64,000 bases of DNA, taken from contig JAXDQU010000106.1 in the NCBI GenBank assembly GCA_034667685.1, positions 64,001-128,000 of the forward strand, given 5' to 3'. Both the position numbers and the translations under genes were made by a program. This DNA is from Thermoplasmata archaeon (GTDB taxonomy: Archaea > Thermoplasmatota > SW-10-69-26 > JACQPN01 > JAJPHT01). Shown here piece by piece: positions 1-64,000 of the stretch (position 1 is the stretch's first letter; every line of letters begins with the position of its first letter). The notes below the pieces were generated by a model. The model worked only from the letters and a program-made list of their open reading frames with translations, searched no databases and was not told the origin of the DNA.

Positions 1-392
1 GCGGTGAGGCGCCCGCTGAAGATGCCGCTGCCGCGCGGGTCGTTGTGGTTTTGATAGCGCACGCCCGCGGGATAGTCGGCGTGGCCGGGGCGCGGCGTGC
101 GGCGCAGGTCGGCGTAGTCCTGGCTTCGGGGGTCCTCGTTCGCGATCTCCATGAGGATCGGCGCGCCGGTGGTCTTGCCTTCGAAGACGCCGCTGCGGAT
201 CTTCACGCGGTCCGCCTCCTGGCGCTGCGTGGTAAGGAGGCTCTGGCCGGGGCGGCGGCGGTCCATCTGGGGCTGGACGTCGGCCTCGCTGAACGGGACG
301 CCGGGGGGCGCGCCGTCGACGACGACGCCCACCATCTCGCCGTGGCTCTCGCCGAGGACCGTGAGGCGGTAGCGGCGGCCGATCGTGTTCAT
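1..392 (-). CDS. aroC: chorismate synthase (3' part runs off the window)
   Basis: Manual translation MNTIGRRYRLTVLGESHG...RRRPGQS...GKTTGAP...PRPGHADY...SGRLT. ATG overlaps the aroA stop (ATGA). Not in the ORF track. Confidence 0.95.
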   Translation of the reverse strand, partial: MNTIGRRYRLTVLGESHGEMVGVVVDGAPPGVPFSEADVQPQMDRRRPGQSLLTTQRQEADRVKIRSGVFEGKTTGAPILMEIANEDPRSQDYADLRRTPRPGHADYPAGVRYQNHNDPRGSGIFSGRLT

Positions 393-1639
393 GATATCAC
401 CTGGAGGCTGGCGCCGAGGCGCTGGAAGTCGGTCAGGAAGGCGGGATAGCTGACGGCGTGCGCCTCGTGGTCGTCCAGCACGAGCGGGCCCTGCGCGGCG
501 AGGCCGCAGACGGCGAGCGCCATCTCGACGCGGTGGTCGCCTTCCGTGACGAGGCCGCCCGCGCCGTGGACCGGGCCGCCGCGGATGATGGCGCCATCCT
601 CGCGCTCGCGGGCGTCGACGCCCAGGCGCTGCAGGTTCGTCACCATCGCGCGGATGCGGTCGCTCTCCTTGAAGCGCAGGTGCGCCGCGCCGGATAGCAC
701 CGTCTCGCCCTGCGCATGGGCCGCGATCGCGCAGAGGATGGGGAAGAGGTCGGGCGTGTCGCTGAGATCGGCTTCGATCCCACGCAGCGGCGCCTTCGCG
801 ACCGTGACGCTCCGGCCGCGCGCCGCGACCCTGGCGCCGAAGCGCCGCAGCAGCTCCACGATGGCCCGGTCGCCCTGCGCGGTGCGCTCGGGCAGGTTCT
901 CCACCGTGACCTCGCCCGCAAGCGCGCCCGCCGCGAGCGGAAAGGCCGCGGTGCTGAAGTCGCCCGGCACCGGGTAGTCGCGCGCGCGGTAGCTCTGACC
1001 GCCGGGCACCGCGAGCCCATCCACGCGCGCCCCGAAGTCGCGCATCATCTCCCGGGTGATATCAACGTACGGCTCGCTCTTGAGCGCGCCCTCGATCTCC
1101 ACCGTGACGCCCTGCGGCGTCCGGGCGCCGGCGAGGAGCAACGCGCTCACGAACTGGCTCGACACATCGCCGGGAAGACGCGCGCGTCCCCCCTGGAGCG
1201 GCCCGCGGATGGCGAGCGGCGCATTGCCCTCGGCGCTCGTCGTCTTGGCGCCCAGCGACTCCAGCGCCGCGAGGAGCGGGCCCATCGGACGCTTGCGCAG
1301 CGAGGCGTCGCCCGTGAGCCGGACTTCCGCGCCCGAGAGCGCGACGATCGCGCTGAGCAGCCGCAGCGTCGTCCCGCTGTTGAGGCAATCGATCGTCTCG
1401 CGGGGCGCGCGCACGACGCCGTCGCTCGTGATCCGGATCGCCTCGCCGCGCTCGACCGTGGCGCCGAGCATCTCGACCGCCTGGAGCGTGGCGCGCGGGT
1501 CCTCCGAGAGGAGCGCGTCGCGCACCGTGGTCGTGCCCTCGGCGAGCAGGCCCAGGAGGAGCGCGCGGTGCGTGTAGGACTTGGAGGGCGCGGCCTTGAC
1601 CGTGCCGTGGACCGACGAGGGCGAGACGCGGAGGCTCAT
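389..1639 (-). CDS. aroA: 3-phosphoshikimate 1-carboxyvinyltransferase (EPSP synthase)
   Basis: SKSYTHRA, NSGTTLR, SSQFVSALL, LRFKESDR and DHR motifs. Start MSLRV overlaps the aroK stop. Confidence 0.95.
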   Translation of the reverse strand: MSLRVSPSSVHGTVKAAPSKSYTHRALLLGLLAEGTTTVRDALLSEDPRATLQAVEMLGATVERGEAIRITSDGVVRAPRETIDCLNSGTTLRLLSAIVALSGAEVRLTGDASLRKRPMGPLLAALESLGAKTTSAEGNAPLAIRGPLQGGRARLPGDVSSQFVSALLLAGARTPQGVTVEIEGALKSEPYVDITREMMRDFGARVDGLAVPGGQSYRARDYPVPGDFSTAAFPLAAGALAGEVTVENLPERTAQGDRAIVELLRRFGARVAARGRSVTVAKAPLRGIEADLSDTPDLFPILCAIAAHAQGETVLSGAAHLRFKESDRIRAMVTNLQRLGVDAREREDGAIIRGGPVHGAGGLVTEGDHRVEMALAVCGLAAQGPLVLDDHEAHAVSYPAFLTDFQRLGASLQVIS

Positions 1640-2523
1640 GATAGCACCTCGGCGCGCGCGTTGGTGGGGCGCGTCAGGAGGACCTGCGCGTTGGGGGCGA
1701 GGCTCCGCAGCGCGCTCTCGACGGCCTTGGTGTCGGCCTCGCGCGCGACCGCCGCGAACGCGGGGCCCTTGCCCGAGACGCCCGCGGCGAGCGCGCCCGA
1801 CGCAAGCGCGGCGCGGGTCCACCCGGGAGACGTGCCGTAGAGCGCGCCGCAGACGAGGCCGTTCATCGTCATCGCATCCGCCCAACGCCCGACCCGCGCG
1901 AGCGTGTGCGCCTCCAGCGCGAGCGGCGCGAAGGGCGCGTAAGGCAGGTCCTTGACCGAGAGAGTAGGAGTCTTGGTGGAGGGAACTAGGAGGATAACAC
2001 GGAGCGACTCGTCCACGTCCTCGCGGTGGAGCACCTTCCGCTGGCGGTTGTCCGTCACGACGAGGCCCCCCTGCATGGAAGCGCTCGCATCGTCGAACGC
2101 GCCCGTGATCGTGACGCCCGCGTCGAGCGCGGCCTCGATGGCGGCGTCGAGCAACGCCGCGCGATCCAGCGCGCGCCCCTCGTAGAGCTGGAAGGCGCGG
2201 TTCGCGGCCAACACGATGGCATTGGCCGCCGCGCTGCTGGATTTCAGCCCGCGGGTCGCGGGGATCGTGCTGGTCGTCTCGACGCGACCGCCCCAATCCG
2301 GCTCGCCCAGGCGCGCGACGACGGCCTTGAGCGCGAGACGCGCCAGCATCGGGTCCTCCGCCTCCTCCCCGTCGATCACGACCTCGACCTCGGGCACGTC
2401 CTCGAGCAGCGTCACCTTGGCCTCCGTGCGCAGGTCCACCGCGAACGCCGCCCCCGCGTGGCCCGTGACGATGGCGTTGACGACGCTCACCGCGCCCTGG
2501 GCGAACGCGCGCGCCACGCTCAT
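1636..2523 (-). CDS. aroK: archaeal shikimate kinase (GHMP family)
   Basis: GAVSVVNAI, GLKSSSAA, TITGAFDDA and SGKGPA motifs; lies in the aro operon. Confidence 0.93.
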   Translation of the reverse strand: MSVARAFAQGAVSVVNAIVTGHAGAAFAVDLRTEAKVTLLEDVPEVEVVIDGEEAEDPMLARLALKAVVARLGEPDWGGRVETTSTIPATRGLKSSSAAANAIVLAANRAFQLYEGRALDRAALLDAAIEAALDAGVTITGAFDDASASMQGGLVVTDNRQRKVLHREDVDESLRVILLVPSTKTPTLSVKDLPYAPFAPLALEAHTLARVGRWADAMTMNGLVCGALYGTSPGWTRAALASGALAAGVSGKGPAFAAVAREADTKAVESALRSLAPNAQVLLTRPTNARAEVLS

Positions 2524-3977
2524 GATAGCACGCTCCGCATCGCGTCGAGGGGCGCCTCGCGGCCCGTCCAGAGCTTGAACGCGCGCGCCCCCTGGTGCAG
2601 GAGCATCGCCCGCCCGTCCACCGCCACGAGACCGCGCGCGCGGGCCTCGCGGACCAGACGCGTGCCGCCCGGCCGGTAAACCGCATCGAGCAACGCCGCC
2701 CCGGACCCGAGACGCGCGACGTCGATCGGGCTTTCGTCCTGGTGGAGCCCCACCGTCGTGCAGTTCACGACGAGCGCAAAAGGAGCAGGGTCCGCGCCCC
2801 ACGGCAGCACGGCAAAGCCCAACGCCGCCGCCTTCTCGGCCGTCCGGTTGCTGACCGTCACGCGCGCCCCGGCGCCCGCCAACGCATGCGCCACGCCACG
2901 CGCCGCGCCCCCCGCGCCCAAAACGAGCGCACCGAGCCCGCGGACCGCGACACCCGCCTCGGCCAGCGCATCGAGCGCCCCCGCGCCATCCGTGTTGTGC
3001 GCCTCCACCTTGCCGTCGCGGAACACGAGCGCGTTGGCCGCGCCCGCCGCCCGCGCCTCCGGCGAGACGACGTCCACCAGGTCCAACGCCGCGACCTTGT
3101 GCGGCACCGTCAGGCTGACGCCCAAGGGCGGCGCGGCCCGAAAGCCCGCGATCGCCGCATCCAGGTTCTGCGGCGCGACGTCCAACGCAAGATAGCACGC
3201 ATCGAGACCGAGCGCGCGGAACGCCGCGTTGTGCATCGCGGGCGAAAGCGAATGCGAGACGGGATGGCCCACGACGTAGGCCGCGCGCGTCGCCGCGCCG
3301 AAGCTAGATCTGCTGAGATCTAGCTGGACCCGGCGCAGCGCGTCGAGGGGCACCTGCCCCGCGGTCGCGGCTGGCGCGCCGGGCACGCTGCCATACGCGA
3401 GCGCGAGGCCCAGCGCGGGCGCAAGCAGGCGCAGGAACGGATCGTTGACCGCCATGATCGCGCACGGGATCTTCTCCTGGCGGGCGCGTTGGGCGGCTTC
3501 GACGAGCGCGGCGGCGTCCTGCGGGCCCTGGACGAACGTGGCGATCTTGGCGACGTCGGCGCCCAGCGCGCGCATCTGACGCAGCGTGGCGAGGAGCGCG
3601 TCGGCGCTGGGCGTGCCGGCGAGGTCGTGCTGCGAGACGATCGCCTGGGCGTCCATGGCGTGGGCTTCGGCGACGAGGGCGCGCGCTTCGTCGTTGGCGA
3701 GCTCGACGTCGATCGCCTTGGCGCCGGCCCGGAGCGCGCGGCGGAGGATATCGTTCCGGGTCTTGTCGTCAGCATGGCTACGGCCGCCGTCGTCCGCGTG
3801 GCGCATGGTGGCGATGCAGGGCTTGGCGAAGCTGAAGAACGCGCGCAGGTCCCAGGGCAGGCCGCTGGGCCCGTCGAGGCGGATCTCGATCCAGTCGGCG
3901 TGGGCCTCGGCGGCCCGGGCGCGGGCGTAGAGCTCGTCGGGCGTCTCGCCGATGGCCGTCGCGACGAGGAGCGTCAT
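2520..3977 (-). CDS. aroD-aroE: fused type I 3-dehydroquinate dehydratase / shikimate dehydrogenase
   Basis: N-terminal EIRLD...TMR..DGG..DVEL..SQH..KIA (AroD). C-terminal GHPVSHSLSPAMHN, TVPHK, NTDG, GAGGAA, MLLHQG (AroE). Confidence 0.92.
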   Translation of the reverse strand: MTLLVATAIGETPDELYARARAAEAHADWIEIRLDGPSGLPWDLRAFFSFAKPCIATMRHADDGGRSHADDKTRNDILRRALRAGAKAIDVELANDEARALVAEAHAMDAQAIVSQHDLAGTPSADALLATLRQMRALGADVAKIATFVQGPQDAAALVEAAQRARQEKIPCAIMAVNDPFLRLLAPALGLALAYGSVPGAPAATAGQVPLDALRRVQLDLSRSSFGAATRAAYVVGHPVSHSLSPAMHNAAFRALGLDACYLALDVAPQNLDAAIAGFRAAPPLGVSLTVPHKVAALDLVDVVSPEARAAGAANALVFRDGKVEAHNTDGAGALDALAEAGVAVRGLGALVLGAGGAARGVAHALAGAGARVTVSNRTAEKAAALGFAVLPWGADPAPFALVVNCTTVGLHQDESPIDVARLGSGAALLDAVYRPGGTRLVREARARGLVAVDGRAMLLHQGARAFKLWTGREAPLDAMRSVLS

Positions 3978-3978
3978 G

Positions 3979-4980
3979 CTATCGCTCCGTGACCGTCTCG
4001 TCGACGCTCATGCCGAAGTGGCGGCCGCCCCGGTCGAGGCGCACGAGGATGATATCGCCTGGCGCGAGCGCGACGACGCTCTTGGTGCCTTGGGGGCCCA
4101 CGAGGCGGATGGTCTCGGCGTTCTGGACGAGGGTGGCGACGTGCTTGCCCTCGGGCGTCTGCGCCTCGATGAGCAGGAGGGGGCGGCGCTCGATCTTCAC
4201 GCGGCCCAGCACGACCTTGCGGGCGTGGCCGTCGCGTCCCACCGCGAGGACCTCGTCGCCGGCGCGCAGCTCGGAAAGATATCGCGTCCCGCCGCCCGGG
4301 ACGAGGCAGTAGGCGTGGACGGCGCCCGCGTTCACCCGGAACGGCCGCGCGGCGACGTAGCCGCTCTCGCGCGCCTCGGACGCGACGAGGAAGAGCGCGC
4401 CGCTCGCGTTGCCGCACAGGACACCCTCGTCCTCGGCCAGGAGGCTGGCGGTATCGAGGCAGGCGCGGTCGCCGGCGCCCACGGGGTGGATGCGCGTGAC
4501 GCGGGCCTCCACGAGGCTCTCTTGGGCGGCGGCCTTGAGCGCGTCGGCGGCCGCGCGCGCGTGCTTGGCCGGGAGGAGGACGACGTCGACGCCGCTCTCG
4601 AGCGTCTCCAGGAGCACCTTGGCGTCGGCGGCGTCGGCGGCGGTGGCGATCAGGCGCGTGCCCTGCCGGCGGTAGGCGGCGATGAGGTTCTCGTGCGGGA
4701 TCACGCGCCAGTCGCGCGCGTCGACGTGCACGGCCTCGTGCCGGCCGGCCATCTGGAGCGCGCGGGCCTGGTCGTCGGGCGTGCGGATCTCGACGCGCGG
4801 CGCGAGGAGCGCATCGCCTTCGCGCAGCCCCTGCTCGTCGAGGCGCAGCACGCGGACGCGCGCGAGGCCTTGCGGAAGCTCGCCCTGCGCGACGAAGGTG
4901 GTGAAGCCCGCCTCCAGCGCCTCGGTCATTGCCGCTTGGGGCGACTTGGCGGGGAGGAGGATCCAGACGCGCTCGATCAC
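3979..4980 (-). CDS. aroB': 3-dehydroquinate synthase II (archaeal type)
   Basis: WRVIPHENLIA, GDRACLDT, RPFRVNAGAVHAY, GRVKIERRPL, QNAETIRL and RHFG motifs. Confidence 0.93.
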   Translation of the reverse strand: MIERVWILLPAKSPQAAMTEALEAGFTTFVAQGELPQGLARVRVLRLDEQGLREGDALLAPRVEIRTPDDQARALQMAGRHEAVHVDARDWRVIPHENLIAAYRRQGTRLIATAADAADAKVLLETLESGVDVVLLPAKHARAAADALKAAAQESLVEARVTRIHPVGAGDRACLDTASLLAEDEGVLCGNASGALFLVASEARESGYVAARPFRVNAGAVHAYCLVPGGGTRYLSELRAGDEVLAVGRDGHARKVVLGRVKIERRPLLLIEAQTPEGKHVATLVQNAETIRLVGPQGTKSVVALAPGDIILVRLDRGGRHFGMSVDETVTER

Positions 4981-5765
4981 AGGTCGCGGACCACCTCGTC
5001 CAGCGTGGCCTTGCCGTGGACGAGGCGGCCCACGGCGCGCGTGATGCCGGCGACGTCCTTGTGCTGCCAGAGGTTGCGTCCGACCGAGACGCCCGCGCCG
5101 CCCGCGGCGAGCGAGCCGGCGACCATCTCCAGGAAGGCGCGGTCGGTGTCGGCCTTGGGGCCGCCGCTGATGACGACGGGCACGTCCACGGACCGCACGA
5201 CCTCGCGGAACGTGTCGGGCGAGCCCGTGTAGGGGACCTTGATGATATCAGCGCCCAGCTCGTAGCCTAGGCGCGCGACCTTCTTGACGAGCTTGAGGTC
5301 GTGCGGGTTGGTGATCTCGTGGCCGCGCGGGTACATCATGGCCAGGAGCGGGAGGCCGTAGCGGTCGCAGTCGTCCGAGAGACGGCCCACGTCCTCGATC
5401 ATGCGCGACTCCTCGGGGCTGCCGACGTTCACGTGGACCGAGAGCCCGTCCGCGCCCAGGCGGAGCGCCTCCTCGACCGACGCGACGACGCGCTTGTCGT
5501 TGGGGTCGGGGTTGAGGCCCGTGCTGGCGCTCACGTGGAGCCACACGCCCATCCCGCCGACGCTGCCCGCCAGCGAGCGCACGACGCCCTTGTGGACGAC
5601 GATGCTGTCGGCGCCGCCCCGCGCGACGGCGGCCGCGGTCTCGGCCGGCCGCTCCAGGCCGGGGAGGGGGCCGTCGCTGACGCCGTGGTCCATGGGGACG
5701 ATGACGCCCTTGCCTTCCGCACCGAGGAGGCGGCGGAGCCGGAGCCGCTTGCCAACGCTTGTCAT
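4977..5765 (-). CDS. aroA': 2-amino-3,7-dideoxy-D-threo-hept-6-ulosonate synthase (class I aldolase)
   Basis: GKRLRL, PMDHG, PLLAMMYPRG, ELGADIIK and GRNLWQH motifs; first gene of the operon, adjacent to aroB'. Confidence 0.9.
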   Translation of the reverse strand: MTSVGKRLRLRRLLGAEGKGVIVPMDHGVSDGPLPGLERPAETAAAVARGGADSIVVHKGVVRSLAGSVGGMGVWLHVSASTGLNPDPNDKRVVASVEEALRLGADGLSVHVNVGSPEESRMIEDVGRLSDDCDRYGLPLLAMMYPRGHEITNPHDLKLVKKVARLGYELGADIIKVPYTGSPDTFREVVRSVDVPVVISGGPKADTDRAFLEMVAGSLAAGGAGVSVGRNLWQHKDVAGITRAVGRLVHGKATLDEVVRDL

Positions 5766-5833
5766 GGTCTGTCGAGGGTGTATACGCGCGGGCATATCAA
5801 GACATTGCTCCGCAAGATTGGTCATCGCCACTG

Positions 5834-5854
5834 TCCAGAAGTCGCCATTCTGGA
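5834..5854. promoter_or_regulatory. inverted repeat TCCAGAA-N7-TTCTGGA in the divergent aro/regulator promoter (candidate operator)
   Basis: Perfect 7-bp arms immediately upstream of a TTTATG TATA-like box. Confidence 0.4.
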
Positions 5855-5893
5855 AGGATTTATGACTCCGCTGCGCATCCTCGATCATTGGCC

Positions 5894-6394
5894 ATGTGGG
5901 ACCTTCTCACGCGCTACTTCCAGCGCTTCCCCGCCCAGAGCCGCGTCGCCCAGACGCTCCTCACCCAGGGACTGAGCGTGCGCGACGACGGCGTCTACTC
6001 GGGAGAGGTCGCCATCAGCGACACGGCCCTCGCCCGCGCGTGCGGCGTCGACCGGCGCATCATCGCCGCCACGGTCGAGACCATCCGCCGCGAGCCGGAG
6101 CTCCAGAAGGTCTACTCGCGTCTCCAACCCACCGGCCTCCTCAAGGACGTCGCGCCGCAGCTGCGCTGGGGCGTCATCGAGATCGTCCCCAGCGACGCGC
6201 GCGAGCCCGGCATCCTCGCCCACGTCGCCACCGTCATCGCCAAGCGCGGGCTCTCCATCCGCCAGGCCATCGTCGACGACCCCGACCTCGTCGAGGAGCC
6301 GCGCCTCTACGTCATCACGGAAGCGCAGGTGCCCATGGACGTCATCAGCGAGATCCGCGAAGGGCACGGCATCAAGAGCGTCGTGATCTCGTAA
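5894..6394 (+). CDS. HTH + ACT-domain regulator of amino-acid metabolism (COG2150-like)
   Basis: FQRFPAQ..VA, ARACGVDRRII HTH, PGILAHVATVIA..LSIRQ ACT motif; divergent from the aro operon. Confidence 0.85.
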   Translation: MWDLLTRYFQRFPAQSRVAQTLLTQGLSVRDDGVYSGEVAISDTALARACGVDRRIIAATVETIRREPELQKVYSRLQPTGLLKDVAPQLRWGVIEIVPSDAREPGILAHVATVIAKRGLSIRQAIVDDPDLVEEPRLYVITEAQVPMDVISEIREGHGIKSVVIS

Positions 6395-6433
6395 CGGCGC
6401 GCGGACTTGTTTCCTGCAACGTGTTCCGTGCTT

Positions 6434-6575
6434 CCGTGCAACGTGAACGTGGAACGAACGCCGTGAACGAGAACGTGAACGACCGTCCCGGCTAGATCTG
6501 GCCAGATCTAGCCGAGCCGCGGCGCCGTCCTGCCGTTCACGTTCACGGCCAACGTTCACGTCGCACGTTGCACGG
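6434..6575. repeat. long imperfect inverted repeat with a central perfect 26-bp palindrome
   Basis: Ends CCGTGCAACGTG / CACGTTGCACGG; GTGAAC repeats versus GTTCAC repeats; palindrome CGGCTAGATCTGGCCAGATCTAGCCG at 6489-6514. Confidence 0.85.
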
Positions 6576-6651
6576 GACGCGCCCAAGTCGCCTGCGCCTG
6601 GAGCAAGCCATCATGTGCTCGCCGCGGGTTGAGGACGGCGTGCGCCCCCGC

Positions 6652-7104
6652 ATGGTCTGGTACCGCTACCGGCGCGAGTTCCCGCACGGCGCGCAGGAAT
6701 GCTATCGGTGGCTCACGGACTACCAAGACCACGACCCCGACCTGGCCAACCGGAACATCCTCCAGGAGCGGCAGGTCGAGTCGCGCAGCCCGGAGCGCGT
6801 CGTGATGCGCGTGCGCAACGACGTCCTGGGGCGCAGCATGGCCGGGCGCGCGGAGGTGCGCCTGTTCCCCGAGGAATTGCGCTACGAGGCGCGCCCGCTC
6901 GAAGGCGATGGCGGCGGCCTTCTCTACACCTATCGGCTCACGCCCCTGGGGCCCGGCCGCGCGCGGCTGGAGGTCGCCTACGGGCACCGCGCGCGGAAGC
7001 TGAAGCGCTGGCTTCAGCTGCAGCTCGCGCGCCTGGCCGCGCTGCGCCGCATCGCGCGCATGTGGGACGGGTTCGCCGACGCGATGGCGAAGGACCTGGG
7101 CTGA
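6652..7104 (+). CDS. SRPBCC/START-like hypothetical protein
   Basis: YRWLTDY..D pattern, alternating beta-strands and a C-terminal helix; host-like codon use. Confidence 0.6.
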   Translation: MVWYRYRREFPHGAQECYRWLTDYQDHDPDLANRNILQERQVESRSPERVVMRVRNDVLGRSMAGRAEVRLFPEELRYEARPLEGDGGGLLYTYRLTPLGPGRARLEVAYGHRARKLKRWLQLQLARLAALRRIARMWDGFADAMAKDLG

Positions 7105-7170
7105 ACGCCTGGCGCGCCGAAGCGGATTCGGGGGCAGGTTCATCTGATCCGGCGGCCAAGCACAGGCCAC

Positions 7171-7356
7171 ATGCCTGGCCGCAAGAACCCGTCGAGCCAC
7201 GACAACGAGGACCTGCGCGACTTCCGCCGCTTCCAGGCGCGCCTGCGCGGCGAAGGCGTCGTGGGCGACCAGGCGCCCGGCATGGACATCCTCGCCTCGC
7301 CGCGGCCGGACGCTGAAGTCCGGCGGTCGAAGCACCGCGAGAATTTTAGGCGATAG
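7171..7356 (+). CDS. small hypothetical protein (61 aa)
   Basis: ATG-start ORF with host-like codon use in an otherwise empty gap. Confidence 0.45.
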   Translation: MPGRKNPSSHDNEDLRDFRRFQARLRGEGVVGDQAPGMDILASPRPDAEVRRSKHRENFRR

Positions 7357-7422
7357 GGGGTTCGGGGGCGCAGCCCCAACGTCTGGACCTCGTCTCAACC
7401 TGGGGTTGAGATTCCGTTCGCG

Positions 7423-8193
7423 CTACGTGAAGCCCGCGCGACTCTCGATGACCACACTTTGGATGACCGTCTCAGGCACGAATCGCGCGTCCATGTCCGA
7501 CGCAGCCGGTCCGGTGAGGTCCCGGACGTAGAATCCGTCGGGCGTCTGAGCCACGAAGAAGAACGTCTGGTTGTCCAGGTCGGACGGGGCCGTCGTGTGG
7601 AGCGTGACTACCTTGTAGCTTGAGCGATGGGCAAGCGCGTCGTCGGCGGCGTTCCTGCCAAGCTCGGAGGCGCCGAACGTGACGAAAGCGACGACGAGGA
7701 ACACGCCGAGCGCGAGCATCCCAAGCGAGGACGCAGTCTCCGGGTCCTTCCGCTGCCACCTGCGGACGAGAAGAACGCCCACCACGCAAGCCACAATGAG
7801 CAGGAGCACCAGGCCGATGCCCCAATCCTGCGCGATGGGGCGCCCCGCAAGGGTCAGCGTGGTCACGGCGTGTGGCGTGAACGAGCTGAGCAGGAAGATG
7901 AACGCGACGATGATCGTCAACACAGCGATCTCGGCAGACGTTGCTTCACGAGGCAACCGTCGGAACTGGACGAAGAAGCGGCGGACCAGGATCGCGGCGC
8001 CGCCGAGGACCACCAACCACATCGACATGACGAAGCCTTGGATCACGAGGGTCTGCGGCGCACGGACGATGACGTTCTCGGGCACGCGCATTCGGACGTC
8101 GTAGGACGCGAACCAGAGCGTGCCCATGAACAGCCAAGCGCCCGTGACGAGGGCGACGAGGAATGCGCCATCGAGGGGGCGAGGCAACTTCAT
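7423..8193 (-). CDS. multi-pass membrane hypothetical protein
   Basis: About 5 hydrophobic segments plus a C-terminal soluble beta region; slightly lower GC. Confidence 0.7.
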   Translation of the reverse strand: MKLPRPLDGAFLVALVTGAWLFMGTLWFASYDVRMRVPENVIVRAPQTLVIQGFVMSMWLVVLGGAAILVRRFFVQFRRLPREATSAEIAVLTIIVAFIFLLSSFTPHAVTTLTLAGRPIAQDWGIGLVLLLIVACVVGVLLVRRWQRKDPETASSLGMLALGVFLVVAFVTFGASELGRNAADDALAHRSSYKVVTLHTTAPSDLDNQTFFFVAQTPDGFYVRDLTGPAASDMDARFVPETVIQSVVIESRAGFT

Positions 8194-8251
8194 GCCCGCC
8201 CAAGCTCCGCCGGCAGGCAAGAACTGCGCGGAACGCGTCGGCTGTTACGCG

Positions 8252-9898
8252 TCACGTCTCCGCCGGCGTGTCGGCGCCGCTGGGCGTGATCTGCACGTTC
8301 AGCTCGGCCCACGCGGGTCCGGCGAAGTAGCGCACCTGGCGGCCGTCCTTGACGCGCTTGACGAGGCCGACGCCTTCGAGCTTCTCGACGTGCCAGCTGG
8401 CGAGCGAGGGCTGGATGCCCACGGCGGCGCACAATTCCTTCTGGCTGCTGCCGGGGTGCTCGACGATGAACTCGGCGACCTTCTTGGCCGTCTCGTTGCG
8501 CAGCGCGCCGTAGACGTCCTTCTTCTTGGTGTACTCGCCGGTGTTCACGAAGAAGCGCTTGTAGCGGCCGCTCTTCTTGGAGACGACGAGGCCGTGGCTC
8601 TCCAGGAGCTTGAGGTGGTAGACGGTCGTGCCCCAGCCGATGAGCGCCTTCTCGCCGATCTCGTGGGCGTGGATGCCGGGCGTGGCGCGGATCAGCTCGT
8701 AGATCTCGTCGCGCTTGCCGTGCTCCAGGACGTCCTGGCGCTCGATGCGGCTGTAGAGCGGGAGGAGGAGCGCGGTGGCGGCGAAGCGGAGGCGCGGCCA
8801 GAAGTAGACCAGCGCGGCGAGGAGGCCCGCGCCGCCCGCGCCGGCGGCGCCCGCGGCGACGAGCGCGGCGGTGCCGCTCTTGGCGTCGGGGTGCGCGGGC
8901 GGGATGACGCGGAGCGTGTCGCTCACGGTGAAGACGATGCGCGCGGGGTTGCCCGCCTTGGCGCTGACGAGCCCGAGCGAGATGGGGCCGGGGAGCGTGA
9001 CGTCCTGGTTGGAGTTGACGACGACGGGCTGGCCGTTGAGCGTCGTGTGGCCGCTGGCCTGCGCGAGCTGCGCGGAGCCGTGGACGTCCGCGATCGCGAT
9101 GCCATAGCCCACGAAGGGGGCGTCGGACTGCGCCGCGAGGTCGCCGCGCGTGACGTCGACCACGAGGAACGTCTCGTCGCCGCCGTTCGTCGCGAGCGTG
9201 GTGGGGAGGACGGTGTCGACGGCCTTGCCGGTGGCGGCGGACGTGCCGCGCAGGTGGACCTTGACGCCCTGGAGCAGCACGCGCATGCCCTGGTCCGCGC
9301 TGACGCTGCCGCCCCCGTTGGCGGAGAGCGAGAAGCCGTTCGCGTCGGCCTGGTAGAAGGGCTCGCCGGGTGCGCGCGCGGTGCTCGACGACCAGCCCGG
9401 CTCGTAGCCGGAGAGGTGCTGGGCCTGCGGGTTGGTGCCCAGCGAGGAGGCGGGGCCGGTCGTCGCGACGAGGCTGCCGGGCGCGCCGAAGCTCGGGCTG
9501 GGCGTCGCCTGCGTGCGGTTGTTGGTGACCGCGACCTGGTAGGCACCGGTCGCGCCCTCGACCGTCAGCGTCGCGTCGCGCAGCGTGTCGCCCTCGCTCT
9601 TGGGCGCAGCATCCGCGCAGCCCGACGGAAGGGGCGAGCCGCCGCTGCACGAGGCGGGGGAGTACGTGGTCGTGTTGTACGCGAGCTCCTGGGCGTTCAG
9701 CGTGAGCGCGAGGGGCTCGCTCCCCTTGGTCGAGACCCAGGAGACGACGCCACCGACGTAAGCCGAGTCCACCTTGCCGTTCAGGTAGATGGGGTCGTTG
9801 GCCTCGAACGTGCTTCCGCCGAAGTCGGCGGCCAGCGCGAAAGGGGCCAGGAGGGCGACGAGGGCCAAGGATGTGACCGCTGCGGCTCGCATGCTCAT
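8252..9898 (-). CDS. membrane-anchored transcriptional regulator: signal peptide, extracellular domain, TM helix, tandem winged-HTH
   Basis: LYSRI...RDEIYELIRATPGIH...GTTVYHL..LE, second wHTH PGSSQKEL...SLASWHV..L; TATA-like TTATA about 20 bp upstream. Confidence 0.85.
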   Translation of the reverse strand: MSMRAAAVTSLALVALLAPFALAADFGGSTFEANDPIYLNGKVDSAYVGGVVSWVSTKGSEPLALTLNAQELAYNTTTYSPASCSGGSPLPSGCADAAPKSEGDTLRDATLTVEGATGAYQVAVTNNRTQATPSPSFGAPGSLVATTGPASSLGTNPQAQHLSGYEPGWSSSTARAPGEPFYQADANGFSLSANGGGSVSADQGMRVLLQGVKVHLRGTSAATGKAVDTVLPTTLATNGGDETFLVVDVTRGDLAAQSDAPFVGYGIAIADVHGSAQLAQASGHTTLNGQPVVVNSNQDVTLPGPISLGLVSAKAGNPARIVFTVSDTLRVIPPAHPDAKSGTAALVAAGAAGAGGAGLLAALVYFWPRLRFAATALLLPLYSRIERQDVLEHGKRDEIYELIRATPGIHAHEIGEKALIGWGTTVYHLKLLESHGLVVSKKSGRYKRFFVNTGEYTKKKDVYGALRNETAKKVAEFIVEHPGSSQKELCAAVGIQPSLASWHVEKLEGVGLVKRVKDGRQVRYFAGPAWAELNVQITPSGADTPAET

Positions 9899-9987
9899 CC
9901 ACCCGGAACCTCGACATATAAGGGTGCTGGGCTGGCCGTTGAAACGAGATTGAAACAACGCTTCAGGCCGCGATTTGACGATTGAAA

Positions 9988-10746
9988 TCAGGCGCGGCGC
10001 GCTTTCTGGACGGCGGCGATGACCTCGCCGAGCCGGTCGAAGTGGCCGTTCTCCGCGATGGTCCCGGTGACCAGGATGTCGGCTCCGGCGGCCAGGATCG
10101 CCTCGGCCTGGGCGCCGCTCCGGATGCCGCCCCCCACCACCAGGGGGATCTTGATCGCGGCGCGGACCGCGCGCACGATCTCGACGGGGCAGGGCTCGGG
10201 CGCGCCGGAGCCGCATTCGAGGTAGACGACACGCATGCCGAACATCTCGGCCGCCAGCGCCAGGCTCGCCGCCCGCGTGGCACCCGCCGCGTCCCGCGTG
10301 ATGAGATCCGCCTGGCTGACCTGGCCGACCTTCATGCCCGGCGCGACGATGAGATAGCCCATCGGGATCGCCTCGGTGCCCAAGGCGCGCAGGAGCGGGG
10401 CGCCGCGCGCCTGCTCGCCCACGATCATGCGCGGGTCGCGCGAGTTGAGCACGCTGAGGAACCAGATCGCGTCCACGTGCGGCGACATCGCGCTCGCCGT
10501 GCTCGGGAAGAGGATCACGGGCAGGTGCGTCTTCTCCCGGACGTGCAGGACGAGCTCGTCGAGGTTCTCGCTCGACACGTCGGTGCTCCCGCCCACCATG
10601 ATCGCGTCGGTGCCGGCCTCCGCCGCCAGCGTGGCGATGCGCTCGCCCGCCTTCCCGCTGGAGGTCGCCGGATCGAGCAGCGTCATGTGGACCGGGCCGC
10701 CGCGCAGGCGCTCCTCCACGTGGGCCCACACCCTCGCGCGCGTCAC
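9988..10746 (-). CDS. geranylgeranylglyceryl phosphate synthase
   Basis: HMTLLDP, DAIMVGGS, PVILFP, SVLNS, YLECGSG and VGGGIR motifs. Confidence 0.93.
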   Translation of the reverse strand: MTRARVWAHVEERLRGGPVHMTLLDPATSSGKAGERIATLAAEAGTDAIMVGGSTDVSSENLDELVLHVREKTHLPVILFPSTASAMSPHVDAIWFLSVLNSRDPRMIVGEQARGAPLLRALGTEAIPMGYLIVAPGMKVGQVSQADLITRDAAGATRAASLALAAEMFGMRVVYLECGSGAPEPCPVEIVRAVRAAIKIPLVVGGGIRSGAQAEAILAAGADILVTGTIAENGHFDRLGEVIAAVQKARRA

Positions 10747-11579
10747 CAACCCGCCACCACCTGCGCCCGCCCCGCCACGAGGGCCGCGAGCGCCAGCACC
10801 ATCCCGGCCTTCACGAGGCGCTGGGCCCGGTCCGGACGCGAGAAGCCCGTCGCCACCGCCGCCAAGAAAGCAGCATCGGCCAAGGCGACCGCGGGAACAT
10901 AGGCCCACCCTAAAACGTTTCCCCGCCACCACGGCCACGGCGAGAGCAGCACGGTGGCCACCAGGAACGCGCCCGCCACGAGCGCCGCGCCGCGCGCCCC
11001 GACGCGCATCGGCAACGTCCGCCGCGCGCCGCGATCCGCCTCGACGTCCTCCACGTCCTTGAGCACCTCGCGCCCCACCGTCGCCAACGCCGCGAGCGCC
11101 GCGACCACGAGGACGGGCCACGCGAGCCCGCCCGCCGCCAGGCCACCCACGAGGAACGGCGCGGCCGTCAACGCGCCGATGGCGAGGTTGCCCACGAGGC
11201 CCTGCGCCTTCAGCGCGCGCTCGTACCCTTCCATCAGCGGAAGCGCGACCAGCACGAGCAGGCCCACCCACGGCGCGATCAGGAAGCCCGCCGCGAGCGC
11301 GACCGCGTAGAGGGCGAGGGCCGCGACGTTCGCCGCGCGCGCCGAGACGAGCCCTCGGGGAAGCGGCCGCGACGGATGCGCCACGCGATCGACCTCGACG
11401 TCGAGCACGTCGTTGCGCAGGTTGCCCGCCGCCGCGAACGCGACCGACGCCAGGATCGCGAGCCCGACGCGCCACGCGGGAAGGAGCGCCGCGCCCGCCA
11501 GCAGCGAGCCGGCCCACGCCCCCGCGCCCGCGACGAGCACGTTGGCGGGGCGCGTCATGCGGACCAGCGGCGCGAGCAC
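10743..11579 (-). CDS. digeranylgeranylglyceryl phosphate synthase (UbiA family)
   Basis: RMTRPAN, NDVLDVEVDRVAHPSRPLPRG, REVLKDVEDVEAD; coupled to GGGPS. Start uncertain. Confidence 0.88.
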   Translation of the reverse strand: MLAPLVRMTRPANVLVAGAGAWAGSLLAGAALLPAWRVGLAILASVAFAAAGNLRNDVLDVEVDRVAHPSRPLPRGLVSARAANVAALALYAVALAAGFLIAPWVGLLVLVALPLMEGYERALKAQGLVGNLAIGALTAAPFLVGGLAAGGLAWPVLVVAALAALATVGREVLKDVEDVEADRGARRTLPMRVGARGAALVAGAFLVATVLLSPWPWWRGNVLGWAYVPAVALADAAFLAAVATGFSRPDRAQRLVKAGMVLALAALVAGRAQVVAGW

Positions 11580-11926
11580 GGGCGGCGAAGGCGCAGCGAG
11601 CGGATGAAGGCAGGGCAGGTGACCGGAGACGCCAGGAAGGCCCAAGCCTGAGCGACGACGACCGACGCCTTCAGCGAGGAAACCCCGCGGCTTGACGAAG
11701 GTCGATCGGCCCGCGAGCAGGGCGGGCGCCCGCGTCAAGGCCCTCCGCCCGGCGGGCCGCAGGGCGTGCACGGAGCGCGCGCGCTCGTGCCGGAGGCGGG
11801 TGGGGGCACGCGACCGCACAGCAGGCCGTCCACGCGTGGCGCGGTCCGGCCTGATCGTCACGGGCGCGGCCAACAGAAGCGCACGCAAGCCCGGCTGCCG
11901 CCCTTGCTCCGCCGAGCGACCCTGTG

Positions 11927-11944
11927 ATGTTAGGACCCTAACAT
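11927..11944. promoter_or_regulatory. palindrome ATGTTAGG-AC-CCTAACAT, candidate TrmB operator
   Basis: Perfect 8-bp arms, AT-rich, about 45 bp upstream of the first trmB-like gene. Confidence 0.5.
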
Positions 11945-11988
11945 GGTTGGGCTGACACAGATGGCCTCCCAGGGTGCCGGCTTGTAAC

Positions 11989-12762
11989 ATGACGGAGGCG
12001 ACGCTGCGGGCCGCGTTGGCCGTTCTGGGAATGGATGCCCGCGGCGCGAGCATCTACGAGCACCTCGGCGCGACGGGCTCCCAGGATGCCGCGAGCGTCG
12101 CGCTGGGCGTCGGCATCAGCAAGGGCCAAGCCTATCGCGCCCTCGATCAGCTCGTCCGCCGGGGGCAGGTCGCGGTGGAGGCGGCCGAGCCCGCGCGTTA
12201 TCGCGCGATCGACCTGACCCAGCAGGTGACGCTCGCTGCCGTGGACGAGGACTCCCGCGCGGCGGCATTGGCGGTCGCGCGGGTGGACTTCCGTGCCTTC
12301 ATCTCGACCGCGCAGGCGCCGCGCGCCCACGCGGCCGAGTGGAGGTTTCGGCCCGTCACGGGCCGGCACGCCTTCTACGTCGCCGCCCGGCGCCTCATCC
12401 TCAAAGCGAGGATCAGCGTCCTCGTCTCCCATGCGCGAGGCAGGCCGGGCCCTGACGACCGCGCGCGGAAGCTTCTCGATGCGGCCGCGGAGCAAAGGCG
12501 GAAGGAAGGCGTTCGCGTGAGCATCCTCACGCGGCCCTCCCCGACCGAGCTCGCGGGGAGTAACGCCAACGCGGTCCCAACCTTCTTCATCATCGACGCC
12601 CACGAGTGCTTGTTCCTCTCGCCCGCCGCGAACGCCGGCACGCGCGCGACGTGGACGAATGCGCTTCCCCTCGTCGCCATCGCCAAGATGCTCCACGACG
12701 AGCTACGGCAGGACGCGAGATCGCCAACGGCCGGTTCACAAGATGTTACGAGGAATCGCTAA
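11989..12762 (+). CDS. TrmB-family transcriptional regulator
   Basis: LGM...ASIYEHL...AASVA...ISKGQAYRALDQLVRRG.V...PARYRAI wHTH followed by a degenerate PLD-like effector domain (FFIIDAHECL). Confidence 0.85.
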   Translation: MTEATLRAALAVLGMDARGASIYEHLGATGSQDAASVALGVGISKGQAYRALDQLVRRGQVAVEAAEPARYRAIDLTQQVTLAAVDEDSRAAALAVARVDFRAFISTAQAPRAHAAEWRFRPVTGRHAFYVAARRLILKARISVLVSHARGRPGPDDRARKLLDAAAEQRRKEGVRVSILTRPSPTELAGSNANAVPTFFIIDAHECLFLSPAANAGTRATWTNALPLVAIAKMLHDELRQDARSPTAGSQDVTRNR

Positions 12763-12795
12763 GCCCCTGGCGACCATGCGCCTGCCGATGCGCTG

Positions 12796-13617
12796 TTGGT
12801 AGGTAACGCGCGCCCGAACGACGGTAACAACCGGAACGACCCCTCGGGGACGACGGGCGGACCCGGCGCGGCACGCGCGCTCGAAGCGCTTGGGCTCGAT
12901 CGTCGAAGCAGCGCCGTCTACGCGCATCTCTGCATCCACGGCGTCAGCAAGGCGGGCCCGATCGCGAGCGCCACGCGGCTTGGCCGCGGCGGCGTCTATC
13001 GCGCGCTGGAGGAGCTCACGAGGCGCGGTTTCGTCACCACAAGGCCGACGAGACCCAAGACGTACGAGGCCGTCGATCCGGAATCGATGTTCGCGCGCGC
13101 GATCGAGGAGAGCCAAGCGCGCAAGGCGACGATCATGGCGGCGGCCCCGGTCCTGGCCGCCTGGTGGGCGCAGGCTGCCGCTTCACGCGCATCCGACCAC
13201 GACGCGTTCCGTCTGGTCACGGGCGAGGCGAACGTCGACGCGACCGCGCGGAGGATGGCCCAGCGGGCGGAGCGCGTCCTCCGCATCTTCGACAAGAGGA
13301 CCCCGTCCGAGCGCGAGCCGGGCGCGCTGCGGGCCGATCGCATCCGCGACGCCGGGCCCCAGGCCGTCGAGCTCGACCTTGTGGACCACGCAGCGTCGGC
13401 CGCCCGCGAGGATCCCACGTCGCGGGGCGCCCACGATCCAGGCGCGCCCGCGTCATCCTGGTTCCTCGTCGCCGACGACAAGGAGGCCTTGTTCCTCGAA
13501 GACGCAGGATCGGCGCACGGCCCGATGCGGGCGACGTGGACGAACTCGCCCACGCTGGTGGCCATGGCCTCAGCCCTGCACGCGTCGCTTCGCGCCAAGA
13601 CCCGCCGACGCGCGTGA
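12796..13617 (+). CDS. TrmB-family transcriptional regulator (tandem paralog)
   Basis: LEALGLD..SAVYAHL...GVYRALEELTRRGFV...PKTYEAVDP; shares FLVADDKE and ATWTN motifs with its neighbour. Start uncertain (TTG). Confidence 0.83.
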   Translation: MVGNARPNDGNNRNDPSGTTGGPGAARALEALGLDRRSSAVYAHLCIHGVSKAGPIASATRLGRGGVYRALEELTRRGFVTTRPTRPKTYEAVDPESMFARAIEESQARKATIMAAAPVLAAWWAQAAASRASDHDAFRLVTGEANVDATARRMAQRAERVLRIFDKRTPSEREPGALRADRIRDAGPQAVELDLVDHAASAAREDPTSRGAHDPGAPASSWFLVADDKEALFLEDAGSAHGPMRATWTNSPTLVAMASALHASLRAKTRRRA

Positions 13618-13633
13618 GCCGCAGGGGCCGGGG

Positions 13634-14515
13634 TCAGAGGCGGCGCGTCAACACGAAGACGAAGATCGCCGTCCAAGCGAGGAAGAACACCCAGCCCGCG
13701 TTTTGGTGGAACACCTCGAGCGCGTGGATGCCCCAGCGCGCGCCGACGAGCGAGATGCTCACGAGACGCAGCACGTTGACGACGTAGACGCCCGCAAGCC
13801 CGACCACGCACCAGACGAGCCCCTTCCAGAAGGGCGGGCGCTCGACGGCGAGCAAGACCCCGACGAGGCCCGCGAAGAGCGCCATCGCCTGGACGCCCGA
13901 GCACGCGACGCCGACCTCCAGGGCGATCGGACCGCGCGGCGTCCCGTAGGTGATCACGCTGCCCTGGAGGCTGGGCGCATGGCCCAAGATCGATAGCACG
14001 CCGGCCAGGGGCAGGAGGAGGGCGTAGTGCGTGAAGGATTCCAAGGGCGTCGTGCCCCAGGCGGTCTTCATCGCGCCTTGGGCGGCCCACACGACGAGCG
14101 GCCCCCAAGCCAGCGGGATGGACCACAGGATCCAGGACGCCACGGGCGCCGCGCCGAGGATGCGACGGTCGCCCAGGCAGGTGGCGAGCGCGGTGCCCAA
14201 CCCGAGCCCGATGATGACGAGCTTGGGCGCGTCGAGCGGAGACGCCTTCCAGACGTCGTACGCGAGAACGCCCAGCGCGATGCCGGCCCCGAGCGCCGCG
14301 ACGAGCGCTTTCGCCGGCAGCCGTTCGAGGCGCGGCATGTTCGCGCGCCAGAGAAGAAGGACCCCGCCGAGGGCCAGGATGCTCCCGACGAGGAAGGATT
14401 CGTGGGGAACGACGCGCGTGACGATGAGGAGCCCCTGGCCGAGCGTCGCAAGCCCGATGACCGCGCGTGCGCGCGAGGCCAGGAGCGTCTTCATCATCCC
14501 TTGGTCATGGCTCAT
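13634..14515 (-). CDS. archaeosortase/exosortase family transpeptidase
   Basis: Multi-TM protein with the catalytic triad motifs [13 protein letters not shown] and FHQNAG; SD AGGAGG upstream. Confidence 0.92.
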
Positions 14516-14537
14516 CGTCGTTCCCCTCCTGCCTAAC

Positions 14538-16421
14538 TCACCCTTGCCGCTTCTTGCGCCAGACGACGACGCCGACCACCGCGATGGCGCCCAGGACGCC
14601 GATCGCGAGCGACGCGACGCTGGGGAAGAACGGCACTTGCGCCGTGGGCGGCGTAGACGTGCAGTTGTGCGTGCACGATCCCGGCGGGCCCTGCGGACCC
14701 GTCGGGCCCCTTTCGCCACGCGGACCCTGCGGCCCAGCGGGCCCGGTCGCGCCCGGCGGCCCGGGGGGACCCGCGGGGCCCGGCGGACCGGCAGGACCGA
14801 CCGCGCCATCTTGGCCGTTCGTGCCGTTCGTTCCGTTGACGCCGTTCTCGCCGGCAGGGCCAGGCGGACCGGCGGGGCCCATCGGACCCTGGGGGCCGGG
14901 CTGGCCGTCCGGGCCCGTGGAACCCTGGGGGCCGGGCGGGCCGGCGGGTCCAGGCGGACCCGCGGGGCCAGCAGGGCCGGCGGGACCGGCGGCGCCATCC
15001 GCGCCGTTCGTGCCGTTCATGCCGGCGGGTCCTGGGGGACCCGGAGGCCCGGCGGGACCGGTCTCACCCGGAGCGCCATTCGTACCGTTCGTGCCGGGCG
15101 GGCCAGCGGGGCCAGCAGGTCCAGCCGGGCCAGCGGGACCAGCAGGGCCGGTGGGTCCAGCAGGGCCGGTTTCACCAGGGGCACCGTTCGTGCCGTTTGT
15201 GCCCGCAGGACCAGCAGGACCAGCAGGACCAGCAGGACCAGCGGGTCCAGCCGGGCCAGCGGGACCAGTTTCACCAGGAGCGCCGTTCGTGCCATTCGTC
15301 CCGTTGGTGCCCGCGGGACCGGGGGGGCCGGCGGGTCCCGCAGGACCGGCCGGGCCTGCCGGGCCCGTGGCGCCGTCAGCTCCGTTCGTGCCGTTCGTGC
15401 CCGCCGGACCGGCCGGTCCCGGCGGACCTGCGGGACCCATGGGGCCCGTGGCGCCGTCGGTACCGTTGGTGCCGTTCGCGCCGGCGGGACCGGCCGGCCC
15501 GGGAGGACCTGCCGGGCCTTCGGGGCCCATCGGGCCCGTCGCGCCGTCCGTGCCGTTGGTCCCGTTGGTGCCTGCGGGGCCAGGCGGACCCATGGGACCC
15601 GCAGGGCCCGCAGGACCGGCCGGCCCGGGCGGGCCCTGCATGCATGAGCACGGGCAGTTGCATCCCTGGGGGAGGCTGACCGTGTTCGTGTCGAGCGTGA
15701 CCGCGCCCGTGCGCGCGAGGAGCCGTCCGTCGACGGTCGCGCCCGTGGTGGCCGTGATGCTGTCCTGGGCCATGACCGTGCCCACCATCGTGGAGGTCGT
15801 TCCCAGCGTGGCGGAGGACCCGACCTGCCAGAACACGTTGCACGCCGTGGCGTTCCCCACGAGCTGGACGACGCTCGCGCTCGCGGTCGTCAAGGCCGAG
15901 CCGACCTGGAAGATGAAGACGGCGTTGGGATCGCCGCCGCCATCGAGCGTGAGCGTGCCCGTGATGCCCAACGACGAGTTCGCCGTGTAGACGCCCGGCG
16001 TGAGCGTCTGGCCGCCGATGTCGCCCGAGACGTAGAAGTCCGTGGGCTGCGCGGCCGCGTCGAGGTACGCGTGCGTGAGGTCGGCTTGAGCTTGCGCGGC
16101 GACCGCGTCGCCGGCGAAGATCTTGCCGTTGACCACGACGCCGGGGCCGGCATCCACGGATTGGAATCCAGTGACGGCGGTGCCCGGACTCACGCCGAGG
16201 TTGCCGCTGACCACCGTGGGTCCCGTGTTCGTGACCGTGGATCCCCCGAGCACGGCGAAGGTGCGCGCGGTCCCGAGGTCCGGGGCCGTGCCGGAGGCTT
16301 GCGCGCCCGGCGAGGCCAGCACGAGAACGACCATGATGGTCGCGACCAACGCGAGGTTGAACGCGGCCCGCGTCCTGGCCGCGCGGTCTCCTGCTTCGCT
16401 TGATGCGTTCCTTGATATCAA
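14538..16421 (-). CDS. ice-binding (DUF3494) domain + collagen-like stalk + C-terminal sorting signal
   Basis: Signal peptide; [37 protein letters not shown] (DUF3494); 106 Gly-X-Y triplets; VPFFP-TM-RKKR tail. TTG start uncertain. Confidence 0.92.
14682..15635 (-). repeat. collagen Gly-X-Y coding repeat with 8 GxN-GTN modules
   Basis: Uninterrupted triplet periodicity in the translation. Confidence 0.95.
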
Positions 16422-16593
16422 ATGTCTCGACGTCCTGGGGCCCGAGGCCCACGGTCGCGCCCTCGTCCAGCGCCGAAGGAGCGTTGTGGGACACGAAACG
16501 CACCGCGATTCTGTCCGGGCCGGACGAAATCAGGGAAGAGCATCCGCAGGCGTCAAGCACAAAGCCTCACGCGGGAACCCTCCCCGGATTCTC

Positions 16594-16836
16594 ATGAAGA
16601 ACGTCGAGGAAGCCCGGCGCGTGTCCGCGAGCGTCGGCGCCAGCATGGGGCCGATCGTGCCGTTGACCGCAGCCGTAAGCGATCTGCGTCTGCACGTCGC
16701 GCGCGTTTGGGAAGGATTCTCCAAGGAAACCGAGGAAGGCGTCCGTCGGCAGGCCCACGTTCACCTCACGCAGCTGGACGCCGCAAGCTCGGATCTCGAA
16801 AGGCTCCTCGCGCTCATGGAGCCCAAGAAGAGGTGA
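16594..16836 (+). CDS. small helical-hairpin hypothetical protein (possibly degenerate HisKA-like)
   Basis: MKNVEEARR...PLTAAVSDL...LTQLDAASSDLERLL; converges on the response regulator gene. Confidence 0.5.
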   Translation: MKNVEEARRVSASVGASMGPIVPLTAAVSDLRLHVARVWEGFSKETEEGVRRQAHVHLTQLDAASSDLERLLALMEPKKR

Positions 16837-16849
16837 CCCGGGGCGCCGC

Positions 16850-16881
16850 CGGCGTCGAAGCGCAACGCGCCTTCGACGCCG
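16850..16881. terminator. hairpin between convergent genes
   Basis: CGGCGTCGAAG-N10-CTTCGACGCCG, 11-bp stem. Confidence 0.5.
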
Positions 16882-16895
16882 CGCTTGGGAGCAGC

Positions 16896-17711
16896 TCAGC
16901 CCGAGTCCTTCACCAGGCTCGTGATCTCGCGCGCGGCGACGTCCACCTCGCGCAGGTCCTCGCGCGCGTGGGCCTCGCGGTCGAACACGACCACGAGCGA
17001 GCCCACGTCCGGGACGCGGCGGTAGACGAGCGAGCCGCCCTTGTAGCGGACGACGCCGGTCTCCTGCTCTTCGAGGGCGAGGTTGCCGCCCACCATGTCG
17101 AGGTTGCGCAGGACGCTGCCGGTGACCATGGCGGCGAGCGGGTCGATGTCGCGGCCGCCTTCGGCGCGCTTGCTCACGGCGAGGGGGAGGCCGTCGGTGC
17201 TCGTGAGGAACGTGCCGCGCGCCTCGGGGAGCGACTCGCGCAGCGTGCCCAGGACGTCCTCCATGCTGTGGCGCAGGTTGGGGCGCGAGCGGATGCGCTC
17301 CTCGATCTCCTTGGCGCGGCGCTGGGCGTTGCTCTGGCCGTAGAGGCGTTCGAGCGTGCGGGGGATCTCCTCGCGGAAGTGGGGCGCGTCCTTGTTGACG
17401 TAGCCGATGGCGCCGACCTGGAGGCCGCGGGCGGCGACGTACTCGCTGCCGAAGCCGCTGACGATGACGACGGGCGTGCCGGGGGCCTTCTCGACGAGCT
17501 GGAGGAGGACCTCGAGGCCCGTCATGTCGGGGAGCGCGTAGTCGAGGAGGATGATATCATAGGTGGCGTCGGCGAGCTTCTGGAGCCCCTGCTGGCCGGT
17601 GGTGGCCCAGGTGATCTCGACGCCCGGCTCGTCGCGGAACGCGCGCTTCACGATGTAAGCGTCCGTCTCGGAGTCTTCGATGTGGAGGATGCGCCGGAAC
17701 GAGGACGGCAC
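16896..17711 (-). CDS. response regulator receiver domain fused to a Roadblock/LC7 (MglB-like) domain
   Basis: ILHIEDS, DIILLDYALPDMTG, IVSG, YVNK (REC). LPEARGTFLTSTDGLPLA...LAAM...GSLVVV (Roadblock). Confidence 0.85.
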   Translation of the reverse strand: MPSSFRRILHIEDSETDAYIVKRAFRDEPGVEITWATTGQQGLQKLADATYDIILLDYALPDMTGLEVLLQLVEKAPGTPVVIVSGFGSEYVAARGLQVGAIGYVNKDAPHFREEIPRTLERLYGQSNAQRRAKEIEERIRSRPNLRHSMEDVLGTLRESLPEARGTFLTSTDGLPLAVSKRAEGGRDIDPLAAMVTGSVLRNLDMVGGNLALEEQETGVVRYKGGSLVYRRVPDVGSLVVVFDREAHAREDLREVDVAAREITSLVKDSG

Positions 17712-17773
17712 GAGGATCGAACGTTCACGGGCCCCGGAGACAGAGACGGTTTCTGGTACAAGTCCCGAAGGGC

Positions 17774-18082
17774 TCACCCGAAGGCGGGGTCCCGCTCGTC
17801 GCGCGGCTTGGCCGGCGCGGGGCGGCGCTCGCGCAGCCTGGCGACCTCCTTGGCCGGGAGGCCCACGTGGGTCGCGCCCGCGCCGCTCAACGCCACGTAG
17901 GTCTCCTCGCCGAGCCGCTCGGCGACGACGAGCCCCTGCGCGACGAGGCGCTTCGTCTCGCGCTCGACCTGGTCCTGCCGCGTGGCCAGCGCCAGCGCGA
18001 CTTGCCTGGTCGTGATGGGCCAGCGCTCGCCCAGGAGCAGCAGGATGCGCGAGGCCAGCGAGCCGCCCTTGACCTGCGCCAC
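17774..18082 (-). CDS. small winged-HTH protein
   Basis: RILLLL...PITTRQVALAL...VERETKRLVAQGLV pattern. Confidence 0.65.
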   Translation of the reverse strand: MAQVKGGSLASRILLLLGERWPITTRQVALALATRQDQVERETKRLVAQGLVVAERLGEETYVALSGAGATHVGLPAKEVARLRERRPAPAKPRDERDPAFG

Positions 18083-18088
18083 GCGCGC

Positions 18089-19135
18089 TCACCGTCCGGG
18101 CCGCAGCAGGAGCAGGTCGCCCTCGTGGCGGAGCACCTTGACGGTCTCGCCCACGGCGTCGGTCCCCTCGGGGCGCAGCACGGTGACGGTCTGGTAGGTG
18201 ACGGGGTCGAGGAGCTGGAGCTCGGCGCCCAGGTCCGCGACGACGATGGCGTCGAGCGCGTCCTCGGCCTTCAGCACGAGCGCCTTGTCGACGGCGTCGC
18301 GGTCGAGGTGCTTCATGCGCCCGGTGCGCAGGTCGAGCGCCTGGACCGTGCGCGTGCCCACGCTGGTGATCTGCGCGGGCTCCTCCTTGACCACGACGAC
18401 GTCGCCCGTCTTGTACTCGGGCAGGCGCACGGCGAAGGTGAGGCGCACGAGGTCGAGGCCGTCCTTCTGGCCGACCGTCTTGGCATGTTCCGTGATCTTT
18501 CCGCCCCACGTTTGGGCGATCTCGCGTGCGAGCATGCGGCCCGCGTTCGTGGTGCCCATGTAGACGTCGAGGCCGCGGTCGATCTCCTCGTCGCGCAGCA
18601 CGAAAGCGTTGCGGTCGCCGTCGCCCACGACGCGCTCGATGAAGCGCGAGGCGAGCGCCTTGAGCGCGCGCATCTCGGCGCCCACGATGGCGCGCTTGGT
18701 GGCGCGGATCTGCACGATGGCCTCGTAGTAGCCGCCCTGGATGCGGCTGCACCGGACGCACGTGCCGTTCTTGACGCGGCTGCGCGTCTTCAGCTCGGTC
18801 TCGAAGGAGACGCCCTCGGCGGTTCCACGAGCGATCACGCGCACGCTGAAGTTGCGCTCGTCCTCGGGGACGATGTCGATCTGCGTGCGGGGCGCCTCGA
18901 CGACCTTGGCCCACTGGATGCCCTCGCGCACGGCGTCCTCGACGATGGGCTCCATGCGCCCGTGCCCCTCGATCCAGACCTCGCCCTTCTTGCGCGCGTG
19001 GCAGTGGACGCACACCTCGAGGTCGACGTGGTCGCGGACGGACGCCAGCGTGGTCTTGGCGACGTAGCAGGAGGCGCAGACGCCGCCGCGCAGCTCCTCG
19101 AAGGGCTTCTCCTGGCCGCAGACAACGCAGAACAT
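18089..19135 (-). CDS. nmd3: NMD3 family ribosome biogenesis protein
   Basis: Four CxxC pairs, CSRIQGGYYEAIVQIR, C-terminal SH3/OB regions. Confidence 0.93.
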   Translation of the reverse strand: MFCVVCGQEKPFEELRGGVCASCYVAKTTLASVRDHVDLEVCVHCHARKKGEVWIEGHGRMEPIVEDAVREGIQWAKVVEAPRTQIDIVPEDERNFSVRVIARGTAEGVSFETELKTRSRVKNGTCVRCSRIQGGYYEAIVQIRATKRAIVGAEMRALKALASRFIERVVGDGDRNAFVLRDEEIDRGLDVYMGTTNAGRMLAREIAQTWGGKITEHAKTVGQKDGLDLVRLTFAVRLPEYKTGDVVVVKEEPAQITSVGTRTVQALDLRTGRMKHLDRDAVDKALVLKAEDALDAIVVADLGAELQLLDPVTYQTVTVLRPEGTDAVGETVKVLRHEGDLLLLRPGR

Positions 19136-19172
19136 TGGGATTACCAACTCTTACTACCTTGGTATCAGATTG

Positions 19173-19484
19173 CTACGCCGTGCACATCTGGGCGTGGGGC
19201 ACGCCGTCGATGTCGAGCACGTTGTCGGGATCCACGTAGCCGTGCTGGATGGCGAGCGTGACGGCGCCGACACCCACGAGGTTCGCGATGGTGCACGAGG
19301 CCAGCCCGCGCAGCACGTCCTGCGCGTCGGCGTGGTCCGTGCCGTAGAAGTGCTCGCTCACGAGGAGGCGCATGTTGCCCTCCCGGAACTCCTTGCCCAC
19401 GAGGGTCGCGTCGCTCACGGCGACGAGGACCTCGCGGCCCTGCCGGTGGATGCGCATCCGGAAGGGGGGCGCCTCGGCCTGCAT
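19173..19484 (-). CDS. DUF424 family protein
   Basis: VLVAVSD..LVGK, VSEHFYG, IANLVG, IDGVPHAQ; conserved neighbour of nmd3. Confidence 0.9.
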   Translation of the reverse strand: MQAEAPPFRMRIHRQGREVLVAVSDATLVGKEFREGNMRLLVSEHFYGTDHADAQDVLRGLASCTIANLVGVGAVTLAIQHGYVDPDNVLDIDGVPHAQMCTA

Positions 19485-19546
19485 GGGGGCGCGTAGGCCC
19501 TCCGCCTTTTAAATGTCGCTTGCGGCCTGGCGGGCGTCCGACAGCT

Positions 19547-21994
19547 TTAGTTCGAGGAGGGCCGAGCGCGTTTCGGCGCGACGTCCTGCGGCTGATTCTC
19601 AGCCTCCCCAAACCGCCGCAGGGCGCTCGTGCCTGTTCTCGCGTTCTCCTCCGCCTCGCGGATCCACGCGCGGCCTTCGTCGTCGTCCAGGCGCGAGAGG
19701 GCGCGGGCCGCCAGTGGGGAAGGGCCGTCTTCCCGCAGGGCGAGCCCTTCGTCGAGGATGCGCGCGCGGAGCGCCTCGGCGCCGGCGAGGTCGAGCGCGT
19801 CGTGGAGCACCTCCTTCCAGGCCTCCTCGAGCATCGGGTGGTCGGGGCGCTCGCGCTCGACGAGGTCCAGGAGTTGCTCCTCGCGCCGCTGGCGCGCGAC
19901 GCGCCGCATGGGACCGTGCTTCTCGACGAGGAAGCTGCGCACGGCGACGTGGCGGAAGCGGCGCGCCAGGAGCGGAGAGCCGGCGAGCGCGCGGCGCAGG
20001 TCCTCCTCGATGGGCAGCGCGAGATGCCTGGCGAGGCTGCGCGCGGTGGGATGCCACGAGCGCGGGCCGAGGATCGCGAAGCCCAGGTCGCCCGCGCGCG
20101 GCGTGCCGCCCAGGCGGTGCGCGAGCGCGCGGGCGAGCGGCTCGTGCGCGCGCCGGCCGGCGACGCCGTGCACCACGAGCGCGCGGCGGCCGTCGTGGTG
20201 AAGGAACGTCTCGGCCGGGACGCCGTCGAGGAAAGCCGGTAGGGAAGCCCGCCAACGCAAGAACGCATTCCAAGCCTCGGCTGTATCGGTACTGACGTAA
20301 CCCGGTGAGCCGAATAGCATCTGGCGCGTGGCGTCGGCCACGAGCGGCGTCATGCCGAGCCCCTCGCCGCTCCACTCCGGGACCGTGGCCTCCTTCCCGC
20401 GCGCGGGCGCCACGTGTAGCGCGCGCCCCACGCGGGCGAGGTACGTCCAGTTGCGCCCGCCGAGGCGGAAGACGTCGCCCTCGTCGAGGAACGCGGCGAA
20501 GTCAGCCTCGATCTCGCCCACGAACCGCTCGCCTTCGAGCACGCGGACCCGCGCGTCGTCGGGGATCGTCCCCGCCTGCACGTGGTACGTCATGCGCGCG
20601 TTGCCGCGGCGCGCGAAGGTGGCGCCCTCGCGCCGCACGTAGGGCTCGCTCGCGAGCGCCCGGTCGTGGGATGCCGCGTCGAGCGCGCGGTAGGGCCACG
20701 CGCGGCGCACGAGCGCGCGCTCGGCCTCGACGTCGCGCGGGCCCGCGAGCGCGGCGCCCACGGCGTCCTGCGCGAGCACGTCGAGCGGCGTGGGCGGGAT
20801 GCGCAGGGGCTCCAGCGCGCGCTGGGCGACGAGCCGCTGGAGCGCGAACGCCTCCGCGAGGTCGGCCGGGTCCTCCACGAGGAGCGTGCCCTCGGGGCGC
20901 TCGCCCACGGCGTGGCGGCTGCGGCCGAGGCGCTGCACCGCGCGGGCGCACGAGCGCGGGCTTCCGAGCAGCACGACGTGGTCCACGGACTTGATATCGA
21001 GGCCGAGCTCCAGGCTGCTGCTCGCGACGACGCAGCGCAGCTCGCCCCGCGCGAGGCGCGCCTCCACGCGTTGCCGCTCCTCGCGGCTCATGCTGCCGTG
21101 GTGCGTCTCGACCTGCCGGGGCTCGTCCTCCTGGCCCAATGCCATCGCGATCTCCTCGGCGCGGGCGCGCGTGTTGGTGAAGACGATGGTGGTCGCGTGC
21201 GCGGCGACGATCGCGCGGAGCTTCGCCAGCAGCGCGTCCCTGGTCTCGCCGTCCCGCGCGCGCACCGGGTCCGGGTGGGCCAGCGCGACGTGCAGGAGCG
21301 GCGCCTGCGCGGCCGGGACGTGGACGATCCGGCAGGGCCGGCCGCCCGTGAGGAACGCGGCCGCCTCCTCCAGCGGGGTGACGGTGGCGGAGAGGCCGAT
21401 GCGCACCGGCGGCGCGGGCGTCATGGCCTCCAGGCGCTCCAGCGAGAGGGCGAGCTGCGCGCCGCGCTTCTTGGGCGCGAGGTCGTGCACCTCGTCCACG
21501 AGGACCCAGCGCACGCCCGCGAGCAGGTCGCGCCAGCGCGGCGAGACCAGCAGCAGCGCGAGCGACTCCGGCGTCGTCACGAGGACGTGGGGCGGCGCGC
21601 GGAGCATGCGGGCGCGCTCGCGGGGCTCGGTGTCGCCGGTGCGGATCGCCACGCGGACCTCCGGCGCGGGGAGGCCGTGCGCGAGGGCGTGGGCGCGGAT
21701 GCCCGCGAGCGGCGCCTCCAGGTTGCGCGCCACGTCGTTGACGAGCGCTTTCAACGGAGAGACGTAGATCGCCTGCGGGCCCGCGGGGAGCGCGTCGCCC
21801 TGGCGTGATAGCTCCGAGAGGAGCCAGAGGAAGCCCGCGAGCGTCTTGCCGCTGCCGGTGGGGCTCGCGATGAGCAGGTGCTCGCCCGCCGCCAGCGCGG
21901 GGATGGCCTGCGCCTGCGCGGGGGTCGGCGTGCCGAACGTCGCGCGGAACCACGAGGCGACCGGCGCGTGCAGCCGCGCGAGCGGGTCCTCCAT
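19547..21994 (-). CDS. lhr: Lhr-family ATP-dependent helicase
   Basis: PTGSGKT, YVSPLKAL, RTGDT, TTPESL, DEVH, LSAT, HHGS, LELGLD, QRLGRS, GTIPD. Confidence 0.92.
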   Translation of the reverse strand: MEDPLARLHAPVASWFRATFGTPTPAQAQAIPALAAGEHLLIASPTGSGKTLAGFLWLLSELSRQGDALPAGPQAIYVSPLKALVNDVARNLEAPLAGIRAHALAHGLPAPEVRVAIRTGDTEPRERARMLRAPPHVLVTTPESLALLLVSPRWRDLLAGVRWVLVDEVHDLAPKKRGAQLALSLERLEAMTPAPPVRIGLSATVTPLEEAAAFLTGGRPCRIVHVPAAQAPLLHVALAHPDPVRARDGETRDALLAKLRAIVAAHATTIVFTNTRARAEEIAMALGQEDEPRQVETHHGSMSREERQRVEARLARGELRCVVASSSLELGLDIKSVDHVVLLGSPRSCARAVQRLGRSRHAVGERPEGTLLVEDPADLAEAFALQRLVAQRALEPLRIPPTPLDVLAQDAVGAALAGPRDVEAERALVRRAWPYRALDAASHDRALASEPYVRREGATFARRGNARMTYHVQAGTIPDDARVRVLEGERFVGEIEADFAAFLDEGDVFRLGGRNWTYLARVGRALHVAPARGKEATVPEWSGEGLGMTPLVADATRQMLFGSPGYVSTDTAEAWNAFLRWRASLPAFLDGVPAETFLHHDGRRALVVHGVAGRRAHEPLARALAHRLGGTPRAGDLGFAILGPRSWHPTARSLARHLALPIEEDLRRALAGSPLLARRFRHVAVRSFLVEKHGPMRRVARQRREEQLLDLVERERPDHPMLEEAWKEVLHDALDLAGAEALRARILDEGLALREDGPSPLAARALSRLDDDEGRAWIREAEENARTGTSALRRFGEAENQPQDVAPKRARPSSN

Positions 21995-22018
21995 GCGCCG
22001 ATCCAGAGCGCTTCCGGG

Positions 22019-25000
22019 CTAAAGCCTTCTCCGGAGGTCGCCGCGAGTGCCCAGCGCGGCCAGCGCGAGCGCGGCCAGCGGCGCGAGGACGGGCATCGGC
22101 GCGTCGTGCGGGCTGGCCGGGGGTGGCGTGCCGTCCGTGCCCCAGCCCGAGAAGCGCGAGTCGCCCAGCGGGCGCACGATGCGGACGCTCCAGCCGCGGG
22201 CTTCGCTCGCCGCGCCCTCGGGGCCCACGGCGCGCAGGGCGACGTCGTGGTGCCCGGCCGGCAGGTCGCGGGTGGTGGCGTCGAGGCGCCATTCGCCGCC
22301 GCTGGCGTTGAGCGGGGTCCACGTGCCCGCGTCGAGGCGCCATTCGACGGTGCCGTTGTCCGCGAGGCGCCCCGCGGCGTGGACGAGGCCGTACGCGATG
22401 GGCGCGGGGGGCTCGTCGACGACGAGCGCGGGCGGGGGGCGCGCGACCTGGATCTCGACGCGCGCCTCCTTCTTGGCGTCGATGCCGTGGTAGGCGTCGA
22501 CGAGCGCGACGTGGAGGCCGGGCGTCATGCCGCGCAGCGGGACGGTGAAGGCGATCGGCTGGCCCACGACGTCCTGCCAGGGTCCCGCGTCGAGGCGCCA
22601 GCGGACGGCGGTGACGTTCTGCGGGTGGTAGGCGCTGCCCTGGAGGTCGTAGTCGGCGCCGACGGGGTCGAGGGGCGCGTTGGCCACGGTCAGGACGAGC
22701 GCCTGGTCCTGCGCGCCGTTGGCGATGGTGATCGGGACGCTGGCGAGGCCTTCGGCGCCGGCTTCGTCGACGACGCGGGCGACGAGCCGGTAGTCGCCGT
22801 CGGGGAACGCGGTGCTATCAAGGAGGAGCCGCCAGTTGGCGAGGCCCTGCGCGGGCATCCAGGGGGAGGGGCCCAGCGCGTAGGTGCGCGTGCCGGAGCG
22901 GAGCTGGACCTCCACCCGGGTGAGGTTGCGGGGGCCTTCGGCGTGGCCCAGGAGGGCGACGGAGCCGCGGAGCGGGTCGCTGGGGAGGGGTTTCCCGATG
23001 GCGATCGTGGGGGGCGCGAGGCTGGGCGGGGCGGGGTCGACCTGGATGGCGAGCTGGGCGGTGGCGGTGGCGCCTTCGTCGTCGAGGACGGTGAGCTTGG
23101 CGGCGTAGACGCCCGGCGCGGGGTAGACGAACGTGCAGCGGGTGGCGGCGCCGTCGCAGTCGGGGAGGCCGTCGCCGTCGGCGTCGAATTGATAGCGCGC
23201 GAGGCGGCCGTCGGGGTCGCGGCTCGCGTCGGCGACGAGCGTGAGGGGCCAGCCGGAGACGCCGGTGGGCGCGGTGAGGTTGGCCTGCGGGGGGACGTTG
23301 GCGATGCGCAGCGTGGTGTTGGCCTCCGCGGTGGCGCCGGCGGCGTTGCGCGCGACGAGGGAGACGACGTAGTCGCCCGCCCTGGCGTAGGCGTGCGTGG
23401 GCTCCAGCCCGGTCGCGTTCGTTCCGTCGCCGAAGTCCCACGCGAGCGAGGCGATCCCGCCCATGGCGTCGTTGCCCACGGCGCGGAACGAGACGGGCTC
23501 CAGCGCGCGCGGGTCGGCGGGCGCCGCGAGGATGGCGCGCACCTGCGGCGCGGCGTCGCCCACGAGGATTTGGCGGGTCAGGTTGGCGCTCAGGCCCCAG
23601 TCGTCGGTGATCGTGAGCGTCACGTCGTACGCGCCGGGGGCGGGGAAGGCGTGCGCGACGTCGCGCCCCCAGGCGCCGAAGCTCCACGACCAGTTGACGA
23701 TATCACCGTCGGGCTTGCGCGAGAGGTCGAGGAAGCCCACGGGCTCGCCGGCGCGCGGGGCCAGGGGCGCCCAGGTGAACGCCGGCGTGGGCGCGACGTC
23801 CTGCACGTCGACGAGCTGTGTCGCGGTCGCGGTGGCGCCGGGCGCGTCCTGCACGGTGAGGGAGACGACGTGCGGCCCGCGCGCGACGAAGCGGTGCGTG
23901 GGGCTCGCGTCCGCGCTGGCGGCTCCGTCGCCGAAATCCCAGTGGCGCGCCACGAGCTGCCCCTCGGGGTCGAACGAGTCGTCCTCGAAGCTCACCTCAT
24001 CGAGCAGCGTGGGCGCGGCGGGCGCGAGGCGGAGGCGCGCGACGGGCGGCGCGTTGGCGATGGCGACGAGCGCGCTGGCGACGGGGCTCGCGGCGCCGCG
24101 GTCGTCGTAGACGGTGAGGTTCGCGCGGTAGAGCCCCTCCTGCGCGTAGCGGTGCGCCACGCTTGGCGAGGCGCCGCTCGCGGTCGCGCCGTCGCCGAAC
24201 TGCCAGGCGTAGCGGACCACGCGCCCGTCGGCGTCGGAGGCGTCGGCCCGGAACGAGGTGTCCGCGACCGCGAGCCCCGCGTCGACGTGGAGCGCGGCGA
24301 TGGGGGCCCGGTTGAGGGCGACGAGCGAGGCGTCGAGCGTGGCGGCGCGGCCGTGGTCGTCGTGCGCGAGGACGCGCAGCGCGTGGCCGCCAGGCGAGGC
24401 GAGCGCGACCTGCGCGGTGGCGCCCCGCGCGACGTCGACGCCATCGAGCGTCCAATGCGCGTCGGGATCGGCGGGCGCCAGGGAGAACGACAGCGGCGTC
24501 CCGGTGGGGCGCGGCGCCTCGTCGCCCGCGATGCCGGCGGAGCGGGGCGTCCGCACCGCGAAGGCGGACTCGCGCGGCGCGCCCTGCTGGCCGGCGCCGT
24601 CCACGGGCGTCGCGCGGACGACGTGCGTGCCCGAAAGGAGGCCGTCGACCTGCACCTGCCACGTCCACGCGCCGCCGTGCGCGGGTGCCGAGACGGGGGG
24701 CGCATCGTCGAGCGAGACGAGCACGCGCGCCGTGGAGGGGGAGACGACGCCGCGCGCGAGGATGCACGGCCCGGGGCACGAAGGATCGCCCGCGGAGCCG
24801 AACGCGTCGCCAGGTTGGGGCGCCTGGATCGCGAGCGTGGGCGGCGGGGTCGCGCCCGCGGCGACGTCGGACAGGGCCGGGAGGCTCGTCGCGTCGTCGC
24901 GGTGCGCGATCGCCACGAGGCGCGTGAGGCCCGCGGGGAGGTCGACGCTCGCGCGCCAGGCGGAGCCCACGAGCGTCGCGGGGATCGTCCGGTCGCCGAC

Positions 25001-25540
25001 GCGCACCTCCACGCTCGTGGCGTTGAGCGCGAGCCCGGCGACCTCGGTGGGGCCCGCGGGAAGCCCCGCGCCGTCGGGGGGCGCCGCGATGCGCGCGGTG
25101 GGGGGCGCGTCCGGCGCGGCGCGGACGAGGGCGCGCGCGGGCAGGGAGAACGAGTCGCCGTCCCAGGCACGGACCTCGAGAAGATGGTCGCCCGCGTCGA
25201 GGTCGAGCGGCGCGAGGAAGGGGACCTCGGGCGCGCCGCGGACGACGTCGGGCAGGCTCTCCCAGCGGCCGCCATCGACGCGCAGCTCGACGTCGTGCAC
25301 CGTCTGGCCCGGAGCGGCGCGCGCGTCCCCCGCGAGCGTCACGTGGAGCGCCACGCCCTCGCCGTCCGCGGGCGCGTCGAGGCGGAGCGTGGGCGGCGCC
25401 GGAAGCGCATTGGCCGCGAGCGGATCCACGAGGAACGCCGCGAGGCGCGAGCCCTGGCCGATCACCAGCGGGATCGACGCGGCGAGGAGGACGCCCAGGA
25501 CGAGGAGCGCAATCCACCCCGGCCGCTTCAGAGGAGGCAC
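22019..25540 (-). CDS. large surface protein with multiple PKD/Ig-like domains and a C-terminal sorting-like tail
   Basis: Repeated W.FGDG...H.Y...G.Y.V.LTV.D PKD motifs; tail APMP-hydrophobic-RRR. Confidence 0.88.
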   Translation of the reverse strand: MPPLKRPGWIALLVLGVLLAASIPLVIGQGSRLAAFLVDPLAANALPAPPTLRLDAPADGEGVALHVTLAGDARAAPGQTVHDVELRVDGGRWESLPDVVRGAPEVPFLAPLDLDAGDHLLEVRAWDGDSFSLPARALVRAAPDAPPTARIAAPPDGAGLPAGPTEVAGLALNATSVEVRVGDRTIPATLVGSAWRASVDLPAGLTRLVAIAHRDDATSLPALSDVAAGATPPPTLAIQAPQPGDAFGSAGDPSCPGPCILARGVVSPSTARVLVSLDDAPPVSAPAHGGAWTWQVQVDGLLSGTHVVRATPVDGAGQQGAPRESAFAVRTPRSAGIAGDEAPRPTGTPLSFSLAPADPDAHWTLDGVDVARGATAQVALASPGGHALRVLAHDDHGRAATLDASLVALNRAPIAALHVDAGLAVADTSFRADASDADGRVVRYAWQFGDGATASGASPSVAHRYAQEGLYRANLTVYDDRGAASPVASALVAIANAPPVARLRLAPAAPTLLDEVSFEDDSFDPEGQLVARHWDFGDGAASADASPTHRFVARGPHVVSLTVQDAPGATATATQLVDVQDVAPTPAFTWAPLAPRAGEPVGFLDLSRKPDGDIVNWSWSFGAWGRDVAHAFPAPGAYDVTLTITDDWGLSANLTRQILVGDAAPQVRAILAAPADPRALEPVSFRAVGNDAMGGIASLAWDFGDGTNATGLEPTHAYARAGDYVVSLVARNAAGATAEANTTLRIANVPPQANLTAPTGVSGWPLTLVADASRDPDGRLARYQFDADGDGLPDCDGAATRCTFVYPAPGVYAAKLTVLDDEGATATAQLAIQVDPAPPSLAPPTIAIGKPLPSDPLRGSVALLGHAEGPRNLTRVEVQLRSGTRTYALGPSPWMPAQGLANWRLLLDSTAFPDGDYRLVARVVDEAGAEGLASVPITIANGAQDQALVLTVANAPLDPVGADYDLQGSAYHPQNVTAVRWRLDAGPWQDVVGQPIAFTVPLRGMTPGLHVALVDAYHGIDAKKEARVEIQVARPPPALVVDEPPAPIAYGLVHAAGRLADNGTVEWRLDAGTWTPLNASGGEWRLDATTRDLPAGHHDVALRAVGPEGAASEARGWSVRIVRPLGDSRFSGWGTDGTPPPASPHDAPMPVLAPLAALALAALGTRGDLRRRL

Positions 25541-25971
25541 GCCCCGTCGCCGCAGCCCGAGGAGAGGTCGGTGATCGTGAACGCCGCGGGCTCCTGGCCG
25601 CAGTCGACCTGATGGCCCGCGAGGCGGACCGTGATATCAAAACGCGCGCCCGCGATCGGGTCGACGCTCAGCGTCCACGCCCCCTCGTCGAGGATCGCGC
25701 CCTGGCCCGGGAGCGGAAGCGGGGAGGAGATCGTGCGCTCGCCGTGGGTGGCGCGCATCGCGAAGAGCGCCGGGCCCGCCTCGGTGGCATCGACGCAGAC
25801 CACGACGCCCGCGGGGACCTCGACGCGCCACGACGCGGCGTCGAGCGGGGTGGGGTCGGCCACGAGACCCCGGACGTGGCGCGTGGCGACCGAGGCGATC
25901 TCGCCGCCCGCGAGCGGAACGAGGAGCGCCGCGGCGACCAGGATGGGGACAAGCCTCGCGCTGGCTCGCAT
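25528..25971 (-). CDS. secreted hypothetical protein
   Basis: Signal peptide, 4 Cys, overlaps the start of the PKD gene. Confidence 0.6.
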   Translation of the reverse strand: MRASARLVPILVAAALLVPLAGGEIASVATRHVRGLVADPTPLDAASWRVEVPAGVVVCVDATEAGPALFAMRATHGERTISSPLPLPGQGAILDEGAWTLSVDPIAGARFDITVRLAGHQVDCGQEPAAFTITDLSSGCGDGACLL

Positions 25972-26266
25972 GCACGCCTCCACCCTGCCAGGCAGCCCGG
26001 ACGGGGATACGGTTTCGCGTGTCACGCCGAGGTGCACGCAGCTTGTACGTGACTTCGGTGACTCAGACCGGCAGAACCGGACTCGCTTAACTCAGGCTCA
26101 GGAATGCCCATTTCTTTTTCCTTTTCTCTGGAACCGCCCGAAGAATGCGCTTCAGGCACCGGCGATCTCGGCCCGGCATTCCTGGCTGGTCGGGGCGAGG
26201 GCCTCTGGGCCGCCGGAGGGGCGAAACGAGGCGTATTCTAGTGCGAAATCCAAACCGGCCAGATTT

Positions 26267-26308
26267 AACTAGGGAAGCAACTAGACGACCAACTAGGTGA
26301 GTCACTAG
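26267..26308 (+). promoter_or_regulatory. four (A/C)ACTAG direct repeats at exact 12-bp spacing abutting the start codon
   Basis: AACTAG at 26267, 26279 and 26291; CACTAG at 26303; ATG at 26309. Confidence 0.75.
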
Positions 26309-26626
26309 ATGGGGCTCGAAACGCGCGTCTGGCGCACCGGATTCGAATCCAACCTCCTCACGACCGTGCCGAAGGCCGTCCGCGTCCAGTTGAGCCTCGG
26401 GCCGGCGGACCGGCTGCGCTGGAACGTCGAGGGGGGTTACGCGCGGGTGACCAAGGCCGGGGCGGAGGAGGGGGAGGCCACCACCTACCGGCTCTACAAG
26501 CAGACGCGCGGGAACAGCCTCTACACCTCCCTCCCGGCCGCGGTCGCGGAGCAGCTCCGCATGAACGAGCGCTCCCGCGTCGAATGGGAGCTCCAGGGGA
26601 CGGCCGCCCATGTCCGCCGCGCTTGA
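26309..26626 (+). CDS. tandem AbrB/MazE/SpoVT-type DNA-binding protein
   Basis: Two repeats: SNLLTTVPKAVRVQLSLGPADRLRW and NSLYTSLPAAVAEQLRMNERSRVEW. Confidence 0.85.
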   Translation: MGLETRVWRTGFESNLLTTVPKAVRVQLSLGPADRLRWNVEGGYARVTKAGAEEGEATTYRLYKQTRGNSLYTSLPAAVAEQLRMNERSRVEWELQGTAAHVRRA

Positions 26627-27473
26627 CCGGCTCGGCAACGCCCCCGCCGTCCTCCTGGTCGAGGCGCCGCCCGACGCGAAGCGCTTCCGCGCGCTCACGC
26701 GCATCAGCGACGACAAGCTGCGCAGCATCCCGCAGCAGGCGCGCGAATGCGCCGCCTACGTCGAGGGCCTCGGCGCGCCCGCCGCGCTCGACGGCGTCTA
26801 CAACGTCGGCGAGCACAGCGGCTTCAGCATGACCCAGAGCCCCATCTACCAGCAGCTTCTCGCCGACGCGCGCAACGGCCGGTTCCACGCGCTGGTCGTC
26901 CGCGACAGCAGCCGCCTGGGGCGCGACTACTGGGAGAAGATGGGCACGCTGCGCGACCTGCGCGCCGCCAAGATCGAGTTCCACGTCATCGAGGACGGCG
27001 GCGCGTTCGACTTCGAGGACCGCCTCCACAAGGTCAAGAGCTGGGCGAGCACGTGGGCCGACGAGGAGAAGAAGCGCGAGGAGATCCGCAAGTCGCTGCG
27101 CGCCACGCAAGCCTTGCGTGACATGGGCCTTCCCACCGGCCGCCCGCCCTACGGCTACCGCAGCGCGAAGGACGCCAGGCTGGGCCGGCGCGTCTGGCGG
27201 GCGGAGCCGCGCGAGGCCGACGCCGTGCGCGCCCTCTACGCCGCGCTCCTGGCCGAGCCCGCCGCCAACCTCAGCGCGCTGGGCCGCGAGCACGACCTCA
27301 CGCCCAGCCAGGTCGACCGGATCCTCGGCAACCCGTGCTACCAGGGCGGTTTCCTCTGGGAGGGCGCATTCCGCGCCGCGGCGCCGGAGGTCGTGCCGGC
27401 GCTGGTGAGCCCGGAAGAGTTCGCGCGCGTCCAGGCCATCCGGGCCCAGCGTCGCCGCGCGCCGCGCGAGTGA
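26610..27473 (+). CDS. serine recombinase (resolvase catalytic + recombinase domain, no Zn ribbon)
   Basis: RIS catalytic Ser motif, SG, DSSRLGR, GRPPYGY, ILGNPCYQG, PALVS.EEF..VQ. Confidence 0.9.
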   Translation: MSAALDRLGNAPAVLLVEAPPDAKRFRALTRISDDKLRSIPQQARECAAYVEGLGAPAALDGVYNVGEHSGFSMTQSPIYQQLLADARNGRFHALVVRDSSRLGRDYWEKMGTLRDLRAAKIEFHVIEDGGAFDFEDRLHKVKSWASTWADEEKKREEIRKSLRATQALRDMGLPTGRPPYGYRSAKDARLGRRVWRAEPREADAVRALYAALLAEPAANLSALGREHDLTPSQVDRILGNPCYQGGFLWEGAFRAAAPEVVPALVSPEEFARVQAIRAQRRRAPRE

Positions 27474-27485
27474 ACGGCCGCGCCC

Positions 27486-28493
27486 TCACGGCGAGGGCTT
27501 CTGCTGCTGGAAGCCCAGGAGGACGTTCATGAGGTCCGGCGAGCGGATGCGTTGCGTCATCTCGCGGCGCTCCAGGATCTTCTGCACGTTCTCGAAGAGC
27601 GTCTCGTCGATGACGGGCGGGATCACGTGCGGCTCGGCGCGGACGAACTCGCCCTTCCAGTTGAATCCGCCCGTGTAAGCGCGGTTGCGGAGGATCTTGC
27701 GCAGCAATTGCCGCGAGACGCCGAAGCGGCGGCTCAGGCTGCTGAACTCCTCGTAGGGCTCCTCGACGAGCGAGGCGAAGATGGCGCGCACCTTGGCGGC
27801 CTCGGGCGTCTGGCGCCACACCTTCCGCCGGGAGACGGGGTCGATGGCGGGCTCGTAGCCGTACGGGAGCGAGGTGGTGGGGAAGCGCGCGTCGCGGATC
27901 GCCTGGGTGGCGCGCATGCTCTTGCGGATCTCCTCGAGCTTCTTGCCCTCGTCGCCCCACGTGTTGGCGAACGAGCGCACCTTGCTCATGCTGTCCTCGT
28001 AGTCGAAGAAGCCGCCGTCCTCCAGGATGTGCAGCTCGACCTTGGCGCGGCGCAGGTCGCGGATGGTGCCCATCTTCTCCCAGTAGTCGCGGCCCAGGCG
28101 CGCGCCGTCGCGGGCCACGAGCGCGTCGAACTGCCCGGCCTCCGCGTCGTGGAGGACCTGGCTCATGATGGGGCTCTGGTCGATCTTGAAGCCGCTGTGC
28201 TCGCCGAGGCTGTAGACGCGGTCGATGATGCCGCCGATCTCCTCGGCGTCGGCGCGGCGCGCGCCCGCGACGGCGTCGCCCCAGGCGTAGCGGACGCACT
28301 CCTTGACCTGCTGGGGGATCGAGAGCAGCTTGTCGTCGCTGATGCGCACGAGGACGCGGAAGACCTTCGAGCCGCGGGCCTTGAGCGCGGCGGTCTCTTC
28401 GGGACGGAGGAGGTCGATCACGCGCGGCTCACGGTCGTCGGCGTCCTTCAGGCGCCGGTCGACCTCCGCAAGAAACGCGTCCAGGGTGTGCAT
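27486..28493 (-). CDS. serine recombinase, convergent paralog
   Basis: RISDDKL.SIPQQ, GEHSGF, DGARLGRDYWEKMGT, PYGY, ILRNRAYTG, PPVIDE.LF..VQ. Confidence 0.9.
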   Translation of the reverse strand: MHTLDAFLAEVDRRLKDADDREPRVIDLLRPEETAALKARGSKVFRVLVRISDDKLLSIPQQVKECVRYAWGDAVAGARRADAEEIGGIIDRVYSLGEHSGFKIDQSPIMSQVLHDAEAGQFDALVARDGARLGRDYWEKMGTIRDLRRAKVELHILEDGGFFDYEDSMSKVRSFANTWGDEGKKLEEIRKSMRATQAIRDARFPTTSLPYGYEPAIDPVSRRKVWRQTPEAAKVRAIFASLVEEPYEEFSSLSRRFGVSRQLLRKILRNRAYTGGFNWKGEFVRAEPHVIPPVIDETLFENVQKILERREMTQRIRSPDLMNVLLGFQQQKPSP

Positions 28494-28541
28494 CCGAGGC
28501 TTAACACCCGGAGCGCGATGAAGAAGGTGCCGATGTTGAAA

Positions 28542-29060
28542 TCAGGCGACGCTCTCGGGCCGGCCCGCGAAGAGCGCGGCGAGCCCCCAGCCCAGCGGGA
28601 CGAGGACGTTGCCGAACATGAACGCGAAGACGCCTTCCTGCGCGTCGCCCACGAGCCAGAGGATGCCGGTGACGCAGGCGATGGCGAGGCCGGCGCGCGC
28701 CACGCTCAGCGTCGCCGCGCCGCGCCGGGCGCCGTAGGCCGCGATCGCGAGGCCGAGCGCGGAGCCGAGGGTGGCGAGGGTCACGGGCCCGACGTTGGTG
28801 AGGTGGCCCTGCGCGGCGTAGGCGACGATGTAGCCGACGTGCGCGGCGGCGGCGACGGCGAGGCCGACCGGGCTGGCGGCGTTCTGGCCCTCGGCGTCGG
28901 TGTAGAACCCGAACGCGGCGATGGCGAGGCCGATGCCCGCGACGAGGACCATCAACGCGGGAAAGAGGCCGTGGTCCACGCCCAGGAAGGCGATCGCCCA
29001 TTGGGCTTCGCCCACGCCGGCCAGCGCCAGCGCGATGGCCGTGAGAAGGCCCGTCCGCAT
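28542..29060 (-). CDS. small multi-pass membrane protein
   Basis: About 6 hydrophobic helices. Confidence 0.7.
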   Translation of the reverse strand: MRTGLLTAIALALAGVGEAQWAIAFLGVDHGLFPALMVLVAGIGLAIAAFGFYTDAEGQNAASPVGLAVAAAAHVGYIVAYAAQGHLTNVGPVTLATLGSALGLAIAAYGARRGAATLSVARAGLAIACVTGILWLVGDAQEGVFAFMFGNVLVPLGWGLAALFAGRPESVA

Positions 29061-29100
29061 GGGGGATATCCTTCTCCAGCCCCGCTTAAGCCAACCGGAA

Positions 29101-30420
29101 TTAGCCGAAGGCCGCGGCGGGGCTCTTCATCGCCTCGCGCAGCAGGCACGTGGCGTAGCTTCCCTTCAGCAGGAAGAAGCGGAGCAGGAGGCGCTCGCCG
29201 GCGTCGTCGGCGCCCGCGTCCCACGAGACGGGGCCCAGGGGAGCCAGAAGCTCGCGGCGGGTGCCGAAGCTGGCGACCTCCGGGAGGTGCGGGATGCGGA
29301 AGTCGCGCTGCCGATAGCCCGCCTCGGCGAGGACGTCGCGCTCGATCTCGCCCATGCGCCCTTCCGCCAGGCGCGAGCCGGTGCCCGCGATGGCGCCGGT
29401 GACGAGCGCCGCGCCCTTCGCGCACAGGCGCGCCACGCGCGCGTGGTTGAGCGGCGTGACGGCGTGCAGGCGCTCCTTGTCGGGACGCCCCTCCGCGTCG
29501 AGCCCCACGACGAGATCGCCGGGGCGCGGCTCGTTGAGGCCGATGCCTTCGCCCATGCGGCGGCTCACGATGCGGTTGAACAGGAGGCTCTGCGCGGCGT
29601 AGACGAACATGGTGCGCAGGTTGCTGGGCAGCGACAGGAGCGCGCCCTCGAAGTCGCGCGGGTGGCGCGCGAGGTGCTCCAGCATCGTGCGCTCGAAGCC
29701 CGCGTAGCGCGGGAAGCGCGCGAAGCTGGACTCGGCGTCGCGCGTGGCGTCGTAGTGCGCGCGCGCCTCGCGCAGCTCGTCGGACTCGGCCGGCTGCGGG
29801 TTGCCCACGTAGAGGCGCACGGCCTCCTCCAGGTCGCCCCGGACGATCTGCTCGCCCACGAGGTGCGTCACGGGGCGCACGACGCCGAAGCGCTGCACGC
29901 CGAAGTAGTTGGGGAAGCCCCCCTCGGCCTCGATGCGCGCGAGGATCGCGTGCAGGCTCTCCGCGGCCTCCTTGAGGGGGACGTCCGTCTCGCGCAGCGC
30001 GATGACGAAGCGGTTGCCCACCAGCTCGCCGATCTTGGGCGCGCGGTCCACGCGGCGCGTCTCCAGCACCTCGACGTCCTTGAGGTCCAGCGCGCGCACG
30101 CGCTCCTCGGGGGCGCGGAGGCTGACGTACTGCGTCGTGACGGCGCGCTTGTCCTTCGTTCCGGCGAAGAAGATCGTCTCGCGCGGCACGTTCAGGACGC
30201 GCGCCAGCTCGCCCATGAGGCGGTTGGTCTCCCAGTTGCGCACGCGCAGCGCGGCCACCGTGTACTTGCCCTCCGCCACGGGCGCGGGGAAGGCGAGCGG
30301 GACCTCCTCGACGACGAAGTCCTCGGGGCGGCTCTTCAGCCGGCCGCCGGTGCCGGGCAACGCCGCGGTGAGGTAGCGTTCGAGCCCGAGCGCCTTCTCA
30401 AAATCGCCGGGCTCGATCAT
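29101..30420 (-). CDS. truD: tRNA pseudouridine(13) synthase
   Basis: EDFVVEE, AGTKDKRAVTTQ, GNRF, PNYFGVQRFG, KGSYAT.LLRE. Confidence 0.95.
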   Translation of the reverse strand: MIEPGDFEKALGLERYLTAALPGTGGRLKSRPEDFVVEEVPLAFPAPVAEGKYTVAALRVRNWETNRLMGELARVLNVPRETIFFAGTKDKRAVTTQYVSLRAPEERVRALDLKDVEVLETRRVDRAPKIGELVGNRFVIALRETDVPLKEAAESLHAILARIEAEGGFPNYFGVQRFGVVRPVTHLVGEQIVRGDLEEAVRLYVGNPQPAESDELREARAHYDATRDAESSFARFPRYAGFERTMLEHLARHPRDFEGALLSLPSNLRTMFVYAAQSLLFNRIVSRRMGEGIGLNEPRPGDLVVGLDAEGRPDKERLHAVTPLNHARVARLCAKGAALVTGAIAGTGSRLAEGRMGEIERDVLAEAGYRQRDFRIPHLPEVASFGTRRELLAPLGPVSWDAGADDAGERLLLRFFLLKGSYATCLLREAMKSPAAAFG

Positions 30421-30429
30421 CGCATCGGC

Positions 30430-30708
30430 TCACTGGCCGGACGCGCGGACCAGCAGGGTCTCGAGCTCGTCGAACTGGGCGCGCAGCTCCTTGGCCGCGG
30501 TCTTGAGGGCCGCATCGGGCTTGCCGTTCTTGGTCTCGACGACGAAGAGCGGGTTGTCGAGGTACGGGTGGCCCATGACGTAGGTCGCGGTCTCGACGCT
30601 GGGGTCCTGGAGGAGCTTCTGCTTGAGGAGGTTCAGCAGCGTGTCGTTCTCGCCGATGACCTCGATCTCGAGCTTGTTGGCGGTCTTGTTGCGGAGGCGG
30701 AGTTCCAT
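30430..30708 (-). CDS. rpoL: DNA-directed RNA polymerase subunit Rpo11/L
   Basis: GENDTLLNLL...V..ATY.MGHP; next to csl4. Confidence 0.92.
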   Translation of the reverse strand: MELRLRNKTANKLEIEVIGENDTLLNLLKQKLLQDPSVETATYVMGHPYLDNPLFVVETKNGKPDAALKTAAKELRAQFDELETLLVRASGQ

Positions 30709-30717
30709 GAAGAGACC

Positions 30718-31287
30718 TCAGAGGATGGTGCCGACGCCGAAATCCTCGGCGAGCTTCTTGGTGTCCTTCCAGTCGCACTCGGGGCAGACGACGCCGCGGC
30801 CCTTCCGGGCCATGACGCTGCCGCAGCGCGGGCAGTAGGACTTCAGGACCCCGAGGTTCGGGGCCTTGGTGGTGAGCTGGATGGCGGGATCGGACTCGAT
30901 CACCTTGGCGCGGATGATATCACGGATGCGGAACGCGCTCTCCATGCTCTCGACGTACTGGTCGCTGCTCTTGGAGACGTGGAGCGTGCCGTTGGTGTCG
31001 CCGCCGATGCCGCGGTTGGGGTGGCTGGCCAGCGCCTTGACCTCGACGATCGCCATGCTGGGGCGCGTGGCGTGCACGACGCCGAGCACGATGTCGCCGG
31101 GCTTGACGACGGCGGGCTGCGCGACCAGCGGGTGGACGCGCGCCACGAAGTCCGAGGTGTCCAGCGTGAGCGTGCCGAACGTCGCGGCGTAGACCTCGCC
31201 GTTCTCCTCGTAGGTGCCGGGCCCGGGAACCCATTCCTCGGCGACGCCGACGGAATCCCCGGGGTAGACGAGACGCCGCTCCGCCAT
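30718..31287 (-). CDS. csl4: exosome subunit Csl4
   Basis: VYPGD, GPGTYE, S1 domain, LGVLKSYCPRCG...CPEC; TTTATA box about 30 bp upstream. Confidence 0.93.
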   Translation of the reverse strand: MAERRLVYPGDSVGVAEEWVPGPGTYEENGEVYAATFGTLTLDTSDFVARVHPLVAQPAVVKPGDIVLGVVHATRPSMAIVEVKALASHPNRGIGGDTNGTLHVSKSSDQYVESMESAFRIRDIIRAKVIESDPAIQLTTKAPNLGVLKSYCPRCGSVMARKGRGVVCPECDWKDTKKLAEDFGVGTIL

Positions 31288-31361
31288 GAAAACCTGCGGC
31301 GAGCAAAGGGGCACCCCTATAAAGCCGCTCCGGGCCAAGACTTAGGAACGTGAGTACGGGA

Positions 31362-31459
31362 CTACGGTGACAGAGAACCGAAACGCTCGTCTACGGGCTG
31401 GACTCCCGTAAGCAAGGATTGGTTCTCCGTAGAAGGCATGACTGGCTTACGGGAGAGCC
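31362..31459. ncRNA. putative structured RNA with crossed (pseudoknot or switch) helices
   Basis: CTACG..GAGAACC pairs with GGTTCTCCGTAG; GGCT..CTCCCGTAAGC pairs with GCTTACGGGAGAGCC; the helices interleave; lower GC than the flanks. Confidence 0.45.
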
Positions 31460-32042
31460 GAAGCGCCACGACGTCGACCTCGTGGACGGCCTTCTCGTGG
31501 TGCCGGTACTGATGCCGCAGCGCGAACCGGAGCGCCCAGGCGTGCGTGGGATGGAACCCCGCCGCCTCGGCGTAGGACTCCACGAAGGCGCGCGTCGCCG
31601 CGTTGTGCAGCGTGTAGACGACGGGCGCCGCGCGGAAGGCGGCGTTGAGGAAGACGCGATCCGCGCCCCGCTGCTGCGCGCCGAAAGGCGGGTTCATCAC
31701 GATCGTGTCGGCCGCGCCACGCCACGCCGCGACGTCGGCCTCCACCCACGCGACCCCGGCGCCCAAGCCTTGCGCAGCGCGCCGCGCGACGGCGAGCGCC
31801 TCCGGGTCCACGTCGACGCCCACCGTCTCCGCCGCGCCCAGGAGCGAGGCGCCGATCGCGAGGACGCCCGTGCCGCAGCCCAGATCCGCCACGCGGCGGC
31901 CCGTGATATCACCGAGCGCCAGCGCCTCGTGCAGCAGCGGCGCCGCCAGATCGGCGGGCGTCGCGTACTGCTCCAGGTGCAGCTTCGGCTTCGGATGCGG
32001 TGGCACTTTTGATAGTATGCGCTCAAGATCGCGCAAGCGCAA
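31362..32042 (-). CDS. METTL5-family RNA methyltransferase
   Basis: LEQYATP, DLGCGTG and MNPPFG motifs; about 25-aa atypical C-terminal extension. Confidence 0.9.
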   Translation of the reverse strand: MRLRDLERILSKVPPHPKPKLHLEQYATPADLAAPLLHEALALGDITGRRVADLGCGTGVLAIGASLLGAAETVGVDVDPEALAVARRAAQGLGAGVAWVEADVAAWRGAADTIVMNPPFGAQQRGADRVFLNAAFRAAPVVYTLHNAATRAFVESYAEAAGFHPTHAWALRFALRHQYRHHEKAVHEVDVVALRLSRKPVMPSTENQSLLTGVQPVDERFGSLSP

Positions 32043-32043
32043 T

Positions 32044-32091
32044 CGCTATCACCAAGAAATGATAGCGCGATAGCAATAACAGTTAGCTATC
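32044..32091. promoter_or_regulatory. AT-rich spacer with two adjacent inverted repeats built from GCTATC/GATAGC boxes
   Basis: CGCTATCA-N8-TGATAGCG followed by GATAGC-N11-GCTATC. Confidence 0.55.
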
Positions 32092-32524
32092 ACATGACCT
32101 CGGGTCCGTGGATGGCCCCCTTCTGCTGCGCAGGCTGCTGCGGCGTGAAATTCACCTGCGGAAGCGGGATCGGCGGCGGAAGCTGCAGATCCTTCGCGAT
32201 CCCCACCGCCTGCGGCACGCAAACGCGCATCACCGTGCTGTGGATCTCCGTCGCCGCGTCAGGCGCCATCTGGTTCGTCGTGCGCCACGCCGCCTCGAAA
32301 GCCTTCGCATCGCACGTGAAGTTCATGTTCCCCTCGATCCGGATCACGCCCACCGCCCCATAGGCCGCCGTGTAGCGGAACTCCACGTTGACCTCCTGCG
32401 GCGTGACCTCCTTCACAAGCGTCACCGTCGACGAATGGTCGATCCGGATGTTGGGCAGCCGCTCGTTGGTCTTCGAGTACCGCTTGGCCTCGATCCCAGT
32501 GAGCTCCAGACGCGTGACGGGCAC
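32090..32524 (-). CDS. conserved archaeal hypothetical protein (possibly SecB-like fold)
   Basis: VEFRYTAAY...IRIEG...IAKDLQLPPPIPLP; TATA box about 28 bp upstream of the GTG. Confidence 0.7.
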   Translation of the reverse strand: MPVTRLELTGIEAKRYSKTNERLPNIRIDHSSTVTLVKEVTPQEVNVEFRYTAAYGAVGVIRIEGNMNFTCDAKAFEAAWRTTNQMAPDAATEIHSTVMRVCVPQAVGIAKDLQLPPPIPLPQVNFTPQQPAQQKGAIHGPEVM

Positions 32525-32599
32525 GATGCGGGGGACGCGGCGAGGCCGCCTTATAGGTGACGCCGCCCGACGCGGCACCTGCACGCTCGCCCCGACGCC

Positions 32600-32720
32600 T
32601 GGTCGCGCCAGCCGGCGCCGGGCGCCGCCGCGAAGAACGCTCTAGAGCATTGTTGGGCAAGGTGGCGCAAGGTAGCGCGAGGCGGCGCCGGGTCGGTGCA
32701 GCCAGCGCCGCGTGCCGCAT
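32600..32720. repeat. dispersed TCTAGA-centred element, copy 1, with about 10-bp periodic GC-rich flanks
   Basis: ACGCTCTAGAGCATTGTTG (32637-32655) matches 40971-40989 at 18/19 positions. Confidence 0.6.
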
Positions 32721-32963
32721 GGCGCCACTTTCGGGCACCTCCGTTGCGCATTGCCTTCCTCGGGTGCCGTCGTCGGGTGGTTTGGCGCTTCTCCCGTGGA
32801 GTCCCTGGCGTGCCGTTCTTCGTCGTCGTGTCGCGTGTGTGAGCATGCGCTGGCGGGTGGGGGGTGCGCGTTGGAGGAGGCGGTGGATGTGGCGCTTGCG
32901 CCGCGGCTTCCTGTGGCGGTGCGTGTGGTGGGGCCTTTCGCAGCTTCGTCTTGATTCAGGGAT

Positions 32964-34079
32964 TTAGCCCAGTTTCTTTTTGATGCTGTCGAAGAGGCCT
33001 TTGTTTTTGGGTTCGCGTCCTTCGAGGCGGGCGAGGTCTTCGAAGAGTTTGCGTTCTTCGGGGCTGAGTTTGGCGGGCGTGTAGAGGCGGGCGTGGGCGA
33101 GGAGGTCGCCGCGGCGGTTGCCGTGGAGGCTGGGGAGTCCTTTGCCGCGGAGGCGGAAGGTTTCGCCGGATTGGGTGCCGGGTGGGATGGTGAGGGTGTC
33201 GCGTTTGCCGTCGAGGAGGGGGACTTCGACTTCGTCGCCGAGGGCGGCTTGGCTGAAGGTGAGGGGGATGGGGACGTGGAGGTCGTCGCCTTCGCGGGTG
33301 AAGACGGGGTGGGGTTTGATGCGGACGCGGACGTAGAGGTCGCCGTCGGGGAATCCGTCGGGGCCGGCTTCGCCTTCGCCGCGGAGTCGGAGGGCGCCTC
33401 CGTCGGGGACGCCTTCGGGGAGGTGGATGGTGAGGGTGCGTTGGCGTTGGAGGCGTCCGGCGCCTTTGCAGGCGGGGTCGGGGGTGGCGACGGTCTCGCC
33501 GCGGCCGTTGCATTGGGGGCAGGGGCCGGCGGTCTGGACGAGGCCGAAGGGGGTGCGCATCTGGCGGGCGACTTGGCCGTGTCCTTTGCAGGTGGGGCAG
33601 CGGGTGGGGCGGGTGCCGGGTTTGGCGCCGTTTCCGCCGCAGGTTTCGCAGCGTTCGAGGCGGGCGATGCGCAGCTCTTTTTCGGCGCCTCGGGCGACTT
33701 CTTCGAGCGTCACTTCGACTTGGGTTTGGAGGTCGCGTCCGCCTTGGGGTCCGCCGAAGCCGCCGCCGAAGAGGTTGCGGAGGATGCTTCCCATGTCGAA
33801 GCCCATGTCGCCGAAGTCGGCGCCGCGGAAGATGTCTTCCTGGGTGTAGCGTTCGTCGAATCCGGCGTGGCCGTATTGGTCGTAGGTGCGGCGCTTCTCG
33901 TCGTCGCTGAGGACGGCGTAGGCTTCGCTGATCTCCTTGAAGCGTTCTTCGGCGCCCGGCTCCTTGTTGCGGTCGGGGTGGTATTGGAGGGCGAGCCTGC
34001 GGTAGGCTTTCTTGATGTCGTCGGCGTTGGCGTCCTTCGGCACGCCGAGCAATTCGTAGTAGTCGGCCTTCGTCGCCAT
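32964..34079 (-). CDS. dnaJ: chaperone DnaJ
   Basis: J domain HPD, G/F region, CxxCxGxG repeats. Confidence 0.97.
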
Positions 34080-34155
34080 GGCGCGCGAGCTTCCCAGCGG
34101 GGCCCTGCGCTTGAACCTAGCTACCCTTTTGGGCCTGGCGCGCGTGCCCGGCCGC

Positions 34156-34524
34156 ATGGGTCTCGTCAAGATCGTCCTGACGCTGGTGGGCGTGCTGATC
34201 CTCGCCGTCGTGGGGCTGGCCGCTTATCTCTATTTCACGGACTATGGCGCGCAGGCCTCGATCACAGGCAAGGGGAGCGACGCGCAGGGCGACTACGTGC
34301 TCGTGACGCCGAAGCTTTGGCCGAGCTATCATCTGACGCAGCGCCTCGACGCCAACACGGCGGCGTTCGTCTGCACGGGCTATCAGGTGACGTTCCACGT
34401 GAACACGCACCACACGCTCGTGTATGACGGGGCGGGGACGCTCGTCTACGACAGCGCGAAGAGCGGCGTCCAGAATCCTGGCGCCGTCGCGCGCTGCGCC
34501 GCCTCGAGCGGTGGAGTTCTGTAG
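34156..34524 (+). CDS. membrane-anchored hypothetical protein
   Basis: N-terminal TM helix, small beta domain, 2 Cys. Confidence 0.65.
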
Positions 34525-34736
34525 CGCCGGAGCCGAGCGCGCCCCGCGCGCTCGGGCGCAGGCGCCCGCCCGGCGCGGTGTCGCAGGCCCGCGCCGCACG
34601 GCGCGGAGCCGGAGACCGCCCGCGCAGCGGGCGATTCGCGCCGGGCGGAGTTGAGAACTAGAGTTGTCCTCTGTCGCTGCTTGGGTGCACGCAAAAGGCT
34701 TTCAATGCCCGGGGCTACGCGGCGGCGGGGAGCGCC

Positions 34737-37700
34737 GTGCGCCAGCCAGCCGTTTCGAGGATCGCCGTCATCTGGATCTCCGCGCTCACGCTGACGCCCG
34801 TCGTGGGCGGCGCTTGGGCCGATGCCCAGCTTCTCCCCGCGCCGACGGGCTTCTCCGCCGTCGCGCTTTCCCCGAGCGCCATCGCCCTTTCGTGGGACGC
34901 CGTGGACGGCGCGCACTCGTACCACGTCGAGCGTTTCGCGGGCGAGTCGTGGACGCCCGTCGCGGACGTCAACGCGACGAACGTCACCGACGCGGGCCTT
35001 GAGGCCAACACGTCCTACACGTACCACGTCTGCGCGTGGGACGGCTCCGCCTGCGGCGTCGTCTCGGAGAGCGCGAGCGCGACCACGCTCCCCACTCCGC
35101 CGCCCGCCGCGCCCGCCTCCCTCGTCGCCACGCGCGGCTCGGGCAGCGCCTACGCCGACGTCCACCTGGCATGGAGCGCCGTCGAGGGCGCGACCGGCTA
35201 CACGCTCTCGCGCGCCGACGCGGCGAACGAGACCACCCTCGTCTACGCGGGCAACGCCACGGGCTTCGACGACCTCGCGCTCGCCGGCGGCGCGTACGTC
35301 TGGAGCGTCGCCGCGACGTCGGACGCCGGGACCAGCGCGCCCACGGCGAGCAGCTCCCTCGTGGTCCCCGCGGGTCCGCCCGTCACGGACCTGCGCGCGA
35401 CGGGGCTCACGAGCACCTCGCTCTCGCTCGTCTGGGACGCGCCGCAGGGCGCCGCCGGCTTCCTCGTCAACGGCACGCCCGTCGAGGCCGCGCAGCTTGA
35501 CCTCGCGGACCTCGTGGCGTGCGGCTCGTACTCGTTCGACGTCGTCGCGCGGTACGAGGGCGGCGTGAGCGACCCCGTCACGCTCCGCGTCGCGCTGCCA
35601 GGCTGCATGCTCTGGTACGACGCCGCCTCGCCCGCCAACTCGGCCACGCAGCTCGCCGACCTGAGTGCCGCGGGCGACGACGGCGCGCTCCTGAACATGG
35701 CCGCGGGCCCCGCCAACGGCACGCTCGCCTTCGACGGCGTCGACGACCTCGTCGCGGGCGGCGCGCTCTTCCACGCGCCCGACTCCTTCACCGAGGCCGT
35801 CCGCTTCCGCACCACGAGCGCCTCCGGCATCCTCGTCTCGTTCCAGGACTCGCGCGACCTCGCCCCGTCGCGCTTCGACCGGCGCCTCTTCCTCGACGGC
35901 CAGGGGCGCGTCGGGTTCGGCGTCTGGGCGGACGGCGCGCCCGATGACCCGCGCGTGATCCGCAGCGACGCGCGCTTCGACGACGGCCAGTGGCACACCG
36001 CGGTCGCCACGATCGGCGCCACCGGCTCCGACGCGGGCGCGATGCTCTACGTCGACGGCACGCTCGTCAACCAGACCCCGAGCAACGACAAGCAGGTCTA
36101 CGACGGCTACTGGGTCGTGGGCGGCAGCCGCAACACGTACTGGGAGAGCGTCCTCCCGCAGCCCATGTTCCGCGGCGAGATCGCGATGGTGAAGGTCTAC
36201 GACGGCATCGTCCCGCCCGCGCCCGCCGCGCTGGGCCCCGCCACGCACCTCGCCGTCTCGCGCGGCCCCGCGCTGGGCGAGGCGAGCCTGTCCTGGTGGC
36301 CCGCGCCCGGCGCCGAGCGCTACGCGGTCAACCTCACCGGCCCCTCCTTCCCCAACGGCACCGAGGTCGACGCGGGCCCCGCGCGCACGGCCGACTTCCC
36401 GGACCTCCTCGCGGGCGACTACGCGTTCACCGTGCTATCGTTCCAGGGCGACGCCTCGGCCGCGAGCGAGCCCGTCACCGGCCAGCCCGCCACCGCGCCC
36501 GGCGCGCCCGCGAGCGTCACCGCCACGCCGGTCTCGCCTGGCGTGGTCCGCGTCGCGTGGAGCGCGCCCGACGACACGGGCGGCGTGCCCGTCCAGCATT
36601 ACGAGGTCTCCGCGGACGGCGAGCCGCGCACCACCACGCTGGGCACCACGTTCGGCGTCAACCTCGCGGTGCCCGAGGACGGCGCCGTCCACGTCTTCGG
36701 CGTCCGCGCCAACACCAGCGCCGCGGCGGGCCCGGAAGCGCTCGCCAACGCCACCGCCGCCTGGGCGCCCAGCCCCGTCGCCTCGCTCTGGAGCGAGCCG
36801 GGCGCCGAGGTCGGCGAGGTCAACCTCACGTGGCTGGCGCCCGCCACGCACGCCGCGCCCCTCGCGGGCTATCACGTCTGGCGCGACGGCGCCATCGTCG
36901 CCACCACCAACGCCACGCGCTTCGTCGACGCCAACCGCACGCCCGGCGCGCGTTCCTCCTACAACGTCACCGCCGCGAGCGACGCGGGCGAGAGCGCCGC
37001 GGGCCTCACCGTGACCGAGGTCGCGCGCCCCGCGCTCGTGGGCTGCCCGACCAGCACGAGCGTCTCGGTCTACGCCTGCCAGCAGGTGCCCTTCGGGCTC
37101 TACGCGCTGCCGGCCAACGCCTCCTCGCCCACGAGCATGCGGTGCGACGACTGCGTCAGCTCGCCGCTCGCGCTCCCCTTCGCGTTCCCGATGTTCGGGC
37201 GTCTCTACACGCAGGTCAACGTCACGACCAACGGCCTGCTCCTTTTCGGGAGCACCGACTACGGATGGAGCTACTCGCCCGTCGGCATCCCCACCGATGG
37301 CTCGCCCGCCGGCATGATCGCCGGCTACTGGAGCGACCTCGACGGCCGCGCCATCGGCAACGTCCGCTACGCGACGCTCGGCGAGGCGCCCCACCGCCTT
37401 TTCGTAGTCTCGTGGGAGCGCATGGGCGAGTACAGCTGTTACTACCTTCCCTACTGCGGTCCCGGCAACGCCACGTTCCAGGTCGCGCTCCACGAGGACA
37501 GCGGCGCCGTCGAATACCAGATCGCCTTCGCGGCGATGGACCACCACTACGCCACCGTCGGCCTCGAGGATGAGACGGGAACCTACGGCCTGACGATCTT
37601 CCACGGCACCGCGCCTCTCGCGCGCCAGGGCTTCCTCCTGATCCCGCCCAATGCGCCGCCCGTCGGAGCGCCCACCGGCGTCTCCGTCCACGCGACCGCG

Positions 37701-40700
37701 CCGCTCACCCTTGATGTCAACTGGACGCCGCCCGCGGACGCGACCTCGAGCGCCGTCTTCGGCTACCGCGTCTACCGCGACGGGACGCTGATCGCCACGC
37801 CTGATGGCACGAGCTACGCCGACGAGCTCTCCGCGCCCGGCAACCACACCTACCAGGTCGCGGCGCTCAACGCGCGCGGTGAAGGTCCGAGCAGCGCGCC
37901 CGTCAACGGCACCGCCTACCAGGACGTCGCGCCGCCCACGCTGACGCTCGACCCCGAGGCGCCCGACGGATTGGGCGGCGTCTACAACCACACGCCCGCC
38001 GCCACCGCGATCCCAGGCGGCGCCCCGCCCAACCCCTCCGAGTCGCCCTGCGATTGCGTCGTCCGCGAGGTCGCCTCCGGGCCCAGCGTGGACGTCCTCG
38101 ACTCGTTCGACGGCGCCGCGCACGCCTCTCCCTACACGGTGACGGGCGAGGGCGAGCACACGCTCACGGCGCGCACGTTGGACGCGAACGGGAACGTCGT
38201 CGCGCAATCCGAGCCGCGGACCCTCACGCTCGACACGACGGCGCCCACCGCCACCGTCTCGACCGGCGCCGAGGGAAGCGCGCTCTCCGTCACGTTCGCG
38301 TTCAGCGAGCCCATGTCGCCCGACGCCACGCTCGCCGCGCTCGCGGCGCCCGCCGGCTGGACCGCCGCGCTCGCCAAGGACGCGCGGAGCCTCGTCGTCT
38401 CGGGCACCGGCGCGCCAGGCGCCGCGTACGACGTCACGCTCTCCTCCGCCGCCACGGACGCGCACGGCACTCCCCTCGCCGCGCCCGCGACGGGCCACGT
38501 CGAGGGCCCCGCGCCGCCGCCTCCGCCCCCGCCGCCCGCTCCGCCGGCGCCGCGCGTGCCCGGCGCGCCCGGCGCGCCCAGCGTCTCGTTCCACGACGGC
38601 CGCGTCGACGTCGCGTGGTCCGCCCCCTCCGACGCGGGCACCTCGCCCGTCTTCCGCTACACGCTGCTGCGCAACGGCCAGGCGATCTCCACGCAGCCCG
38701 GCACGAGCTACCAGGACGCGGCCGTGACGCCCGGCGCGACGTACGCCTACAGCGTCGCCGCCACCAACACGCAGGGCACCGGCCCCGCGAGCGGCGCCAC
38801 GAGCGTCACGATCCCCGGCGCCGCGCCCACGAGCGTCCTCGCGCTCAGCGGCGCGCCCCAGGATGGCTGGTACGGCGCGAGCCCGACCGCGAGCTTCAGC
38901 GCCACGCCCGCCGACGCGCAGGTGAGCTATCAATTGGACGGCGGCCCCGCCGCGACGTACGCCTCGCCCTTCGCCATCCCTGCCGGCCGCCACACGCTGA
39001 GCTGGCACGCCACGCGCCCCGGCTCGCCCGACGAGGCCGCGCGCTCGCAGACGATCGACGTGGACCCTGACGCGCCAATCATCGCTGGCGCGGGGCTCTC
39101 GGGCTCCAGCGTGCACGCCCGCGTCACCGACGCGCTCTCCGGCGTCGCCAGCGTCGCGGCGCTGCTGCCCGACGGCACGAGCGTCCCCCTCGCCGCGAGC
39201 GGCGACGACTACGCCGGCACGCTCTCGCCCACCGCGCCCGGCGTCCATGCGATCTCGATCATTGCGCGCGACCACGCGGGCCACGAGTCGCGCGCCTCGG
39301 CCGGCACGCTCACGATCGCCGCGCCGCCCGCCGCGGACAACGCGACGACCAACGGCACCGCCACCAACGCGACGACGTCCGGCCCCACGCCCAGCTCGCC
39401 CACGCCGCCCACGGGCGGCGGCAGCGGCACCAGCGGCGGGAGCAGCGGCGGCAGCGGTTCCGGCGGCGCGCCCCTGGAGCAGGCCAGCGTCACCCCCTCG
39501 TCGAGCACGCCGGCCCCCGGCGCCCCCTCGCCCACGCCGGCGCTCACCGTCACGCAGGACCCCAACGAGACGGCCCCGCTGGACGCCGGCGCGCGTGGTC
39601 AGGTGCGCCTGCACGTGAGCAACGTGGACGACCCCTCGCTCGTGCGCCTCGTCGTCGTCGACGAGAACGGCCACGAGACGCCGCTGGGCTCGGGCACCGA
39701 CGCGACGTGGGACACCACGCGCAGCGACGACGGGTACTACACCGTCGAGGCGCGCGAGGGCAACGTCACGCTCGCCAGCACGCGCGTCCTCGTGCGCAAC
39801 GCCTTCCTCAGCGGCGCCGAAGCCGCGGGCGGCGTCGCGCTGGGCGTGGGCGCGGCCGCACTCACCAGCGTCGCGAGCAACGCGCTCACCTCGAGCGCCC
39901 TGGGCGCGGCCTCCGCGACGGCCAGCAGCGCCACGAGCGCGGCCTCCGGCGCCGCCACCAGCACCGGCGGAAGCCAAGGCTTCAGCCTCTCGCAGTACCT
40001 CAAGGACCTCTTCACCGACGCGGGCAGCGACGCGCTGCGCGACAAGACGAAGAACGTCGCCTCCATCGAGCGCCGCCGCCGCATCGCCAGCAGCATCGCG
40101 CTGGTCGCCACGGTCTCGCTCATCGCCGTGTTCTACAGCGTCGCCGAATCGAGCGCCTACACGTGGCGCGCGTTCCTCGGCGTGCTCCCCCTCGTGGGCG
40201 CGGCCGCCGTCATCCTCGCGCTCCAGAAGTACGGCAGCGAGTCGCTCATCGCCCACCTCTCAGGCGCGCGCGTCCGCTTCCGCATCTGGATCGCCGGCGT
40301 CGCCTCGCTCCTCGTCTCCACGCTCGCGTTCCACCAGCCCTTCGGCTACCCCGGCTACGTCGACAACGGCGTCGAGACCACCGAAGCCGAGAAGCGCCTC
40401 GCGGGCCACCGCGCCCTCGCCATCCTGGGCATCACGAGCGCGTGGAGCCTCGTCTTCGTCCTCGCCGGCCACCTCGGCCTCTACGGCTTCGGCAGCATCG
40501 GCGTCGCGATGGCCGTAAGCGCCCTCGCCACCGCCGCGATGCCCTTCGGCCCCCTCCCCGGCAAGGAGGTCTGGCGCTGGAGCAAGCTCGCCTCCCTCGC
40601 GGCGGCCGTGGGCGCCCTCGCGCTCTACGTCACCTACGAGATGGCGCTCCTCCCCGAGTGGGCGCTCATCACGGTTGGCCTCGTGGGCGCCACCGGCTAC

Positions 40701-40811
40701 GCCGCGACCGCCGTGAGCTTCCGTCGCCGCGAGCCCCCCGCCCGCAGCGTGCCCGTCCAGGACATGGACGCGGAGCGCCGAACGAAACGCGAGGCGGAAC
40801 GCGAGGCGTGA
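34737..40811 (+). CDS. 2024-aa surface protein: FN3 repeats, LamG-like domain, nidogen-like domain, Ig-like domains, C-terminal degenerate M50-like membrane domain
   Basis: FN3 (L.W.AP..Y.V.R.G...Y.V.A), LamG (FDGVDD, DGQWHT, LYVDG), LPFAFPMFG...TNG...IAGYWSDLD...TFQV, multi-TM tail ending MPFGPLPGKEVWRWSK. Confidence 0.88.
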   Translation: MRQPAVSRIAVIWISALTLTPVVGGAWADAQLLPAPTGFSAVALSPSAIALSWDAVDGAHSYHVERFAGESWTPVADVNATNVTDAGLEANTSYTYHVCAWDGSACGVVSESASATTLPTPPPAAPASLVATRGSGSAYADVHLAWSAVEGATGYTLSRADAANETTLVYAGNATGFDDLALAGGAYVWSVAATSDAGTSAPTASSSLVVPAGPPVTDLRATGLTSTSLSLVWDAPQGAAGFLVNGTPVEAAQLDLADLVACGSYSFDVVARYEGGVSDPVTLRVALPGCMLWYDAASPANSATQLADLSAAGDDGALLNMAAGPANGTLAFDGVDDLVAGGALFHAPDSFTEAVRFRTTSASGILVSFQDSRDLAPSRFDRRLFLDGQGRVGFGVWADGAPDDPRVIRSDARFDDGQWHTAVATIGATGSDAGAMLYVDGTLVNQTPSNDKQVYDGYWVVGGSRNTYWESVLPQPMFRGEIAMVKVYDGIVPPAPAALGPATHLAVSRGPALGEASLSWWPAPGAERYAVNLTGPSFPNGTEVDAGPARTADFPDLLAGDYAFTVLSFQGDASAASEPVTGQPATAPGAPASVTATPVSPGVVRVAWSAPDDTGGVPVQHYEVSADGEPRTTTLGTTFGVNLAVPEDGAVHVFGVRANTSAAAGPEALANATAAWAPSPVASLWSEPGAEVGEVNLTWLAPATHAAPLAGYHVWRDGAIVATTNATRFVDANRTPGARSSYNVTAASDAGESAAGLTVTEVARPALVGCPTSTSVSVYACQQVPFGLYALPANASSPTSMRCDDCVSSPLALPFAFPMFGRLYTQVNVTTNGLLLFGSTDYGWSYSPVGIPTDGSPAGMIAGYWSDLDGRAIGNVRYATLGEAPHRLFVVSWERMGEYSCYYLPYCGPGNATFQVALHEDSGAVEYQIAFAAMDHHYATVGLEDETGTYGLTIFHGTAPLARQGFLLIPPNAPPVGAPTGVSVHATAPLTLDVNWTPPADATSSAVFGYRVYRDGTLIATPDGTSYADELSAPGNHTYQVAALNARGEGPSSAPVNGTAYQDVAPPTLTLDPEAPDGLGGVYNHTPAATAIPGGAPPNPSESPCDCVVREVASGPSVDVLDSFDGAAHASPYTVTGEGEHTLTARTLDANGNVVAQSEPRTLTLDTTAPTATVSTGAEGSALSVTFAFSEPMSPDATLAALAAPAGWTAALAKDARSLVVSGTGAPGAAYDVTLSSAATDAHGTPLAAPATGHVEGPAPPPPPPPPAPPAPRVPGAPGAPSVSFHDGRVDVAWSAPSDAGTSPVFRYTLLRNGQAISTQPGTSYQDAAVTPGATYAYSVAATNTQGTGPASGATSVTIPGAAPTSVLALSGAPQDGWYGASPTASFSATPADAQVSYQLDGGPAATYASPFAIPAGRHTLSWHATRPGSPDEAARSQTIDVDPDAPIIAGAGLSGSSVHARVTDALSGVASVAALLPDGTSVPLAASGDDYAGTLSPTAPGVHAISIIARDHAGHESRASAGTLTIAAPPAADNATTNGTATNATTSGPTPSSPTPPTGGGSGTSGGSSGGSGSGGAPLEQASVTPSSSTPAPGAPSPTPALTVTQDPNETAPLDAGARGQVRLHVSNVDDPSLVRLVVVDENGHETPLGSGTDATWDTTRSDDGYYTVEAREGNVTLASTRVLVRNAFLSGAEAAGGVALGVGAAALTSVASNALTSSALGAASATASSATSAASGAATSTGGSQGFSLSQYLKDLFTDAGSDALRDKTKNVASIERRRRIASSIALVATVSLIAVFYSVAESSAYTWRAFLGVLPLVGAAAVILALQKYGSESLIAHLSGARVRFRIWIAGVASLLVSTLAFHQPFGYPGYVDNGVETTEAEKRLAGHRALAILGITSAWSLVFVLAGHLGLYGFGSIGVAMAVSALATAAMPFGPLPGKEVWRWSKLASLAAAVGALALYVTYEMALLPEWALITVGLVGATGYAATAVSFRRREPPARSVPVQDMDAERRTKREAEREA

Positions 40812-40869
40812 GGCGCCTGGACGAGCGACCCGGCGCCGGCCCGAAGAAGGAGGCGCCGCGTAGGCCCAA

Positions 40870-41000
40870 CCGGCGCCGCGTGCCTGCGCCAGGCACCACG
40901 TCGATGCACCAGGCGCCGGGTCGCGCAACGGGGCGCCGGGTGGCGCGACCTTGCCGCACCTTCACCATCGACGCTCTAGAGGATTGTTGCATTCGCGCGG
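40870..41000. repeat. dispersed TCTAGA-centred element, copy 2
   Basis: Reverse complement of 40931-40980 aligns ungapped to 32641-32690 at 38/50 positions. Confidence 0.6.
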
Positions 41001-41075
41001 CGCCTGGCGCGAGCGCTTCGTGATATCAGAATCGGGCGTCGCTGGATTGTTCTCGCGTTCGCTCGGGCGGAGGAG

Positions 41076-41148
41076 TGCGGCGTGGGGGATTCGAACCCCC
41101 GGAGGGCAGCTTGGGAAGCTGCTGCGATAACCGCTACGCGAACGCCGC
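41076..41148 (-). tRNA. tRNA-Gly(CCC), intronless, CCA not encoded
   Basis: Acceptor stem GCGGCGT/ACGCCGC, anticodon arm GCAGC-TTCCCAA-GCTGC, T arm GGGGG-TTCGAAT-CCCCC. Confidence 0.95.
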
Positions 41149-41296
41149 GGACGAGGCGGACGAGACGGCTTCTCCCGGATAAGCCCTGCGCCGGTCCGGC
41201 CGTCGCGGGGCTCGGCGCGAGCCGTAGTCCGGGCGCGTTCGGCTTCGTTGGCCGAACCAACAACTCTTAACTATGGGGGCGCTGACGGGAGGCTGG

Positions 41297-41398
41297 ATGC
41301 AAGAGGAGACGACGTTCCTGACGCTGTGCAAGTCGTGCGGCACCGAGTTCCTCGCTCCTGGCAATTGCCCCGAGTGCGGCGCCGCGTTCCACTTCTAG
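41297..41398 (+). CDS. 33-aa CPxCG-type zinc-finger microprotein
   Basis: MQEETTFLTLCKSCGTEFLAPGNCPECGAAFHF; SD GGGAGG and a TTAA box upstream. Not in the ORF track. Confidence 0.75.
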   Translation: MQEETTFLTLCKSCGTEFLAPGNCPECGAAFHF

Positions 41399-41436
41399 GC
41401 GAACGTCTTTTCCTGCTGCTGGCGTTTCGCGCCGGC

Positions 41437-42150
41437 ATGGACATCCGCTGGCACGGCCACTCGTTCTTCTCGCTGACGTGCAAGGATGGCACGAAGGTGC
41501 TCGTCGATCCGTTCGTGGAGAACGGCATGACGCGCAGGCGCGTCGCGGACTTCCAGCCCGACTTCATCCTTGTCTCGCACGCGCATGCCGACCACGTGGG
41601 GAGCGCGCCCGAGTGGGGCGTGCCGTGCATCGCGACCTACGAGCTGGCCGGGATCCTGGAGGCGCGGGGGGCGCGCGGCAGCGTCGGGCTCAACACGGGT
41701 GGATTCTGGCGCCACGGCAAGCTCAAGGTCTGGTGCGCGCCCGCGCTCCACAGCAGCGGCTTCCACCGTGAGGGCGACCACTTCCAGGGCTATGGCGGGG
41801 TCGCGTGCGGCTTTGTGGTGGACGACGGCGAGACGCGCTTCTACCACGCGGGCGACACGGGGCTCTTCGGCGACATGCGGACGGTGATCCGCGACCTGCT
41901 CCAGCCGCACGTCGCGGCGGTGCCCATCGGCGACCTCTTCACCATGGGACCGGAGCACGCGGCGCGCGCGGTCGAGTGGCTCGGCGTCAACCTCGCGATC
42001 CCGATGCACTACGACACCTTCCCGCCGATCCACGCGGATCCGCACGAGTTCGCCAAGCGCGTGGGGACCGCGGCGCGCGTGCTGGTTCCGCCGGTGGATG
42101 GCGGCATCGAGGTCCACGGCCCGAAGGTCGGCCGCGAGCTGGCGCCCTGA
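41437..42150 (+). CDS. metal-dependent hydrolase (UPF0173, metallo-beta-lactamase fold)
   Basis: W.GHS, VDPF, SHAHADH, YHAGDT, PIGD.FTMG, PMHYDTF. Confidence 0.92.
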   Translation: MDIRWHGHSFFSLTCKDGTKVLVDPFVENGMTRRRVADFQPDFILVSHAHADHVGSAPEWGVPCIATYELAGILEARGARGSVGLNTGGFWRHGKLKVWCAPALHSSGFHREGDHFQGYGGVACGFVVDDGETRFYHAGDTGLFGDMRTVIRDLLQPHVAAVPIGDLFTMGPEHAARAVEWLGVNLAIPMHYDTFPPIHADPHEFAKRVGTAARVLVPPVDGGIEVHGPKVGRELAP

Positions 42151-42195
42151 GCACCAAAGCTATTTCATCCCGCCCCCCGTGGCGCAGCGCAGCCG

Positions 42196-42975
42196 ATGCA
42201 CGAGATCAAGGACCGCGTCGGCGACGCCGTCGCGAAGACCGTGGAGGCGACGCTGATGCGCGAGGTGCGCGCCGACCCCGTCCCGCGCCACGTCGGCATC
42301 ATCATGGACGGCAACCGTCGCTTCGCGGAGGCCTTGGGCGAGCCCGCGCTGAAGGGGCACGAGTACGGCCGCGACACGCTGGAGAACGTGCTCGACTGGT
42401 GCCTGGAGCTGGAGGTCAAGCACCTCACCGTCTACGCCTTCTCCAGCGAGAACTTCAACCGCAACCCCATCGAGGTCAAGCGCCTCATGGAGCTCTTCGA
42501 GGAGAACTTCCTCAAGATGGCGGCGGACGACCGCGTGCACAAGAATCGCATCCACATCCGCGCCATCGGCCAGCTCGACCGGCTCCCCAAGCGCGTGCGC
42601 GAGGCCATCCGCTTCGCCGAGGAGCGCACGCGCGACTATGACCAGTACTTCTACACCATCGCCGTCGCGTACGGCGGCCGCCAGGAGATCCTCGACGCGA
42701 TCAAGGGCATCGCCGAGGACGTGAAGGCCGGGCGCGTGAAGCCCGCCGACATCGACGAGGCGCTCGTCGCCAAGCACCTCTACACCGCGCACCTGCCCGA
42801 CCCCGACCTGATCTTGCGCACCAGCGGCGAGGAGCGCATCAGCAACTTCCTCCTCTGGCAGATGGCGTACAGCGAGCTCTACTTCACCGACGTCTACTGG
42901 CCGGGCTTCCGGCGCGTCGACTTCCTGCGCGCGATCCGGACCTACCAGCTCCGGCAGCGGCGGTATGGAAAGTAG
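42196..42975 (+). CDS. uppS: cis-polyprenyl (undecaprenyl-type) diphosphate synthase
   Basis: HVGIIMDGNRR, YAFSSENF, YGGRQEI, RTSGEERISNFLLWQ. Confidence 0.96.
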   Translation: MHEIKDRVGDAVAKTVEATLMREVRADPVPRHVGIIMDGNRRFAEALGEPALKGHEYGRDTLENVLDWCLELEVKHLTVYAFSSENFNRNPIEVKRLMELFEENFLKMAADDRVHKNRIHIRAIGQLDRLPKRVREAIRFAEERTRDYDQYFYTIAVAYGGRQEILDAIKGIAEDVKAGRVKPADIDEALVAKHLYTAHLPDPDLILRTSGEERISNFLLWQMAYSELYFTDVYWPGFRRVDFLRAIRTYQLRQRRYGK

Positions 42976-43436
42976 GGGAAGAAAGGCCGAGGACCCGACG
43001 CTTCTTGAGGGTCTCTCTCCGACAACGATAGCCCGGGTCTCGTCACCGTCGCCACGCATGGCGCGGTCCGACGTTCTGCTCGGTCTTCGCGGCTCTCGGC
43101 GAAGGGCGATTTGGGGGCTCGCTCAGTTGAGAGAGGCTCGCGTCCTCCGGCGTTCCAGAGGTTCTCGCGTGGGTCCTCGCACCATCCTTGGCGCGCGGAA
43201 TGCTTACCTCTTTCGCCGCGCCGGAAACTCAACCGTGCAAGCGGAGCCGTCCTCGACGCGGCTTTTGGAGGGTTCCCTGTCGGGGGCGCGCAGGCGAGCG
43301 CCGCAGCGCGAGCCAAAGCGCCCCCGGTAGGGCAGCAACCAAAAGGCGCGGCGAGGACGGCTCTCCAGGGCCCCGAAGGGGCCCTTTCCGGAGAGCTCGG
43401 ACGCGCGAAGCGCGAGTGCCTGAAGGACGAAGTCCT

Positions 43437-44186
43437 TCAGCCGTACATGTTCGGCACTTCGTCGCCGTGCGCGGCCTGGGCCGGCGCCGCCTGCTTCTGC
43501 ATCATGCGGAGCGTCTTCTCGATGTTCTCCGCCTCGGTGTAGAGCGGCTTGACGTCGATCTTCAGGTGGGGAAGCAGCTTGTCGATGGCCTCGATGACCT
43601 TGGCCGCGGCGCGCGCGTCGGGGTAGTTCGGGTTGGCCTCGGCGAGGATGCTGATCGCGTCGAGGTTCTCCTTCTTGCCGAGGTTCAGCAGGACGCCGCT
43701 GACGCCCGTGATGATGCCGTTGCCGAACTGCTCGATCTTGTGGTGCGAGAGCATCTCGCGCGTGCCCGACGTGGAGCCCAGCGCGTAGACCTGCACCTCC
43801 TGCTCGCCCTCGCCTTCCTGGTCGAGGACGAGGCCTTCGGGGCTGATGATGGTCTTGGCGCCCTTGCGCTTGGCGAAGGCGAGGATCGCCTCCGCGATGG
43901 GGCGGATGAGCTTGGGCGCGGGCTGGAACTCGCTGATGAAGACGCAGACGCCCTTGCCCGCGTAGATGCGGACGGGGTAGAGCGGCACGCCGTTCCGCAC
44001 GATGCTGACCGTGGGGAAGAACTTCGAGTCCATGATGCCAATCTGCTGGAGCTCGAGCACGTCGATGAGGTAGTTCGCCGTGATGGTGCTCACGAGGCCG
44101 ACGCTGGGGAAGCCGTCGATGATGGTGGCGCCCTTGAGGTCCACGTCCTCGAACTCGTGCACCTGAAGCTCGGACTCGTCCGCCAT
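43437..44186 (-). CDS. proteasome assembly chaperone (PAC2 family)
   Basis: GFPSVGLVS, GIITGVSGVLL, PDARAA, C-terminal MYG (HbYX-type). Confidence 0.92.
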   Translation of the reverse strand: MADESELQVHEFEDVDLKGATIIDGFPSVGLVSTITANYLIDVLELQQIGIMDSKFFPTVSIVRNGVPLYPVRIYAGKGVCVFISEFQPAPKLIRPIAEAILAFAKRKGAKTIISPEGLVLDQEGEGEQEVQVYALGSTSGTREMLSHHKIEQFGNGIITGVSGVLLNLGKKENLDAISILAEANPNYPDARAAAKVIEAIDKLLPHLKIDVKPLYTEAENIEKTLRMMQKQAAPAQAAHGDEVPNMYG

Positions 44187-44294
44187 GGTGGTCGGGCTGG
44201 CCTAAGCCGCGCCCCGTTTACATAGCTTGGGACTTGGGGCTCCGGGACGGCCTGCACCGATACGGGCTTAAGCCTGGGGCGCAGAGCATCCAAG

Positions 44295-44525
44295 GTGGCT
44301 TCCACCACGGAGAAGGTCGTCGCGGCCGCGGGCGGCTTCACCGGCCTCTGGGCGCTCACCTGGCTGGGCACGAGCGCCGTCGACCCCAGCTCCGCCGTCA
44401 CGGGCGGGTTCGCGGTGGGCGGCGTGATGGCGAGCTCCGGCCTGACCGCGCTCTGGTGGAAGGCGCAGCGGATGCGGCACCTCAGCGAGCAGGCGGACGC
44501 CGCGGAAGCGCGCGAGCGGGCCTAG
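44295..44525 (+). CDS. small 2-TM membrane protein
   Basis: Two hydrophobic helices, GTG start, TTAA box upstream. Confidence 0.55.
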   Translation: MASTTEKVVAAAGGFTGLWALTWLGTSAVDPSSAVTGGFAVGGVMASSGLTALWWKAQRMRHLSEQADAAEARERA

Positions 44526-44555
44526 CGCTTTGCCCCCGCGCCGGCATCCGGCCGC

Positions 44556-44939
44556 GTGCGCCTCGACCACTGCTGCCTCAACGTGCGCGACCTGGACGCC
44601 GCGGTCCGCTTCTACGAGCGGTCGTTCGGGATGAAGCTCCTCAGCCGCCGCGAGATCCGCGAGACGAACGCCGAGATCGCCTTCGTGGGCTACGGCGACG
44701 ACCAGATGAAGCTGGAGCTCACGCACTGGCGCGGCTGGAAGCCCGAGGATTACGTCGAGGGCTCGACCTTCGACCACGTGGCGCTCGTGGTCGAGGACGT
44801 GCGCGGCCTGGTGGAGACGCTGCGCGCCCAAGGCGTCCGCGTCGCCAAGGAGCCCTACTCGCTCTCGGGCTCCACGAGCGCCATCGCGTTCGTCCACGAT
44901 CCGGATGGGAACTGGGTCGAGCTCATCCAGCGGGCTTGA
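44556..44939 (+). CDS. gloA: VOC/glyoxalase I family protein
   Basis: LDH..LNV.DLD, IAFVGY, LELTH, FDHVAL, DPDGNWVELI. Confidence 0.85.
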   Translation: MRLDHCCLNVRDLDAAVRFYERSFGMKLLSRREIRETNAEIAFVGYGDDQMKLELTHWRGWKPEDYVEGSTFDHVALVVEDVRGLVETLRAQGVRVAKEPYSLSGSTSAIAFVHDPDGNWVELIQRA

Positions 44940-44964
44940 AGAGCAGCCCGCGGCATGCGCGCGC

Positions 44965-45963
44965 GTGCACGGCCCGCTGGCGTACCTGCGCGAGCACCGC
45001 GTGGCGGTGGAGTCCGCCCTGGCGGCGCGCGACCTGGCGCCGCGCATCCTGACGCGCTCCGCGGAGAGCATGCCCGAGGTCGCGGACGCGAGCGTGCACC
45101 TGGTCGTCACCTCGCCCCCCTATCCGATGATCGAGATGTGGGACGCGCAGCTGGCCGCGCAGACCGGCGTGGCGCCCACGGCCCAGGGCGGCTTCGCGGC
45201 GAGCCACGCGATGCTCGCGCGCGTCTGGGCCGAGTGCTGGCGCGTGCTATCACCGGGCGGGATGCTCGCGATCAACGTGGGGGACGCGACGCGCTCGGTC
45301 GAGGGCGACTTCCGCTGCGCGCTCAACCACGTGCAGGTGGCGCGCGACTGCGAGGCGCTGGGCTTCGCGAGCCTCGTGCCGATCCTCTGGAAGAAGCCGA
45401 CCAACAAGCCCAACGCGTTCCTGGGCAGCGGCTTCCTCCCGACGAACGCCTACGTGACGCTCGACTGCGAGTTCATCCTGCTCTTCCGCAAGGGCTCCGC
45501 GCGCGCCTTCCCCGCGAAGGACCCGCTGCGCTACGCGAGCCAGATGAGCAAGGCGGAGCGCGACGTCTGGTTCAGCCAGCTCTGGGACGTGCGCGGCGCG
45601 GCGCAGGACGCGGAAGGCACGGCGCCCTTCCCGCCGGAGATCCCCTACCGGCTCGTGCGCATGTTCTCCTGCCTGGGCGACACGGTCCTCGACCCCTTCG
45701 CCGGCACCGGCACGACGCTCGCCATCGCCCGCGCGCTGGGGCGCAAGGCCATCGGCTGCGAGATCAACCCGGACCTCGCGCTCGCGAAGCGCATCCCGGC
45801 CGAGGCGCCCTTGGCGTCCGCCGTGCTCGACGCGCTCGACGCGCACTATGCGGCCACGAGCGGCGCGGCGGAGAAGCCCAACGACGCGCCGGCGCGCTTC
45901 CTCACGTGGGCCGGTGCAGCCGCTTCCGGTACTCGTCCACCAGGCAGTGCGCCTGCTGCGTGA
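44965..45963 (+). CDS. orphan beta-class N4-cytosine DNA methyltransferase, Zim (CTAG)-like
   Basis: VTSPPYPMIEMWD, INVGDATRS, GSGFLPTNAYVTL, LDPFAGTGTT; resembles haloarchaeal Zim from recall; no cognate nuclease adjacent. Confidence 0.85.
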   Translation: MHGPLAYLREHRVAVESALAARDLAPRILTRSAESMPEVADASVHLVVTSPPYPMIEMWDAQLAAQTGVAPTAQGGFAASHAMLARVWAECWRVLSPGGMLAINVGDATRSVEGDFRCALNHVQVARDCEALGFASLVPILWKKPTNKPNAFLGSGFLPTNAYVTLDCEFILLFRKGSARAFPAKDPLRYASQMSKAERDVWFSQLWDVRGAAQDAEGTAPFPPEIPYRLVRMFSCLGDTVLDPFAGTGTTLAIARALGRKAIGCEINPDLALAKRIPAEAPLASAVLDALDAHYAATSGAAEKPNDAPARFLTWAGAAASGTRPPGSAPAA

Positions 45964-46606
45964 GCTGGCCGTAGACGAAGCGCGCCTCCTGCAGCGAGGC
46001 GGGCCGCTCGGGCTCCACGCGCCAGAGGTGGATGCGCTTGCCGCGATAGCTTTCCGGCAGCCGCGGCACGTCGCCCACCTGCACGACGACCTCGGCGCAC
46101 GCGGCTTCCGCGATGCTCCGCGGCGGCTCGTCGGGCACGGAGACGCCGTGCGCCCTGAGCGTCTCGTCGAGCAGCGGCGGCGCCTGGCGCTGGGGCGTCT
46201 CGGCGGCGCGCGCCACTTCCATGGCGCGGGGGACGGCGGCGCGGAGCACGGCCTGCGCGAGGCGCGGCGCCAGGCCATCGGTGCGGGAGACGACGGCGAC
46301 GCCCACCTTGGGATGGCCCGGGGGCAGCTCGAGGTCCGGCGCGTGCGCGGGGCGCGAGGGCATGGGCGCGCCCAGGAGCGCGTGGGGCGCGAGGTCGCGG
46401 CGCTGGAGCCACCACGAGGCCTTGCGCTGGGAGGCAAGCTCCACGAGCGCGGGGCCATGCTGGGGCAGGCGGCCGTGGGCCGCGCGTTGCAGGAGCTCCG
46501 CGGGCGGGAGCCCGAAGTGCATCGCCAGGCGGTGGAGCGCCTCGCGCCGGATCGCCAGCGCGGCGCGGACCTCGCCTTGGGTGCCCTCCAGAGGGACGGG
46601 CTGCAT
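45902..46606 (-). CDS. hypothetical protein with a degenerate LMW-PTP/ArsC-like domain
   Basis: VAVVSRTDGLAPRLAQA in place of the CX5R loop; L...GVSV..E.PRSI, VVVQVG and LWRVE follow the ArsC layout. Confidence 0.55.
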   Translation of the reverse strand: MQPVPLEGTQGEVRAALAIRREALHRLAMHFGLPPAELLQRAAHGRLPQHGPALVELASQRKASWWLQRRDLAPHALLGAPMPSRPAHAPDLELPPGHPKVGVAVVSRTDGLAPRLAQAVLRAAVPRAMEVARAAETPQRQAPPLLDETLRAHGVSVPDEPPRSIAEAACAEVVVQVGDVPRLPESYRGKRIHLWRVEPERPASLQEARFVYGQLTQQAHCLVDEYRKRLHRPT

Positions 46607-46660
46607 GGCGCCAACATGCGGCACGGCGGGAGAGCCATGAAGCTTTCGCGCCACGCCGGG

Positions 46661-47554
46661 TTACGCACGCACCAAATGTGCGCCTTCGCGCCGCCATCCC
46701 GGCCGCCCCGGCGCGAGGTGGACGCCGCCGATCCAGCGCTCGCGCGCCGGCGCCGCCCCCTCGCCTCCCGCCACGCGGACGCCCTCCGGCGTCAGCGCGA
46801 TGCGGCCCTCCGCGAGCTTGACCAGCGCGGGCATGGCGCGCAGCGCCGCCTCGACCTGCGCGTCGCCGAAGCCGCACGCGCCTCCAAGCTCGGTCTGCGC
46901 CCAGGCGGGGAAAAGCTCCGCCATCTCGGTGGGCCCGCGCGATAGCAATCCGAGGAGCGTCGACTCCACGCCGCTCAGGTCCCGCGCGTCGGGGAAGCGC
47001 TGGACCTGCGCGCGCAGCCCGCGGGCCAGGCCCGGCCACGCGGAAAGGTCGGCCGCGAGCAGGCGCGTCAGGCCGGAGGCGTCCGGGCTCGCGATCGCGT
47101 TCCAGAACGCCCGCGCCAGCGCGCGCCGCGGCGGCGTGACGGGCTCGCGCTCGGCGAGCAATTCCTTGAGCCCGCCCACGGGCGCGGTCCCCGCGTCGAG
47201 CACGAGCGACACCCCCGCGTCGGGCGCCGCGCGGGCGAGCCAATCCAAAAGATGGCAGCAGTTGGCCTGGCAGAACAGCTCGTCGTCGAACCAGAGCACG
47301 ATCGCGTGGCTTGCGGCCGCCGCCTCGATGCGCTGGAGCCGTTGCGCCGCGTCCGCGACGTACGCGTCCGCGTCGAGGGCGTAGACCTGCGCCAGCCACG
47401 CGGCGCGGGCGCGCCAGTCCGCTTCGTCCCGCAGCGCGTTGGGGATCGGGCCCTCGCAGAGCATGTCGCGCCAGGGCAGGATCTCGCCCTCGATCCGGGC
47501 CTCGCGCAGCGACATGGCCTGCGCGTCGCCGCTGGTGACGTGGAGCATGAGCAT
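46661..47554 (-). CDS. DUF1835 domain protein
   Basis: LHVTSGD, PWRDMLCEGP, IVLWFDDELFCQ, FGDAQ, RWIGG. Confidence 0.8.
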   Translation of the reverse strand: MLMLHVTSGDAQAMSLREARIEGEILPWRDMLCEGPIPNALRDEADWRARAAWLAQVYALDADAYVADAAQRLQRIEAAAASHAIVLWFDDELFCQANCCHLLDWLARAAPDAGVSLVLDAGTAPVGGLKELLAEREPVTPPRRALARAFWNAIASPDASGLTRLLAADLSAWPGLARGLRAQVQRFPDARDLSGVESTLLGLLSRGPTEMAELFPAWAQTELGGACGFGDAQVEAALRAMPALVKLAEGRIALTPEGVRVAGGEGAAPARERWIGGVHLAPGRPGWRREGAHLVRA

Positions 47555-47593
47555 CGGGAGCAGGCGCGCCCGGATCATCATTGCGCGGGGACC

Positions 47594-47680
47594 GGCCGCC
47601 TCCGGCGGGGAAAATCCCGAATCACGTCCCGCCGGGATTCGGAGATTCGTGATTCGGGTTTTTCCCCGCCGGAGGCGGCC
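47594..47680. repeat. long inverted repeat (33-bp arms, 1 mismatch)
   Basis: GGCCGCCTCCGGCGGGGAAAATCCCGAATCACG versus CGTGATTCGGGTTTTTCCCCGCCGGAGGCGGCC. Confidence 0.9.
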
Positions 47681-47694
47681 AGAATCGGGAGGCC

Positions 47695-49956
47695 TTACTG
47701 CTGCGCCTCCACGACCGCAATCGCCGCCATATTCACAACGTCCCGCACGTCGTCGCCGCGCTGGAGGATGTGGACCGGCTTCGCCATGCCCGCGAGGATC
47801 GGCCCGGTCATCTCGGCCTCGGAGAGGCGCTGGAGCAGCTTGTAGGCGATGTTCGCGCTCTGGAGGTCGGGGAAGACCAGCACGTTGGCGGGCTCGCGCA
47901 GCTTGCTGAAGGAGTATTCCGCGAGCAGCTCCGGGACCACGGCGGTGTCGGCCTGCATCTCGCCATCCACCTCGAGGTCGGGCGCCTTCTGCTTCACGAT
48001 CTCGACGGCGCGCGCGACCTTCTCCGCGAAGGGGTGGCGCGTGCTGCCGAAGTTGCTGAACGAGAGCATGGCGACGCGCGGGGCGACGTCGAACTGGCGC
48101 GCGACCTTGGCCGTCTCGATCGCGATGTCGGCCAGGTCCTCCGCCGTGGGGTCGATGTTGACCGTCGCGTCGGCCAGGAAGAAGACGCGGTTCTTGAGCG
48201 TCATCATGTACATGCCCACCGCGCGGCGCGCGCCCTTCCTGGTGCCGATGATCTGGAGCGCGGGCCGGAGCGCGTCGGGGTAGTGCGTGGTCAGGCCGCC
48301 CACGAGCGCGTCGGCCTCGCCCAGGCGCACCATCATGGCGCCCCAGGCGTGGCGCGTGCGCAGGGTGATATCAGCTTCCGAGCGCGTGACGCCCTTGCGC
48401 CCGCGCATCTTCCAGAGCTCCTCGACGTAGCGCGCGCGGTCGGGGCTCGTGCGCACGTCCACGACCTGCGCCGGGAAGTCGAGGTGCAGCTCCTTCTTCT
48501 TGGCCTCGACGAGGACGGGATCGCCCAGGAGGATCGGGATCGCCACGCCCTCGTCGTGGAGGATCTGGCAGGCGCGCAGGATCTTCTCGTCCTGGCCTTC
48601 AGGGAAGACGACGCGCTTGGGCTGGCGCTTCGCCTTGTTGAGCACGATGCGCATCATCTCGCGCGCCTTGCCCAGCCGCGCCTCCAATTCCTCGGTGTAC
48701 TTCACGAGGTCGATCTGCTTGCGCGCGACGCCCGATTCCATGGCCGCGCGGGCGACGGCCGGCGCCACGTGGAGCAGCACGCGCGGATCGAACGGCTTGG
48801 GGATCACGTAGTCGGGCCCGAACGCGATCGGATCGCCGCCGTACGCGCGGATCACCTCGTCGGGCACGTCGGTCTTCGCGAGGTCGGCGAGCGCCTTGGC
48901 CGCCGCGACCTTCATCGCCTCGTTGATCGCCTTCGCGCGGACGTCCAGCGCGCCGCGGAAGATGTACGGGTAGCCCAGCACGTTGTTGACCTGGTTGGGG
49001 AAGTCGCTCCGGCCCGTGCCCACGATGGCGTCGGGCCGCGCGCGCTTCGCGTCGTCGTACGGGATCTCCGGGTCGGGGTTCGCCAGCGCGAAGATCACCG
49101 GGCGGGGCGCCATGCCCTTGAGCATCTCGGGCGTCACGAGCCCCTTCACCGAGAGGCCCACGAAGACGTCGGCGCCCTGGAGCGCGTCCGCGATCGTGCG
49201 GCGCCCGTCGTCGGCCTGCGCGAACTCCTCCTTGTAGGGGTTCATGCCCTCCTTGCGCCCGCGGTACACGACGCCCTTGGAGTCCACGAGCGTGATGCGC
49301 TCGCGCCTGCACCCCAGCTCGACGTAGAAGCGCGCGCACGCGATGCTCGCCGCCCCCGCGCCGCTCACGACGATGCGCACCTGGTCGAGCCGCTTGCCGG
49401 TGATGCCCATCGCGTTGACGATGCCCGCACCGCTGATGATGGCCGTGCCGTGCTGGTCGTCGTGGAAGATCGGGATCTCGCAGATGCCGCGCAGCTTCTC
49501 CTCGATGTAGAAGCACTCGGGCGCTTTGATATCTTCGAGGTTCACGGCGCCGAAGGTGGGCGTGAGGTTCTTCACGACGTTGACGAACTCGTCGGGGTCC
49601 TGCGTGCTGACCTCGATGTCGAAGACGTCGATGTCGGCGAACTTCTTCATCAGCACGCCCTTCCCCTCCATCACGGGCTTGCCGGCCGCCGCGCCGATGT
49701 TGCCCAGCCCGAGCACCGCCGTGCCGTTGCTGATGACGGCCACGAGGTTGCCCTTCGCCGTGTAGCGGTACGCGAGGTCCGCGTCCTTCGCGATCTCCAG
49801 GCAAGGAATGGCAACGCCCGGCGAGTACGCGATCGAGAGGTCGCGCTGCGTCGCGGTGGGCTTGGTGGGCACGACGCTGATCTTGCCGCGCGGCTCGCGG
49901 CTGTGATAGTCGAGGACTTCCTGGTCGGTGAACCGGCGCGGGCCGTGCTCGGTCAT
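47695..49956 (-). CDS. maeB: NADP-dependent malic enzyme with a phosphotransacetylase-like domain
   Basis: [51 protein letters not shown]. Confidence 0.96.
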
Positions 49957-50037
49957 GGGGAACGCTGCGGCACTCGCCGCCGCGGGAAAATAGGTGTTGG
50001 GTGCTCCCGCGCTCCGCATGCGGAGCCAAAAGGGGGG

Positions 50038-50757
50038 CTATTCCTCCCCCTCGTACTTCATCAGCTCGCGCCACTCGGACGAGCGCCCCTCGCCCTGGCC
50101 CCAGCCCAGCCAGTATTGCAGCTCGCTGTCGTTGCGCTCGGCCTCGACGAACGGGTTCCAGAGGAGCGTGGTCAGGCCGTTGGGCAGCAGGAGCAGGATG
50201 CCCATGAGACGCGCGAAGGCCTCCTCGCGCAGGAGGAGCCCCTGGTGCTCGTCGAGGACGACCAGCGAGCGGCCCGGCAGCAGGTTGTGCTCCTTGAGCG
50301 TCTTGGCCCAGCCGCGCTCGCGGGCGGCGTCGACGCGCGTGTCGGCGCTCTCGGGGACGGGCGTTCGGTGCTCGAAGAGCGTGACGCGCCCGTAGATCGC
50401 GTGCACGATGTCGAACTCGCGCAGGCCCGTGGCGCGCGCGTCGACCGCGAGCAGCACGTGCCCGGTGGCGGCGCGGGAGAGGTGCGCGCGCAGCACGCCT
50501 GCGAGGTCGTCCCCCGGCTGCATCCTCACGTAGGCGACGCGCATCGTGATCTTGGCGTCGGCCGCGAGGAACGCCGGATCGTCCCACGTGAACGCGGGGA
50601 ACGAGACGCGCTTGCGGTGCTCCGCCACGAAGAGGGCGAAGTCCAGCAGGCCCTGGAGGCTCGCGGGATCGCCCTCGCGCGGCGCGTCCTCGACGCCCTG
50701 CTCGGCCAGGGAGGCGAGAAGCTCGTCGGGCGGGGGAAGGGCGCGCTGGCGGACCAC
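50038..50757 (-). CDS. hypothetical protein
   Basis: ORF with host-like codon use filling the gap between maeB and truA. Confidence 0.65.
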   Translation of the reverse strand: MVRQRALPPPDELLASLAEQGVEDAPREGDPASLQGLLDFALFVAEHRKRVSFPAFTWDDPAFLAADAKITMRVAYVRMQPGDDLAGVLRAHLSRAATGHVLLAVDARATGLREFDIVHAIYGRVTLFEHRTPVPESADTRVDAARERGWAKTLKEHNLLPGRSLVVLDEHQGLLLREEAFARLMGILLLLPNGLTTLLWNPFVEAERNDSELQYWLGWGQGEGRSSEWRELMKYEGEE

Positions 50758-50813
50758 GGCGCGGGCAGGACGGCCAGGCTCCTATTTGTTGCGGGAGCCC
50801 GCTCCGGGCGCGC

Positions 50814-51590
50814 TTGCGGTACGCGGTCAGGGTGGCCTACGACGGGACACGCTTCGCCGGCAGCCAGGTCCAGCCGGGTATGCGCACGGTCCACGGCGAG
50901 GTCGCCCGCGCGCTGCGCGAGATCGACCCGGAGGCGCCGCTCGGGCTGCGCTGGGCCGGCCGCACCGACGCGGGCGTCTCCGCGCGCGGCAACGTCGTCG
51001 CGTTCGAGACGACCCACCCGGCGGAGTCGCTCTGCGCGGCGCTCACCTTCCGCATGGAGGACGCATGGTGCTGGGCCCTCGCGCCCGTGGACGCCGCGTT
51101 CGAGCCGCGCCACGCCAGGCTGCGCCTCTACCGCTACTTCCTGCGCAGCGGCGCCGACGCGGCCGCGGTCGGGAAGGCGCTGCGCCCGTTCGTGGGCACG
51201 CACGACTTCACCGCGTTCTGCCGCCTCGAAGAGGGCGTCAACCCGACGCGCACCGTGCGCGAGGTCGCCGCGTGGCGCGACGGCCCCTTCCTCGTGCTGG
51301 ACATCGCGGGCGAGTCCTTCCTCTGGAACCAGGTGCGCCGCATGGTGGAGGCCGCGCGCCGCGAAGCCGCGGGCGAGATCGCACCCGGAAGGATCGCGGA
51401 CGCCTTGGCCGCGGGGAAGCCCGCGGACCTCGGCACCGCCGCGCCCGAAGGCCTCGTCCTGCTCGACGTGCGGTACGACGGCCTCGCATGGACGCCGGCG
51501 CCCGCGAAGGTCACGGCGCGCATGGCGGCGCACTTCGAGCCCGCTGAGCTGGCGGTGGCGCGCGGCCGCGCGATGCGGGAGGGCGCCTGA
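50814..51590 (+). CDS. truA: tRNA pseudouridine(38-40) synthase
   Basis: YDGTRF.GSQ.QP, GRTDAGVSA, GTHDF, SFLWNQVRRMV, PEGL.L. Confidence 0.94.
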   Translation: MRYAVRVAYDGTRFAGSQVQPGMRTVHGEVARALREIDPEAPLGLRWAGRTDAGVSARGNVVAFETTHPAESLCAALTFRMEDAWCWALAPVDAAFEPRHARLRLYRYFLRSGADAAAVGKALRPFVGTHDFTAFCRLEEGVNPTRTVREVAAWRDGPFLVLDIAGESFLWNQVRRMVEAARREAAGEIAPGRIADALAAGKPADLGTAAPEGLVLLDVRYDGLAWTPAPAKVTARMAAHFEPAELAVARGRAMREGA

Positions 51591-52063
51591 TGCGCGTCGG
51601 CCTCATCTCGGACACCCATGACAACGCCCCGGCGGTGCGCCACGCGGCGCGCTTCTTCCTGGAGCAGGGCGTGGACCTCGTGCTGCACCTGGGCGACGTG
51701 TGCGAGCCCGAGACGTTCGCGCTCCTCGAAGGGCTCCCCGTGCAGGCCGTGCGCGGCAACAACGACGTCGCCCTCGCGCGCCTCCCCGACTCGTGGCAAT
51801 CCAACCTCGCGGGCATCGACGTCTTCGCGACGCACGGCCACATCCCCGGCATGATCCGCGGCGCCGTCGGGCGCGTCGACCTGATCCTGCACGGCCACAC
51901 GCACAAGCGCCGCCTCACGAGATTCGACCGCTCGCTCGTCGTCAACCCGGGCGCGTTGTGGCGCTGCAAGGAAAGGACCATCGCGATCCTGACGCTGCCT
52001 AGCCTGGAGGTCGCGTTCTTCCCCGTGGGGGAGGACGGCGTCCGCCCCGCGCTGGCTGAGTAA
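51590..52063 (+). CDS. YfcE-family metallophosphoesterase
   Basis: SDTH, HLGD, GNND, THG, GHTH and NPG motifs. Confidence 0.9.
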   Translation: MRVGLISDTHDNAPAVRHAARFFLEQGVDLVLHLGDVCEPETFALLEGLPVQAVRGNNDVALARLPDSWQSNLAGIDVFATHGHIPGMIRGAVGRVDLILHGHTHKRRLTRFDRSLVVNPGALWRCKERTIAILTLPSLEVAFFPVGEDGVRPALAE

Positions 52064-52094
52064 CATTCAGGACCCCTCGTGCCTACCCGCCCGC

Positions 52095-53591
52095 GTGCGA
52101 AGGCTTCTCCCGACCCTTCTCGTCGCGATCCTGGCCGGGTGCGTGCACGCCGCCGCCCCGCCCGCCACGCCGAGCCCCGAACCCCTCGCGGCCGCCGTGA
52201 CCCCCGCCGCGCCCGACGCGGTCGTGACGTGCTGGCTCCTCGACGCGAACGAGACGCCGCTGGACGAGGGCACGTGCGGCTTCGGCTGGGACGGCCAGGA
52301 GCGCGAGCTGCGCGTCGACGCGCGGGGCGAGGCCAACGTCTCCCTCGCGCCTGGCACCAGGCTGGCCCTCACGGGACGGGCCCCGGGCTACGCGGAGCTG
52401 CGCCTCGCGTTCGTGGCCAACGCCAGCCGCGTCGTGCCGCTCCACCTCGTCCGCAACCTCACCGGGGCGCCGGTCGCCGCGCCGCCCCCGTCCGTGCCCG
52501 CCCTCGACCCGCGCGCATGGCTTCCCCCGGTCGTCGTGGCTGAAGGCGTCAACGAGCCTTTCCTCGCGGTCGCGCCCGACGGCACCCTCTACGACGCGCC
52601 GCTGAACAGCCTCTACGCGAGCCGCGACGGGGGCGCGACGTGGCGCGACGTGAGCCCCTCCACGGCGCTCCCCACCCTGGCGAGCGACGCGAGCTTCAGC
52701 GTCGCGCCCGACGGCACGCTCTGGTACGCGCGGCTCTGGGGCTACGCCGGAGGCACGCTCGCGTGCGCGAGCCACGACGCGGCGGCGAGCTGGTCCTGCA
52801 ACAACCTCGCGCTGCCGGGCCTGACCGACCGGATGGCCATCCTGGGCCTCGGGGGCGATGCCGCCGACCTCCAGAGCAACGAGGGCACGGAGCAGGCCGT
52901 CTGGGCCCAGACCACCAACGGCGGCCTCACCTTCGTCCCCTACGCCACCGACGCGGGGGGCGTCGAGAGCACGAGGCTGGGCAACATGGCCTACGACGCG
53001 ACGCACCGCGCAGCCTGGCAAGTCGGGTACGCCTCCACGGGCGTCGTGCTCGTGCCGCTGGGCCAGGGGCCCCTCGTCACCGCGGCGTGCGCGACGGGCG
53101 TCCCCGCCGGCCTCGCCCTGCCGAGCCTCGCGGAGAGCCGTGGAGTCCTCTGGGTCGCCGAGGAATCGGACGCGGGCCTCCAGATCGCCAGGAGCGGGGA
53201 CGGCTGCGCGCGCTGGGACCACTGGACCGTCCCCGTGCAGCCCGCGCGGACCGCCCTGGCCGCCGTCGCCGCGCGCGGTCCCGACGTCGCCGTGGCGTTC
53301 TATGGGAGCGACGGGGCCACCTGGAGCGTCTACGTCGTGCGCACGCAGGACGCACTCGACGCCTCCCCCACGTGGGTCGAGGAGCGGGTGGTCCGCGGCG
53401 TCCACTCGGGCGACCTCTGTATCGCGCTCAACTGCGATCCCACCGGCGCGACGGGCGACCGCTTCGCGGGCGACTTCATGGGCGTCGCCATCGCCAGGGA
53501 CGGCAGCGCGCTGGTGGCCTACAACGACGACCTCTCGCGGCCCGGCCACGATCCCACGATGTTCGTGCGCGAGGCGCCGCGCGGCCGATAG
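52095..53591 (+). CDS. lipoprotein with a BNR/sialidase-like beta-propeller
   Basis: Lipobox LAGC, Asp-boxes (SRDGGATW), C-terminal GDFMGVAI. Confidence 0.8.
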   Translation: MRRLLPTLLVAILAGCVHAAAPPATPSPEPLAAAVTPAAPDAVVTCWLLDANETPLDEGTCGFGWDGQERELRVDARGEANVSLAPGTRLALTGRAPGYAELRLAFVANASRVVPLHLVRNLTGAPVAAPPPSVPALDPRAWLPPVVVAEGVNEPFLAVAPDGTLYDAPLNSLYASRDGGATWRDVSPSTALPTLASDASFSVAPDGTLWYARLWGYAGGTLACASHDAAASWSCNNLALPGLTDRMAILGLGGDAADLQSNEGTEQAVWAQTTNGGLTFVPYATDAGGVESTRLGNMAYDATHRAAWQVGYASTGVVLVPLGQGPLVTAACATGVPAGLALPSLAESRGVLWVAEESDAGLQIARSGDGCARWDHWTVPVQPARTALAAVAARGPDVAVAFYGSDGATWSVYVVRTQDALDASPTWVEERVVRGVHSGDLCIALNCDPTGATGDRFAGDFMGVAIARDGSALVAYNDDLSRPGHDPTMFVREAPRGR

Positions 53592-53621
53592 CGCCATCCA
53601 CCGCGGCCACGATCCCCGCGC

Positions 53622-54083
53622 ATGGACCTGGAGAACCCGCCCGAGAACCCCTGCTTCGGCTGCGGTCCGCAGCACGCGCGGGGCCTGCGCCTCGCCTTCC
53701 GCCGCGAAGGGGACGAGCTCGTCACGACGCACGCCCCGCAGCCCGACGAGGTCGGGTGGCCCGGCCTCTTCCACACCGGGCTGCACTTCACGCTGCTCTA
53801 CGAGGTCAGCTACTGGGCCGCGCTGGAGCTGACGGGCAAGGTCATGACCAGCTTCGGCCCCGCGACGTTCGACCAGGAGCGCCTTCCGCGGGTGGGCGCG
53901 GCCACGACGGCCCGCGCGCGCATCGTGGCGACCGATCCGCTCACCGTCGAAGCCCGCACCACGAGCGCCGAAGGCAAGACGCAAGCCACGCTGCGGACGA
54001 CGTGGCGGGCGGCGAGCCGCGCGAGGACCGAACGCGCCGGCATCGCGCTGCCGGGTTATCTGACTGATAGCATGGAGCCGTGA
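53622..54083 (+). CDS. hotdog-fold (PaaI-like) thioesterase family protein
   Basis: CFGCG...GL.L.F, GWPG..H.G...LL.E. Confidence 0.8.
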   Translation: MDLENPPENPCFGCGPQHARGLRLAFRREGDELVTTHAPQPDEVGWPGLFHTGLHFTLLYEVSYWAALELTGKVMTSFGPATFDQERLPRVGAATTARARIVATDPLTVEARTTSAEGKTQATLRTTWRAASRARTERAGIALPGYLTDSMEP

Positions 54084-54290
54084 TCAGCGGGGCGGCTCCG
54101 GCAGGAACCAGTGGATGAATCCGCACCTGGCGCAGACGTAGCACGTGCCGCTCGCGTTCGCCCAGTCGAAGCCGAAGAAGGTCGCCGTGGAGGTGTTGAG
54201 CTGCGCCTCGCGGTCCCAGAACTCGTCGTGCCCGCAGTGGTGGCACAGGAGGGGCTTCCCGATCGTGACTTTCCGGGCAAGCGGGGGCAT
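54084..54290 (-). CDS. small Zn-ribbon protein
   Basis: MPPLARK...CHHCG.DEF...LNT...TFFGFDWAN...C.RCGFIHWF. Confidence 0.8.
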   Translation of the reverse strand: MPPLARKVTIGKPLLCHHCGHDEFWDREAQLNTSTATFFGFDWANASGTCYVCARCGFIHWFLPEPPR

Positions 54291-54328
54291 GCGCTCCGAT
54301 GCGCAGGATCCTGCTTCAGCGTTGGCGG

Positions 54329-56326
54329 TCACCCGAACGCGACCTTCTTCTCCTTCTCCGCGCGCGCCGCCGCGTCCTCCGCGAGCAGCCGCGCGATCTC
54401 GCCACGGTTGAACACGTTGCTCTCTTCGGCGAGGACGAGGTTCTGGTCCGCCTCCTTCCTGAGCAGGATCTTCACCATGCGCTCGTCGATCGTCTCGGGC
54501 GTGACGAAGAATTCCACCTGCACGGGGCGGTCCTGGCCGATGCGGTGGACGCGGTCCATGGCCTGCGCGTGCACGGCGGGCGTCCAACCCAGGTGGACGA
54601 AGAGGACGAAGCGCGCCGCGGTGAAGTTGAGGCCGATGCCGCCGGCCTCCATCTGCGCGAGGAGGATCTTCGGGCCGTGCTCGCTGCCGAAGGTCGTCGC
54701 CAATTCCTGGCGCTTGCGCGGGGGCGTGGAGCCATCGAGCATCGCGGCGACCTCCGGAAAGGCGTCCTTCAATTGGCGCAGCGGCTCCAGGTAGTGGCTG
54801 TAGACGACGACGCTCTCGCCCGCGTCCAGAAGCTCCTGGACGCGCTCCTTGACGGGCTCGACGCGCGTGAGGGCGAGGTGCTGGCGGAGGCTGTGGATGG
54901 CGGCGAAGACGGCGACGTCGCTCTGCGCCTTGCGCATCGTCTCGGCGGCCTGCGCCTCGAGCTGACGGTACGCGCTCGCGTCGCGCGGCGCCATCTCGTG
55001 CTTGGTGATCGTGATCGTGCGCGGCGGAAGCTCGGCGAGCACCTCGTCCTTGCGCCGGCGCAGGAGCACGTCGCGCGTGGCGCGCTGGAGGAAATCCGCC
55101 GCGAGGTTGCGGACGGCGCCGTAGCGGTTGAAGAGGCTCGCGTCGACCTTCCACGTGCGGCTGAACTCGGCGCGGCTCTGGAAGCGGCGCGGGTCGACCT
55201 GCTCCAGCAATTCGTAGTAGTCCTCGATGCCGTTGACGAGCGGCGTGCCGGTGAGCAGGAGGCGGCGCTTCTGGGGGAGCGCCTTGACGAGCTTGGCGCG
55301 CTGCGTCTCGGGGTTGCGGATGTAGTGCGCCTCGTCGAGGATCAGCACGTCGCGGTGCGCCACGTGCGGGTCGCCGGCGTCGAGGTTGCGCAGCGCGTCG
55401 TACGTCGTGAGCAGGAATCGCCCGTGCGGGTTGCCGATCCAGCGCTGCTGGTGGTAGACGAGCGGCGCCTCGTCGGTGAAGCGCGACACCTCGTCGGCCC
55501 AGTTGTAGAGCACGTTGGCGGGCCCGACGACCAGGGCGCGCGCGTCCGCCGCCAGCACGGCCGCGATGGTCATGACGGTCTTGCCCAGGCCCATCTCGTC
55601 GGCGAGGATCGCGTCCAGGCCGCGGCCCACGAGGAAGCGCACGCCCTCCTCCTGGTAGTGGCGCAGCTTGCCCTGGAAGTGCGGGATCGGGTCGGGCAGC
55701 ACGGCCTCCTTGATATCACGGTGCTCGAAGGCGTCGGCGCGCTGCTTGAGCGCGGTGAGCTCCTTCTGCGCCTTCCAGAGGTCGTCCGCGCCGATGCCGC
55801 GCAGCGCGGCGCTGATCTCGCGCGCCTCGTCGCGCTGCTGCGCCTTGGCGGCCTCGCGCTCGCGCTGCTTGAGGCGGTCGAGCGCCTCGTCGAGCGCGAT
55901 CAGGTCCTTGCGCGACTCGACGGCGAACTCGGGGCGATCGCGCGCCCAGACGGCCAGCTCGGTGCGCCCCGCGCGCAGCGCCGCGAGCGCTTCGGCCGGC
56001 TCCGCGTCGAGGAGCTTCAGCAGCGCGGGCACGTCGACCGGGCGCGCCTTGGCGTACGCCTCGCCCGCGCGGCCCAGCGTCACGGGCGCCTCGCCCGGCT
56101 CCGGCTCCAGCGTGGCGCGCAGGAGCATCGCGGCCTTCTGGAGCCTGGCGAAGGCCGGCTCGCGCACGAAGCGCGACCAGGAGAGCGCGCGCGGGTCGCG
56201 GTCCACCTCGATGGGCGCGCCCATCATGGCGAGCGACTTCCAGACGCGTGACTCGTCGGCCACGTCGTCCACGATGCGGACGTAGTAGCGGTCGGCCACC
56301 TTGCGGTAGCGCAGCTTCACGGGCAC
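54329..56326 (-). CDS. SNF2-family helicase/translocase
   Basis: LRHYQ, LADEMGLGKT, DEAH, LTGTP, LRRRK, GIGLN, QAMDRVHRIGQ. GTG start chosen to avoid overlap with the + strand peptide gene. Confidence 0.92.
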   Translation of the reverse strand: MPVKLRYRKVADRYYVRIVDDVADESRVWKSLAMMGAPIEVDRDPRALSWSRFVREPAFARLQKAAMLLRATLEPEPGEAPVTLGRAGEAYAKARPVDVPALLKLLDAEPAEALAALRAGRTELAVWARDRPEFAVESRKDLIALDEALDRLKQREREAAKAQQRDEAREISAALRGIGADDLWKAQKELTALKQRADAFEHRDIKEAVLPDPIPHFQGKLRHYQEEGVRFLVGRGLDAILADEMGLGKTVMTIAAVLAADARALVVGPANVLYNWADEVSRFTDEAPLVYHQQRWIGNPHGRFLLTTYDALRNLDAGDPHVAHRDVLILDEAHYIRNPETQRAKLVKALPQKRRLLLTGTPLVNGIEDYYELLEQVDPRRFQSRAEFSRTWKVDASLFNRYGAVRNLAADFLQRATRDVLLRRRKDEVLAELPPRTITITKHEMAPRDASAYRQLEAQAAETMRKAQSDVAVFAAIHSLRQHLALTRVEPVKERVQELLDAGESVVVYSHYLEPLRQLKDAFPEVAAMLDGSTPPRKRQELATTFGSEHGPKILLAQMEAGGIGLNFTAARFVLFVHLGWTPAVHAQAMDRVHRIGQDRPVQVEFFVTPETIDERMVKILLRKEADQNLVLAEESNVFNRGEIARLLAEDAAARAEKEKKVAFG

Positions 56327-56414
56327 CCGACTTTCGGCGCCGGCTTCAACGTTTGTCCCAGGAGGAATCTTCTTGGACCCCCGCGGGCCTGGCGCCGCCG
56401 GAGGCGCGGCCCCC

Positions 56415-56552
56415 ATGCTGAAGACCACCCTCGTCACCCTCTCGCTCGCCTTGGGCACGCTCACGTTCGCCGGCATCGCCCTCGCTCAGGACCCGCTGCA
56501 TGGCGCCTGGACCTGCGGCGAGTGCGAGGCCTGCGGCAACCCGATCGTGTGA
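56415..56552 (+). CDS. 45-aa secreted Cys-rich peptide
   Basis: MLKTTLVTLSLALGTLTFAGIALA-QDPLHGAWTCGECEACGNPIV; clean signal peptide with an ALA cleavage site. Not in the ORF track. Confidence 0.6.
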   Translation: MLKTTLVTLSLALGTLTFAGIALAQDPLHGAWTCGECEACGNPIV

Positions 56553-56559
56553 TCCCGCG

Positions 56560-57060
56560 ATGGCCGACCTCGGCTTCGATCTTCTCGCGCAGCCCAGCGT
56601 CGCGACGCTCCCCCCGTTTCGCTTCGCGCACCACCGCGTCCGGGGGCCCTACGTGCCGTGGGCGCGCGTGGCGACGCTCGACGCCCTCGCCGAGGCGCTG
56701 GAGCGCGCCGGCGTCGACCGCGTGGGGCCCGCCTTCGGTGTCTACCACGACATGCCCTACAGCCCGCGCGAGGCGACGCACTGGACCGCCGACCTGGGCT
56801 ACCCCATCGCGGACGACGCCACGCTCCCCCCGCAGCCCGCCCTGCGCGTGCGCGACCTGCCCGCCGCGCGCGTCGTGGGCCTGCGCTACCGCGGCGACCT
56901 GGGCAGCTTCCCCGAGGCGTTGCAATACCTGCTCGAATGGAGCATGACGCGCGGCATCCCGCTGGAGGGTCCGTTGATGGAGCGCTTCCACGTCTCGAAC
57001 GCGCTCACCGGCGAGGAGGAGCGCGACGTGTACGTGGCGCTCGCGCCGCTCGACGCCTAG
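56560..57060 (+). CDS. GyrI-like small-molecule binding protein
   Basis: GPAFGVYHD.P, LPAARVV..RYRG....P.A...L.EW, GPLMERF. Confidence 0.82.
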   Translation: MADLGFDLLAQPSVATLPPFRFAHHRVRGPYVPWARVATLDALAEALERAGVDRVGPAFGVYHDMPYSPREATHWTADLGYPIADDATLPPQPALRVRDLPAARVVGLRYRGDLGSFPEALQYLLEWSMTRGIPLEGPLMERFHVSNALTGEEERDVYVALAPLDA

Positions 57061-57662
57061 CCACTATTCGCAGCGCGATAGAACACACGTTCAGCGTCCT
57101 GGACGATCGAAGCGAGGTCATGCGCTTCAGAAACCGATGCGTGATAAAGAATGGGATCCTCGGAGACGGGGGAATGTTTCAGGTAGTACCACTGGGTCGT
57201 CGTCCTCTCAAGACCTGGATCCGAGTATGTGACGTTCAGTACGTAGTAGATTGGTAGAGTGGTGTAGGTGACACCAAAGTCAACGTGGCCGCTGATTGGG
57301 GTCCCCGCGGGAATCTCATTGGCGTCCTCAAAACTGCCCGGAGTTTCCAAATTCGCTTTCTGAACGGAATCTATGGAAAGAACAGTCACCGTGAAATTGC
57401 CTGCGGCTCGCCCCCCGGTGTTCATGACCGAATAGTCGAGCCCGCGCGGACCGTTTGCAGTTGCGTTCCCTAGCAGATCAGACTGGAGTGAAAAGTACGG
57501 GCGCTGTTGGGCAAAGGCGCTGGCTTGGGTCTCCGCATTCTGCTTAATCGCGTCCTTGGCCACCGAAGCAGCTTGCCACGCGAATACTGCTGCCGCGACC
57601 GTAGCGGCGGCGACTGCGAGGTTCAGAACGACTTTGAGGCCATGTTCCCAGCGTGAAGCCAT
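57057..57662 (-). CDS. membrane-anchored hypothetical protein, lower GC
   Basis: N-terminal TM helix, QRPY...NTG..AA..F beta domain; atypical codon use. Confidence 0.6.
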   Translation of the reverse strand: MASRWEHGLKVVLNLAVAAATVAAAVFAWQAASVAKDAIKQNAETQASAFAQQRPYFSLQSDLLGNATANGPRGLDYSVMNTGGRAAGNFTVTVLSIDSVQKANLETPGSFEDANEIPAGTPISGHVDFGVTYTTLPIYYVLNVTYSDPGLERTTTQWYYLKHSPVSEDPILYHASVSEAHDLASIVQDAERVFYRAANSG

Positions 57663-57866
57663 TCGGCAGCGAAACCCCCATGCCGCCATAGTCTCTGCGC
57701 AAATCTCGCTGATGTTGCCACTGTTTCGAATGGAACTAAAAGAGAAATTGACCGCCACCGCCCTCGCGACCCGAGCATGCGGCGTACACCCCGCGGCGTC
57801 CGAACGCCGCCATGCGTAGCGCGGCTCCCACAACGCTTATCGCCGGAGGCGGGCGCTCGCCGCCCC

Positions 57867-59378
57867 ATGCGCCTGTTGCCGCTCGTCCTCCTCACGGCCC
57901 TCGTGGTCGGCTGCGTCTCGCCCTCGGCCACGACGCCCTCCCCGGGCGCGGCCGCGGCGCAGACGATGGGCGGCTGGACCCTCGACTGCGCGCCCAGCGC
58001 CGCCGAGCAGGCGCGCAACCCCTCCTGGCCGCAGGCGTGCGAGGCGCGCGCGAGCCACACGGCGGGCGCCAAGCAGGAGATCTGGACCGCGATCAACCCG
58101 AAGAACCCCGACAACGTCGTCATCGCGGCGAAGGACGACGACCCCGAGTCGTCGGCGAGCTGCGTCTGGAACGGCGTGTTCGTGACGCTGGACGGCGGCA
58201 AGACGTGGAAGGACGTCGTGATCGGCGGCAAGTACGCCGACCGCGATCCGACCTCGCCCTACTACGGCTACGCGTGCAACACCGACCCGGACTTCCGCTT
58301 CACGAGCGACGGGCTGCTCCACTACGGCGTCGAGATGTACAACCTCGCCGCGCAGAGCGCATGGGGCCCCGGCCCTGACAACCCGGTCTACCACATGCTG
58401 CCCGGGGGCGAAGGCATCCCGATGGACGGCTACAAGATCCTCCTCGCCACGAGCGCCGATGGCGGGCTCACGTGGCCCACGGTCATCACGTTCCAGCCCG
58501 ACGAGTTCGTGACCACCGACTTCAGCCGCATGACGGTGAACCCGGTGGACGATGCGATCCTCGAGGCCATCGGCTCCGACGGCGGGCAGGGGTGCCACGT
58601 GCTCCGCTCGCTGGACGACGGCAAGAGCGCGCAGCCCCCCGTCGAGGTCGTGACGCCGCTGGGCCTGCCGTGCAACTCCGGCGCGCAGACGGCCATCGCG
58701 GCCTCGCCCAAGGGCACCATCGTCCTGATGGGCGGGAGCGTGACGGACCCCACGTCGAGCAGCGCGAACGACACGCCCATCGTCGTGCGCTCCACCGACG
58801 ACGGCGCGACGTGGATGGACTACAACGCCGGGTTCGGCTTCGCGCAGATCCCGCAGTTCAAGGAGAGCCAGGCGCGCGACGAGTCGCTGGTCGAGATCGC
58901 CTATGACCTCTCCAACGGCACGCGCCGCGGCACGCTCTACGCCGTCTACGCCGCGCAGGATGGCAAGGACGAGTCCGACATCCTCCTGCGCGCCTCGCCC
59001 GACGACGGCAAGACGTGGACGCCCGCGGTGCGCGTCAACCAGGACGGCACGGAGGCCCACCACTGGATGCCCAACCTCGCCGTCGCGGGCGACGGGAGCG
59101 TCCACGTCTTCTTCCTCGACAAGACGTACGACCCCGCGCGCAAGCTCATCGACGTCACGCACGCCGTGAGCCTCGACGGGGGCAAGACGTGGCAGACGCA
59201 GCGCGTCTCCAGCGTCCCCTTCGACGGTGACCTGGGCGTCCACCAGAACGGCTTCCCGTTCGTCGGCGACTACCTGGGCGTCGCATGCGGTGCCACCGAC
59301 TGCTGGGCCGGGTTCCCCGACGCCAGCAACGGACAGGTCACGGTCGTCGCCGCGGCCCACGTCACGAAGACGGGCTGA
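57867..59378 (+). CDS. lipoprotein with a sialidase-like BNR beta-propeller
   Basis: Lipobox VVGC, AINPKNPDN, repeated S.DGG.TW, FVGDYLGV. Confidence 0.85.
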   Translation: MRLLPLVLLTALVVGCVSPSATTPSPGAAAAQTMGGWTLDCAPSAAEQARNPSWPQACEARASHTAGAKQEIWTAINPKNPDNVVIAAKDDDPESSASCVWNGVFVTLDGGKTWKDVVIGGKYADRDPTSPYYGYACNTDPDFRFTSDGLLHYGVEMYNLAAQSAWGPGPDNPVYHMLPGGEGIPMDGYKILLATSADGGLTWPTVITFQPDEFVTTDFSRMTVNPVDDAILEAIGSDGGQGCHVLRSLDDGKSAQPPVEVVTPLGLPCNSGAQTAIAASPKGTIVLMGGSVTDPTSSSANDTPIVVRSTDDGATWMDYNAGFGFAQIPQFKESQARDESLVEIAYDLSNGTRRGTLYAVYAAQDGKDESDILLRASPDDGKTWTPAVRVNQDGTEAHHWMPNLAVAGDGSVHVFFLDKTYDPARKLIDVTHAVSLDGGKTWQTQRVSSVPFDGDLGVHQNGFPFVGDYLGVACGATDCWAGFPDASNGQVTVVAAAHVTKTG

Positions 59379-59399
59379 GGGCTGCCGCGCTTCTTCCGA

Positions 59400-59505
59400 G
59401 TGACCCCGAGAGGAAACCCGACGAACCCGAGGACCCGGGAACCCGCGTTCTTGCGCCTCGGGTATGCGGGGTCCTCGGGTTCATCGGGTTTCCTCTCGGG
59501 GTCAC
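59400..59505. repeat. long inverted repeat (37-bp arms, 1 mismatch) between convergent genes
   Basis: GTGACCCCGAGAGGAAACCCGACGAACCCGAGGACCC and its reverse complement at 59469-59505. Confidence 0.92.
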
Positions 59506-59639
59506 GCACGGAGCCCAGCGCCAGGGCTGGAGCAGAGCACGTGGAAAAAGGAAAGGAGCGCGCCGCGGCGCGCCCAAGGGCGAGCTTACAGCTGCGCTTC
59601 GACACGGCCGGGCTGCGGCCCGGCCTGTCTCGACTCAGC

Positions 59640-60269
59640 TTACAGCTGAGCCTCGAAGTCGTCGACGGTCAGCGTGAAGTCGCTGTCCGAGGCGAGCTTG
59701 CCCTGCGCCTTGAGGACCTCGCGGGTGAGGATCCAGTAGACGAGCGCGAGGCTGCGGCGACCCTTGTTGTTCGTGGGGATCACGACGTCGACGTTGCGCG
59801 TCTCGTTGTTCGTGTCCGCCAGCGCGATGATCGGGATGCCGATGTTGAGCGCCTCGCGCATCGACTGCGCGTCGCCCGCGGGGTCCGTGAGCACGATGAG
59901 CTCGGGCTCGATGAACTGCGAGGTCTGCGGGTTCGTGAGCGTGCCGGGCATGAAGCGGCCCGCGATCGCCACGGCGCCCACCTGCTTGGCGAGCATGCGG
60001 ATCGGCTTCTGGCCGTACTGGCGCGCGGAGACGAAGAGGACCTTGCCCGGGTCGTAGCGCGCGATCATCTTGGCGGCGGCGCGGAGGCGCTCGTCGGTCT
60101 TCTTGACGTCGAGGACGAAGAGGCCGTCGTTGCGGACGCGGTAGATGAACTCCTCCATGTCCGCGTTCTTCTGCTGCGTGCCGATGTGGACGCCGCACGA
60201 GAGGTACTGGTCCTCCGGGACGAGGCTCTCGTAGCCGGCGAGGCTCTGCTCGATCTCCTGCTGGGGCAT
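59640..60269 (-). CDS. rps2: 30S ribosomal protein S2
   Basis: GVHIGTQQK, GRFMPGTLTNP, VVIPTNNKGRRSL. Confidence 0.97.
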   Translation of the reverse strand: MPQQEIEQSLAGYESLVPEDQYLSCGVHIGTQQKNADMEEFIYRVRNDGLFVLDVKKTDERLRAAAKMIARYDPGKVLFVSARQYGQKPIRMLAKQVGAVAIAGRFMPGTLTNPQTSQFIEPELIVLTDPAGDAQSMREALNIGIPIIALADTNNETRNVDVVIPTNNKGRRSLALVYWILTREVLKAQGKLASDSDFTLTVDDFEAQL

Positions 60270-60946
60270 TCTGGGTCTCACCTCAATGCGCCACGGGCGC
60301 AGCCCGCAGCGGGTATCGCCCGGGGACCGGGCTGGAATGCTGCGGCGATGCGAGGCGCCCTATTTAACGGCTGGGGCCACCGGCTCAGACCAGGTCCTGG
60401 ATCCTCTCGCGCATCTCCTGCGCGCCGGGCCTTGCGCGGCCCGCCCCCCTCACGCACCAACAATGCCTTCCGGCCGCGCGAGGTCGTGCTGCTCCAGGCG
60501 CTTGACGCCCCAGCGGTCGCGCCACCCGTGGGGACGAGCAGGCCAGCGTCAGCCCCGCGATGGCAAGGATGGCGACCGCGAGCCCCACGAACGGCCCCAG
60601 CCCGCTGCCCGTCGCGGCCGCGGAGGCCAGCGAGGCGCCGAACCACGCGAGGATGCTGCCCGAGACGAACGCCACGCGCCAGCGCCGCGAGGGATCGCGG
60701 ACGCGCGTAGGTGAGCACCGCCACGAAGAGGGGCGCGTCGACGTTGAGCGTGAACGACTGCCCGCCCGTGGGCATCGGGCCGGGCTTCTCCGGGAAAGCC
60801 CACAAGCCCATTTCGGGTTTCCGCGCGGACAACGCCCGTCCTAGGCCTCGTCGTCCAAACTCGATTCCGGATGCGAAACGCGATGTCCCCCGCGGCCACC
60901 CAACGTCTCGTGCCCCGCCACGCGCGGAGCACGAGAGTGCTGAGAC

Positions 60947-61156
60947 ATGAAGACCATCCTCCTGACGCTCGCCGCCCTGCTCGCGATCTCCGGCTCCGCC
61001 GCCGCCGACATCCAGGCCCACGCGGTCGCGACCCTGCCCGACGGCTCCACGCACACCCTCGACGCGACGATCGGCGACGACGGCACCGCCACCGTCCTCG
61101 TCGACGGAGCGCCCGTCGGCGCGCCTGCCGTGCCGGCCCTCCCCGTCCTTCCCTGA
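60947..61156 (+). CDS. small secreted protein (69 aa)
   Basis: Signal peptide MKTILL...AAA and a Pro-rich tail. Confidence 0.65.
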   Translation: MKTILLTLAALLAISGSAAADIQAHAVATLPDGSTHTLDATIGDDGTATVLVDGAPVGAPAVPALPVLP

Positions 61157-61233
61157 AGCCAAGGACACAGACAGCATAGCTCCCGCTGCGGGCGCAGGCT
61201 TGGGTGCCGGCCCGCGGCTTCGGGGCAGCGGCG

Positions 61234-62595
61234 TCAGACGCCGACGCAGCTGCCGATGCCCCGCACGAAGCTGCCTACGCACGACCCAGCGTGGACCGCC
61301 CCCGCCTCGTCCCGCGTCAGGCTCGCCGATTCCTGGGTCCAGCCGGTGTTGTGGTAGATCGAGGCCCCGGTGGCGTCACCCGTCGCGACGGAGACGTCTT
61401 CGCAGGTGAAGATCGCGACGCCCGAGGCGCAGTTCCATGCGTCGGAGCCGCGAGCGCCCAACGCGGAGTACCCATCTGTCGGGCCGATCCGGTCGTGCCC
61501 CTCGCTGACCCCGCCCGTGTCGAAGCTGTGGAAGCCGCCTCCCACCGGGTACTCGGCGAACCAGGCCCAGCCCGTGACCCGACCGTCGGACGAGCGGTCC
61601 ACGTGGCCCATCTGGTACCAGACGAGGGGAGCGGCGCTGCCCCCGTCGAGGCTGCCGCTCGTGTCGTCGCGCAGCGTCAGCCATTCGTATGCCGCGAGCG
61701 TGCCAGCGCCGGCGGTCGTCGCCCCCTGCCCCCGGTGGACGTAGGTCGATCCGGCCACGAGATACGCGTAGGCTCCGGCGCCCCCGCCGCCGTAGGAGGT
61801 GCTCACGAGGAGGGCGTTGGCGTTGAGCAGGTCGACCCCCACGGGCGCTGCGACGACGTGATCCACGTCGAGGGAGAGGGCGTCGTCGCTCGTGTCCAGG
61901 TCGTCGCCGATCCTCGCCCAGAGCGTGGACCCGCCGACCTCGCCGGTGGAATCCCATGGAATCGTGAACGTCCGGGTCTCGCCGACCCCAAGGGCGAACG
62001 CGGAGGAGAAGAGATCGCGGTAGCCGTTGGAGACCTTCGCGCTCACGTAGACGTCGAGGCGCGCTTGCGCCGCCGCGGCCGTGCCGTGGTTGTCCACGAC
62101 GAGCGTGACGTTGCGGACTTCCGTGGCCGTCGTGCCCGTCGGGGCGCTCACGTCCAGCGAGACGACCCTCAGGTCGGGTACCGCGAGCTCCGCTGCGGAG
62201 AAGGCGTAGGAGCCCGCCTCGCCTCCGGGGCTGAAGACGCCGAGCCGGATCGCCCCCGTCTGGCTCTCCACGGTGGTGCGCGGACTCTCGCCGAGGTACG
62301 CTCCATCCGAGTCATAGAAGGCGAGCACGAAGTCCGCGTGGGTTTGGAACTCCACGCGCAGGGCCATGCCCGGATGGGGGAAGACCTGGTACCAATCCTG
62401 CGCATCGCCGTGGGCCGGGTCGAGCGCGCCCGAATCATTTCCGAAGGTGAGGTTGAGCGGAGCCTCGGCCGTCTCGGGCGCGTCGCCCCCCGTGCCGGCA
62501 TCGTTCGCCGGAGCCGCGGCCGCGAGCCCCAAGAACGGCGTCAGCGAGAGCGCAAGGGCCGCAAGGACACAGCGCGTGCCAAAGGATCGGCGCAT
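61234..62595 (-). CDS. secreted protein with PPC-like and CARDB-like domains
   Basis: NDAGTGGDAP...DWY; PDLRV...V.NHG..AA...FTIPWD. Confidence 0.7.
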   Translation of the reverse strand: MRRSFGTRCVLAALALSLTPFLGLAAAAPANDAGTGGDAPETAEAPLNLTFGNDSGALDPAHGDAQDWYQVFPHPGMALRVEFQTHADFVLAFYDSDGAYLGESPRTTVESQTGAIRLGVFSPGGEAGSYAFSAAELAVPDLRVVSLDVSAPTGTTATEVRNVTLVVDNHGTAAAAQARLDVYVSAKVSNGYRDLFSSAFALGVGETRTFTIPWDSTGEVGGSTLWARIGDDLDTSDDALSLDVDHVVAAPVGVDLLNANALLVSTSYGGGGAGAYAYLVAGSTYVHRGQGATTAGAGTLAAYEWLTLRDDTSGSLDGGSAAPLVWYQMGHVDRSSDGRVTGWAWFAEYPVGGGFHSFDTGGVSEGHDRIGPTDGYSALGARGSDAWNCASGVAIFTCEDVSVATGDATGASIYHNTGWTQESASLTRDEAGAVHAGSCVGSFVRGIGSCVGV

Positions 62596-62656
62596 GGCGC
62601 TGGCATAAGACGCCCCACCATAAGCATTCGGGACGCCAACTCCAGAGGCCTTTGGC

Positions 62657-63856
62657 TTACAGCTCCTCTTCGATCCGGATCAGCTCATTCAGCTTCGCGA
62701 TGCGCTCGCCTCCGACCGCGCCCGTCTTGATCCCGAAGCATCCGAACGCGGCGCCGATGTGCGCGATGGCGTCGTCGGTCGTCTCGCCGCTGCGGTGGCT
62801 GATGATCGTCTTGTAGCCGTTGTCGTGGGCGAGCTGGATCGTCTCGACGGTGCGCGAGAGCGTGCCGATCTGGTTGGGCTTCACGAGGATGGCGTTGGCG
62901 GCGCCCAGGTCGATGCCCTTGCGGAGGCGCTCGGGGCTGGTGGTGAAGAGGTCGTCGCCCACGAGGAGCGTCTTGGCGCCGATCTTCTTGGTGATCGCGA
63001 CCCAGCCGTCCCAGTCGTCTTCGGCGAGGCCGTCCTCGATGCTCACGATGTTGAAGCGTTTGGCGAGGTCGGCGAGGTACTCGACCTGGTCCGCGCTCGT
63101 CTTCTTGCCGTCCTTGTAGCCGTAGGCCTTGCCGTCCCACAGCTCGGTGGCGGCGACGTCGAGCGCGAGGCGCACCTCGAAGCCGAACTTGTCCTGCGCG
63201 AGGCCGCAGGCATGGTGGACGAGCTCCGCCGCGTCGGTGTTGCCGATGGGCGCGGTCCAGGCGCCCTCGTCCCCCTTGCCCAGGCTCTGGCCGGGGTACT
63301 TCTCCTTGAGAAGGCGCTTGACCTCCTTGTGGACGAACGCATTGGCGAAGACGCTCTCTTCGACCGTGGGCCCGAGCGCGACCGCCATGTACTCCTGGAT
63401 GTCGGTGCCGCCCACGGCGTGCGCGCCGCCGCCGAGCACGTTGCCGAACGGCCGGGGCAGCTTGCCCACGAACGCGCCGCCCAGGTACGCGTAGAGCGGG
63501 AGGTCGAGCGAGTGCGCGGCGCAGCGCGCGACGGCCAGGCTGGTCGCGACGGCGAGGTTGCCGCCGATCCGCGCGAAGTTGTCCGTCCCGTCGAGCTCCA
63601 CGAGCACGTCGTCGATCTCGCGCTGGAGGAGCACGTCGACGCCGACCAGCTCCGCCGTGACCTGCTCGCTCCCCAGGCGGACGCTCTCCTCGACGCCGCC
63701 GGGCGCCCACGCCGCGACCTCGTGCGCGCCCGTGGAGGCGCCGCTGGGCGCGGCCGCGCGGCCGAAGCCGTCCTCCGCCACGACGTCGACCTCGACGGTG
63801 GCGTTGCCGCGCGAGTCCAGGATCCTGCGGAAGAATACCTCTTGGATGGCGCCCAT
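62657..63856 (-). CDS. eno: enolase
   Basis: ILDSRGNATVE, PSGASTG, IQEY, GDEG, VGDDLF, KPNQIG, SHRSGET. Confidence 0.97.
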   Translation of the reverse strand: MGAIQEVFFRRILDSRGNATVEVDVVAEDGFGRAAAPSGASTGAHEVAAWAPGGVEESVRLGSEQVTAELVGVDVLLQREIDDVLVELDGTDNFARIGGNLAVATSLAVARCAAHSLDLPLYAYLGGAFVGKLPRPFGNVLGGGAHAVGGTDIQEYMAVALGPTVEESVFANAFVHKEVKRLLKEKYPGQSLGKGDEGAWTAPIGNTDAAELVHHACGLAQDKFGFEVRLALDVAATELWDGKAYGYKDGKKTSADQVEYLADLAKRFNIVSIEDGLAEDDWDGWVAITKKIGAKTLLVGDDLFTTSPERLRKGIDLGAANAILVKPNQIGTLSRTVETIQLAHDNGYKTIISHRSGETTDDAIAHIGAAFGCFGIKTGAVGGERIAKLNELIRIEEEL

Positions 63857-63955
63857 GCGATTCGACCTACGGCGCGGCGAGCGCCACGAGGCGCATAATC
63901 CTGACGCCGAGACGCGAGGATCCATGTGACGTCGGGAGGCCGGAAGAGGGGAAGG

Positions 63956-64000
63956 GAGGAAGAGAGGAACCGGACGACCCGCCCGGTTTCCTCTCTTCCT
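63956..64000. repeat. inverted repeat truncated by the window end, related to the 59400 element
   Basis: AGGAAGAGAGGAACCGG...CCGGTTTCCTCTCTTCCT; shares GAGAGGAA and GGTTTCCTCTC with 59400-59505. Confidence 0.65.

Follow-up and report, generated by a model that had tools for sequence, protein, structure and literature searches.

By analogy, the closest known system to the locus described here is GRINS. By definition these elements are repeats with another copy that is more than 80% identical; most are found in bacterial polyketide synthases, and they have been linked to gene conversion (PMC8256042). The authors who described them suggest that one strand undergoes C→T and A→G transitions and, in their Discussion, mention single-copy skewed regions (PMC8256042). 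The island that we describe around dnaJ in an archaeon resembles GRINS in its intense, kilobase-scale GC and TA skews that agree in sign, which lie within working genes and mostly at third positions, and in encoding a protein recoded in a G+T-rich or C+A-rich alphabet. Unlike GRINS, the dnaJ island is single-copy and archaeal, extends across a spacer and three unrelated genes, has two sides about a point, and is datable to one lineage.

Strand asymmetry also accompanies replication and transcription. Bacterial leading strands are G/T-rich, and their skew jumps upward at origins; the dnaJ island shares the sign of the GC and TA skews on the outward strand and the upward jump at a point, but it is 1–2 kb long and several times stronger, has no orc1 near it, and belongs to a pattern with a dozen or more sites in this one genome. 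In the heavy-strand gradient of vertebrate mtDNA, C→T and A→G changes build up on the strand that is single-stranded longest. The island is similarly graded with presumed exposure and shows at silent sites irrespective of which way a gene points. The mitochondrial gradient, however, extends over the entirety of a small genome that replicates by strand displacement, and here we deal with short chromosomal islands that have two mirror arms. Transcription-associated asymmetry gives a G/T-rich non-template strand downstream of starts and an upward jump at divergent promoters. A 164-aa gene and a small ORF of the island are G/T-rich on their coding strands, whereas the skew of dnaJ, gatE and other genes opposes the direction in which they are transcribed. 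For archaea, passages of a 2026 survey of skew credit gene orientation and translational selection, not mutation, and these passages do not mention local islands (PMC12999951).

Results

The window is the whole stretch of DNA that was analysed, 64,000 nt of contig JAXDQU010000106.1 (C106, positions 64,001 to 128,000) from the 124-contig assembly GCA_034667685.1 of a soil-dwelling Thermoplasmata archaeon. The host lineage (G000) was compared with its congeners G003, G004 and G001, and the set of 2,319 ORFs came from an in-house GC3-based caller, not from annotation. Paired counts (x/y) give plus-strand A/C→G/T changes over the reverse, at third positions of conserved residues, in host versus congener; flip denotes right-minus-left skew around a site.

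The base counts in the preliminary description are exact (28 G, 12 C, 14 T and 6 A at 33181–33240; 25 C and 16 G at 32341–32400). Positions 33001–34000 have a GC skew of 0.283 and an AT skew of -0.376, both the largest in magnitude among the 64 1-kb bins of the window, and the best 600-bp segment reaches (G+T-A-C)/N = 0.373, which ranks 1 of 34,137 genome-wide (z = 5.0). Maximum-likelihood change-points place the strongest plus-strand G/T-excess block at 32760–34039 (1,280 bp), with a G+T fraction of 0.666 against 0.491 outside it (range 30000–37000), and all seven 400-bp segments starting at 32600–33800 have positive GC skew and negative AT skew. On the left, the C-richness claimed earlier is present as a mild C/A excess (GC skew -0.11 to -0.13 at 32000–32599). 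The sign changes between the 100-bp bins 32500–32599 (-0.06) and 32600–32699 (+0.12), within the 270-bp spacer that separates the 164-aa gene from the small ORF, and the untranslated 32647–32795 is likewise G/T-rich on the plus strand (+0.18). The TCTAGA at 32641–32646, proposed as the centre of the flip, does lie within the flip zone, but the centre itself is placed only to about ±100 bp. Skew dies away within about 2 kb rightward and 1 kb leftward, in keeping with the fading over 1–2 kb that had been noted by eye.

The gene dnaJ (32964–34079, minus strand; 371 codons; Pfam DnaJ, DnaJ_CXXCXGXG and DnaJ_C) lies in the right arm and has G, C, A and T at 8%, 74%, 17% and 0% of third positions, with 0 of 371 codons ending in T. 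On the reading proposed below, its silent sites would have been pushed toward C because it is encoded on the opposite strand of this arm, with A taken wherever C alters the amino acid. Its reported preference for AAA, GAA and CAA holds: GAA encodes 24 of 29 Glu (14% in the genome), AAA 14 of 21 Lys (4%) and CAA 11 of 14 Gln (10%), and GCC encodes 27 of 28 Ala. This is the most extreme codon use among the 2,319 ORFs, of which dnaJ ranks lowest in third-position GC skew and highest in A3-T3; the A-ending share of Lys, Glu and Gln codons is 0.76 (50/66) in the extended 419-codon ORF that contains dnaJ and 0.55 in the next-highest ORF. G3 counts per 62 codons, read 5' to 3', fall toward the centre (17, 5, 5, 1, 0, 3). 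The skew is strongest at third positions, and the protein still looks functional.

Compared with G003, dnaJ scores 103/4, and its codons are ordinary in the nearest congener. Parsimony assigns 42 G→A and 36 G→C to the 101 changes on the host branch (841 informative sites). Amino-acid changes share the bias (7 G→A and 4 G→C of 28), and first- and second-position changes number 28 on the host branch and 28 on the G003 branch. Among 29 dnaJ orthologues checked, none at a locus with GC of at least 0.58 has G3 below 0.27. The codons of host dnaK are ordinary (AAA/AAG 1/46, GAA/GAG 6/46, CAA/CAG 0/22); this gene is C3-rich, without a G/T excess on its coding strand. Here, dnaJ is a conserved single-copy housekeeping gene recoded at nearly every silent site within one species-level lineage.

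Convergent with dnaJ in the right arm is a small conserved plus-strand ORF (32796–32954; 52 codons plus stop) with a C-x5-C-x2-CEH cysteine motif, whose orthologues sit downstream of dnaJ in G003, G004 and G001. Its codons end in G or T, at a G3+T3 of 0.88 versus 0.56, 0.59 and 0.49 in these three genomes, respectively. In the left arm, a minus-strand 164-aa ORF without a Pfam family (32090–32584; conserved part from near 32524) has G3, C3 and T3 of 0.59, 0.30 and 0.10, versus 0.45, 0.52 and 0.01 in G003; at 4/36 (p 1.9e-7), its own strand has moved to G/T-ending codons. A minus-strand methyltransferase gene (31362–32042; Pfam MTS/PrmA) forms the fading end of this arm (15/32, p 0.019), genes beyond it are balanced (Rrp4-like 11/15), and the remainder of the contig scores 873/781 against G003. 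These data show that the bias tracks the DNA strand rather than coding sense, because the opposite-strand small ORF is complementary to dnaJ and the same-strand 164-aa gene has shifted the opposite way.

The shift is two-sided and graded, with up/down counts per 400 bp moving off the centre of 28/1, 60/3, 58/9, 43/13 and 25/15, and it is reproduced against G004 and against G001. The polarity first described, C/A on the left and G/T on the right, is therefore real and particular to the host lineage, and the alignments date the skew to after the split from the nearest congener. Run X2, from a separate study, contains 31800–34567 with 0 differences, so the island is no artefact. In a third soil study (X3), 21 right-arm differences from one strain are informative, and at 19 of them that strain has the weaker skew (p 2.2e-4); the process appears to be still moving.

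The spacer contains short inverted repeats and 10-bp units. Around its TCTAGA lies an imperfect palindrome, AAGAACGCTCTAG/CTAGAGCATTGTT (32633–32654; inverted repeat I6, 85% complementary), with at best 9 pairs, short of our criterion of at least 11, and the fold of 32560–32740 is no stabler than that of shuffles (z +1.07). A 15-nt pattern around this TCTAGA has 2 copies in the genome, the other at 40974–40988, and in alignment the stretch that they share reaches about 19 nt. Aligned with G003 and G004, the spacer stretch 32566–32690 (about 125 bp, with alignment-dependent limits) is missing from G003; it contains the TCTAGA palindrome and three 10-bp units (GCAAGGTGGC / GCAAGGTAGC / GCGAGGCGGC), and TCTAGA is absent throughout the 232-kb syntenic contig of G003. 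Adjacent to it and upstream of the 164-aa gene, a minus-strand block (32544–32565) with a TATA-like TATAAGG and columns invariant in three genomes is probably the archaeal promoter of that leftward gene. A+T is 21% at 32525–32640 and 30% at 32647–32795, with no AT-rich stretch.

The same polarity had been reported at 3313, 6500 and 40978, and of these sites 3313 alone shows a lineage-specific flip. There the 20-bp palindrome CTAGATCTGCTGAGATCTAG (3304–3323; C106:67313) lies inside a minus-strand ORF and stands where G003 and G004 have some 22 nt instead. Its CTAGs at 3305/3321 have flips of 0.25–0.28, near the 99th percentile of the window; comparison with G003 gives 48/104 on the left and 105/48 on the right, and 3313 marks the second highest jump in an unbiased 105-kb scan. 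The copy at 6492–6511, in the middle of a 190-bp element that carries GTGAACG arrays, has no lineage-specific shift: the raw flip at 6493/6509 is an unremarkable 0.00–0.09, and against G003 the left of 6501 scores 62/46, the right side being unaligned. At the second TCTAGA of the window (40975–40980), the raw flip at 40977 is 0.14–0.17, about the 95th percentile, and is not lineage-specific (left 98/110, right 91/70; p 0.12). The remaining 14 CTAGs evaluated within the window have zero or negative flips.

As a class, CTAG does not behave as the preliminary description had supposed: 418 CTAGs away from ORF stops have a mean flip of 0.0016±0.0044, and a small all-CTAG signal stems from 176 CTAGs that are TAG stops, many of them at convergent gene ends. 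The 50 TCTAGA sites average 0.007±0.014. The word GGCC, with 38,359 occurrences in the genome or about one in every 90 bp, is too frequent to serve as a discriminating anchor. The 20-bp palindrome CTAGATCTGCTGAGATCTAG has 11 sites in the host and none in 20 relatives searched. Its six copies within the 190-bp element show no lineage-specific shift (summed left 362/350, right 328/274), and the two strongest jumps of the unbiased 105-kb comparison lie at most 75 bp from this 20-bp CTAG palindrome. Individual CTAG palindromes, at 32641, 3313 and C21:49979, are flip centres.

Further loci of the host genome show the same geometry; such islands are few and isolated and do not make up a genome-wide mosaic. 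Flips above 0.28 are upward in 13 cases and downward in 4 (p 0.049), and right of the other top centres plus-strand genes are G3/T3-rich and minus-strand genes C3/A3-rich. Clear lineage-specific two-sided flips occur at C35:13125, C56:24275, C105:3500, C106:67313 and C21:49979, and in part at C110:4400; two of the five clear loci lie on the 20-bp CTAG palindrome and the rest on unrelated inverted repeats without CTAG, where flips are equally strong. Hairpin-forming inverted repeats are enriched at flip centres: repeats of at least 11 pairs, a threshold picked after the data were seen, lie within 250 bp of 7 of the 13 top upward flips versus 10.4% of controls, which were 250 intergenic sites (p 1.3e-4). 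The majority of hairpin elements are without effect, with a mean flip of 0.021±0.008 at 131 inverted-array hairpin elements and 0.004±0.002 at 1,796 generic palindromes of at least 12 bp without CTAG. A weaker, one-sided G/T-rich patch at 22019–23500, where a 1,205-aa minus-strand ORF has its 3' end, scores 61/17 against a congener (p 5.7e-7), and profile and alignment reveal no CTAG, palindrome or insert at its edge.

On the outward strand of seven pooled loci, C→T exceeds G→A (144 vs 32), C→G exceeds G→C (202 vs 86), A→G exceeds T→C (25 vs 11) and G→T exceeds C→A (44 vs 21). Parsimony misplaces some changes, and the G003-branch imbalance of G→C over C→G (319 vs 135) is an artefact of that. 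The C→G excess and lowered G→C are not simple deamination products and may reflect multiple hits under genome GC pressure.

Discussion

We propose that the island has a strand-asymmetric mutational origin, whatever the cause, and assign this reading a probability of about 0.85. Local, lineage-specific, strand-asymmetric mutation would radiate about 1–2 kb both ways from a point in the spacer, and on each side the strand running 5'→3' outward would have been depleted of C, converted to T and G, and to a smaller extent of A, converted to G. Outward-running strands may be recurrently single-stranded or re-synthesised, through a putatively DNA-based trigger: synthesis, strand displacement or unwinding from a short hairpin-forming insert, which at the dnaJ site would be the one with TCTAGA. 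C→T could then arise by deamination and C→G by bypass of the resulting abasic sites. The polarity, two-sidedness and strand dependence match what outward synthesis or ssDNA exposure from a point would predict. Two DNA models, resection of broken ends and stalling of the lagging strand at hairpins, would by our reasoning bare the inward-running strand and produce a flip of the opposite polarity, and we rejected both.

For the DNA-based, insert-anchored version of strand-asymmetric mutation, we estimate a little less than an even chance. The dnaJ site is weakly anchored, with a loose centre, an imperfect palindrome and a shuffle-like fold. More tentative still, and rather unlikely, is the generalization that short hairpin-forming inserts are recurrent start points of outward synthesis or unwinding, with the species-specific CTAG palindromes and inverted short-repeat arrays serving as 'mini-origins' or priming sites and a mobile palindrome rewriting its neighbours within 1–2 kb.

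The dnaJ spacer is also a divergent promoter region, which makes transcription an equally local candidate. Promoters there could fire leftward into the 164-aa gene and rightward through the small ORF and antisense through dnaJ, leaving the same mutational footprint as non-template strands bared in bubbles or R-loops lose C; G-richness would steady the R-loops, making the process self-reinforcing up to saturation. The flip does fall in a divergent spacer, between a leftward TATA-like block kept in three genomes and a rightward ORF from 32796; the 164-aa gene and the small ORF are both G/T-rich on their own coding strands; C56:24275 and C79:103625 are likewise divergent gene pairs; and G3+T3 is greater at ORF 5' ends genome-wide (0.45–0.50, dropping to 0.40). 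This reading would, however, require that antisense transcription dominate across entire housekeeping genes, namely dnaJ, the gatE gene of C35 and the ORF that surrounds 3313, and the plus-strand TTTCTTTTT and TTTGTTTTT at 32975–33009 should halt a rightward transcript at the dnaJ 3' end, oligo-T runs being archaeal terminator signals. Moreover, the centre at 3313 is a palindrome of ~20–22 bp within an ORF, at C21:49979 two genes of the same strand meet, relatives have the small ORF facing dnaJ yet no skew, and dnaK, presumably highly expressed, lacks a coding-strand G/T excess. At human promoters, GC skew is tied to R-loops (PMC3787257). We regard divergent transcription as possible, if rather unlikely, as the cause at dnaJ.

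The other readings fare worse. That the island is itself a GRINS is improbable: at 1.28 kb it exceeds 500 bp, its GC and TA skews agree in sign and are far above 0.15, third positions are the most skewed and the protein looks functional, but blastn of 32700–34100 against the 124-contig assembly, which could lack an unassembled copy, returns only itself, the genome has one dnaJ match, and gene conversion is unable to explain a two-sided flip over three unrelated genes. Selection on dnaJ codons or mRNA, for C/A-ending codons that match the tRNAs, for a C/A-rich message free of structure or for translation tuned to stress, would suit a gene close to one codon per amino acid, in which AAA, GAA and CAA are codons read by U34 tRNAs and whose protein evolves no faster than in G003. 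We rejected translational selection, to which we give very little credence, because the bias does not follow coding sense: the opposite-strand ORF is complementary, the same-strand left gene is reversed and the untranslated spacer is skewed too, while dnaK and the 29 orthologues are ordinary, no other ORF is alike and amino-acid changes are biased likewise. The polarity, with the plus strand C/A-rich on the left and G/T-rich on the right, would also fit a canonical chromosomal replication origin; this is just as hard to credit, as a search for orc1 found none on C106, the four Cdc6_C (PF09079) matches lie on C64, C103, C42 and C23 and on no contig with any of the 13 top upward flips, skew dies away within about 2 kb and is not replichore-long, the spacer lacks an AT-rich stretch, and 13 or more sites far exceed the origin numbers of archaea, which to our knowledge are much lower. 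A foreign source, through recent horizontal transfer or through recombination with a donor of different codon use, would account for composition atypical within the genome and is the faintest prospect of all. Identity and gene order show dnaJ to be vertical and syntenic, where the preliminary description had allowed for recent transfer: 37 of the 41 genomes searched have an orthologue, and its identity follows kinship (84, 77, 76 and 72% within the genus, 55–64% within the family), gene order is conserved in G003, G004 and G001, dnaJ is 83% identical to G003 among neighbours at 71–90%, and no plausible donor would restrict the codons of one strand to C/A and those of the other to G/T and then reverse this next door.

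The recoding of dnaJ, which follows the DNA strand and not the gene, calls for caution before odd codon use is read as transfer or as expression-level selection. The locus offers a natural experiment for mutation biology, with a dated, two-sided and graded footprint, element-free sister genomes as controls and soil strains that are still diverging. The skew of GRINS, unexplained since 2021, could be tied to a physical start point and hence become testable. Small mobile palindromes would, should the anchor prove real, act as local mutators of their surroundings. If hairpin inserts are indeed start points, this would be site-directed, strand-specific mutagenesis of a kind undescribed in prokaryotic chromosomes, one that hits silent sites and some amino acids of housekeeping genes.

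Extreme strand skew over dnaJ

The genome analysed (G000; 3.48 Mb in 124 contigs, 71% G+C, completeness rating 99%) has archaeal gene content, with Rrp4-like, TruD and Cdc6/Orc1 genes. Its dnaJ (32964–34079, minus strand, 371 codons; Pfam DnaJ, CXXCXGXG and DnaJ_C) lies in a region of intense strand skew. The 1-kb bin at 33001–34000 has a GC skew of 0.283 and an AT skew of −0.376, both the largest in magnitude among the window's 64 bins, and the top 600-bp window, with G+T minus A+C of 0.373 per base, ranks first of 34,137 genome windows (runner-up 0.313). A change-point fit sets the skewed block at 32760–34039, that is, dnaJ plus about 200 bp past its stop. The preliminary description had held that a G/T-rich plus strand recodes dnaJ; this core observation is right and exceeds chance, and the two base counts given for it match ours exactly.

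Third positions of dnaJ are G 0.08, C 0.74, A 0.17 and T 0.00, against 0.39, 0.54, 0.03 and 0.04 in the genome. GAA serves for 24 of 29 Glu, AAA for 14 of 21 Lys, CAA for 11 of 14 Gln and GCC for 27 of 28 Ala, and T-ending codons number zero. dnaJ is the extreme of 2,319 ORFs (our own calls by a GC3-minus-GC2 rule with no curated annotation behind them, covering 76% of the genome) in both third-position GC skew and A3−T3. In the extended 419-codon ORF containing dnaJ, 50 of the 66 positions for Lys, Glu or Gln use an A-ending codon (genome 0.10; next ORF 0.55). One 80-codon window has zero G3 and zero T3, and G3 counts per 62 codons, from the 5′ end to the spacer, run 17, 5, 5, 1, 0 and 3.

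Five sequencing runs, labelled as soil metagenomes, contain this stretch, and none of them is listed as RNA. An assembly artefact is ruled out by two of them, each from a different study: in one (X2), 31800–34567 is present in three contigs with 0 differences, and the other (X3) holds a close variant. The upstream neighbour of dnaJ, on the opposite strand, encodes a 2,024-aa surface protein (fn3, Laminin_G_3). Between a conserved upstream block and the dnaJ start, the nearest congener (G003) has about 640 bp extra (window 34119–34082 versus 5324–5998 of its dnaJ locus, L031), either a deletion in G000 or an insertion in G003.

A two-sided, lineage-specific substitution bias

We compared third positions of conserved residues with G003 in plus-strand orientation, counting A/C-to-G/T changes in G000 against the reverse (written x/y below). 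The counts are 103/4 for dnaJ (p = 6.6e-26), 4/36 for the adjacent 164-aa gene (p = 1.9e-7), 15/32 for the methyltransferase gene (p = 0.019), 11/15 for the Rrp4-like gene (not significant) and 873/781 for the remaining aligned contig. A frame-free count over all aligned bases gives the same two-sided picture against G003 and two further congeners, G004 and G001. Per 400 bp against G003, counts run 28/1, 60/3, 58/9, 43/13 and 25/15 rightward and 9/22, 22/48 and 29/34 leftward; the polarity thus fades from the centre, as first described, and is gone within 2 kb.

The sign changes within the 270-bp spacer between the 164-aa gene, whose conserved part begins near 32524, and a small ORF (32796–32954). 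A TATA-like block at 32544–32565 is conserved in three genomes. About 125 bp of the spacer (roughly 32566–32690) are missing in G003, and G004 carries a different insert, of GCGCACCTG-like units, at the same position. The G000 insert comprises an imperfect palindrome, AAGAACGCTCTAG/CTAGAGCATTGTT, and three 10-bp CAAGGTG-like units; X3 covers part of it poorly or not at all (0.61 and 0 in the bins at 32646–32833). The flip had been described as centred on TCTAGA; that hexamer does lie inside the flip zone, but the centre can be placed only to about ±100 bp. Folded as single-stranded DNA, 32560–32740 reaches −52.4 kcal/mol, where shuffles average −55.8 (z = +1.07), so this spacer has no special structure beyond that of shuffles, and Rfam returned 0 matches at E ≤ 1 over 31500–35000. 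A promoter and terminator scan, with bacterial rules (sigma-70, hairpin-plus-T) ill-suited to an archaeon, returned a single promoter-like and a single terminator-like site, neither of which enters the argument. At 22019–23500, a weaker patch skewed on one side only has no inverted-repeat centre of this type.

The bias belongs to the strand

A dnaJ match was found in 37 of 41 genomes searched, with identity that tracks kinship: 84, 77, 76 and 72% within the genus, 55–64% across the family and roughly 50% at the level of the order. In G003, G004 and G001, dnaJ, the 164-aa gene and the methyltransferase, Rrp4-like and TruD genes follow one another as they do in G000. None of 29 orthologues examined has the dnaJ codon pattern, the nearest (G003) having G3 0.41, C3 0.56, A3 0.02 and T3 0.01. 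Together these rule out recent horizontal transfer, which the preliminary description had named as a competing source of the codons. Parsimony with three outgroups assigns 101 changes to the G000 branch among 841 informative sites (G>A 42, G>C 36); at third positions of dnaJ, the branch has G>A 35 and G>C 32 versus C>G 2. First- and second-position changes in dnaJ number 28 on each of the G000 and G003 branches, so the DnaJ protein is evolving no faster in G000.

Selection on dnaJ codons is ruled out as well. The small ORF (52 codons, plus strand) faces the dnaJ 3′ end, a position conserved in G003, G004 and G001; it has a C-x5-C-x2-CEH motif followed by a GC motif, starts with GTG in G000 and ATG in G003 and G004, and gave no Pfam match when tested as part of a longer frame. 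Its G3+T3 is 0.88 in G000 versus 0.56, 0.59 and 0.49 in G003, G004 and G001. The 164-aa gene, left of the spacer, shares the strand of dnaJ yet has moved the opposite way (G3/C3/T3 0.59/0.30/0.10 versus 0.45/0.52/0.01 in G003), untranslated 32647–32795 is likewise G/T-rich (+0.18), and dnaK (C12:7536–9323) has ordinary codons (AAA/AAG 1/46, GAA/GAG 6/46, CAA/CAG 0/22). The bias is thus a property of the plus strand and not of the message. dnaK is the single HSP70 match and lies on another contig, unlinked to dnaJ.

Palindromes, hairpin arrays and other flips

The preliminary description had extended the pattern to CTAG palindromes in general. The genome has 768 CTAG sites. The mean flip (right-minus-left skew) of all CTAGs together is 0.011 ± 0.004, and this small value comes from 176 that coincide with ORF stops (0.032 ± 0.006), several of the highest being TAG stops at, or common to, convergent gene ends. 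The other 418 CTAGs average 0.0016 ± 0.0044, ruling out CTAG as a general anchor. The mean is 0.007 ± 0.014 at 50 TCTAGA sites and 0.004 ± 0.002 at 1,796 perfect palindromes of at least 12 bp without CTAG. TCTAGA, GCTAGC, CCTAGG, AGATCT and 15 other 6-bp palindromes have mean flips that for the most part differ from zero by no more than about 2 standard errors, with a maximum below 0.04. Two of the sites cited for the generalisation also fall away: against G003, the flips at 40975 (98/110 and 91/70) and 6501 (left 62/46; right side without alignment) are not lineage-specific.

A 19-nt motif, ACGCTCTAGAGnATTGTTG, is common to both TCTAGA sites of the window (32637–32655 and 40971–40989), which have no homology beyond it; neither TCTAGA is present in the syntenic G003 contig. 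This motif is ruled out as an anchor by the 40975 result and by the copy number of its 15-nt pattern, only 2 in G000. CTAG, TATA and TTAA are strongly avoided genome-wide (0.084, 0.17 and 0.20 of expectation); GGCC (0.69, one per about 90 bp) and CCGG (0.51) are under-represented, and TCGA, GATC and ACGT occur 2- to 2.8-fold more often than expected. Upstream of an AbrB/recombinase module, 26267–26308 holds four CAACTAG-type units of 12-bp period (CTAG at 26269, 26281, 26293 and 26305), a spacing also found in G003 (C33:194584–194620).

Unlike CTAG as a class, one particular CTAG palindrome does matter. G000 has the sequence CTAGATCT-N4-AGATCTAG at 11 sites, and it is absent from all 20 relatives searched. 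Two copies are bare (3304–3323 and C21:49970–49989) and stand in place of about 20–40 nt found in G003, which at the C21 site has a different hairpin. Both are two-sided and lineage-specific against G003: 48/104 left and 105/48 right at the first, bearing out the flip centre described at 3313, and 23/62 and 59/21 at the second. They are the top two jumps in 105 kb alignable on both sides with G003, a sample enriched for palindrome sites through the choice of loci. Each of the other nine copies forms the centre of a 190-bp element (for example 6420–6590, C106:70501, plus 8 other G000 sites). In this element, GTGAACG/GAGAACG/TTGAACG heptamer arrays make up the arms on either side of the perfect palindrome CTAGATCTGGCCAGATCTAG; its empty site in G003 is clean at C14:11702. 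Every one of the 8 sites in the palindrome family that could be evaluated has a positive raw flip (mean 0.13, p = 1.4e-4 versus intergenic controls). Six comparable embedded copies are nevertheless balanced against element-free relatives (summed, left 362/350, right 328/274), which rules out the 190-bp element as the cause; the raw signal is older than the element or reflects its insertion sites.

Genome-wide, flips beyond 0.28 number 13 upward (C/A-rich left, G/T-rich right) versus 4 downward (p = 0.049). At these sites, genes to the right of the centre are rich in G3/T3 when on the plus strand and in C3/A3 when on the minus strand. A further four of the strongest flips were compared with congeners. 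Lineage-specific shifts on both sides are present at C35:13125 (3′ end of gatE), C56:24275 and C105:3500, and C110:4400 is clearly shifted on its left side only. At C110:3880–4860, the centre of the genome's strongest raw flip, 880 bp are unalignable with three congeners; by eye, an apparent small minus-strand gene on the left uses G/T-ending codons and a CsbD-like small gene on the right C/A-ending ones. The C35 and C56 flips are centred on inverted arrays of 9-bp CAGGTG/CACCTG units, of which G000 has only three (C35:12988–13097, C56:24340–24450 and C79:68461–68570; flips 0.39, 0.48 and 0.12). G004 has a similar array between dnaJ and the 164-aa gene (L032, about 2300–2480).

Inverted repeats of at least 11 pairs, a threshold set after the data were seen, lie within 250 bp of 7 of the 13 top upward flips versus 10.4% of 250 intergenic controls (p = 1.3e-4). 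Hairpin-capable, lineage-specific inserts are enriched at flip centres. Inverted-array elements, defined as 3–25 tandem 6–10-bp units followed within 120 bp by an equal number of reverse-complement units, speak against such an anchor: they number about 145 in G000, and the 131 evaluable ones have a mean flip of only 0.021 ± 0.008. Their families include CACGAAGG, CGCCAACA, GGGCTCA, GGGAAGAC, CCGATT, AGCCTC and CGTTCA, and 63942–64015 (C106:127942–128015) is an example. The 232-kb syntenic contig of G003 has none of these palindromes; its flips stay within ±0.23 with equal tails and are mostly not lineage-specific, so strong islands are not found there. A general C/A-rich drift at gene 3′ ends was not seen, G3+T3 being 0.40–0.41 across the final 180 codons and 0.50 in the final 20.

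Substitution spectrum

Changes on the G000 branch, polarised with G003 plus G004 or G001, were pooled over the arms (100–1500 bp) of seven loci and read on the outward-running strand. C>T numbers 144 versus 32 for the complementary G>A, C>G 202 versus 86 for G>C, A>G 25 versus 11 for T>C, and G>T 44 versus 21 for C>A. Loss of C from the outward strand predominates. Multiple hits may raise the C>G class, given the strong GC pressure at silent sites, where an A-ending codon is tolerated only if C would change the amino acid. Polarisation by parsimony also errs: the apparent excess of G>C on the G003 branch (319 vs 135) is a mirror artefact.

Discussion

Substitution bias at these loci is strand-based, dated, graded and two-sided. 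We propose that the outward-running strands would be recurrently single-stranded or re-made, and three processes fit the polarity: an origin-like bubble exposing the lagging-strand template, an outward-extended displacement loop, and non-template strands exposed by divergent transcription or R-loops. The last has in its favour that the dnaJ spacer is a divergent promoter region. However, at four of the seven loci it would need dominant antisense transcription through whole housekeeping genes; a 22-bp palindrome within an ORF forms one of the centres; and two plus-strand T-runs at the dnaJ 3′ end should stop such a transcript, as T-runs terminate archaeal transcripts. On these grounds we consider transcription less probable and lean towards a DNA-based start at the insert, with a probability of about 0.45.

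A canonical replication origin in the dnaJ spacer is unlikely: the skew is short-ranged, the spacer is not AT-rich, and all four orc1/cdc6 matches, the check proposed for the origin reading, lie on contigs other than that of the window. Two further sources are rejected on polarity, by reasoning alone. Break resection would leave the inward-running 3′ strand exposed and produce the opposite flip, and hairpin stalling on the lagging strand (Okazaki synthesis), of opposite polarity too, would open a gap in the inward strand on its near side. Of the cause first suggested, the site-anchored, outward, strand-specific form was right and the extension to CTAG wrong; the cause itself is unproven.

The closest published kind, in the part of the literature source available, is GRINS, genetic repeats with intense nucleotide skew: stretches of kilobase length in which intense, correlated GC and TA skews recode functional genes, of unknown mechanism, for which the authors speculate on C>T and A>G changes on one strand (PMC8256042). 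By that part of the description, the dnaJ stretch has the length and skew of GRINS but lacks the defining repeat; conversely, an archaeal host, a single-copy housekeeping gene, a pattern with two sides about a point and an origin that can be dated are present here and absent from it. Among the papers found on GRINS, archaeal strand asymmetry, local skew and R-loops, the GRINS follow-ups are PKS-related only and none describes local skew islands in archaea; a 2026 survey, in its available part, puts archaeal skews down to gene orientation and translational selection (PMC12999951). We rate the dnaJ island as a variant of an already known kind of skew that has no published explanation. The strain in X3 is less skewed than G000 at 19 of 21 informative right-arm differences (p = 2.2e-4; contigs of depth 3–4), which suggests that the skew is still changing inside the species.
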